54,280 nucleotides of DNA from Hydrurus foetidus. Taxonomy: Eukaryota. Below are positions 1 to 54,280 of the stretch, piece after piece. The stretch spans positions 62,001 to 116,280 of the forward strand of contig UYFQ01000740.1 in the NCBI GenBank assembly GCA_900617105.1, read 5' to 3'. The position numbers and the translations under genes are program-made. Within the stretch, counting starts at the first letter, position 1. Each line of letters starts with the position of its first letter. The notes beneath the pieces are model-generated. The model did not search any database and was not told where the DNA came from. It worked only from the letters and a program-made list of their open reading frames with translations.

Positions 1-27
1 TAAATACGTAACATCAATTAAAAATAG

Positions 28-276
28 GAAACATTGAGTTCGCAGTGAACAAGGTAAATGCCGAGGAAGGCGAGTTCGGAGGTGTCTTCGTTTCCAAGCA
101 GCCAGGTAAAAACTGCGTCAACACGGGTTTTAATGAATGCTATATTAAAAAGAGTGATTATCTAACTACGTCACTCTGCAATCCCCACTACGTCAGGCGA
201 CACTGACATGGGTGGCAAGAAGCCAAAGAACATCCTTTCCAAGGGCATCTTCTACGGCCACATCGAGCCACTCTAA
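28..276 (+). CDS. psbO: Photosystem II oxygen-evolving enhancer protein 1 (PsbO), last two exons only; 5' part lies outside the window
   Basis: Exons 28-105 and 197-276 (GT-AG intron) translate to GNIEFAVNKVNAEEGEFGGVFVSKQPGDTDMGGKKPKNILSKGIFYGHIEPL*, matching the PsbO C-terminal GxFxSxQPxDTDxG...KGIFY pattern. Not in the ORF track. Confidence 0.9.
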
Positions 277-621
277 ATGCTGACGGATCACCATCTATCC
301 ACACTCATCCTCCATTCCAAAGGCTCAGATATCCTGCTGTACCACTGCCTTGCATGAAATCAACCGTCCCCTTTTCATAATGCCTTACATAAAGATTTAA
401 ATCCCAATTATCATCAAAAATGACGATGTCCTCATCTCGTACTGCGCGCAGAAAGTGTGATTGTAACCGGTGCAGCAGTTATGTAAAGGAAAGCAAGATG
501 ACAAACTTATCAGAAATTGTAGCTGGTGGGCTGCAAGATAGAAAAAGAAAATAGCCTTCATCGGATATACAAATGTGCAGATCATTGTAATAATTTGGCT
601 AATCAACTACCGTCGCGATGC

Positions 622-3600
622 TCAGCCCTCATCCCTTGCACGTTTGCCAGACAATCGAGGTGACTCACTAAGAGCAGTTTCTTCACCATTGACGACCACA
701 ACAAGGGCTGAAGAAATTGATGGTTCATTCCGAACAGTTCGCAACGAACGTGACTCGAGCAGCGATGTCACTGTCGGATCCTCGTCATCACTGTCACAAT
801 CCCCGAATAGGTCTTCAGCCGCTACGCCTTCCTTCAGGGGCACTTGGCCTTGTTTCTCATCCTTTATGTCAGGGCCATTCTTCTGCTGCCCCTTGGGACC
901 CAAAGTGTTCGGACGTACAGTAAGGTACTCATGTCTGTAAGAGTTTGCCGCACCGGAATGCCTCAAAACCTGTCGATGATAGACGATAAGACGACGATGA
1001 AGGATTGCGACCCATAAAGATGTCCATCTGTTAACAAGACGCGCTTAGGCCTCCCTTCGTCTCACCTCTTCTTCATCAAACACGATGGCTCGGAAAGCAG
1101 CGGAATCGATGGGCTGACCCATTTCTTTCAAGAAAGACTTGATCTGTATGACAATCAGATATGAGATGTTGACCAGTGACATGTTATTATGGGATTCTCT
1201 ATGGAGCTGGGTTGCTACCTACCTCACTCGGTTGAGACAATGTCAGGTAAAGTGACTTCATTTGAGAATAGAAGTTGTGTCTATCCACGATAAACAGAGT
1301 CATAGATTCTCGTGTTTCTAAATAGCATCTTACGATCTTATCAACAGCAGAAAAGAGTCATCTTATCTCATATCTTATCGAATCTGACCTGGGAGACTGC
1401 AACGTCCACTGATAGGTTGAGCGCGCTTTCTCCGAGAAACTGGGTAATCCAAGGAGGGAACTTGGACCTCTTGTCCTGTCGGTTATACCGTGAGTCGGCC
1501 AGAACAACAGCTCTGAGCGAAACAGAAGATGAAGGATGGAGGGGGGCTGGTGAGGTGAGCGGAGGTTAGTTGGACTAAAAAGAAGCCAAGTACGGAGTTT
1601 TTCCCCTTAACTTCGGATCTCACCCATAGTCTCTCTTGCTCCTTATGACCCGACCTACGCACTGTGCTGCTTGCCTCAAAGCGTCAAATGTCAAGAAATC
1701 GTTATCACGGATCTGGAAAAGGCCGCACGAAAAGGTCAGAATTGATAGTTAGAGAAGAGCGGGAGGGTGTGGCAAATTAGTCCAATTGCGGGTGAACGAA
1801 AAATCAATTCAATTTAATGGGTCGGGCCGTATGAAATGGAGCCGGGAACGGGAAGCTCTCAACAATAAAGAATATAGAATTCTCAGATAGACAGAGTGAT
1901 CAAGACATTGTGCGCTTGTGGTACCTGATATTTCTCCCTCATGAAGTCCAGCCTCGCTCTCAAGACGTGTGACTTCGTGTACTGATAAGGAATACCGAAT
2001 AGCACCACACACCGACCATAATGATTATCAAAATCTATTCCTTCAGCTACCTTTCCTCTAGCAATGGATAAAAACACTGCACCTCTGCCTGAATCGCACG
2101 CCTTCTTGTAGTTGTCCAGTGCCAGTGTTGTTTCCACGACGTCCTTCGTCTCTAGATACACCAGTTTGTGCTCCATGCACTTCTGCAACACCCCCATCTG
2201 GTCCCAGTGATTGATCACGTTCTCCATGTACATGTAACTGAGTGGTCGATGAAGAGAAAAGTGTATAGAGAAATAACAGATGATGGATATGAGTGAGGGA
2301 AATATTGACGACTGAATGTTGACGCAGGGAATGTAAACTGCTGTTCTACTAGTGAAGAATAATGATAGCATGCACACGTTATGACAAGATTATCCAAATG
2401 TGTTCAGTGTAGACCGTGATCCACATATTTCATTCTTGTCGGTCAGTGACATGCTTCAGATAGAGTGCGAATTACTAAACTAAAAGAGGATTGGACAAAC
2501 CGATGTATGACGAAATAAAACTGGATACTTTGAAAAGCAGTTACTGCGTCTACAGGAATGTGATACGATAGAGATGATGCACCTTGTGAAGAAGCAGCAC
2601 ACACCGTCCGGCACAGTGGACACGATATCCAGCAAGAGTTTGCCGTAGTTACGCACCACACTCAAGTCGTCCCTCTGCTCGAATTTAGTGGATATCAACA
2701 TTTGGTCCGATCCTCTAGAGATGTCCAATTGTGGGGAGACATTAGAGAGATTAAGAGAAAGATTGAGAGCTTTATTGTCAAAATTTTGAATCACTTTTGT
2801 TTTTTGTCTTAGAGTTCAGACAGTCAGAGAGACAAACAAGCGAGCAAACAAACAAACTCACAGACGTACCTTGTGACGATGAGTGGTCTAAGACATTTTC
2901 TGAAGATGCTCATTGGCAAGGAATCTCGAATCACAGGCTGGAAGTTCAGCAGTTTCGGATAGAGATCGATTGGAGACAGTGTGCCTGAGTAGAGAGGTGA
3001 AGAAGGGATGGAGGGAGTTGGGTGATGTGAGTGGGCGAGCAGGAGGTTAGTTGTAGATAACATCGCCATAGAGAGAAGTCACTGGCATACGCATCAAAGT
3101 TAGCACTTCGTTCTAAGATGCAAATGCATTCGGCCAGTAATCAGTTATATATCGCGAATCTGTATTAGAACAACATGATTCGATGACCCAGGAATTTAAC
3201 AATTAGTGACGTTGATGTTGCGACATATCACAGAGTTAGAGAAAGGAGACCAGATACGTAAAGTACGGTCGGAAAGGAGGCGTTATGAGGAGCTTGACAA
3301 ATTAAAGTGAAGAGCTGAAGATAATCGAGGTGATGAGATATAGAGGTAGGAGAAAAAAAAGGTAAAAAAAGGAATGAACGGTAAGAGTGTGAGGGAGGAA
3401 TAATTGAAGAGAAGAAGAAGAGTTGGGGAGGCAGCTCGCGATTAGCATGACCAATAGGATTGATTCGTATCACCACGGTGTCACGCATGTCTGTGACGAA
3501 TAGTGTCGTCATCGCTGCCCTCTCCTGATTTACTACCATATAATACACTATCATATCTTATCCTATCCTATCATGTGCAACTGTTTACATTATATTCTAT

Positions 3601-4356
3601 TCTATAACATGCATTACAAGTATCCTATCCCATACTACGCTAGACCTGTCCTTCTCACTCTCTCCCTCTCTACCTCCACACCTTTCTGGCTCTGATTCAT
3701 CCAGTTCATAACCTCAGACATATGCAACGAAGTGTATGAGAGTCGAGGTGCGGTAAACACTCGATTTTGGTATTGATGTACCACATGGACCCCATTCAGA
3801 TGATATCATCAGATATGCAGTGATACGATTCGATACGAGAAATCCAGATATGACAATGGTCAGAGCACTCCTACGATAATAGTGTAGAGTAGGATACACT
3901 GTGCGACTTACTGATTACCACAGAATAAGGAATAGAGTGGAGGGAAGAATAATTGAAGAGAAAAAGAAGAGTTGGGGGGGCAGCTCGCGATTAGCATGAC
4001 CAATAGAATTGATTCGTATCACCACGGTGTCACGCATGTCTGTGACGATTAGTGTCGTCATCGCTGCCCTGCCCTGTTTGGTCCTGATGTATTATATCAT
4101 GTGCTATCTTATTCTATCAATTTCGACTTCGTCTTCTATTTCAGTCACTGCTATATCATACTGTATCTTCCCTCACTCCTCCACTCCCCTTTCCCTAACC
4201 TAATTTTCTAAACTACCTTATTAAAGGGTCACTGTGTACATTTGACAACACTGCTTCGTAAGACGTTAACTAAGAAAACATGATTGCCAGCTATAAGTCA
4301 GAGATACAGTGCAATGGTGGATAGGAAGTTATATTGAAGTATAGGGGTTCATAAGT

Positions 4357-4401
<45 letters not shown>

Positions 4402-7400
4402 TGTTGTCTTGGCAGAAGAGAAGCTGCTCATCAAGGTGCGATGTAAAGTGAGGGTTGGTATCCTTTCTACCATTTACAGATGAATAATTATTTCGATGAT
4501 GCAGGATGGATTGTCATAGGTCGTCACACTTCAGTGTTTAGTATCAGGTGATATGGCGATGCCGGTGATATGAGTGACTACTAGCCCTCCATCGCATCAA
4601 CTCTCTAACTTGCCTGAAGTGATGATGACGGACTGGAATCTGTCCAGTACGGGTTTGACAGCTAGTGACGCGTCCAGACAACACAGCTGCAGCAACGGCT
4701 CGTTCACTCCGGATATGATGCTTCCCTGTGATCAAAGGTCGTCAAGATGTTGCACAGGAGTGGAGACATTTGCAGGAATATCAATAGACGTCATATGGAA
4801 TTGCAGAGGTTTAAGCATTGGAAATCAAGTATCATATAAACATGACGTTTCAGTCTATAAATCATTCTGCATATAGCCGGGGAGATTAAAGACGGAACAA
4901 GATAGAGGGGAGATATAGATGCAAAGTGGTTGCAGGATTAGAGTGTAAGCATAAAATACCTGTGGCTCTGTTATGACTGCGAATCCTTCCATGTAAGTAG
5001 CCAGAAGTGTCACAAAGTTGGCTACATGCGAGAGAGCGTTGTACTGGTCTAGCGTGGTGACCTAATTCGGATACAGAGAGAATTGAAAAGAGATGCACAT
5101 TAAAATAATAACAGACGAGAACAAAAAAGAGATGAGCCCTAAGATCATATCAGTACTAGAATGAGGTCATTAGGAATCCCATTCCATTCCATTCCATTTT
5201 ATTCCCTTTCAACGCATTTTATTTTATTTTATAGTAATGTGCGAATTTTCTTACCTCAAGGGTCCTCAACAAAGAGTTCAATCGAGAGTACGTGAATCGC
5301 AAAGCCTTCCTTTCTAGACCAGACTTCGCGTGTAGCTCATATAAGAACGCCAGAGGAGTTTTGTTTTCCACTTGTTTTGCGTCCCTGAGATATGTCTTCA
5401 GGTACAGTACAGCCTGAGAAAAACATGGTGGAATAGCAGAGAGATTAAAGTCGATCATTCTACGGCGCGTTTATTACACTGGATATCATAAGATGAGTAA
5501 TTACGTACAGACGAGCGAGGTTAAAGAAAAATAATGTAGTAGAGGTGACAAATGCGAAGGGGGTAAGTGGGACAAAAAGACTTGGCTGAGAGTCATCTTA
5601 TCTCAGAAAATTGAGTCAGTGAACACCTTCTTTAGGAACGCCACAAAGTGTTCTGCCTTCCGAATGCTCCCCGGTACAGCTTCTTGAAGGATGTCTGCAC
5701 TCAGCACAGGATTGGCCATCACACGGTCTATGAAAGCAAAAGTATCGCGAGAAGATAACAAGGGTAGATGGGAGAGATGGTGGTTTGATTAAGAGGAGAT
5801 GACAGGAGGTGAATCGAAAATTGTTTGAATTAAAGAATGGGGTTATCACTCTCGGACAAGCGGGGGAACTGAAAAGCTGACAGGTCAGTTTAGTGGGTAT
5901 CGAATCATATCAACTCATTTATGGTACGGCATGGATCTACGGCATGGATCTATTGAATCTACCCGAGATATGTGACGTGAAGCGACTGGCTAGCTCAATG
6001 GCGTGTGTGTGCATTATCTTTCTGTCTATCTGTGCGACTGTACGTATGCGTCAGCATGCTTCTATGTGTATCGAACTACCAGAAATGCATAGCATCGCAT
6101 CCATATCATCGGTATCAAGGACGCACCAGCTGCTGACTGTACTTGTCCCCCCTCTGCAGGGCCCGAAGAAGAGCCGGCCCCCTGTCCCTGTCCCCTGCTC
6201 CGCTGGAATATGCCCTGATCTGCTAACCCATTCACTAAGTCAGCGTACTGAAAGATAGAGCAGAGCAGAAAAAAACATGGGAGAACAGAGCGAGTTAGTA
6301 CAGGTCAGTTGTGGAGAGGATTCGCTTGCTTTGTTTCTATCACCTCTTTCGCCAATCTCTGACTGTCGCTGGATTTCATGTCGGCCACCCTCTTCTGCAG
6401 CAGATTCACACTCTTTGCAGATTCATCCAGTGACTTCCTATCGAGGGTAACGGAGAGGGCTTCGATGCAGACGTTGTCGATGTTGTGCGCTTCATCGAAG
6501 ACAACGATGCTCTCAGCTTCAAGCTCTCGTGACACCAAATTCGAAACCTTTTTGTCAGATTTGTGTGAGAGATGCAATAAGAAGCTGTTTTTCCTTTGCA
6601 AAGAGGTGCATCCGAATGTCACACGGTTGTCAAGTTACGGCAAGGATATCAATAGGAATAGCAACAGCAGTAGTCAATATTTAATAATCGAATCATTCGA
6701 GATACTCTCACCTTCGGATCAAGCATGTACTGATAGTTGTAGACCACGATAGTTGCATGATTGAGCAGATGACGAGTCATGAAGTACGGACACCATTCTC
6801 TTTCTTCTCCTAACGTCTTCAAGTCTTCCAAGGTGTAAACTCCTTGAGGAATTTCTGTGCGATTACGACGCACAAACATCACTCAGATTTTCTGACAATG
6901 CACAAGCACACGTCAGCTACGCAATTGAGCGTGAAAAAACTCACAGCAATTGAGGCGTCAGAAAAGTCGTACCAGCATTAGTGCCGTCTTTATCGTAATT
7001 TTCATACTTTTCGCATAATTCATGTGCCGCCCCCTTCTTTGCTCGTTCTCGCACCCAAGATGCTGTCATATTCCGGCAAAGAGAGTCAACTGCCTCCCTA
7101 TCACCCTCACTGGTTACTCTTGGATGAATACACATATTCCTGCGAGAGCTGAGGCAGATCGCAAGCACTTTGCCCCCAGCCTCACCAACCATTTTCACAC
7201 GATAATCGATCACTTTCTTGATTTCCTCCATGCATTTCTGCATCTCCTGCACTGTTCGGGTACAGTAGATCAGTTTCCCCGTCTGAGGATACTGAAATTG
7301 GTACGCTGTTATGAGTGATATCAGACAGACAGTTTTTCCTGTCCCCGTTGGCATCTCGAGAAGTGCATGCCCTTTCTGATCGATTGCACGCTTCAGCTGA

Positions 7401-7477
7401 AGCATGTACTCATACTGCTCCTTGTAAAGATAGTCATAGGGAAAGAAGAGATCGAGACCGTCAAGATCAAAACGCAT
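622..7477 (-). CDS. ERCC2: TFIIH/nucleotide excision repair 5'-3' DNA helicase XPD (Rad3), multi-exon
   Basis: ATG at 7477 ([18 protein letters not shown]). Walker [10 protein letters not shown], Fe-S cysteines (NMCIHP, SLCR, ELCE, WCPYF), [35 protein letters not shown] and RQAAQCVGR. About 14 exons linked by canonical acceptors; final acidic exon ~969-622. Confidence 0.95.
3391..4070. repeat. ~130-bp direct repeat pair (about 3391-3521 and 3940-4070) inside the long XPD intron
   Basis: Both copies read gaataattgaagaga..agttgggg.ggcagctcgcgattagcatgaccaatag..ttgattcgtatcaccacggtgtcacgcatgtctgtgacga.tagtgtcgtcatcgctgccct with few substitutions. Confidence 0.9.
4356..4401. repeat. (ACAG)n microsatellite in XPD intron
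   Basis: About 11 tandem acag units. Confidence 0.9.
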
Positions 7478-8636
7478 TTTCAATCAGCAGCTCCAAAGCA
7501 TCGAGACAGTAGAAAGCCTCCCCGGAAGCAATGCTGGAGGCACCTCAAACATTGAGGGACTGGGAAGAAAGTTGTTGTTGAAAGAGCTCAAAGATCAGCT
7601 TATCGTATCAACGCAATTCGCAATCTCGGAAGCTGCTACCTAGGAGTGCGTACACATGTCGGATGTACCATGCACGAACGTTTCTGCATCCTTAGCGGAG
7701 CTGTGGCCTGCTGGAGATTAGTAACCACAACCCACAACCCCTAAAATGCAGGATGCAACAGCAACATAAGGAAGTTGATCAAGTCGGGCCCTAATAAGCA
7801 AGCGCGAGAATATGATTCTAGCATCTAAACTGACAGAATTACGTAACTTAATTCTGTTGTAGCCACTTACAGCTACCCACAAGAGAGATATTTAACTAGA
7901 CTATGTACCAAATAAATACGCGTTACACTCCCACGTTACTGAATTCAGTGAATCAACTTAATGCACCCACAATCTTTCAAGCTCTCAGCATCAGCATCCC
8001 AATATCCTTGGACCAGACATTTATTATCGACAATTATTTTCCGGAAAGGATTGTACAGTGTTCGTGCAATGATCGGGCTATTTGCACCACGATAATAATA
8101 CAATTTCAGCGGAATTAAGTGCGATCAATTGACTGCTGTCAATCTCTAAAACTCTCGAAGAACTGAAAAGATGAAATAAGAAACAAAATGATTAATTCAA
8201 TGCAATTCATTATCAATTGGATCCAGAAATAGGTAACTCGCCAGATATTGCTACTTTGAGATGCTGTGAGCTCATGTTAGTGAAAAAGTTATCTACCATC
8301 GAATTCAATCCTATCCCATTATTACGGATGAAGGATTATATTCTACCCCACATTCATCAAGAAATGATGATATCAACCCTAAATTACGTGGGCTTTAGGG
8401 GTAAACTGACCATTTCTTCAAATTACACTCTATGGATGCTAAAATAGACCTAAATTTGGTGGTGTGTGCAGCTGTGAATTTCAACTCTCGCTCGAGAGCA
8501 CGAAGCTTGAGTGAGGTACTGTAGCCGTTGCTGGGGCTTCAGAGCTTATAAGTGATCTTTCTCCCATGAACAATATGCCAAGATTGTGCAGCTTGACTAG
8601 TGGCTGATACTTCAAATTCACCAGAAAGTGCAACCA

Positions 8637-10630
8637 TGCGGGCCGCGGAAACTGTGAAACTCTACGCCCACAATGGGAGGATGCTCTCGCGACCCGAAAT
8701 ACTGATTGATCAATTTCATGAAATGAGGAATGCTGAACAGAAGAAACTTGCTGACGAAAAAATGTCAGAAAAGATGATGCTATCTCGTATATCCTCGAAG
8801 CTCATATCAATTCCAACGGTCAGATTCCTGAGATTAGTCTCCTTCATGACAGTGCTGACGTTTAACTCTCCTTACATAAAACATACCAACTTCCTCATCC
8901 AAGATTGAAATAACACCAGGTGAGGAGGGACGTGGGGGATGTTGCAAACTCACAGGATTCACAATCTGACCTGCCGGCAGTAAAAGATGAAGCAGATCAA
9001 TATGATGATGGTGATGAACGTGACGAAATCGTAGATGATGATGAAATCGCAGATGAGATGTTACTTAAAGACATTAAGCCAGCATCGACAAAAAGAAATG
9101 AAGCAGCGAGCAACAGCTCCACCGATATTGCACAAGAAGTCAAAGGTACTGCTGCAGAGAAGGCAATTGCTGGTATCTCGGCTGACGGAGCTGACGGGAA
9201 GGAGAGCATACCTGATTCTACTTCAACTTCTGCAACATCTGGCCGGATTAAGAAAAAACAGAGACAGTCAGAAATAATTACAGCAGCAACGAAGGAAGAA
9301 CTTACTGCATTGTTTTCACCGACGGGGCTGCTCTTGAACTCGGATTGGAATACAACGAAAGATCCTGTCATGAGAGAATTCCTGCTCGAAAACTTTGCCT
9401 ATGATAAGAACAACACGTTGGGTGTCAAATTGACAGTGCCTCCTGGATCGACCAGATGGTCCTTCAATATCTGCCCTCCAGATCATTTTGAATCTACCAA
9501 TATACTTCTCCACTTCAATCCCAGAAAAGGAAAGAGAACTGAGTTGGTGATGAATGACAAGCAAGGCACTTGGGGAATGTAAGCAAGCAACAGCAAGAAA
9601 TTTTTATTTGAAATGCTATCTCCTATTGTGTAAATCCGTCTCTCACAGCATGATTATCGTAATGTCTACTATTTGTTTTATCAGTGCCGTGAAGAAATCG
9701 CTGTCATCATTAAGCTACTCCTCTTCAACTGGGAACGACCCTGGACTGCTCGGCAACTATCTAGAACTCGTGGTGCACATCAATAGAGAAGGATTTGTAG
9801 TTTTTGTCAATAGGCATTTTTGCGTTTTTTTCGCACATAGGAGGGATCCCGAATTCTACAGTAACCTCCGGCTAACCCTTCCAGTCCTGGATGACAACGG
9901 AAATGAAGAAAAAGCCGTGTACCACAAAGTGTGGTGGGGTGTGTCGGACCCCTCCCTCCCCTTCGATGAGATTCCAGCGAGTGTTATTGCGCTTGCAAGC
10001 ACGTACGTACATGACAGCTTTGTACTGCAGTGCCCTATTTTACCTTTCTTAACTTTAATCTACTTTAATTTGCGTACCGTCGTTCCACACACTATTTACG
10101 GCCGCCTAACCCTACCCACTTATCGCATTACATGTCAGTGAGATAAATCCAGCAGGACTACGCACCGTGTTGGTCAGCGGGCTGCCCTTGCTGTACGATG
10201 TGCAGGCTCTCCAAGGCTTAGAAGGCGCTCTGCTCTCTTTGTTCGAAGAGTACGCACCGGAAGCGGTAAACGTAGGTAAGTATGTACGTGCTAGGAGCAA
10301 GAAGAACGTGAGAGTTCTGTCAAAGGGAGTTGGGATATGTGGAGTATATCAAAACGACCACTTGAAACATCCTTCTGTCCGCTGCAATTATTGGCTGTTG
10401 ACACTTTTTGCTGATAGAGAGATTGAGCTGATTATTCAATGTAGTCACTGAACCTTCTTGTTTATCTCTTCCACTCCGCAGTGCCTGGTGCCTCGGGTAC
10501 CGCTTATGTGAAGCTGAAAGATGCCAGTCTAGTAGCTGAGTTCATCGAGGTGTTCAACGGCTCAACAGTGGGCGAGGATAATCAAGAGCAGTGCACTTTA
10601 CTGCTCACTAGATATGATGCGAGAAAATAG
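8637..10630 (+). CDS. Protein with acidic low-complexity region, galectin-like carbohydrate-recognition domain and C-terminal RRM-like domain; 5' end uncertain
   Basis: Exons ~8637-8818, 8920-9578, 9685-10002, 10139-10275, 10482-10630. Galectin-like motif WSFNI...ILLHFNPR...LVMND...WG. C-terminal RTVLVSGLP (RNP2-like) and SGTAYVKL (RNP1-like). Confidence 0.7.
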
Positions 10631-12747
10631 AAAATGGATCATATGTCCTTTTCTATTCTGTCCCTTTATGACTCCGACTGAATTGATTTGGTTGGAGTCA
10701 CAAGCATGCTCGGACAGGAGTTGGAGAGTCTCTTCCTCAATTATTCCGAGAGACTTTGCTTGACTGGCAGTGAAGTACTCCCTGTGACACCCACTGAGAT
10801 GGAATGATCAGTGAGGTCGTGGTCTCACTCCTCTCCATCTCTCAAGATCTAATCGCATTCCTAGCAATTATTCCCGCACAGTCATATTGCATTACAGCTA
10901 TTCTCAATCTACGATTATCATCGTGGAGGTCCGGGGTCTATGTCAGCGCTAATGGACAGGGTGAGACAACTTGAGATGGGTCAATGTGGGATAGGATATG
11001 ACAGCATGGAATGGGGCGGTATAGCATGGGATAGCAGGGTGTGATGGAAGACTCTGCACCATCAGAGAATCGGATCCTACAATCAGAATATCCGTGAATA
11101 TACGTCATCGACTGGTGAGGACTTCGGGTCGAATTTCACGCAAATGCTCCCGACTCCACATTTGTGATGCTATGTCTTCGTTCTTGATCTATTGGAACTT
11201 ACGCAATAGTCCACTCCATCCTGCCGGGTCACAGTCACTATGTACTTATTGACTGCAACAGACAAACGAACAGAGAGACAGACAGACAGATACCTGCTCA
11301 TGATGAGAATGACATCTCTACCACCGGATCAGCATCACTATCCGTGGCACAGCGTTGCAACTCCTGGAGATTAGATGTGGTCGGTGTTGATTTGAATTGA
11401 GGGAGGGAATGTCCGTTCCCTCTGCTTGGATAAGCGTCACATCGCGCCTACGTATACTGCCTCACTTAGCCGTGCTGTTACGGTACGGTACATACCTGGT
11501 ACGGTGAGGAGCACGTAACACACGGTAGTAATAGAAAGTTTAGGACACATTTTATCTCTTTAACCTTCAGGACGCAAAGCGCTCCTCAAGATATACAGTG
11601 AAGAAGATATCTAAAGACAGAACTGTTGCTTTCATGTTGATGACGGTGTGGGGCCACACAGGAAGAGCGAGACAGAAGAAGGCAACGACAAGACAAGACA
11701 AGACGTCTGCATTGAACGCCAAAGTGATAAAACTGCTGTACCGTAGCATCCTCTGCGTCATGCTTCTCGCAGCAGAATATGGGGGTCCAGGGGGCCATAT
11801 CAGTGTGTTCCATGATGATTGCATCACTTCCAAAATAGTGACTTCGTATGAAAATGGGAGTTTAACGTGCACTGCAGTATTTACCTCTGCAGCATCTCAA
11901 GATGCGATTAGACGTCTTATCGAAAATTGTTTTGCTGTTGAGGGTACCACAGAAGAGATTAGAAACCATTGTGCAACAAGTCATACTTTTAACGAAATTT
12001 TTCCCTTCTTTTGAATTTTCTTGGTTCGGTTCCTGTTTTCATTACACTGCTAGTTTTAATTTTTCTTCATGTGGAGGGAAAGAGTGCAATAAAAAGTGGG
12101 ACACGGATGACACCAGACTGTACAGAGTTTTGAGTTCGTAAAGGACACAATATCTGTCCCGGTGATTTCAATTGAATAGGTCCATTGAGATCATTGGGTG
12201 ATCTCTCTTGGTTGCATGCTTGATCATCTCCCACTTCAAGCTCCTACAGAGCTACATGAGCGTCATCGTAGCACTCTGAGATTGTTTTGATGCACTTCAC
12301 TACCATCAGAAGAATTTCTTTTTCGGGTTCGGAGTTTAGTGCTACGTTATTATACTCGACAGGTCTTATCGGCACTACAAACATGCCTCCTTCTCTATCT
12401 CTCCCACTTCTACTCATTCATTTCTTTCTTTCTTTCCCCCTCTCTTTCTAGCCCTCAACAGGATTTCCATGAATTTTAAATATCCACTCCTCCACCGCCA
12501 CCTCTATCTCTACCGCTGCTGACAGCAAACATTGCTTGAGATCACGACAATCAAAGGAATCATCTAACGCGATGGGATGTAATACAATATGATAGTTTAT
12601 TTTACAAGAAATGCGACATTACTAAATCATTATGGTAACATTTCAGCGCTGTGCGGGTACGAGTACGGCATCCCCATTAAAAATTGAGAAGTATTGATGT
12701 ATGCGAGATTCACAATCATGCATCATTTTTATAATCCGACTTCTTTT

Positions 12748-13880
12748 TCATCCGGATCCTGGACTTCTAAGATCGAAATCCCCTTTGTAGTTGCTCATCA
12801 CCTAAATTCGTCAAAAAATACAAGATGCTTAGTACTTCATCGCATATTAGTGATAGATAAAACATCAATATATAGTTCACTTCACTACTTGTTTGCAGTA
12901 AATAAGTTGTTTATTTGTATTCGCTAACCTCCAGAATCATGGAGCGCATGGTGGTCATGTCGGAGGGGTCCTCCATGTCGTGTGTGCTGCTCTTCAGAAG
13001 GGTGATGGCGGCATCACGCGTAGAACAGTTCTCCATCAGCTGTAGAGCAAGACTAGATGGAACTTGATCATCGCTCAGACCGTGGATCAACCGGATAGGA
13101 CAGTCGATCTGAATTGAACCTGAAAGATGCAGTAAAAATGTCAATATTTCTGATTTTCTAGTAGTTAGGTCACTCTTGACAGAAGTAGGATTTAAAGAAG
13201 GACTCACCTTTACCACCAGTTAGCAACAAATTGTTGCGGCCATCGACTATGAGATTGCGAGAAATAGAATACTTACTCGCTCCCCACTTTATCTCTGCGA
13301 CACCTTCAGTCATGATCTTCTCTTTAATTTCTTCTGAGAAACTCTTCCACAAGAGCTCCTCAGTAAAGTCTGGGTCAGCAGCAATACCAACAACTCCTCT
13401 TACTAGATCGGGCCTTTTAGATGCAATTAGAAACGAGATCCATGCACCAACTCCGTGTCCCACGAGAACCACCTTTCCCTGCTTCTTTCCCAGCAGATTT
13501 TCAATAAGGAAAATAGTATCCGATGTCCATTTGCTAACTGTCCCGTCAATGACAGCACCGGTTGATTTGCCAGTCCCAAAATAGTCTGCGCTGAGAAAGG
13601 AGAATCCATTCTTTCTGCAGAACGATCGTAAGTTCACTGATTTACCCTCCGACTTAGGCCTGATCAAACCCGGTAAATACAATATCGGGGGACCTGAGTG
13701 AGGGCTCGCCTTCACGACGTCGTAACATACAGTGTTACCGTCAATCTCAATCATCCCATCTCTAATAGTCTCAACGACATTGAGGTGGGTGGGTAAACGA
13801 GAACTCTTGAGGTTATTCGAGAAAGAGGTTACTGATGATAACAGTAAGAAAAAGAAAGCGCATGAAAGACTGTTTGGCAT
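12748..13880 (-). CDS. Alpha/beta hydrolase fold protein (ABHD10-like), predicted plastid-targeted, nucleophile Ser replaced by Gly
   Basis: Leader MPNSLSCAFFFLLLSSVTS-F. Motifs LYLPG, DYFGTGKS, LVGHGVG (nucleophile elbow), IAADPDFTE, IHGLSDDQVP and STHDM. Three exons ending DFDLRSPGSG* at 12748. Confidence 0.85.
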
Positions 13881-14620
13881 TTTTGCAGCAATCTTGACGA
13901 TGCAGTACACTGATGCAAAGATAAAGATTGGCAAATGGATTGTACACGATAGAATTATTGCTACGAAGTAGAAGTGGCTCATTCAGTATCCCCTCTCCCC
14001 TCTTCGATCTTCAATATATACAACAATAACTGCTGCTAGGATACTTCTTTGTTCTACCACATCTATACGGTTTTTTTGTAAGTTTGATGTACTGTAACGT
14101 ATTACGTATGACCAAGGTGACTTTTAAGAGGTAAAAGGAGACCTTGATTCTTTTTTTGGTTGAGATACAGCTGTAAAGAACAGGTATGTATCGTGGTTTC
14201 AATACATCGGATATGTAGAGAAAGGGGTTCCTCTCTGCGGAGAAAAAGTAATACCCACCGTGCTATTCTTCTCCAAAACGACAGCTTTCCAATCTCCAAA
14301 AGTTTTCTGATGAGATGAAAGTGAGAATCGCGCACAAAATTGATCCACATAATGAGCATGAATTCAAAGTTATCATCATAGATGAGAGTTATCTCAGCAG
14401 ATATTTCTTCTGAAGTAGACTTGATTAAGGAATAGGATTAAGGAATTGGCTACTGTGAGACAGATATCATCATAAGTATGTAGCGTGTCAAATCAAAGCC
14501 GACATTCATAACTCGCAGAATATGATTGCTCTCAAATGATTTGCTTTCGGGATGTGATTTGTGTTCTGCGATACGCACACTGTATACACTGTACCTACAT
14601 GTACAGGGATGGAAGCGAAG

Positions 14621-14792
14621 CAAGGTCCAAGGTCCAAGGTCCAAGGTCCAAGGTCCAAGGTCCAAGGTAAGGTAAGGTCCAAGGTCCAAGGTCCAAGGTC
14701 CAAGGTCCAAGGTCCAAGGTCCAAGGTCCAAGGTCCAAGGTCCAAGGTCCAAGGTCCAAGGTCCAAGGTCCAAGGTCCAAGGTCTAAGGTCC
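14621..14792. repeat. 7-bp tandem repeat (CAAGGTC)n, ~24 units
   Basis: Directly visible caaggtccaaggtcc... array with one interruption (aaggtaaggtaagg); it generates the spurious WTLDLGP/QGPRSKV ORFs. Confidence 0.97.
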
Positions 14793-14929
14793 GGATGACT
14801 GATCCAGATCTATGATCTATGTGAGGCAGCAACTCGATACACCATTAGCCTACGGTAAACTTCAAATTGCTCTGTCCTATATCGTACCTCTCAACAGCGT
14901 TCTATTCCAAAGAAAGCGAGAAGCCGGCC

Positions 14930-16792
14930 ATGTCGAGAATTATTTTCTCCGTACTATTCTCGCTGCAACTTGTGACTTTCACAGACGCGTTATCATTACA
15001 AACCAAATCAATCCAGCGGCAGCGGAATGTCGCGTTGCGATCTGTAGGGAGCGATCTTTTACAACGACCAGAGGATGAGGACTCTGCTGAATATAGAGAG
15101 TATTTGAAAAATTTGATGAAAATGCAGGCCAATAGGGCGAAAAGCGGTCATGCCGCACCTTCCTCCGGATCCTCGGATGCTTATTTTGCCAAGTTGTCCA
15201 GATTAAAAATGGAACGTCAAGCGCTGAGGAAAGCAGGTTTACCGGATGACATGCTGGACACTTCATACACACAAGACGACTTCGATTCGGCAATGTAAGC
15301 ACAGTCTATAAATTCCTCATTTTCACTCAATTTCAATTTCAATCTGTATTTCCGATGCAAACCTTACCGATTTCCAGCTACGAGGCCCAGGAGCCCCTCA
15401 TCAGTGCGACAATTTTGTCTGGTGATGCTGCCATTGCGACCAGGGAAAGAAAGAGCAACGCGAAATCGAGACCAAAGACTTTCGAGGAAATGAACATGGA
15501 AGAAGCTGCTGACCGCAAAGTTGCGGAAGCAAGGGCACTCCAGGAATTGCTACCTGAGTCGGAAAGAGCACAAATTGCTCCAAAACTGACGAAAGCTCCT
15601 GTCGTACTGTCAACTGAACAATCTCCAGATCAAGATTTGATTGATAACCTCCTCAGCAGAAGAGCTTTGATCCAAGCGAAACCTCAAGCGGAAGTACAAC
15701 AGCCACAACAGAAAGCTGTCCGTACCCCTGTTCCGACACCAGTCGTTAGTAAGCCAGCACCAGTGAAACAGCCCGCAGTCGTAGAGAAGGTTGTACAGAA
15801 GGCAGCATCTGTAGCATCGGCTGTCCCTCTTCGCCCCCTGCCCCCACGTCAAACTTCCCCTCCTCCCCCTCCTGTGAAGCAAGCTGTGAAGCCACCAGCA
15901 CCTGTGGCTGCAAAGGCCGTCCCCCCTCCTACTAAAACTGCCCCAGCACCTGCAGTTCCTGTCCGCGCAGTTGCCGCTCCTGCTCCAGTCGCTACACCAG
16001 TCGCTTCGGCAGGCAAAGAGCCAAGAGCAGATGAGATGGAACTCATGGCTCGGTCCCTTCAAATGCTTGTGAAGCACAGAGGCGGTGGACCATTCGGTCC
16101 TGGTCGTCTCCAGTCACAGAAAGATGTCGAGGACATGGAGAAGTCGCTCCTCAGCACCGTGGAGATGCTGAAAAGATTAGATGGCGTTGTCAGACCTGCT
16201 CAAGTCCCTGTAGCGGTAGCTGCTCCTGTGCCTGTGAGGGTGACACCTGCACCTGCACCTGTTCAGCAGAAAGTAGTTACACCTGCACCAGTCACAAGGG
16301 TCGCTCCTCCTCCACCAGCACCAGTAGCAGTTCCAGCAGCAGTTTCAGCACCAGTACGTATACCTCAGCAAGCAAGAGTTGTTCAGGAAGAAGAGGAAGA
16401 AGCACCAATGACCATTGCTCAAGGTCTCAACCAATTTCTGTCAGCGCCACAGCTGCGGTCCAGTGAGGTCAGCGCATTCTTCTATCTTGTTTTTCCCCTC
16501 TTGCAGACGCATCAATCGATGTTTATAGAAAAGAATGTCCACCATGTGCTCCTTTTTCTTACTCCTCAATTCTGAGCATCTAAAATCTCCGAATTGTATT
16601 GCAAACGTGTGCGCCATCACATTACATCCATTTGTGCCACTACGTCTCACTTCGATACATCTTCTTGATTTTGTGAAATGCGATCGTTTGGTGAAAAGCG
16701 ACACACTACTGAAATTGGTTGATCGTTGTACAGGATGCATCGACTTCACTTCTAAGCAACATCATCTGACACATCGTACACAACTGCACCCC

Positions 16793-16877
<85 letters not shown>

Positions 16878-17436
16878 GAATTGGAGGGTCTCAGGGATGG
16901 ACTGATACAATGCCTGTACATGGTGCAGACAGAGTTAACTAGCAGACCGCCAGCAGAGGCAGTCGCTGAGGTGCAAAACAGTAGTGTAAATGAGGCAGAA
17001 GCAGTGGACAGAATCATGCGCATCAACGCACCCGCTCTGGCCGCACCCGCCTCTCAGTCAGAGGATAGATCAGTGGAGACGAAGGAGCTCCCCTTAGAAC
17101 AGGAAATCAAATTAGCCCTTGGACTTCTTCTGAAGCACAGGGGAGGACCGGGATTCGGCCATGGCAGACTTGTTGGCAAGGAGTTAGACATGATGGCCGC
17201 TAAGCTGAGGTAAAACACTGACCTCCTTTGTGACCAGTGGCGAGTGATGCACGTGACGTCAGTTCTCCGTGTGCTCTAACTAGATCCATCAGCAACAACT
17301 CTGCCTTTCGCAAACAGTAGCGTGCGCCTCATCCCCCCCATCAACTAAAAGTAATCTAATCCGTTATCTCTTACTCTTTCACAACTCCAGATCGGTGTCC
17401 CAGCGACTGATCGCCGAGTCTGCAAACACCGTTTGA
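14930..17436 (+). CDS. Signal/transit-peptide-bearing Pro/Ala/Val-rich protein with two copies of a KHRGG-x-x-FG-x-GRL module; function unknown
   Basis: Exons ~14930-15294, 15378-16467, 16878-17209, 17391-17436 with GT-AG boundaries. Hydrophobic leader MSRIIFSVLFSLQLVTFTDA-LSLQ. Modules MLVKHRGGGPFGPGRL and LLLKHRGGPGFGHGRL. Confidence 0.8.
16794..16875. repeat. (CT)n microsatellite forming the polypyrimidine tract of an intron acceptor
   Basis: ~40 ct units ending in ctcag just before the exon at 16878. Confidence 0.95.
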
Positions 17437-18400
17437 GAGCATTACGAAACTTGAAATATCTTTCCTCCTCTCGCTCTTTGTACCGTATGACCCTTATACA
17501 TTGCGCCCATTTGTTTGACGGTTGTGATTTTTTCTGGGGGTAAGCTTGAGGCTCTTGAAACCGTGCGCATCAAATTTTCTGACCTCAGAACTACTGTAAA
17601 CAACACACTTGTAACTTATACCTTCATACCTAATATGACGAACCTAGAATATCGCGCGAGACCTTTTTGTTGTCTCGGCCGTCTTAACCATCTCTGCGGA
17701 CACTCAGAGTCTGCGGACCGAATGGTCATACTATAGCACTATTCTCGTTGCACCGCACCGTGCAAATTGCTTTCAACAATTTCGAAAGCGATGTGTCACC
17801 AGATTGCTCCTATTACAGGTGTCTGAAAATTGACAGATTAAAAATCGAACCAAAAAGAGTGGATATGAGGCAAAATTGGAGATGAAATTTATTGCATATC
17901 ATGACGTCTCCACAATCTGCTCATTTGATGGGACCGGAGAGCATCTCATTCGTTATCTATCTCGAACCCGAATCAAATCTCAGCATAAATTATTGATTCC
18001 AAACAAGATGTCTAGGAAACCGGTGGGTTCTTTCGTACATCTACGCTTACGTACACCTCACGCACGTACATTTTGAAAACAAAGTGATGACGCCTTGAAC
18101 TTCAAGGATTCGTATCATGTTCTACTCGAAAACTGAACCAAGCGTATAAATTCAAGCTGCAATTTTAAGTGTACCCCACTGCTGAGGTCGCGTTTGCTTC
18201 AATCGTTGCTCTGTAACTGTATGCGTCGAAATCTTTCGAGATGTTAACTACAATATATGTCCATGCGCTACTATTTCAGAGATCGCAACGATATCGAAAT
18301 TGCAGCCGAGAAGTAGATGATCTTGTGAAGGATTGGAACAGTCAAGTAGAAAACAATCACAGAATAGGAATCGCTTTCACGAGCATCATCTTCTCGAATC

Positions 18401-19953
18401 ATGATATCGAAGCTGATAGCATGTGCTATCGTATCATTTCTGGTGTCTCGGTCTTCCGCCTTAAGTTCTTTTACGGCACAGTCAGCGACATCCATCAAGA
18501 AAAATCAACAAATGAGTAGAATTCTCCTCGGCAAGAACAAGAGACCCATGAAAGGCAGCAGCGCAGATTTCAAGAGTCAACCAATGGAGTGGCGGCAAGC
18601 TGTACGATTTTTAGATGAAACACTGTCGACTGGATTTATCCCAGACGTTCAAACCTGGTAAGTTCGAGAGAATCCAGCAATCAACAACACCTCCAAATCT
18701 ACATTCATGACACTTGACAATACAACGTACTTAGGACAACAGTTCTCCGCATATGTCAGAAAAGTCGGGAGGCAATTGCTGCGCTGTCAGTGTTCAATCG
18801 AATGAAAGTAAGCGGTGTCGAACCAGACCGCTTCGCATATCAAGTGGCAATATCCAGCTGCCTGCATCTAGAATGTACAACAGACTCTTGGCAACGAGCA
18901 GTTGCTCTATTCAAGGAATGTGACAAAATATTACCTCTTACCGGATCTGGCGGTATAATGGACGGCAAGCTCGCCATGTCAATCTTCTCTGTGGTGATCA
19001 GTGCGTGCGAGAGAGCAGCGCAGGGGAGAGTTGCTATCGACCTCTACGATCTAATGTCTCAACGTGTCAACCTCCCCCGACCAGACCTTGTGACTGTTTC
19101 CTCAATAGTTGCTGCGTGCGAAGTTGAGAGCGACTGGACAAAACTAGAGACCGTTCTCACTAGCTCGAAAGTTGTCCCCGATCTCATACTCTACCACCAA
19201 TTAATACGCATAGCTGGTAAAAGAAATGACCCTAAAGAGGCATTCAACCATTTGAGAGCGGCTGTGAAGCAGGGGCTGCGTCCCACGAGGGGAACGTACA
19301 GAGAGCTTGTGGAGGCTTGTAAACACAGCGCTGACCGTGTGCCGAATGGCGCGTACCTTCTGGAGCAAGCAAAGCTGCTTCTCAATAAAGCTTTCTCAAG
19401 TTGCATTGCAACAGATGAGGGACCCGTTGCTGATTTTCAATTGAATGGTGAAATATTATCAGCGAGTAATGGCCCCGGTGGGCCGTACGAACAGGCAACT
19501 CGAAAAATGTTGAACGTACTCTCTGTCACTACGGACTTCAGGCTACACGACCATTCAGCTCTTCCGGAATCAGGGCGACGCGTTCCCATGCAAGCAGCAC
19601 AGGAAATATTAGCAATGCATTGTGAGAAGCAAGCATTGGCAGCGCTGTTGGAGGACCAAGGTGATCATGAGAAGCCTGGCGACACCATACGCATCGCTGT
19701 CAGTCTCTGCATGTGCTCAGACTGCCACATGGTATTCAAGTATGCAAGTCAGGCGTACAGCAGGCGCATTGAATGTCATGACCCGAGTCGGAAGCATTGT
19801 TTCGAAAATGGTTCATGTAGCTGCCTTGATAACTGGCCGGGAAAAAATAGGATTTCGAGTATGGGTACTCCCGTGAATATCTTGACGTTCGCTCCGGATG
19901 ATGCGAAGAAGTCAAGTGATCTGTCACTCACGTCATCTCTGATTCACGATTGA
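18401..19953 (+). CDS. Pentatricopeptide-repeat protein with C-terminal DYW-type cytidine deaminase domain and N-terminal targeting leader (~491 aa)
   Basis: Exons 18401-18657 and 18735-19953. PPR-like units (PDVQTWTTVLRIC...FNRMKVSGVEPDRFAYQVAISSC; PDLVTVSSIVAAC; PDLILYHQLI; PTRGTYRELVEAC). DYW signature HCEK...LCMCSDCH...IECHD..RKHCFENGSCSCLDNW. Confidence 0.85.
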
Positions 19954-20081
19954 TGACGTGTGTGTACTGGTTGGGCCATTGACCTTTCGTTGTGTGTGCT
20001 TTACATCGTGCTGCTCCTGCGGTGTATTTTGTATTCATGTACTGATCCCTTGATGTTTTATTTTCATTGTTCTACGGAGTA

Positions 20082-21022
20082 TAGAGTGGGGGACCCTTTA
20101 TTTCTTAAACTCCAATTAAGGACGCTTTTTTTTCCAAAATTTTACGGAAATGACTCTAAATCCGTGAAATAAAATATCGTTTAAAGGGTGATTATAGGAC
20201 CCCTGAGAAGTACGAAATCGATATCCGGAATGCGGAAAACGTCTCACACGGAATTTTTAAATACGGAAATGGCATAGTTGGGATCTGACATTTTTCAAAA
20301 CTTAAATGGAACATCACAATCGACACGTGGCATTCTCTGCAGATCACACCAGATGCAGCAGCTGACCAATAAATCCCGCTGCTGTGGCTTTTCTTTAACT
20401 CTGGTTTGCAGGGGGTATTTTGCCCCCCTCCATAGTCGCTTTCTCCTCGAAAAACTTTTGAACAACTTTCCGAACAACTTTTGGTGCAATCGGCACTGTT
20501 TTTTTCATAGCAGCATTCTCTTTCGCTGAGGCCATCATGATCAAAAAAGGATTCATATTCTTGGATACGGGGGAGGGCAATTTTGCAACGCAGATAGATA
20601 CTGATCTTTAAAACGTCAGAAAGTTGTCGGGACACGTTTGCAAATGTCGCAAAGTTGCAGCAGGCAACGTTTCCTTTCCATCCTACGGGGACCGATTGAA
20701 CTATCTTACAGTTAACCGGTTAGCTTTGCTTTAACGGTATCTTTTCAGCCGTCCACGACCAGATTCGGCTAGTTGCAGAATCCGTTTCACGAAAATTGGG
20801 CTAAAATCGTACATTGACTTCAATTAAGAAATGATTATTCTGACACATTTAGACCCCCCAAATATAACTCCTTTACAGTCATCCATATCAAAAATTAGAT
20901 AGCCTACAATTTTCTAGAGTATCAGTCGAGTACAGAAATGTACTCAGAAGTACGATCCGGTTGATAGTCCGTTTACTGGAATTAATCTTGGAGAGCAGTT
21001 CTTAATAAGGTCCCCCACTCTA
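20082..21022. mobile_element. Non-autonomous TIR DNA transposon (~940 bp) flanked by TA, Tc1/mariner-like
   Basis: Left end TA-GAGTGGGGGACC (20082-20095) and right end GGTCCCCCACTC-TA (21009-21022) are perfect inverted copies. The interior is AT-rich with no recognisable transposase. Confidence 0.7.
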
Positions 21023-21458
21023 CATGGTTAGATATAATACGATGCAATAGAAACTGTACTGCATTGACGGCCGCCGTACGTACATCTTCGTTTCGGTCTT
21101 TAAAATATAATTTCGCGTTGTAAAAAAGGAATGCTTCTTATAAAAAAAATTACAAAATTGTCCGACTGCTGCACCACAGTCCAGTTCTAGAAAGAAGTAA
21201 TGGATGTGATCATTGTGGGCCTCGGCAACATGTGGGTTTGGTTCGTCGGTTATATACAGTGCGGTGCAACTGAGACTTTCTTTCTGGACGTCAGATGGTG
21301 TGTTAGTGTGGTTTGTGTGAGGCATGCAAGTGCTCAGTTATAATGGCCTCAGATTCTAGTTACATAATTCTGCTGCGAGATCGAAGTTACATTGTGTTCT
21401 GTCTTTTTCTATGTTAGCCTCAGCGCTTAGAGCTCTGAGGTGTGACGGGCTGTAACGC

Positions 21459-24400
21459 TTAGACAGACACAGGGGCTTTCATGGTGCCTTGGAATTTGTC
21501 CACGAGGATCTTCGCAAGCACTGGCAAGAGATCATCATCACTCATGGGGATGCCCTTGAATGTGGGCTCCATCATCAGTGATGCCTGTTCGCCAACCTTG
21601 CCTCCGATGAAGATGTTCACGCCTGGGACAGCCTTCATTGTTCCTTCTTCATTAGCCTTTCTGGCTGGTGCGCCCATGAGACCGATGTCGGCCACTTGGA
21701 CTTGTCCGCAACTGTGAGTCAGATAATAAATTTTCTGATTGGCGAGAGTATCGTAGGGTCAAAGGGAAAACAAAAATGTTAGTGAATTCTAAGTGTACCT
21801 GTTTGGGCAGCCAGTCATGTGGATTCTGATCGGGTGAGGTACGTGAACCATGTCCTCTAGCTTGCGTGTGATGTGATCTATGGCTAGCTTGGTCTCAACC
21901 ATGGCGAGAGGGCAGAATTGGGATCCAGTGCAAGACACCACGTGTCCTACGATGTGGCCGGGGTTCACAGTGAGCCTGCTGCCTTCCTTTGTGAAGATTG
22001 GCTCCTTGAGGAATTCGGGGATTTTTTCGTTGGGGATGTTGGGGAAGAGAACGTTCTGCTCTACTGTCAGGCGGATCTCAGAACCGGAGTATTTCTCAGC
22101 GAGGTCAGCGATCTCCAGGCACTCATCAGCACTGAGACGGCCGACAGGCACGTGTACGCCCACGTATGAGAGTCCTTCCTGTTTCTGTGGGTGGACACCG
22201 TTAACGTCTCTGTGGCCGTGCTCCCACTCACCCTTGTGCTTCTGGGGTGCCTGGAAGACGTACTCAGGTACGCCTCTGATGGTCGCCATCTCTGTTGCCA
22301 CCATGGCGCTGAACACGTCTAGGCCCTTGGTCTCGATGAGCCACATGAGACGGGTCTTCTGTCTGTCTCCTCTGAAGCCTTCATCTCTGAATATGCGGAG
22401 GATGGATTTGCAGAGGTCGAATGCGTCACTGGCGGGGATCCATGCGTTCATTGGGATAGCCTCAGCCGCTCTCTTGATGGAGATGTAGCCGCCTAGCACT
22501 ACATTGAATCCCACTTCTCCAGTGGTCTCATGCGGGCATGCTTGAAGACCAATGTCGTTAATGTTGGTGTGTGAGAAGTCATCTCTTGTGCCTGAGATGG
22601 CGATGTTAAATTTGCGGGGCATGTTGGCGTACTCGGGGTTGCCCTGTCCGTTGTTAGAGTACCAGCTGTCGATTTGCTTAGCGAGAGCTCTCGTGTCGAA
22701 AATTTCGTGTTCATCAATACCTGGGGTTTGGATCGGATTGAGTTGAGTAAACAGCGGAGTCGCTATCATCTTATCGCAGATTAGGGAAATTCGTCAATGT
22801 TGAAATGCAGTACCTGCGATGGGAGAGCCGACCATGTTTCTAAGATTGTCCAGACCACTCATGATTGAGGTCATGCCTCGTGCCTGGAGTCCCTTGAGGA
22901 TATCAGCGGCATCCTCGAGAGGAGGAGAGCGAAGCTGAATGTTCATGCGGCAAGTGATGTCAACAACGCCGATCTCTGGACCGTAGGGGCGAACGCATTC
23001 GGAGAAATATCTGTTGACAGAACAAAAGTTGGAGACAAGATGACAGTGTCAAGCTTTATGTTGTGTAGGGGGGACCACATCATGTAATAGCGTTGAAAGA
23101 CTGCTTCACTTGTTAGGAGTAATGATAAGAAGCATGTGCAGTACCTCATGTCGGATGAGCGGATGATGCCATTTGGAAGGCGGAGGCGCATCATGAAGCG
23201 TCCTGGCGTTGCCTTCTTTCTGTGGAACATTCCTGCGTACTTCACGCGGATGTCCATGTCGTCGCTGCCGATTTCCTCCCTACAGTGGGTTGAGTAAAGC
23301 ACGTGAGGTGTCGGCAATGATTGCATACGACAGTGTTCTCCAAGACTACTTCGACGAAAGAGAGTTACGAAGTAAGGGGGAGCACACACCAGTTGGTTTT
23401 TCCTTCTCTGATGGCGGCAGCGAACTCGTGAACATCGGTCCACAGCTGTGTGGGGTCCTTCTTCTGCTTCATCTTCTCAATGTTGTTGCCGACCTTCGCT
23501 CTCTCGAGCGTCTCTGGACTCAGCCACTCGTTAGCGGTTTTCATGTTCATGGTAGTGCGGGTGACCTTCGTGGAGGAGGGGATGAAGCCACCTCTGATGT
23601 TCATCATCTTATTGGGAACGGCACCAGTCGCAGGAACTGGAGCAGCAGCAGGACTGCTGCCTAGAAGAGATCCATATGCCGCTGAGTATCCCATGGCCAC
23701 GCAACCGGCACCTCCCACAATGTTGCCGAGTGTGACTGGGAGAAGATTCTTCATAAGAAAGTCTGCAGCAGTGATAGGGGCCCCGCGCATGATGCCCAGT
23801 GGGATTAAAAACATATTGGCGATGGAGTGGTCTAGACCCAGGGCGATGAAGGCTGAAATGGGGAACCAGATTGCTACCATCTTGCTGATAAGTGACGTGC
23901 ATCCTGATGCCATGTAGACAGCCATGCACACCAACCAATTGCACAGCACGCCTCTAATGAAGAGTGTCTTGAAAGGGTAAGACACCTTCATGTTGGCAGT
24001 GAGCACCGCTGCAGGTCCATCACCAAGAGTTGCTCCGTTGAAAGCCAACCAAGCCATTAACAAAGATCCCACAAAGTTGCCTCCGTAAGAGAAAAACCAG
24101 TTCTTCAGAAGGTCTTTTATTTCAGCTTTCTTCTCGATGACAGCGGCAGTCACAAGCGCCGTGTTACCGGTGAATAATTCACCGCCACCGACGAGGGTCA
24201 TCATCAAACCTAGTGATCAATCGCAATTGCAGATCAGATGATGTTTCAGGTGAATCAACACGTAAGCTTGTAGGTATTTACCAAAAGGAAGGCCGAATGC
24301 TCCTGAGATAATCTTCTGTAGCCCAGGATTTGTCTGGGCGAGTCCTGGACAGGCACCACCGACAGTGAGAACGAGGAAAGCCCCTGAGTAAGACACAGAA

Positions 24401-24828
24401 GTTTCAAACGAAGTTATATCTCTGATCGATTACAGATGTTTCTCGTCAGTTTGCTGGATTTACCGAAGGCTATGTGACAGCCGCTCAGAATTCCGAGGAT
24501 GAATGTTTTCACAGGAGATAGTCCAGCTTTTAAGGCCCCGAGTTCAACGACATTTGCATACATTGATTTCGGCGCTCTTAGCTCAGGAATGTCGCTTGCT
24601 GCGGCAAGTTTGGTCTGGCCGCCTCTGACTTTTAAACCACGGTGATCTAGTCCTATCGACGATTTCGATGGCTGGACATAGCCACGACACGAAACGACTG
24701 CCAGAACGGCTAAGACCGTCACGGCATTGAAATTTCTCTGAGAATTGAATGGGGCAACGATCGCATTAGTTCGTGGGACCACTGGTAGTAGAAACAGAAG
24801 CACGCATCATTCGTGGGGAACTTACCAT
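21459..24828 (-). CDS. NAR1-NIR: Fusion gene: plastid-targeted formate/nitrite transporter (NAR1/FNT family) + ferredoxin-nitrite reductase, ~901 aa
   Basis: Exons 24828-24826 (ATG only), 24737-24464, 24383-24282, 24209-23390, 23279-23145, 23010-22814, 22720-21799, 21711-21459 sum to 2706 nt (902 codons). FNT motifs GLPFGL, GGELFTGN, YGGNFVG, GVLCNWLVC, LGLDHSIANMF, VTLGNIVGG. NiR motifs FMMRLRLPNG, DITCRMNIQLR, NMPRKFNIAI, NDIG, RQKTRLMWL, CTGSQFC and TGCPNSCGQ (siroheme/4Fe-4S Cys). The junction lies inside exon 4 with no stop. Confidence 0.92.
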
Positions 24829-25345
24829 CGCTTACGGGCTCCTTTTTCAATTGTGTTAAGTTGCCACCTTGATTCCACAAATTCCAGCGATGGCTTGGTT
24901 GCGCTACTGTACGGAATGCGATGATGCAACACAAGTTTGTGAGAGTACGTGAAGGGGACTACGCCAGTACAGTACTGATTTGGAACCGACTGGCAACTGA
25001 ACAGAGTCGAAAGAATTCGTGCCATCTTCGAATCGGACACAACATGGTTTTGCATTTGCATAAAAATTTGGAAGAACAGAATGCAGATTTTTATCCGGGA
25101 ATGCGAAGAACATGCTGACATTGTCGTGACAGAATGTCTGATGTCCGAATGGATGAGGTCCCAGCTCACGCTCACGCAAATGGTATGTTGCTGTTTTGTC
25201 AAGAGCAGCTCGATTAGCACCGACAGTGACCACATACAGCAACATCAGCAGTGCCCCGGAGCCACAGCATTAAAGCCCTACTAATCTATTAAGTGCACAG
25301 ATTGCACTCATTTAAGGAGAACATCAACCGATCGCCGCTTCTGTC
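24829..25345. promoter_or_regulatory. Putative bidirectional promoter shared by the NAR1-NiR fusion and nitrate reductase
   Basis: 517 bp between divergent start codons (24828 on -, 25346 on +) of two genes in the same pathway. No specific motif identified. Confidence 0.65.
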
Positions 25346-28300
25346 ATGGCTCCCGCTGCTGAACTAGGTCCTTTAATTGGGGCGTCGTTATTCGCAATCA
25401 TCGTCGCTGTCACAGCCAATCGTAACATCACCAAGAAACCCTTAACTGAAGGGAAGGCAGAGGAATCATCTGTCGAAGTCAAAGATGAATTTGAGGGGCA
25501 GTACCAACCAGGACAGCCAATGCCTAACTACACACCTGACGAAATAACGAAGTACTACTTGAATGGCATGATCGACGATGAAACCTTTCAAGAGTCTGCT
25601 ACTGTGATTGATGGAAGAGATGCTGATACTCCAGACGAGTGGATTCCTAGACACAAAGAACTCGTGAGACTCACGGGCAGGCATCCATTCAACTGTGAAG
25701 CTCCACTGAAAGCTCTCCATGAGAAGGGATTTATCACACCTACATCTCTCCACTACGTGCGAAATCACGGTGCTTGCCCAAATATCGCATGGGAGAACCA
25801 TGTCATTGATATTGGAGGCCTTGCTCCTAAACCAATTCAACTGAAAATGAGAGACATAATGGCTCTCCCAACGCACTCACTGCCAGTAACCCTCGTGTGC
25901 TGCGGTAATAGACGTAAAGAACAAAACATGATTAAGCAGACGATTGGATTCAATTGGGGCGCTGCTGGTGTTTCTACTGGTGTGTGGACAGGAGCTCGTC
26001 TCATCGATATTTTGAAACTGGCTGGAATAGAGGGCATCGACAACTTTGCGGAGGGACATCACATCAGATTTGCATCAGAGAGTGAGCGAGGAGGTGACAA
26101 ACTGCCTGGAGGAGTCTATGGAACCAGCATATCCCTTGAGAAAGCGGTAAGTAAGATCTACCTTCAAGTGTCGATCATCTTCGAGGGTTTCTGCCGCGCA
26201 AGTTTTCCTCTTCTAACTCTGAAATGTTTTCATCGAACAGCTGGACAGAACACAAGATGTCATCGTGGCTTACATGTACAACGGCAAACTGCTGACACCA
26301 GACCACGGATTTCCTGTGAGAGTAATTATTCCTGGCTACGTCGGAGGCAGAATGATCAAGTGGATGACAAACATTGACTTGATCGGCACCATCTGCCAAG
26401 ACTACTACCACTTCTTCGACAACAGGTACTGCTCATACCCCTTCTTGTATCCTCCTACTCATCTCAAATCAGCACCACGCTGTGACTGATGACTGTGATC
26501 ATGCATACGCACTACTGCAGAGTCATGCCTCCACACGTGGACGCAGAATTGGCGAAGTCTGAGAATTGGTGGTTCAAACCTGAATACATCTGCAACGATC
26601 TCTCCATCAACTCTGCTATTGCGAAACCAGATCACGACGAAGTGCTGCAAGTGACACCAGAGGGGACATACACATGCGGAGGATATTGCTACACTGGCGG
26701 TGGACGAAGAGTGACTCGCATGGAGGTATCCCTCAACAGTGGAGCCCTCTGGCACCTCGCGACAATCAAGATTACTGAGAGGCCATCACGGTCTGGCAAA
26801 TACTGGTGCTGGATCTTCTGGGAGTGCACTTTCACGCATGCTCAGCTAGCTGAAGCCTCTGAGATTGTGCTGAGAGGCTGGGACGAGGGACACCAAACAC
26901 AGGTGCGAAGCAGTTCAGTCCACAACAACTCCACTCCACCCCAAGCACCATGACCTCATCCCTCTATCTAACTTTTCACATTCTATGAACAACAATGCCA
27001 GCCTGACAAGCCCACATGGAACTTGATGGGGATGCTTAACAACCCCTGGTTCAGGGTGAAGATCGCCAAGACAGTGGACCCAGTGACGGGCAACGTCTCC
27101 CTCCAATTCGAACACCCCACACTCGCAGGTATTACCACTCATACTACGACAATATCAACTGTGAAAGTCGAGGTCAATCACTCGGACTCGTTGCCAACAA
27201 TAGGAAGCACACGAACCAGACCTCATGTGATCTCCATTTTTGACTCCTTTCACAGGCAATCAGAACGGCGGATGGATGCCTAAGATTAGAGAACATCCTG
27301 CACTCACCACACCGGGCGTGTACATGGACCCTGCCACAGAGACTGGCACCCTCATCCCCTCGTTGGTACCCAAGACAGTCGAGGAACCAGCTGTTGTGAA
27401 AGCTGTGTTCGATCCTTCGAAACCACATTTCAGCATGGAGGAGGTGGCACAGCACACTACTCACGACTCCGCCTGGTTCGTGGTGAACGACAAGGTGTAC
27501 GATGCGACTCCTTTCTTGAAGGCCCACCCCGGAGGAGCAGAGTCGATTCTGATCAGCGCTGGTATCGACACCACTGAAGAGTTCGACGCGATCCACTCCA
27601 AGAAGGCATGGAAACTGCTGGACGACTACTACATCGGACAGCTGAGGCCAGCCGTCGCCGAGGGTGATATCTCTCCCACGACAGTAACCGCTATTCCAGA
27701 GGAAGTGCATCGCGTCAACGCCAACGGAGACTTGCTCGCCCTGGACCCCAAGAAAAAAATCGCCTTTACTCTCTCCGAAAGAATAGTGCTCAGTCCCGAC
27801 AGTCTCCTCCTCCGCTTCGCCCTCCAGACACCCAAACACATCTTGGGCCTACCTGTTGGCCAGCACATGCTCTTCTCCGCCAAGGTGGATGGCAGTATGG
27901 TGATGAGGGCTTATACCCCCACTTCAAGCGACCATGACGTGGGTCACTTCGACTTGGTCATTAAGGTGTACTATGCAGGCGTGAGTTCTCAGTACCCTGA
28001 GGGCGGCAAGATGTCTCAGTACTTGGGGAAGATGGTCGTAGGAGACAGTATTAACGTGAAGGGCCCTCTAGGACACGTCACGTACGAGGGCAAAGGCGTA
28101 CTCACCCTTGGACAGGAGACGCATAAGGTGAAGAAGTTCTCGATGCTTTGCGCCGGAACAGGCATCACGCCTGTGTACCAAGTGTTGTGCGCAGTACTCA
28201 GAGATCCCAAAGACACCACGGAAATGTCTCTGATCTTCGCTAACAGAACCGAAGCCGACATTCTCCTTAAAGACGAGCTGGACATGCTTGCAAGAGGGCA

Positions 28301-28562
28301 TCCCAACAGACTGAAAGTGCACTACATCCTATCCAAGCCAGCAGACAGTAAGAAGTGGTTAGCCGGAGACGGTGGGAACTGTCCCTCAACCCGCTCTGTC
28401 GGACACCTCAACAAGGAACTAGTCGTTTCTAAGTGCGCACTTGGGGGCATGGACTCAGGAGCATTCGCACTGCTGTGCGGACCTGACGGTTTCCTCTCCC
28501 AGGCATGCGACCCCGCCCTCGAGGCACACGGATACCCCAAGGAGATGTGCGTGTACTTCTAA
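25346..28562 (+). CDS. NIA: Assimilatory NAD(P)H nitrate reductase (Moco + dimerisation + cytochrome b5 + FAD/NAD domains), ~933 aa
   Basis: Exons 25346-26146, 26241-26425, 26521-26902, 27002-27128, 27256-28562 sum to 2802 nt. Motifs RLTGRHPFNCE, HYVRNHG, TLVCCGNRRKEQN, DHGFPVR, WNLMGMLNN, cyt b5 HPGG and FDAIHS, RAYTP, AGTGITP, CGP. Confidence 0.97.
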
Positions 28563-29456
28563 GCACAGTTCACAGATCAGTGGAAGCCAGACACACCCGC
28601 TAAAGATAGGAACATGGACAGACAGACAGAAGGACAAACAGTGTCTCCAGCTGCTGTGATGTGCTGTGTCCTCCTATGGATCAATCCGGTGACGCTGCAA
28701 CTAGCAACTAGAGTTCACAGAGACATTCAGCTCTGTAGACAGAGCCGCACAACACACAATCGACACACCAGCGCACATAACCTAGCAATAGAGATATGCG
28801 TCGTGACTGAAGTATCAATAGACAATTCGACAAGTAGGACGACTGATCAGAGCTCAGGACGAGTTGGATATATCAGAGAGGAGAGCTGTACTATATCCTC
28901 CCATCGTAGATGACTTGCATCCGCTCATTTTGTATTTTGACAATTTGTCACATAACTAACCTCTCCTACCCTGTGAGCTGTACAGCACTGACTGATCTAC
29001 ACCGTCAGCGAGCTCACTACAACACAATCCACATTCGTACCACATCATTTCAGAAAACCACACCCCTCCTGCCACCGAAAGAGCTTACCACGCAGTGTAC
29101 TGTACATAGCCCGCACCATCTTTTCGCCAGTCACATTTGAAAGCTAAGCCCTCACTAGTTCTGACCAGACACGTCAGTAATGTCGCCAGCCCGTTACACC
29201 TTCATTCATCAGACGACGAATAACACCTTCCTGTGGCAGTATCATGAGTCCTTCTCAGAGCGTAGGATGCGAGACACCTGGCTGCAGCCAGATAGACCAT
29301 TAGTCAGTCGTTTTTGAACCAAATTGTGCCCCTTGATGCAATTACTTTATAAAGATTTAAATAAGTCAGATCAGACCAAAAATAATTCCTTCAGCAGCAC
29401 AACCATGAATGCCCGAAATAAAAACTGACATGCCATTTCCGTAGCGTGGATTTCAC

Positions 29457-38269
<8,813 letters not shown>

Positions 38270-38726
38270 GACAGAGATTCTAAGCTGTCAAGCGGAAAGC
38301 GATGAGCACAGTTGGATTCATCATAGCTCGTTGTTGTCTAATTCAAGGTCATTCGAGCAACTATTCTGAGCTCCAAAGCTGCGCAATTTTAAAATAGCAT
38401 GTTTTGTACATTCCAAATTCCAAAGAAATGGGCATACAGTGTACAAAATACAAAATACAAATTTCCAACCGTGCTTTTTGTATTCCGTGTGTGTACCTCA
38501 GCAACAAGTACAAACTCTACAGTAGTAAACTTCTGAGTTCATCCAAATCTGAAATAATGTGGATTGATTGTGGAAGCTGATTTATGTACTATGATGTGTG
38601 TATCAGTAGGTTTGACACATTGGAGCTCCGCCTATTCACCGCTGCTGCAGAAATCTCGCCTCAAGGCAGCAACCGACGCAATTTGAAAATCTACACTGCT
38701 GGGTTACCAAGGGGTGATTAAATAAC

Positions 38727-39584
38727 ATGGGGAATCTTTGTAACTGCATGAAAGTACAGGAAGAGTCATCAAGCGAATATGCGCCTCTAGTTGCCAGAGA
38801 TATCGAACTGAAAAACAGTCATGGTGAAAATGAAAGAGGCGCAAAGTACTATCAAACTGTGATTGATGACGCGCATAAGTGAGCTACGTCGATGATCGAC
38901 TTTGCATCATTAACTCGACGTTTCAATTCTCATCCCTTATTTTCGTATCTCGATCGTTTTTGAACCCAATTGCGACCTCGTCCCAATATCAGGAAATTTA
39001 TTAGTTCTTCAAACAGACATAGGGTGACAATGGGCACCGGAGTGGAAGAATTACGGTAGGAGTTTTGCATGATAGCTGTGTGACCTCCGTGGTTTTAGTG
39101 ACTTACAAATAAATGGACGCCCTTTTTCAGGAGACGTACAAGCTTTTGATGCCCACGATTTCCTCCCTCCTACTCCGAACATTCTCTCTCTGATTCACTG
39201 ATCTGACTTGATTCTATTTTGATTTAATCTCATATGAAGCCAAATAACAAATCCTGAACTATAGCTGACGCTGCGGTGTAACTTCATTGGCTATTTCTCC
39301 CTCCACACTACAGAATTAGATTGGAGAATGCTACAGTAGACATGTCACAGGTGAACTCTGCAGGACTCCGAAGTGCTTCTGCCTCCTCCTCGTCGATAAG
39401 AGGATCAACACGCGTTCTGGAGATAATGAGCGAACCAGTAGATGTTTCCGTCATAGACGCAGTCGCGGATGAGATCGCTGAATTGGTATCAAGTCACACA
39501 TTTAATTTTAGGATGGAGGATACCTTTAATTCCACCGTTGTGTCATTCAAGCCTGTTGTTGGGACCATTTTATCTTCTAACTGA
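38727..39584 (+). CDS. LAMTOR1/Ego1-like Ragulator scaffold subunit (161 aa), N-terminally lipidated
   Basis: Exons 38727-38878, 38993-39055, 39314-39584 sum to 486 nt. N-terminus MGNLCNC (myristoyl Gly + palmitoyl Cys), an EYAPLV sorting-like motif, a YYQTVIDDAHKKFIS helix and a C-terminal EIMSEP...TVVSF segment resembling LAMTOR1. Family call is by pattern recognition. Confidence 0.65.
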
Positions 39585-40407
39585 GTCGTCGGCCCGTAGC
39601 ACTCATCCTTTGCTTCTTCCTCCACTTTACATGATTTGTTTGGTTGTGAAATTTGTTCTATCTTTTAAATAGAATTGAAAATAGATATCGATGGGGATAT
39701 TTAGTGTTCATAAATATTCAGTGTTCGCAGGTTGAGGTATATTCCCTTCAGCACAAGTGCTCGTGTGACCAATGGGCCCTCTGTATTTTTGTTCTAGTCG
39801 ATCCTCAGCAACTCTAACTCATGCGCTGCTGGTTCATGCATTTAAATTGCATTAAAGAGCGAGTCTCTTTCCATGGTCACTTCATCCATGATAAAAGGGA
39901 ACTAATCTGAAGTGAACGTTGGCGTATAGCTGTACGGTCCAAGCCCCGGAACTTGCCAGGGGAGTCGTAAACAAAAAGCAGAGATAATTTGGTAAAATCT
40001 TTGACTTAAAGTAGGAGGTCAATTCTTACACTGATCTCGTGAGCGCTACAATTCGTCTAATAAGCGAGAAGTTACGCGGAAATAAATAAGTGTCAGCTAA
40101 TAAACAGTGATGTCGGTGAATCTGCTGCGACTGCGGGATTAGTCGACGGCAGCATTCATCCGCTATCCAGTTTCTTCGGTGCACAAGTAATGCGTTGCGT
40201 ACCCGGTCACGATACAGATGCTGTTAACGCGGCTTATGTCTTCTTGCAATGTCGCCGCGCACACTCAGTCTTTCGGACCCTCTAACAGTCTACCTCTCAT
40301 ATGTACACTTACACAACACTTTCATTAGGGGAAGTGATCTACGATCGCTATCCTGAGGCCCTCGCACGTAAGAGGATGGGATGGAATGAGACAGAGTCAG
40401 AAAAGAT

Positions 40408-42640
40408 CTACAGGGGGGAATTCGCATTGGCGATGTTCGATGAAGGTAGATTCCGAAACGATCCGCTGTCCTTAGTGAACGAGGGCGGACACTGACTAGC
40501 GTCTGTACAGCCCCCAAACACGCTCGAATTAGATCCTGTACTATTAGCCTTGGATGGTGGTAACAGAAGCGTGGCTGATGCTGATGCGAAGTCCCATCCA
40601 CGCTGTGCGTCATCCGGACTCACAGACCCCCTAGGACTAACACCTCCGGCACTCTTCGCTGACAATACACCCTGTGGTATCACAGACAGAAGGATGTTCG
40701 GAACTCTTGTTGTGCAGTGCTGTGGAAGTGTAGGGGCAGCGACTGCTGATGCTATCGGCCGTAGCGGTGGGTACTGCCATCCAGATGAAAGCGTCTGCTC
40801 GTGCTTCATCATTCCATGATAATACTCAGCAGCAGCGAGGGTGGCGCTCATCTCGTGTGACGAGGAAGAGGATACAGTTGTTGAGGGCGCAGAGATCGCA
40901 GGGGCTGCTGGTGCTGTTTGACTTCGTTTGTCCTGCGCCTGTTGTTGGGAGTAGCCCAGATAGTTTGCCTTTTCTACCGCATTGGCCTCTTCATTCACCA
41001 GCACGACACCCCCATGATTGTACGATTCAACACTCTGCGATTTCTTCGATCCAGCTGGCCGTGGCGGATACGCCACACCCAATTGAGGAGCGGTGTTGCC
41101 GGCTGCCGCAGCGTTTGGTTTGAACCCACCCGAAGTCTTTGATCCGTAGTTGAAGATGCAAGGGGCTTGTTCCATCTTGCCCCAGTCCATGGCGGCGTGC
41201 TTGGGAGTAGGAGAATCGCTTCCACTGCCAGATCCAGAGCCACTGCTGTTGTGCGAGCGAGATGATCCCGAAGAGGAGGGAGCGTTGTGACTGCCACTGT
41301 TGTTGCTTGCAGTGCTCGCCGTCCCATCCCCAGAGGTGTCTCCGTTGATCGAATCGTTTCCGTTGTTCGATCCACTCCATGAGCCCTTCTCGTTATCATC
41401 ACTACCAGAGAGAGAACCGTCATGCTCGTCATCTCCATCTCCGTTGTCGTCGTTGAAGTGGTCGTCGTCGTCATCATCGTCCCCATCGAGATCGTACTCG
41501 TTTTGAGACGCCTGCACAGTCAAGGCAGTCAGTTGGAATAATATCGCAAGTTAGGTTAGAGCACCATGCCATTGCCAGAAAGGTACAGTCGAAGTCAAAT
41601 GTTACCTTGAGAGCGGCAAGTTCCCTCTTCGACTCTGAGGCTCTCTCCTCCGATTTCTCCGCCTCTTCAACTGATAACAGCTTGAGGGATACGAGGTATT
41701 CTCGCAGGGCATGGGACTCGCTCTCCATCGATCCTATCATGGCCTCACTAACCTCCAGCAGTTGCTTCTTCCTGTCCCTTGTGCGTTTCGCATGCATCCG
41801 GTTCCTTTCGCGTCTACATATCAGTTTCTAAGTCAGCCGGACCAAGTTGCGATATAACGTCAGAATGTTTGCGTACCTTATCCTTTCTCGCTCTTGCGGG
41901 GTGTACTTTCCCCTCCTTCTGATTCTCTTTGGTGCCGTTGGCGTACCAGTTGTTGCATTGTCGCCGAACCAATTATTCTCAGCTAACGCAACAGCATATG
42001 CATTTTGGCATATGTTGGCGGACGATAGTATGTTATGGTTCTCGCCGGCTGAATCTTGGAAGGTCTGACATAGACCGAGAAGTACACTGGCTGTGTATCT
42101 ATCATCAACTATTTGCCTCAATCGGACACCCTGCAATTGCAATACATGATGATGTTGGTAAAAAATGATTATCAAGAACCCGTAATAGGACTGAGCTACT
42201 ATTTCGCATGAATGATGTCTAGATGATCTCTTCATACGGGATGATTTCAATAATAGTGAGGTGTTGATGAAGTGACGCTGATGCAGGAGCGCAATTCTAT
42301 CCTCAACTGATGATAAAGATGTCCTTTACCTCATCTTGAAGTTCTCCTATGCGAGTTTGTAGGGTGCTCGACTGCTGCTTCTTTCGTTCCCTTGTTTTGC
42401 GGGCATGCATTCTGTTCCTTTCGCGACTGACAAATGTGATTGTGTTTAGAGTTGGACGCATGTAAGTGATAATAGTCTTCACATCATGCAATAGTGCTTC
42501 GTCGTCCGTGTATATAATCGGAAGGGGGGTGAAACTAACTTTCGATGTAATCTTTCGTCGCCTGAAAGTTTTTTCTTCTTAAACATCATCTCAGGGGGAT
42601 TGCAAGTTGGTGATTTTGAGGGCGCATTTGTTTCCTCCAT
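40408..42640 (-). CDS. bZIP transcription factor with two basic-leucine-zipper regions and a long acidic/Ser-rich C-terminal region
   Basis: Exons ~42640-42540, 42426-42330, 42131-41877, 41814-41607, 41511-40408. Basic regions NRERNRMHARKTRERKK and RRERNRMHAKRTRDRKK, each followed by heptad-like zippers. Confidence 0.85.
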
Positions 42641-43213
42641 GATGCTCCTCTGATGACTCGGTTTGTTCGACAGCCCTATTCAAAGAGACGTCCTTCTCTC
42701 TCGGTAGTTACAATGCACTATTGTCGCTAAGTTTGATATGTATTAGATGCTGACACAGATATGATTCACGAGCAGGCTTTTGGAGCTGGTGAGTGTCAGC
42801 TGCTTCATCACATCAGACATCCTTCTCAAACTGCGGTCGGTGCGACTCACTCTCGATTGTCGAAAGGCGAGAGAGGGAGAGATAACACGTGAGATTAGAT
42901 GAAGATGAGAACCAATTTCTTCGAGTGATTGTAATTAATTGAAGATTGGGGGGTCCTCCTAAAGATTGGGGGGTCCAAAAGGCTTTTCCTTTCTCAATAA
43001 CTGGGTCATCATGCTTGCCTTCAACATCGCAGTTCAACTTCTCACTAAAAACCGGGAAAAGTGTAGGAATACGGTTTCAGTTTTTAGTCTGGAAACGCAG
43101 AGATGATCCAGGATCCTGACCCAGACCCAGGACCCCAGACCCATCTACGGTATACACCGTGCGGTGGATGGAAGCCACCGTAACGGGAAGGTGGGGCGTT
43201 ACGGTACGCCATG

Positions 43214-43436
43214 TATTACCGTAGCAGAATAATATGTCTGCTTTTCATGCCCAAATCCAACTCAAAAGTGTGTGTGGCATGGTCAGAAACGCAGCCCACA
43301 CCACTCTAAAAATTAAAAAGAGGAGGGTTCCCTAGATTTTTTGCTTTTTTAGTAAGGTGTGGGGTGATTTGGACGTATCCCGAGGTGTTTTAGTTTTGGG
43401 CACGAAAAGCGGACAATTTATTTTGCTACGGTAGTG
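43214..43436. mobile_element. ~220-bp foldback MITE with CACTA-like terminus
   Basis: Left tattaccgtagcagaataatatgtctgcttttcatgcccaaa versus reverse complement of the right end cactaccgtagcaaaataaattgtccgcttttcgtgcccaaa. Extra internal symmetry (cccacacc..ctaaaaa / tttttag..ggtgtggg). No clean TSD. Confidence 0.7.
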
Positions 43437-44357
43437 CCATAAAATTTCCTAGTACTCACTACTGACCGAGGAGTACAGTAGCTCTCACTCTCGGTCAGAT
43501 TGCGTTTTCTTTTTTTTCCGTTGAGCTGTTGAGATATATATTTTTGTATCAAAAGATTTCGCGACCACCGTAATGAAGTTTACTCATTCAACAAAAACAG
43601 AGGAAAGCCTATTAGCCTTTGCGAGCTGTAAATTCGCCTGATGATTTCGAATTCGACCTTTGCGATTTTCCACTTGATGATGAAGAGGGTAACACACACA
43701 TCTTGTTTTACTGTAGAGTCTTTAAGCGTCATAACATGTATCATTCAGCGGAGCACTTTATTCTTTGTCCAAGTGTAATACTGTATTTGACTCAGAATTT
43801 TATTCTGTAACACTTTCACGATAAATCCTGTACCCGTCCCCGAGTTCTGGCCTGCTGCGGACATATAGATCTGACCCTACCATTTACGGGAGTATTTGAT
43901 ATTTTATGGAAGCAGTTTTCATGATCTTTTTCGCTAAATCATATCAATTGCATTCCCTGTCAAGTCATATTTGACTTAAGAACAGATAATTATCAATTTT
44001 CATGACTGAGGAACTCTTGATGCTTTGAATTTTGATAGAAATGAGAAGGGATTTTTTTTTACCGAAAGCGACTGAAAGAATCTATCTTCTATTTTTAGTA
44101 CACATCTTTCTCGACGAAGTATTTCTGTCCGTTGGATTGGCACAAATGCCCAAAATCCAAAATCGAATCTTAGATCTTCCGACGTCTTTTGAAAATTCTG
44201 GGACGACAAAATTTACGGAAATACCATACCCGTTGCGGTGTCTGATCTGTGAAGGTTTTGTCCTGATGCCCTGATGCCTGTGTATGACTTCGCGACAGTC
44301 TCCAATCCACAGTGATTATCTCTAATAAAACCGCTGGAAAAGAGCTACTTCGCTGCC

Positions 44358-45918
44358 ATGAGGATAATGACCACTTTATGCCGTGCGTCGCGAATATTGG
44401 CAGTGTCAATGAGCTGCAACGTAAATGTTCGTGCTGCACATAATGTGGCACACGTAGTAACTTCCACTTACGATGCAATCCCTGAGCACCTGTCGCTTAC
44501 AAATGTTGTCGTAATACATCGTCATGGCGACAGATCTCAAATAAGTAGAGAAATCGGGCCAAATTTTCCAGAAACTGCAGACATAAAGGAAATTTGGACT
44601 TCCAAACTTCCAGTCGACACAACAATGATGACAATGGCTGCTGCAGCTCATGTTCCGACCGATGTTCTGTCTCTGAATGTTGAAAAAGCGGTTTATACTG
44701 GGTGGGACGAGAAGAATATACCATACGGACAACTGACTGAGTTGGGAGCACACCAGCTCATGAATATTGGAAGGGAACTCCGTCGGAGATACGTTGGCTC
44801 TTTACTTCCATCGGAATCTTTTGACGCGTCAACGTTACTATATTGTAGATCCACAAATTTTTGCAGAACTATCCAATCAATTCGATCGTTGCTGTCTGGA
44901 CTCCTTAAAGTGGATGGTGACGACTACTCCTCCATGAGAAGTTCCCAGCAGTTGCCTGTCATCCTGAGTAGAGCAAAAAAAGATGAAACTATGTTTCCTG
45001 GAGCTGATGGACCATGTTCTGCTATGACCGAGAGAAGAGCAGAAATTTTTGCTGAGAGTTCAATGGAATCGTCGATACCTAATTATTCAGAATTAGAACA
45101 GAAGATGAGAGACGTTCTGGGTTATGGAGATCGAGTCAGCTGGCTGCCAATTAAAGAAATCCTGACATGTTACGAAGCCCATGGAATTAAATTTCCAGAA
45201 GGTGCGACAAGGTCTTGTGTGCAATCTGCCCCTATAAGTTTTTGCACGATTAATGTCCACCTTGTTTGTTTAGGTATTACTGATAGCGATGCCGATAGAG
45301 TCACCGACCTGGCAGGATGGATGTGGGGTACGATGTACAACGACGATGCTCTTAACCGCCTCGCGATTGGCAGATTTCTCCGGGAACTGCTAGATGTTGT
45401 TCATTCCGCTGTATTTAACTTGCCGACACCACCACCGTCATCATCGTTCTCCTTTCTCCCCTCAACACCCCCACGTACATCGTCTCTCGAGCTTGAAGAA
45501 CACGCTAAAATGATGATCTTCAGCGGTCACGATTCCACCCTTGTTCCTGTGCTATGCGCTCTCGGCATATACGATGGTAAGAACTCATCTTTAATCTGCC
45601 CAATGCGATCACACTATCCTCTAAGACACTATGAACAAACCTTTCGAAGGTGTGTGGCCCCCTTACGCATCCTACTTAAGCATCGAAATTGCTGAATCAC
45701 TTACTGACAAAAAGACGAAATTTGTGAGGGCTATATATAACGATCAAGACAAGATAATGATTGGTTGCGGCAGTGTGTGGTGTCCCTATGAATTGTTCCA
45801 TGCCCGCCTGGAGAGCCTCGCTTTAACCCATGAGGAATACATGGGTAATGCGCAGTGCTCCGTAGGTGGTGACGGCATGGTTGACGAGGATCTCAAGGCC
45901 ACACTGGGGGAGAAATAG
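44358..45918 (+). CDS. Histidine acid phosphatase (branch 2; ACP6/lysophosphatidic acid phosphatase-like)
   Basis: HRHGDRS catalytic motif, GQLTELG, RST..RT..S, SGHDST and WPPYAS. Introns 45202-45273 and 45577-45649. Confidence 0.9.
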
Positions 45919-46312
45919 AGTTTAAGTAGTACCTCTCTCTTCAGTGGAAGCAATGCAGCTGTGGAAGGTCTACACCTTGTTCCACCGAAACAAGTGACGC
46001 AATTGCACTTGATGCTGCCGTATATTCCCTCTTTCTATCACATGTGGCCTTCTGTCACATTGCATTCGCAGTCATTCCATCTTCTGTGTACGTCACAAAA
46101 CATACCATGTTGAAGTTGAGGCCCCTAAATTTAATTCTAGTTGCTGTCACAGCACTACTCAGGTATTTTAATAATTTTTGGTCTGTTCTTGAAAATCCGG
46201 AATCCCGACATAAATTGGCAGTATACGGTAATCATGTACGTTAGTGTTACAGTGAAGGTCAGAAAAGAGCAGTACATCTCAATTCTATCTTAATAGTTGA
46301 GTTTCTAAACAT

Positions 46313-47281
46313 TTATAACTTTCCCCCGTCCCACTGCACATGCTCCACTTTGCCATGCCGAATCAGGTGTTCCACGTCAGTCCTTCATGTACGAAAAATT
46401 AAATGTCGCCATTGAGAACTGGTGAATTTTGGGGAGGAGATCGACATTGTAATATTGTCATGGTTGCATACCTTCGCACAAACTGCTCGCTACCCTTGAG
46501 GCTTAGATTAACTGGACCGTAATCTGTCATTATCTCACCGCAAGGCACTATGACTCTAATCTGTATCAACAACTCCTTAGGCGGCTGAATATGTTAAATT
46601 TTCACAACGATTGAAAAGTGAGCACTACGTATAGAGCACAGTAAAATGCTTGCCAGTCAGCCTGAATATCATCAAGTGGTGAAAGTTTATATATAGTAAA
46701 ACAGGCAAGTGGGTGACATGAAATTATTTGGGGTATCATTTCTATCCATCTTCAAGATTAACATAACATTGAGTACATTACCTCCATGTCCGATATCATA
46801 TCGCAACCAATGTCATTACTGTAATTTGATAGTAAGCTGCTGTAGGCGTTAAAGTAGTCGTTTTCCCGGGAAGATAATGTGTCGTGTTTTATTCTTTCAG
46901 GTAATACGGCGCCAGTTTCCCAAGGAAGTGTCCGAATTTTGGTTATCCGGAAAGTCAAGTAGCTGTTTCGTGATGAATTTGAAGCTTCCTGAGAGTGTAT
47001 CACTTCATTATGCGAATGCTTAATTGATGCTGATTTAACCTATTGATATAACGATTATTCCTCTGCAGACATTCAAGGTAATAACTTATTGTTGGCTTAA
47101 CTGACTCAGTGCGAATGCTATTGTCGCTCATATCGATGCCATCTGAAATATCAGATATCTTGGCTAGGATTTCGTTCATCTCAGAAATTATAAGACGAAC
47201 ACCCTCATCGTCATTTGCTGGGAGGAAATCTGCTCGCTTAAGATCCAACAGCAGCTCACGTCCTTTCTGGCAATAGTTCAT
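46313..47281 (-). CDS. PSF1: DNA replication complex GINS subunit Psf1
   Basis: KGRELLLDL...LPANDDEGVR; LQRNNR..SYL..RI; LSSRE.DYF..YS.LL..Y; PPKELLIQIRV...CGEI.T..G; RRTDVEHLIRHG. Four exons, stop at 46313. Confidence 0.9.
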
Positions 47282-47349
47282 CGTTAAAACCTGTAGTAGG
47301 GAATTCGTCGAGATGTCTCCACGCTGCTAACGCTAACGCCAACTGCAGC

Positions 47350-47772
47350 TTTTTTAAGAGTCACCGGCCCCAGGTGTGCTCTTTTTTTTACACGAAAAAA
47401 AATGGTAAAATCCGAAAAAACGCTTTTTTACACTCAAATTTGAACCGGTTGGAAGTTTCTCATTTCAGTGAATTGGAACAAACGGTTTCGATATTCGTGT
47501 TCAGCATAAAATTTTGTACTCCAAACTTTTGCAGGGCACTTTTTCCGAATTCGAAAATACTCACTATTTTTCGAATTAAAAAGGTGGCACACGTACAGAA
47601 AACTTTTTTCGAATGCCCTGCAGGTAACGCAAGTAGATATTGGTGATTTTAACCGAACCCAATTTACAGAATTGAATTTGGTGAGAAACTCCAAAACTTC
47701 CTGCCGGTATGCTGTACGAACAAATTCTACACTAAAAAAAGAGCACGGCTAGGGCCGGTGACTCGTAAAAAA
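47350..47772. mobile_element. ~420-bp MITE-like element with ~40-bp imperfect terminal inverted repeats
   Basis: Left ttttttaagagtcaccggccccaggtgtgctcttttttt versus reverse complement of the right end ttttttacgagtcaccggccctagccgtgctcttttttt. AT-rich interior. Confidence 0.75.
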
Positions 47773-48138
47773 AATAAAAAACTCCGAAGTAAATCTGCTG
47801 TATGTTGTATCTACAGAATACAGTATATTAAGTATTTTGTATTCTGATAGGCATGCGGCATGCTCTATGAATTTTTGAATTGGGGGATTAACCGGATGGT
47901 GGTTCCACCTTTATATAACAAATCCGGTATTTCACTGGCTTTTTTTGGTCACGGAGGACGTGTTCTCCTGCTTTTTGGGGCTCTTTTCAGGTTTTTTTTG
48001 CTTGCGAACTCAACATTCTTTTTTCATTTTGTGGCGTGATTGATTTCAGTTCGACGGCTTTGGTACAGTACACACTAGACAAGACAACACGTGTCTTCAA
48101 CATTCCAGAGATCAACTGTTCCAGTCATTGTCATTGTG

Positions 48139-51100
48139 ATGGATCCCATTGCTGTCCATGATCTGGTCGGTGGAAATGTCGTTCGTCAGCCTAGGGATCA
48201 CAGTTGTTTGTATCATTCGTTGTGTTTTTTCTTGAATCGGATGTATGACACGCTGGCATATACTCCACTCTTCTTGCGGACTGAGATCAATTGTTTCTTA
48301 ATGAACAATCGTTCTACAATTCTTGTTCTCGGCCCTGGTTCTGCTTATACTGTTGATGAGTGTATAGCACTCGAGCACTATACTGTCGAACGATACATTT
48401 CGGTTATGTCTGAGTTGACTTCATGGGGTGGTGCTATTGAGCTCGCTTGTTTCGTCCATATGTTTCCTGTGGACATCTATATTTTCAAACCTTTCGATGG
48501 TAGTTGTAGAATGAAATGGGTGACAACGTTCGTTACTACTTTGGCTGGGCGTAATTGTGACCATGACTTTCGTCTTCTATACACTGGCAACAGTCATTAC
48601 GATTGTGTTATCGATGCGGTTTTTGACCCATCATATCTGTCGACACTCTTAGATCCCGAATATTTAATCAATCTTAGTGGTGGTGATGCATTTGCTAACA
48701 CATCTTTTGGTGCAAAGAGAAGGAAAGTTCGGTATCAGTCTATCATCGAAACTCGCCGTAGTTGTCAGCAGTCGTCACACTGTGAACCACTTTCAGCTAA
48801 GCCTAAGGAATCTTTTCGTCGCCGAGCTATACATGCGACCAGACGTCTTCTTGAGTCTGCGCGGCCCTTTAAATATTACTCTGGGTCTTCCCGTTTACGT
48901 GGCTACGCTCCTTCTTCTACGACAAATATACGTGTGTCTGATAGCGCAGCTGATGGTAATGCTTATATCAATTCGTATGATCTATTAACGAAGTACTTAG
49001 TATGTGCAATATGTGGCTATGAGGGAAGTCGTGTTGGTTGTGTATCTGTCACGGAAGTCGGTGATCTGCTTGAAATGTCTGGAATTGCTTCTAAGTTCCA
49101 TGATATCGTCTGTTCTGATCGTGTTAAAACTCGGTTTGATGCTATTTTCAATATGGAGCTTAATACGTGCTTTAAGGATGGTCTTATTCGTGATATTGAT
49201 AGTATATGTCGCGGATGTTACCGACAATTACTTCGGAACAAAGCAAAGATTAAAGTGTCTTCGCGTATGGAATTTTGTGTCGATTCTGACCTAGTGGACT
49301 CTTCTGATGAGGAAAGTGGTGATCCTGATTGTAGCGGCCCTATTTTTCCAAAGATGAGTTTATTTCTTGGATTATTTTGTGGGAGAATTCCTGATGAGCT
49401 TATGAATCTTACAGCAGTGGAAGAGAGCATGATCAATATTTACAGTGCCATTACTAATATAAGTCTAGCTGGTGGCAAACACTTCAAAGTGCGTGGTGCT
49501 ACTTGTTATACGATTATTAATGACTTGACTAGTGTCGCTAAAGAGCTCCCACGTATGCCGTCTATAGATTGTACAGCTGTGCTACGACATAATAGTACCA
49601 AATTATGCAAAGATTATACTTATCGTCCTAATCGCGTGTATCGTGCATTAAACTGGTTAAAACTTAATAACCATCTCTACGAGGATATTGTATTGAAGTG
49701 GTCGTCAGAAATAATGGATTGGGCTAATAATTCTGAATGTATCGATATACCTTTTATTGAGATATCTGATGATGAAGAACATGAAATCGATGAAAGTGTA
49801 AATGAACCTATGATTCCTGGCGAGACATCTTCAGCTAATCCAGGTACTGTTTTAATTGATTATTATTGTCGTTTGTGTTTAATTTCTTGACCATTGATGT
49901 TTGTGTCTTTGTTTTTTCAGTTTCCAGTGGACGTGAGCATGATTTGCTCTTGGAGGCCCCAAATACTCTAGTGTCACTATTGGAGGATATACGCAATGCT
50001 TTGGTTGAACCTAGTAACAAGTCCGTACATCGGACGTCCGTCCATGAATTCGTGTGTCAATATAAAAATCCTGAGTACTACTTACCGAGATGCTTCCCCA
50101 CTATATTTCCCTACGGTCGTGGTTGCCCTAGTGATGAGAATTCTCATTTTATTACTATGGCAAACTATATAAAACATATGCTTTGCCTTGGTGGTGGTCC
50201 GGATCCCCGGCGATTCCAGAAAAATGCTAAATTTATCTTCACCATGTATTCAATGGAAATGAGAAGAAAAATAGGTGGGGTTGCATACCTTGCTCAACGT
50301 AAAGAGTATGATGAACAATGCATAGATGCAACACCTAATATTAAAGATATAAACGAGTTGTTGTCCTATCTCGATGTATCCAATACCGGTTGTGATGTTC
50401 GTGATGGTAATGATGTTGTACATGACAACTTGAATGTTGAGCCAACCAGTAATTGTGAGAGTACGAATCGTGTAAGTGAGATGGAGAAGCTTATTAAAAG
50501 ATTGATACCTTATTCTAAATCATTGCAAGGTTCTACTTCACAAATTGCGTATGAAAGAGGGAAATTAATGGCTATGATACCTTCCCCTATCATCTGCAAT
50601 TATGGTTCCTGGCGTTTATTTTTCACCACTGCTCCAGCTGATCTTTATGAAAGTCGATTTTACGATGTTGTGGCGAGTCCTATCACTAATAGTTCCATTG
50701 ATTCATGGGCGATACGTGATGAAAAGGTATGTTTTTTTGTTCAAGCACTACGTGTACTGTTTATAACTTTACTTTTTTTAACTATGTCAGACTCGTAATC
50801 TTGCGGCTGCTGATAGATTAAATCTTTTAAGGAATCATCCCGCTACGATGGCTCGGCTATACGATTGCAAACAGAGTTGTTTATGGCAAAATGTTATTCT
50901 TGGCAAATCTCGTCCTTTTGGTCTCATTACAGATTTTTGGCGTCGAGTTGAGGTTGGTGTTATCAGGCACTATTATGTTTTGTGCATTCTAATGTTATAG
51001 TACATTGCTCGGGGTACTTACAAACCATCTTTCCAATAATTAATTCTCTGTTTTTTCATTTTCATTATAATTTTTTTCATTTTCATTTTTATTATCATTA

Positions 51101-54100
51101 CATTTTCATTTTCATTTTTAGTTTCATTTTCATTATAATTATCATTTTTTTTTTTTTTTCATTTTCATTTTCATTTTCATTATCCCCCCTATTCCATTTT
51201 CATTTTCATTTCCATTTCATTTTCATTTTCATTCCATTCCATTCCATTCCATTTCATTTTTCCATTCCATTCCATTCCATTCCATTCCATTCCATTTCAT
51301 TTCATTCCATTCCATTATTTCATTCCATTCCATTCCATTTTCATTCATTTTCATTTCATTCATCCTCTTTTATCCATTTCAAGCTGTGGTCCATTCATGT
51401 CCATAGTCTTATCTGTATATCGAATTCCGACGGAATTGATAATACATGTGTTAATAGTGAGGTTGCATCTGATACAGACAAAGTTAAAGCGTATGTTCAG
51501 AGCGTTGTATCTGCGAACTTTGTAGGGGTTCCTTCAGGTGTATCAACATGTCGTACGTTATTTAGTGACCTTGTAGTAGATGAGTCCGGTTATGAATGGT
51601 GTCCTGAAAAAGACCACTTTGCCGATTCTGACCATCCATGTCGAGCTAATTTCGATTCATCTTGGAACTATGAGCGGTCTTGTGATGGCGAGTTCCGTGA
51701 TATGAGGGTTCAATCTCAATATCGGTCTTTGCAAATCGCCAATCAGTTTCACAGATGTTGTTTCACATGTTTTAAGTACTGCCGAAGACATGACAGAGTT
51801 TGTCGGTTTGGTTTTCCATGGACTTCTAAAGAGTGTTTATTCGGTCCTATGATTGTGAAAGATCGCGATAAAAAGAGTCGTGTGAGGGTTTCTGTGCTAC
51901 CCCAGAGGAATAATGCATATCTAAATGGGACGTGTTTTAACCCTTTGATTGCCATTGCTCACGGGGGTAATCATGATTTGCAATATATTGCAAATACCGT
52001 TGGTGCTGCCGAATATGTTGCGTCGTATGCCTCTAAATTCGAAGAACCCGATAAAAAGGTTATGACCAATATATTCAATAAGAAAATGGCTTATCTTACT
52101 AATAATGCGACAAGTATTACGGATCGTGATCGACTATATTCTGTTGGGTGTGCACTTTTAGGTAGTAGCCCTGTCGGATCAGTGCAGGCTTGTTACAGTT
52201 TGCTTGGGCTTAAGTTTGTACATTCATCGCGAAAAGTCCTAAACGTGAATTCTTTGCATCGTAAGTACGTGATTCTTTAATTAATTGTATGTTTCTACAT
52301 ATTTGTTAGTCCTAATATTCTGTGTTACTTGTTCGTTACTATAGGTGATTCAGTTATTCGGAGCTTAAAAACTCGTCCCGAATGTATCCGTAAACTAGCG
52401 GATACCGACTCTGCCATAGAGTCTGGACCTAATTCTAATTTGGGGCGAAGACGTGCGTATGAGATATTAGCTTGTCAACAAAGGATAAACTACAATGGCA
52501 TTTGTAACGTGACATACTACTCATTACTGACATCTTATACCATCAGTATTGACAGAACTAACAACAAGTCGAATGTGAAGGGTCCTCCACTATTAGTGCT
52601 TAACAAATACGGAATTATTGTCAGTAGTAGTGGAACAAATAAATTTATCGTCGATGGAGCGGTCTATACACGATTACGTAAAGATACTGTGGTTAACCTT
52701 TGTCCATATGTCCCTATTAATCATTGTGATGAGGTGTCATGTTATTCTAATATATTAATGCACCTGCCTTGGCCATTGGCTGGTGAGTTGTGTCTAATAC
52801 CTGTTGGTTTGTCATCTATACAATACTATGCTATTGTTCTTGATCTAAACTTATTTCCTGAGTACGTCAAATGTACCCTTGAAAAATTTCAACATTCTGA
52901 TGTGATTAGAAAAAATGTGGGTACTATTTGCAGTAGTACCAATTTAGGACAATGTGATGAAAATGATTCTGACGTTGAGGAAATTACTACAATGAATAAT
53001 TCTATGGCGCATAGTGATGAAACTGGTATCAATATTGTAGATACTCAACTTACGAATAATAATGGTGTACTTACAGACATTAGTACAGTGTCAAAAACTT
53101 ATTTATTGAAATATGTACATACACAACAAAAAATATTTATGGAGAATATGTCCATTCGGAATAGAATTACTGTGAATATTGAAGGAGATTCGGTTTTTAA
53201 TATGGTCCGAAATACTATTCCCGTCGAAAACTATAATATTCGGTTACAGTCACTATTAGATAATGTCGGGCTATTAACTCATAAACAACTCGAAGCATAC
53301 AATATAGCTGTCGGATATATTAGTGGTAAAAATAATAACCCAATGAAAATGTTCGTGTCTGGTGAAGGTGGGACGGGGAAATCGTTTCTTATTTCATTAA
53401 TTATGGAATTTACAAATATTTTTCATGGGAAACAGAAAGGTATATATGGCGCTGCGGTTGCCGTAGCACCTACTGGTTCGGCGGCTAATGTTATACGAGG
53501 CTTTACGTGGCAATCTGTGTACGGGAAAGGATTCAATTCATCGAATGTCAGGAGTCCTGAGTTAATGTCACCTCCTTGTGCTCAAGCTGTTGGGGCGAAA
53601 TTATGTGGTGTTAAGTTAGTAATCATCGATGAAATATCTATGATTGATCTCGAAACATTGTATGAAATAAGTTTGAGACATACTAAGTCTATGGGTACTA
53701 CTGTCACCGATGATCGTGAGAGGTCGAATATGGAATGTATGTCTTTTGGTGGGACTCACGTACTATTTACTGGAGATTTCTACCAGTTGAAACCTGTATT
53801 TGGACAACCCATCTATGCGGACCGTGTAGACAACATTTATTGCGAAAAAGGACGCGATATATGGCTCAGTCTGAATGAATACGTGGAGTTGACTGAAAAT
53901 ACAAGGTATAGAAATGATGCAACTCCTCACATGAATCAATTTCTTAGGGGAGCACGCATTGGTAAAATTGACATGAATTTATTACATATCGTTAATGAAC
54001 GTCTGATGGCAAGTGAGGAAGCAGCTAAACGTCTTGCCGGACCTAATGCTGTATGGATTGCACACTTTAATGATGATGTGGATCGCCTCAATAAAGATGA

Positions 54101-54280
54101 TTTTGAGGAAAAGAGGGCCAGAGGTGTGAGATGCTTTCGTATTTACGCAAGACACACTCTTGTGAAAACACCAGGAATAGCGCCTACTAATGATATGGTG
54201 GAAAAACTGTGCAAAATTTCTAATCCCAAAGGGCTTCCGCGTTTTATTGATCTAGCTATTGGTACTAGAGTCAGCTGTAC
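48139..54280 (+). mobile_element. Helitron-superfamily rolling-circle transposon (Helentron/Helitron2-like) RepHel gene with N-terminal OTU protease, HUH Rep and PIF1 helicase; intron-containing, truncated by the window end
   Basis: OTU motifs PRDHSCLYHS, SWGGAIEL and GNSHYD. Helitron-typical RVYRALNWLKLNNHLY and CFPTIFPYGRG. Rep motifs FFTTAP, RVE...HVH and EYVASYASK. PIF1 motifs SGEGGTGKS, APTGSAA, IIDEISM, FGG..VLFTGDFYQL. Introns ~49844-49920, 50727-50790, 50953-~51376, 52261-52344. The last exon appears open to the end of the window. Markedly more AT-rich than host genes. Confidence 0.92.
51050..51365. repeat. (CATTT/CATTC)n low-complexity satellite within a Helitron intron
   Basis: Continuous ttcatt/cattc units. 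Confidence 0.9.

Follow-up and report, generated by a model that had tools for sequence, protein, structure and literature searches.

A nitrite-type channel gene of Hydrurus foetidus that runs on into ferredoxin-nitrite reductase, and a conserved RGG motif in its linker

In the algae tabulated in the relevant part of PMC4620153, NAR1 and nitrite reductase (NiR) are separate genes, whereas in Hydrurus foetidus a channel of the FNT/NAR1 type runs on into NiR. The gene lies in a window of 54,280 nt (the whole stretch of DNA analysed, contig UYFQ01000740.1, positions 62,001 to 116,280; coordinates below are those of the window). The locus raises the question of whether the joint is genuine and, if so, what becomes of a chain in which a membrane channel is followed by a soluble enzyme.

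The FNT-NiR gene occupies positions 21459..24828 on the minus strand. Its eight exons (exon 1, 24828-24826, holding the start ATG and followed by intron 1; exon 2, 24737-24464; exon 3, 24383-24282; exon 4, 24209-23390; exon 5, 23279-23145; exon 6, 23010-22814; exon 7, 22720-21799; and exon 8, 21711-21459; all on the minus strand) join to 2706 nt, corresponding to 901 amino acids plus the stop codon (97.4 kDa), in agreement with the eight exons and 902 codons given in a preliminary description of this DNA. The seven introns are all GT-AG and 72-134 nt long. Exon 4 spans the FNT core, the linker and the N-terminus of NiR, and its translation and Pfam matches follow one another in an uninterrupted frame. 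Stranded oligo-dT RNA reads from one sample (runs X17 and X18) contained splice joints for 7 of 7 introns, with 9-34 reads per joint per run, and none within exon 4, in line with the earlier proposal of a single-gene fusion without an intron at the junction.

The inspection of RNA over the junction that had been recommended gave the same picture. In X17 and X18 the depth was 16-29x, with no step, over the four bins covering 23356-23919, and no pile-up of read starts or ends at the FNT/NiR junction was listed. The junction is also bridged by two spliced freshwater metatranscriptome contigs, one of 2264 nt extending from 24096 to 21406 (X2 record 6) and one of 1490 nt extending from 23847 to 22018 (X1 record 2). 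A stop or frameshift, named beforehand as fatal to the fusion, did not appear among the 40 read variants listed: 34 are coding (30 synonymous, 4 missense, 0 stop), and the only indel listed for the coding region removes 3 nt in frame at 23654, within the linker. That a contig spans two genes is no proof of a single transcript, and the apparent fusion might in principle be a fault of assembly or annotation or reflect a pair of transcripts that overlap. However, the open frame within one exon, the even stranded depth, the lack of internal start or end pile-ups, and the occurrence of the same frame in 22 other clusters from several sources make this explanation very improbable. The fusion is real and expressed, and the 1:1 co-expression suggested earlier is borne out by the X17/X18 reads, in which one transcript covers both halves.

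The channel half (FNT/NAR1 domain, residues 55-309, 23662..24578 on the minus strand, exons 2-4) matches PF01226 with an E value of 6e-59, and exon 4 alone scores 199.7 bits against a cut-off of 34.6. Its closest solved chain is Chlamydomonas LCIA (9v2a, E 3e-49), and the model of the Dinobryon orthologue has a six-helix FNT fold matching 9v2a with a TM-score of 0.96 over the target (rmsd 1.2, 254 columns). The pore and constriction residues T140, H254, L138, V220, F247 and A257 are all present, named here after the roles of their counterparts in FocA and NirC; among the rows of the fused clade the His is found in 24/24 and the Thr in 23/24. The FNT fold and the conserved Thr and His are shared with the Chlamydomonas NAR1 family (the nitrite transporter NAR1.1; NAR1.2/LCIA, 9v2a), and like NAR1.1, as covered in part of PMC4620153, the Hydrurus channel is clustered with nitrate genes. 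It is placed beside NAR1 by sequence and fold, and we infer nitrite rather than bicarbonate as its substrate because it is fused to NiR and adjoins a nitrate reductase.

Ahead of the channel domain lies a predicted signal peptide (residues 1-20, 24681..24828, minus strand; a hydrophobic stretch whose boundary was set by eye) and then a predicted first transit peptide (residues 21-46, 24603..24680, minus strand). The latter starts with Y-x-x-P and was judged by eye against the (F/Y)xxP rule for the start of ochrophyte transit peptides, as given in part of PMC3774753. Inside it is a first RGG (residues 39-41, 24626-24618, minus strand). A first-presequence RGG occurs in 5 of the 23 fusion proteins described below. 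In N-terminal presequences the motif sits directly ahead of the mature channel, and RGG before the mature part was found in 3 of 119 FNT proteins, mostly diatom by the names given.

The second half, residues 349-901 (21462..23544, minus strand), is a ferredoxin-nitrite reductase with PF03460 in exons 6 and 7 and PF01077 in exons 7 and 8, i.e. two NIR_SIR_ferr and two NIR_SIR domains, the Pfam pieces in exons 6 and 8 being partial and slightly below the cut-offs. Tobacco and spinach NiR match it with E values of about 1e-82; the value is 9e-83 against tobacco NiR versus 6e-17 against maize sulfite reductase (SiR). With a score of 593.5 the Dinobryon protein comes to just below the NCBIfam PRK09566 cut-off of 594, and its model contains both folds with a low-confidence linker between them. 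As in plant, diatom and haptophyte NiR (PDB 3b0h, 2akj), there are two ferredoxin-like half domains, two 4Fe-4S/sirohaem domains and four cysteines (Cys774, 780, 815 and 819) in the ligand pattern Cys-x5-Cys ... Cys-x3-Cys. The identities first assigned to the two halves thus agree with both Pfam and the closest solved chains, and each half retains its signature residues, as had been claimed.

Head-to-head with this gene lies a eukaryotic nitrate reductase (25346..28562, plus strand) with Moco, dimerisation, cytochrome b5, FAD and NAD domains. The 517 nt between them (24829..25345) are likely a bidirectional promoter; in the depth table, minus-strand RNA reaches the bin 24907-25047 and plus-strand RNA begins in the bin 25189-25300.

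The proteome search proposed in the preliminary description did recover the architecture, which is not unique to Hydrurus: 22 other protein clusters have the channel-then-NiR order. When exon 4 was searched against longer proteins there were 48 matches, 19 of them channel-NiR and 2 NiR-channel, and three further partial forward fusions (P0188, P0213, P0334) bring the set to 23 including the Hydrurus protein. P0188 and P0213 were obtained in a HMMER search of 50%-identity representatives, in which no further domain order was seen among the best 150, with 27 proteins scanned against Pfam. P0210 and its cluster, which end two residues after RGG (fission or intron read-through), were excluded from the 23. 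Members include Dinobryon divergens, Epipyxis sp. PR26KG and one MMETSP transcript. In the public records the fusion proteins carry both Pfam domains as precomputed matches and are named for one half only.

The fused NiR domains form one chrysophyte clade (SH-aLRT 99) whose sisters are the unfused NiRs of diatoms, raphidophytes and haptophytes; P0081 and P0099, apparently truncated, were left out of this tree. By its place in the tree the window most likely comes from a chrysophyte. Nested among the fused sequences are the apparently unfused NiRs P0080, P0082 and P0083, a constraint keeping the fused ones together being only marginally rejected (p-AU 0.04), and the unfused channels P0203, P0331 and P0332 likewise nest inside the fused clade. 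This nesting suggests that the fusion was later split within the clade. P0082 has kept the RGG although it is an unfused NiR, and the halves thus appear able to separate again.

Two proteins have the reverse order, NiR followed by FNT (P0024, a cluster of 10, and P0026, a cluster of 2; both are gene calls on metagenome contigs). A single clade of these with the chrysophyte NiRs was rejected (p-AU 1.2e-5, in a quick tree using 32 of 73 rows), and an independent origin is probable. Their FNT domains group loosely, with low support, with green-type NAR1; their linkers contain no RGG and, by eye, resemble the ends of green-algal transit peptides. The ESM Atlas contained no usable match for the reverse fusion, nor for the linker of the forward one. 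A metagenome scan yielded 18 loci, where the long ORFs among those listed are unfused FNTs or NiRs; L005 and L006, considered as reverse fusions, were rejected on inspection of their ORFs.

What joins the two halves in the forward order? In Hydrurus the linker begins with a variable Ala/Pro-rich spacer (residues 310-327, 23608..23661, minus strand), to which the 3-nt deletion allele belongs. It is followed by a conserved motif, hydrophobic-hydrophobic-x-hydrophobic-R-G-G (residues 328-334, 23587..23607, minus strand), and by a segment resembling a transit peptide when set against Table S7 of PMC3774753 (residues 335-348, 23545..23586, minus strand). Across the 23 fusions the linkers are 31-98 residues long and can hardly be aligned anywhere but at the motif, with pairwise identities of 6-25% over the 10 positions before it and 7-19% over positions +2 to +11 after it. 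Nevertheless, R-[GA]-G is present in all 23 (21 RGG, 2 RAG), compared with 1.26 expected when each linker is shuffled, although these are not 23 independent trials because all forward fusions derive from one event. Positions -4, -3 and -1 are mostly hydrophobic, and in this the motif resembles the ubiquitin C-terminal tail.

The residue after the motif is also constrained. An F stands there in 17 of the 23 linkers and a W in one, whereas none of 11 N-terminal NAR1 presequences with R-[GA]-G has an aromatic residue there (Fisher p 1.5e-5, overstated because the rows are related; 5 of the 11 belong to these same fusions, three rows were added for their RGG, two of which were parsed). The aromatic residue is absent in 5 of 23, including the entire subclade of P0010, P0012 and P0016, in which the segments after RGG are short. 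Over the first 12 residues past the motif, Ser/Thr make up 33% and Asp/Glu 1.4% on average, close to the diatom transit peptides described in part of PMC3774753 (F or Y first, 32% Ser/Thr, 0.9% Asp/Glu); the stretch before RGG has 25% and 4.0%, and since it too is acid-poor the contrast is modest. In Hydrurus the segment has 14 residues with Phe first, 6 Ser/Thr, 2 basic and 0 acidic; its charge is net positive, and its length falls within the 12-42 residues of ochrophyte plastid transit peptides. Of the 63 diatom stromal transit peptides established by experiment in Table S7 of PMC3774753, 16 have this same length. The Hydrurus segment ends in T-T-M-N before Met349, which resembles the diatom stromal cleavage pattern.

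At the same place unfused NiRs have a signal peptide, F and a transit peptide, with [AGS]-[FY] in 58 of 76, and RGG was found there in 0 of 88 parsed sequences (10 of 98 were unparsed). Compared with plant, diatom and haptophyte NiR, then, the signal peptide is replaced by the channel and RGG, while the transit-like part with its initial Phe is kept. The linker is predicted to be disordered, with pLDDT below 50 for residues 303-337 of the Dinobryon model and for residues 185-198 and 201-223 of the exon 4 model; in the latter, the region before the di-glycine is modelled with low confidence as coil, apart from a single helix of four residues. Exon 4 gave no Pfam ubiquitin match that would place a ubiquitin fold ahead of the di-glycine. 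Membership among the ubiquitin-fusion precursors was considered and dismissed for lack of a ubiquitin-like fold before the motif.

The linker had been regarded as a plain tether. That it joins the halves stands, but the conserved R-[GA]-G, the transit-peptide-like stretch and the predicted disorder together fit processing better than a permanent connection. An aromatic residue at +1, directly after the signal-peptide cut, directs import over the inner membranes, according to part of PMC3774753, and its retention in the middle of a protein suggests a future N-terminus. Processing of some kind into two proteins seems likely to us, and the specific version in which a polyprotein is cut after the linker RGG, so that NiR is released as a precursor that has a transit peptide of its own, has in our judgement an even chance of being right. 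The N-terminal bipartite presequence would bring the chain into the four-membrane plastid. Before the inner envelope pair was reached, a protease, most plausibly one of the periplastid compartment, would cleave the chain behind the second Gly. Phe335 would thereby begin a transit peptide of 14 residues, much as happens when signal peptidase acts on unfused NiR, and RGG would stand in for the lost NiR signal peptide. The NiR precursor of about 63 kDa would go on to the stroma and end as a soluble mature enzyme of about 61 kDa, and the channel, about 30 kDa, would remain in a plastid membrane, passing nitrite produced by the neighbouring gene's nitrate reductase. The benefit of the fusion would then lie in a fixed coupling of the synthesis and delivery of the uptake and reduction proteins, with no physical channelling.

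As to the protease, the idea that RGG-F takes the place of a signal peptide inside the chain, and is cut by a periplastid protease that recognises a ubiquitin-like tail without the ubiquitin fold, is tentative and rather unlikely. Deubiquitinases usually require a ubiquitin fold ahead of the motif, and the lack of one here counts against an RGG cut of that type. In favour of an RGG cut, a ubiquitin system and ptDUP, a candidate deubiquitinase of the periplastid compartment, are described for these plastids in part of PMC12412216. In Toxoplasma PUBL, on the other hand, an internal RGG is unprocessed and can be mutated without effect (PMC5487736, in part), which counts against an RGG cut; PUBL and ubiquitin fusions resemble the Hydrurus linker in the motif and differ in that the linker has no ubiquitin fold. 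A cut at the first-presequence RGG of the five proteins that have one would strip the channel of its own transit peptide, which also counts against. So do the five linkers that lack the aromatic +1, the acid-poor composition already present ahead of RGG, and the stromal-peptidase site, whose enrichment after the motif is not clear.

The competing explanations differ in where, and whether, the chain is cut. In an FNT channel the two ends lie on the same side of the membrane. If the chain stays whole, a channel pentamer in the inner envelope with stromal ends could hold up to five tethered NiRs that take nitrite at the pore, the C-terminal NiR being stromal by that topology, and RGG-F would be kept for another use, e.g. 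to bring the chain back to the import machinery once six membrane helices have passed. The uncut RGG of PUBL (PMC5487736, in part) and the faint signal of a stromal-peptidase site agree with such a tether, and so does the independent reverse fusion (P0024, P0026), which indicates that fusion can be favoured without RGG. On the other hand, the reverse-fusion linkers too look by eye like transit-peptide ends, the forward linkers vary over 31-98 residues without a conserved docking segment, their single conserved piece resembles targeting information, and unfused descendants occur within the clade. We therefore consider a permanent tether improbable, at about one chance in four, and the analysis found no support for the channelling of nitrite by tethering that was suggested earlier.

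Somewhat less probable still is import of the whole chain followed by cleavage only in the stroma, either by the processing peptidase after Asn348 or by a stromal protease at RGG, with no second import. The T-T-M-N end before Met, which follows the diatom-like pattern (PMC3774753, in part), points that way, as do the position of the presequence RGG directly ahead of the mature channel and the P0010/P0012/P0016 subclade, in which a cut at RGG would yield S or M, typical mature N-termini. The strict form of the site (Leu/Met at -2 before Met/Ala/Ser) is found in the Hydrurus protein itself and in 5 of the 23 linkers, not clearly more than the 3.9 expected; a relaxed pattern, written post hoc, occurs in 12 of 23 against 7.2 expected, with lengths of 4-31 residues. 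A stromal cut leaves unexplained, however, why 18 of 23 linkers should have kept an aromatic +1 between diverging flanks. The weak enrichment of the site counts against it too, and RGG occurs in 0 of the 63 diatom stromal transit peptides of Table S7 in PMC3774753.

Single precursors with linkers that are cut are familiar from the LHC, RbcS and form II Rubisco polyproteins in the plastids of Euglena and dinoflagellates, and from the Chlamydomonas PETs. These are mostly tandem copies and are cut in the stroma, whereas Hydrurus joins two unrelated proteins, one membrane-bound and one soluble, and the cut proposed here after RGG is a suggestion from the linker. Other fusions within the nitrate pathway include the chimeric nitrate reductase of ichthyosporeans (described in part of PMC6400420) and the nitrate reductase-truncated haemoglobin of raphidophytes (in part of PMC4620153); these are enzyme-enzyme fusions, and neither joins a channel to NiR. 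Neither a NAR1/FNT-NiR fusion in either order nor an RGG targeting motif is described in the titles and abstract openings searched, which cover subscription journals thinly and may leave such a fusion listed in supplements. The fusion is not mentioned in the parts covered of PMC6400420 (text and 12 of 31 supplements), nor in passages of PMC4620153, PMC10328945, PMC5462543, PMC12136025 and PMC5811012, and the words nitrite, nitrate and fusion are absent from the portion covered of the chrysophyte genome paper PMC7954800. Channel and enzyme are each known; new within the literature searched are their fusion and the conserved signal in the linker.

Channel and NiR were probably fused on two or more separate occasions, with the halves in opposite order, and this speaks for selection that links the entry of nitrite to its removal. 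The RGG-F linker offers a handle on how proteins are distributed over the four membranes that surround red-derived plastids, and bears on what periplastid ubiquitin-like machinery cuts. If RGG-F is indeed an internal signal-peptide substitute, the presequence RGG of chrysophyte, haptophyte-like and some diatom NAR1 would mark an undescribed processing step in import into complex plastids. An uncut chain would be a rare channel-enzyme unit for nitrite; a cut linker would provide a natural two-protein plastid expression module for diatoms or Nannochloropsis. For the alga itself, the proposed cleavage after RGG would mean that one chrysophyte gene supplies both a channel to a plastid membrane and NiR to the stroma.

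Fusions joining the channel and the reductase in the reverse order, ferredoxin-nitrite reductase (NiR) followed by the NAR1-type nitrite channel (FNT), are represented by the database proteins P0024 and P0026, both from metagenome contigs, and these probably arose independently. Their linkers lack the conserved RGG motif, the proposed cut site of the forward fusions, and, as judged by eye, resemble the ends of green-algal transit peptides. Within the fused clade itself, the called frames of five FNT proteins (P0210 and P0475-P0478) stop two residues past the linker RGG; from their sequences, these short frames may reflect either genuine fission of the fused gene or an intron that was not spliced out.

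Both partners also occur joined to other domains. The search with exon 4 of the fusion gene returned further long FNT proteins (P0022, P0023, P0025 and P0031-P0035), namely proteins of Durusdinium, in which EF-hand domains accompany FNT, and FocA proteins with CBS domains from Vibrionales and relatives. In P0190 and P0193 a Pfam scan showed that NiR has two C-terminal fusion partners, one a rubredoxin-like segment and the other an FAD/NAD reductase, an arrangement that possibly links NiR with an electron donor.

Elsewhere in the window, the product of a PPR gene (18718-19953, + strand) ends in a DYW deaminase domain (PF14432, E 6e-17) with discernible H-x-E and C-x-x-C motifs. DYW proteins are RNA-editing factors of land plants, with a patchy distribution among protists. 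A Helitron-like element (48079-52280, +) was recognized from ORFs with a weak OTU-like protease match, DUF6570 and a weak Helitron_like_N match. At 34800-35570 a tandem repeat with a unit of ~33 nt maintains long open frames on both strands; this repeat is apparently intronic, lying inside a minus-strand gene for a DEAH helicase (29961-38287). Two further genes, encoding an XPD-like helicase (DEAD_2; 1883-7483, -) and a histidine phosphatase (44316-45695, +), showed nothing unusual.

Apparent signal and transit peptides are encoded by an alpha/beta hydrolase gene (13170-13982, -) and a gene of unknown protein (14849-15298, +); RGG was looked for in both presequences and was absent. The segment 25346-25420 (+) lies at the start of the window's nitrate reductase, which carries an N-terminal extension of ~90 residues. 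Residues 10-24 are hydrophobic, with a mean hydropathy of 2.5, and this stretch could serve as a signal anchor that holds the reductase at a membrane, for instance that of the plastid ER.

What the first reader, a model, noticed from the sequence alone, without database searches (positions are those of the whole stretch)
23542..23660. Linker looks like a ubiquitin-type RGG cleavage site exposing a second plastid transit peptide (plastid polyprotein)
Seen: the linker is GSSPAAAPVPATGAVPNKMMN-IRGG|FIPSSTKVTRTTMNM-KTANEW (IRGG at 23598-23587, F at 23586). The segment after GG starts with Phe, is Ser/Thr/Lys/Arg-rich with no acidic residues and ends T-M-N-M. Established: this matches ochrophyte transit peptides, where a +1 aromatic residue (ASA-FAP motif) is needed for stromal import. 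LRGG is the C-terminal ubiquitin motif cut by deubiquitinases, and the ERAD-derived SELMA import system of red-lineage complex plastids includes ubiquitylation and deubiquitylation enzymes. Inference: the precursor enters with one signal peptide, is cut after RGG (possibly in the periplastid compartment), and NiR is then imported independently through its unmasked F-initiated transit peptide. This would be a DUB-like-processed polyprotein route.
Basis: partly seen in the sequence, partly recalled or inferred. Interest (0 to 1): 0.88.

Follow-up and report, generated by a model that had tools for sequence, protein, structure and literature searches.

The report
Ubiquitin-tail cut site in algal polyprotein
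In this alga and in golden algae such as Dinobryon, the nitrite channel and nitrite reductase are encoded as one protein whose linker keeps a ubiquitin-tail-like RGG followed by a phenylalanine-led stretch resembling a plastid import signal, so the precursor is likely cut there and the enzyme would then enter the plastid on its own.

Summary
The linker lies in one exon of a spliced, transcribed 901-residue NAR1(FNT)-ferredoxin nitrite reductase (NiR) fusion. The fused NiRs form one clade that includes Dinobryon and Epipyxis. No ubiquitin fold and no hidden signal peptide precede the motif. Best reading (0.5): a GG-specific, deubiquitinase-like protease cuts before the plastid envelope and frees an F-led transit peptide. 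Against it: 7 of 33 linkers have S, M or A after GG and a short spacer; 5 of 15 N-terminal presequences also carry RGG; composition does not separate the stretch after GG from the stretch before it; and an internal RGG in Toxoplasma PUBL is not cut. Cleavage, compartment and enzyme are untested.

The parts
21459..24828 (-). NAR1(FNT)-ferredoxin nitrite reductase fusion gene, 8 coding exons, 901 aa
   Evidence: seven GT-AG introns from RNA joints; open frame after splicing; Pfam
24681..24828 (-). signal peptide, residues 1-20 (ATG alone in exon 1; intron 24738-24825)
   Evidence: joint 24737-24826; highest 8-residue hydropathy 3.5; cleavage site inferred by eye
24590..24680 (-). first transit-peptide-like segment, starting Y-x-x-P and holding a second RGG at 24626-24618
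   Evidence: end position approximate
23668..24575 (-). FNT/NAR1 nitrite channel domain (about residues 56-307, interrupted by introns 2 and 3)
   Evidence: PF01226; best solved relative Chlamydomonas-type LCIA 9v2a, E 3.3e-49
23611..23667 (-). variable Ala/Pro/Ser-rich spacer before the motif
   Evidence: FNT end to GG is 11-67 residues among 33 linkers; pLDDT under 50 in the Dinobryon orthologue model
23587..23610 (-). conserved motif, consensus K-[VL]-[LM]-x-[IL]-R-G-G, the proposed cut site lying after the second Gly
   Evidence: R[GA]G in 33 of 33; P7 hydrophobic 27, P6 L/M 21, P4 hydrophobic 28, P8 K 19 of 33
23542..23586 (-). internal F-x-P-led transit-peptide-like segment (residues 335-349) ending in a possible stromal peptidase site
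   Evidence: F or W first in 26 of 33; acid-poor; peptidase-like motif in 12 of 26 against 6.7 shuffled
21459..23541 (-). ferredoxin-dependent nitrite reductase, mature part
   Evidence: PF01077, PF03460; NiR tree
25316..28562 (+). nitrate reductase gene, head to head with the fusion gene (limits are those of the outer open frames)
   Evidence: PF00174, PF00173, PF00970, PF00175; RNA reads on the opposite strand from about 25200-25280

Best explanation
The gene encodes one precursor, signal peptide - transit peptide - nitrite channel - linker - nitrite reductase, that is likely cut after the conserved RGG by a GG-specific, deubiquitinase-like protease before the plastid envelope, which would expose the Phe-led second transit peptide and let NiR be imported into the stroma on its own. 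Shown: one spliced mRNA and frame, one fusion clade, near-invariant RGG, conserved F, an unstructured linker, no ubiquitin fold, no internal signal peptide. Inferred: that cleavage occurs, that it falls after GG, and that it happens outside the stroma. The periplastid compartment is favoured over the chloroplast-ER lumen only because it is the one of the two with a described deubiquitinase. The second segment would be removed in the stroma by the stromal processing peptidase. In lineages with S, M or A after GG the site would act differently, probably as the end of the spacer with release after import.
For: R[GA]G in 33 of 33 linkers, F or W next in 26 of 33; shuffle expectation 1.6 and 0.04. 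Anchored pairwise identity in 20 full-length linkers: RGG 97%, next residue 64%, P2'-P5' 14%, P6'-P15' 8.5%, P4-P8 22%, so selection acts on the motif and the F, not on the spacer. Upstream positions are hydrophobic at P7 (27 of 33), P6 (L/M 21) and P4 (28), the pattern of ubiquitin V70, L71 and L73 (recalled). The motif is tied to the fusion: 1 of 103 unfused NiR N-extensions and 1 of 108 unfused FNT C-tails hold RGG, and both lie within the fusion clade. F is not a general part of the motif: the 5 N-terminal RGGs are followed by Q, Q, Q, L and S, so the F belongs to the NiR side. After GG: P at +3 in 12 of 26, net charge 0 to +3, K within 20 residues in 20 of 26, acids 2 of 260, peptidase-like motif 12 of 26 against 6.7 (P 0.011); lengths 11-39, close to the 12-42 measured for diatom transit peptides (PMC3774753). 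A +1 F, Y, W or L is needed for import across the inner membranes (PMC3774753, PMC12136025). A ptDUP clade with predicted targeting signals exists in stramenopiles (10.1101/2025.03.31.646294). Ubiquitin-type proteases cut polyproteins at bare LXGG or (M/I/L)XGG sites in viruses (PMC7464072). The linker is unstructured in the Dinobryon model (residues 303-337, pLDDT under 50).
Against: 7 of 33 linkers have S (3), M (2) or A (2) after GG, with shorter spacers (median 13 against 23.5 residues, p 0.003). Three of them form one clade (99% SH-aLRT) and others fall elsewhere, so the F was lost more than once while RGG stayed. An unfused NiR in the clade (P0083) keeps RGG followed by M at the end of its own leader. 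5 of 15 N-terminal presequences of the fusions, the window's included, hold RGG 4-10 residues before a peptidase-like site; a pre-stromal cut there would remove the channel's own aromatic +1. Composition does not separate the post-GG from the pre-GG stretch (p 0.42), and the post-GG stretch scores slightly below true transit peptides (p 0.034). The basic residue at P5 of ubiquitin is kept in only 1 of 33. ptDUP is of the Ubp15/UBP12-13 type, and such enzymes need the ubiquitin fold for activity (recalled). The internal RGG of Toxoplasma PUBL is not processed and is dispensable (PMC5487736). The 33 linkers share one origin, and 7 are close kin of the window, so the counts are not independent events.
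Confidence: 0.5

Rival explanations
1. The whole precursor is imported on its N-terminal signal and is cut only in the stroma, as Euglena polyproteins are. The motif is then a stromal processing site, cut either after GG or by the stromal processing peptidase two residues after the P6 Leu/Met, and the second segment is an internal peptidase guide.
For: The channel's own presequence starts with Y-x-x-P, a stromal-type signal. Unfused diatom-type NAR1 presequences end in a similar L-x-M-S-G-G (MSGG in 27 of 44, some xxGG in 38 of 44), which fits the diatom peptidase rule of Leu at -2 and M, A or S after the cut (PMC3774753). In the 7 non-aromatic linkers GG is followed by S, M or A and almost at once by the mature NiR start. 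Euglena plastid polyproteins, hetero-fusions included, are processed after import (PMC6242988).
Against: It does not explain why F is kept in 25 of 33 right after GG while the next residues drift, nor the F-x-P pattern, nor a second peptidase-like site further on. An invariant R-G-G is no part of the published peptidase consensus.
Confidence: 0.27
2. RGG is not cut. It is a binding or recognition element of ochrophyte targeting sequences, and the F-led segment acts internally, for example to restart translocation of the large C-terminal domain. NiR either stays tethered to the channel or is released only at the downstream peptidase site.
For: RGG occurs in N-terminal presequences without F (5 of 15 fusions; 5 of 51 and 2 of 58 unfused FNT extensions). 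Toxoplasma PUBL's internal RGG is not cut. Two reverse-order NiR-FNT fusions outside the clade have no RGG at the junction, so a channel-enzyme tether can exist without it. Both termini of FNT channels lie on one side of the membrane (recalled), so a stromal tether is possible in topology.
Against: A tether needs no invariant G-G at one point of a linker of 31-98 residues. The only departure is RAG (2 of 33), a change typical of GG/AG-specific cysteine protease sites (recalled). The known role of the +1 F is at a free N-terminus.
Confidence: 0.17
3. The two halves are separated at the RNA or translation level (internal promoter, alternative splicing, ribosomal skipping), or the motif is a hidden signal-peptidase site left from the ancestral NiR leader.
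For: The post-GG segment sits where the ancestral NiR transit peptide would be. Two predicted proteins of relatives end at or just after RGG (P0188, P0191).
Against: No joint and no listed start or end pile-up in the linker in two raw RNA runs. Highest 8-residue hydropathy before GG is -0.7 to 2.3 (32 of 33 at or below 1.7) against 2.2-4.2 in 14 N-terminal signal peptides, and the distance from the last helix varies from 11 to 67 residues. No 2A-like motif. P0188 is the sister of a fused RGG-F sequence and is more simply an exon fragment.
Confidence: 0.06

Closest known systems
Euglena and Prorocentrum plastid polyproteins (RbcS, LHC, EF-Ts; hetero-fusions such as SOD-dicarboxylate carrier) (PMC6242988, passages)
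   Same: One mRNA and one N-terminal targeting sequence deliver more than one plastid protein, joined by a short conserved linker; a soluble enzyme can be fused to a membrane carrier.
   Different: Those are cut upon or after import, and no RGG-F or second transit peptide is described in the passages read. They occur in three-membrane plastids; this one is in a four-membrane red-lineage plastid.
Ubiquitin-fusion precursors of algae such as ubiquitin-NiSOD (PMC6332867, passages); their release by deubiquitinases is recalled
   Same: A GG end is placed just before a partner whose free N-terminus matters.
   Different: Here there is no ubiquitin fold, only a 7-8 residue tail-like motif after a membrane channel, and the precursor enters the ER and plastid route.
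Viral polyprotein processing by ubiquitin-type proteases: coronavirus PLpro (LXGG) and adenain ((M/I/L)XGG-X) (PMC7464072, passages)
   Same: A bare hydrophobic-x-G-G motif serves as a polyprotein cut site without a ubiquitin domain.
   Different: Those are viral enzymes on viral substrates; no cellular plastid-route enzyme with that activity has been identified here.
ASA-FAP bipartite targeting and SELMA with ptDUP in diatoms (PMC3774753, PMC12136025, PMC3101018, 10.1101/2025.03.31.646294; passages)
   Same: +1 aromatic residue, acid-poor S/T-rich segment, peptidase-like end; a periplastid deubiquitinase exists in stramenopiles.
   Different: The F here is internal and follows RGG, not a signal peptide. 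ptDUP is proposed to remove ubiquitin from cargo, not to cut linear precursors.
Toxoplasma PUBL with an internal RGG (PMC5487736, passages)
   Same: An internal RGG in a protein bound for the periphery of a four-membrane plastid, first expected to be a deubiquitinase site.
   Different: It was tested and found uncut and dispensable; it precedes a ubiquitin-like domain, not an F-led transit peptide.
Tandem mitochondrial precursors cut by MPP at internal presequence-like sites, such as yeast Arg5,6 (recalled, no call)
   Same: An internal targeting-like sequence between two proteins.
   Different: Cut after full import by the matrix peptidase, with no GG motif; this is the model for the first rival.

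Membership tests
Plastid polyproteins (Euglena/dinoflagellate type) | One spliced mRNA and one reading frame encode two or more mature proteins | tested here: met
Plastid polyproteins (Euglena/dinoflagellate type) | A single N-terminal signal peptide for the whole precursor | tested here: met
   hydropathy 3.5 at the N-terminus; no comparable stretch before GG
Plastid polyproteins (Euglena/dinoflagellate type) | Conserved linker motif between the units | tested here: met
   R[GA]G in 33 of 33
Plastid polyproteins (Euglena/dinoflagellate type) | Proteolytic release of the units, upon or after import | not testable with these tools
   needs blots or N-terminomics
Ubiquitin/UBL-fusion precursors | A ubiquitin fold directly before the GG | tested here: not met
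   Pfam finds only FNT in exon 4; 11-67 variable residues before GG; coil with pLDDT under 50
Ubiquitin/UBL-fusion precursors | LXGG-type tail | tested here: met
   P4 hydrophobic 28 of 33, R 33, G-G 31 of 33; LXGG as the ubiquitin, ISG15 and NEDD8 end
Ubiquitin/UBL-fusion precursors | Cleavage after GG by a deubiquitinase | not testable with these tools
   no genome is held, so the organism's own deubiquitinases were not searched
ASA-FAP type transit peptide (segment after GG) | F, Y, W or L at +1 | tested here: met
   met in the window and in 26 of 33; not met in 7 of 33
ASA-FAP type transit peptide (segment after GG) | Acid-poor, S/T-rich, net positive, 12-42 residues | tested here: inconclusive
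   met in absolute terms, but the pre-GG spacer scores alike, p 0.42
ASA-FAP type transit peptide (segment after GG) | Preceded directly by a signal peptide | tested here: not met
ASA-FAP type transit peptide (segment after GG) | Stromal peptidase motif at its end | tested here: inconclusive
   12 of 26 against 6.7 shuffled, P 0.011, with a pattern of my own making
ASA-FAP type transit peptide (segment after GG) | Directs a reporter to the stroma | not testable with these tools
   needs GFP fusions
FNT/NAR1 channel and ferredoxin nitrite reductase | PF01226; PF01077 plus PF03460, grouping with algal Fd-NiR | tested here: met

The most novel reading that the evidence does not exclude
Chrysophytes use a bare ubiquitin-tail mimic as a compartment-specific cut site: a deubiquitinase-like protease of the periplastid compartment or chloroplast-ER lumen splits a channel-enzyme polyprotein in transit and unmasks a second transit peptide, so one signal peptide delivers two proteins to two places in a four-membrane plastid. 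The same hydrophobic-x-GG motif in N-terminal presequences would be a wider, undescribed processing step of complex-plastid import.
Probability: 0.4. Interest if true: 0.9.

Novelty: new variant of a known kind. Interest (0 to 1): 0.77.

Why it matters
Plastid polyproteins are described as cut upon or after import. A precursor cut on the way, with a hidden transit peptide switched on by a ubiquitin-type cut, would be a new import route for four-membrane plastids. It would give the periplastid deubiquitinase, whose substrates have been hard to show (PMC5487736), a natural linear substrate and a simple readout. It also bears on how polytopic membrane proteins travel through these membranes, and it offers a two-cargo targeting cassette for diatom or Nannochloropsis engineering. 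Even under the stromal-cut rival, a NAR1-NiR polyprotein conserved across a chrysophyte clade was not found in my searches, and natural F and non-F variants exist for comparison.

Tried and rejected
No whole genome is held, so the proteome-wide scan for other internal RGG-F linkers and a search for this organism's deubiquitinases could not be run. In the window's six frames 35 RGG were found; only the linker's and one in a 40-codon frame fit the [LIVMF]-x-x-[LIVFTP]-RGG pattern. The metagenome locus scan gave 18 loci; none of the 13 matches that my script printed showed a fused linker. Two Atlas look-ups with linker pieces gave one hit at 0.75, under the tool's threshold, and none: no evidence either way. 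Four look-ups in the scan's earlier notes gave nothing on this feature. A composition score did not separate post-GG from pre-GG stretches. Rejected: hidden signal-peptidase site; intron or alternative joint in the window's linker; chance motif; ubiquitin domain remnant. Five adapter-ended reads stop at 23592 in one run, under the tool's threshold for a pile-up, and I give them no weight. No complex prediction was run. Paper searches for LRGG or RGG with plastid-targeting terms, for the fusion and for polyproteins in complex plastids listed no description of this motif or fusion; only 30 of 69 and 40 of 413 papers were listed, the library holds open-licence papers only, and I read no supplements, where such a motif could be shown.
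Full report
Gene and observation. The finding lies in a minus-strand gene with eight coding exons from 24828 to 21459. RNA joints give seven GT-AG introns, and the spliced frame gives 901 residues: a signal peptide, a Y-x-x-P-led presequence, an FNT/NAR1 channel (PF01226), a linker, and a ferredoxin nitrite reductase (PF01077, PF03460). A nitrate reductase gene lies head to head on the plus strand. The linker is inside exon 4. Stranded raw reads of two runs of one sample cover it without a joint or a listed pile-up of starts or ends, and a spliced contig of a close relative runs from the channel through the linker to the NiR stop. Run X13 matches the DNA without a difference and may be its source.

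Relatives. Of 48 longer proteins found with exon 4, 19 are FNT-then-NiR fusions and 2 are reverse-order NiR-then-FNT fusions. Two of the 19 carry species names, Dinobryon divergens and Epipyxis sp.. In NiR trees the forward fusions form one clade (FastTree 0.997 on 56 rows; SH-aLRT 99% on 37 of those 56 rows), apart from diatom, haptophyte and red-algal unfused NiRs. I infer a chrysophyte host and one fusion event. The clade also holds proteins without the channel: P0082 and P0083 have their own leaders, P0085 may have one, and P0084 and P0107 are fragments. The root of the clade is open, so fission is likely for P0082 and P0083 but not shown for P0085.

Conservation of the motif. I pooled 33 linkers: the window, the 19 full-length fusions and 13 fragments that span the junction (4, 9). 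Left out: P0355 (98% identical to the window), P0188 and P0191 (they end at or two residues after RGG and have no NiR part) and P0083 (no channel). Every linker has exactly one R[GA]G; 31 have RGG and 2 RAG; the next residue is F in 25, W in 1, S in 3, M in 2 and A in 2. Shuffling within each linker gives 1.6 and 0.04 of 33 for R[GA]G and R[GA]G[FW]. In the 20 full-length linkers, anchored pairwise identity is 97% over RGG, 64% at the next residue, 14% at P2'-P5', 8.5% at P6'-P15' and 22% at P4-P8. Upstream consensus is K-[VL]-[LM]-x-[IL]-R-G-G (P8 K 19, P7 hydrophobic 27, P6 L/M 21, P4 hydrophobic 28 of 33). This follows the hydrophobic pattern of the ubiquitin tail (recalled), except that a basic P5 is kept in only 1 of 33. 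The sequences share descent and 7 are close kin of the window, so these are counts of retention, not independent origins. Controls: RGG in 1 of 103 N-extensions of unfused NiRs, some of them short or partial, and in 1 of 108 C-tails of unfused FNTs; both exceptions belong to the fusion clade. In the more distant FNT set 7 of 139 C-tails hold RGG, 5 of them fusion-clade fragments. The two reverse-order fusions have no RGG in the junction stretch examined.

Is the segment after GG a transit peptide? For: aromatic first residue in 26 of 33; P at +3 in 12 of 26; 2 acidic residues in the first 260 positions; net charge 0 to +3; lengths 11-39; a peptidase-like motif in 12 of 26 against 6.7 shuffled (P 0.011, pattern of my own). 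These agree with the diatom data of PMC3774753 (passages): +1 F, Y, W or L, 12-42 residues, Leu at -2. Against: a composition score trained on 97 transit peptides of unfused NiR and NAR1 does not separate the post-GG from the pre-GG stretch (p 0.42) and puts it slightly below true transit peptides (p 0.034), though far above the NiR start. The strongest argument is therefore the F and the F-x-P, not composition. The F is not part of the RGG motif in general: the five N-terminal RGGs are followed by Q, Q, Q, L and S.

What cuts, and where? A signal peptidase is unlikely: no hydrophobic core precedes the motif and its distance from the last helix varies from 11 to 67 residues. No ubiquitin fold is present; in an AlphaFold model of the Dinobryon orthologue (17-sequence alignment, mean pLDDT 72.7) residues 303-337 are coil with pLDDT under 50. 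Near-invariant R-G-G with RAG as the only variant fits GG-specific cysteine proteases; PLpro and adenain cut polyproteins at bare LXGG and (M/I/L)XGG (PMC7464072, passages). A periplastid deubiquitinase, ptDUP, is listed in the diatom compartment (PMC3101018, passages), and its clade with predicted targeting signals includes stramenopiles, with chrysophytes not mentioned in the text (10.1101/2025.03.31.646294, passages). Since the +1 aromatic residue is what separates stromal from periplastid cargo (PMC12136025, passages), keeping it makes most sense if it becomes a free N-terminus outside the envelope. That is the best explanation, at 0.5. Which enzyme does it is less certain than that a cut occurs: ptDUP is of the Ubp15/UBP12-13 type, which needs the ubiquitin fold (recalled), so a Ulp- or NEDP1-like enzyme is as good a candidate (recalled, untested).

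Results against. Seven linkers have S, M or A after GG and shorter spacers (median 13 against 23.5; p 0.003). Three form a clade and the others fall elsewhere in a weakly resolved tree, so the F was lost more than once while RGG stayed; there the cut would yield an almost mature NiR, which suits a stromal cut. Five of 15 N-terminal presequences of the fusions hold RGG shortly before a peptidase-like site, as do 5 of 51 and 2 of 58 unfused FNT extensions; a pre-stromal cut there would strip the channel's own aromatic signal. Diatom-type NAR1 presequences end in L-x-M-S-G-G (MSGG in 27 of 44), which fits the stromal peptidase rule and may be the same element. In Toxoplasma the internal RGG of PUBL was tested and is neither cut nor needed (PMC5487736, passages). 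These give the stromal-cut rival 0.27, the uncut rival 0.17 and RNA-level or signal-peptidase readings 0.06.

Comparison and novelty. It works like a plastid polyprotein (Euglena and Prorocentrum; PMC6242988, passages) and possibly like a ubiquitin-fusion precursor (PMC6332867, passages), but it is not a member of the ubiquitin fusions, because the fold is absent. The survey of eukaryotic nitrate assimilation does not mention NAR1 or formate/nitrite transporters in its main text (PMC6400420, passages). Ten searches of the open library listed no description of this fusion or motif; the one RGG hit with periplastid terms was a presequence printed in a table (PMC5635587, passages), and PMC11528492 and PMC5811012 (passages) add nothing. 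Subscription papers and supplements were not seen. Hempel 2010, Gruber 2007 and Lau 2015 are known to me only through these citing passages and recall. The scan's earlier notes held nothing on this feature.

Verdict. A real, conserved feature of a chrysophyte channel-enzyme fusion; a new variant of the plastid polyprotein kind, with a 0.4 chance of being a new in-transit processing route. Interest 0.77.

Noticed in passing
window 24618-24626 (-): A second RGG inside the N-terminal presequence, followed by Q and a peptidase-like site; present in 5 of 15 fusion presequences and in some unfused algal FNT leaders, and in the Phaeodactylum TPT4b presequence printed in PMC5635587.
   Followed up: partly
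window 24970-25260: Short divergent intergenic stretch between the NAR1-NiR fusion and nitrate reductase, likely a shared promoter of a compact nitrate-assimilation cluster.
   Followed up: partly
window 24826-24828 (-): The start codon alone forms the coding part of exon 1; an 88-base intron follows directly.
   Followed up: yes
proteins P0022, P0024: Reverse-order NiR-FNT fusions whose NiR falls outside the chrysophyte clade: a second, probably independent fusion of the same two proteins, with no RGG in the junction stretch examined.
   Followed up: partly
proteins P0188, P0191 and their cluster members: Predicted proteins that end at or two residues after RGG in all 5 members of each cluster; consistent with an intron at the GG/F border in some relatives, but the DNA was not seen.
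   Followed up: partly
protein P0083: Unfused NiR inside the fusion clade with a signal-peptide-like stretch and a leader ending in RGG followed by M.
   Followed up: partly
window 48079-54278 (+): Helitron-like element: DUF6570, PIF1 helicase, weak Helitron_like_N, and a weak OTU-like protease match below the curated cut-off.
   Followed up: no
window 18718-19950 (+): PPR protein with a DYW deaminase domain, the type known from organellar RNA editing factors.
   Followed up: no
window 34799-35567: Tandem array that reads as an 8-residue repeat in open frames on both strands.
   Followed up: no
window 25316-25430 (+): The nitrate reductase frame begins with a hydrophobic stretch before the molybdopterin domain, possibly a membrane anchor.
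   Followed up: no
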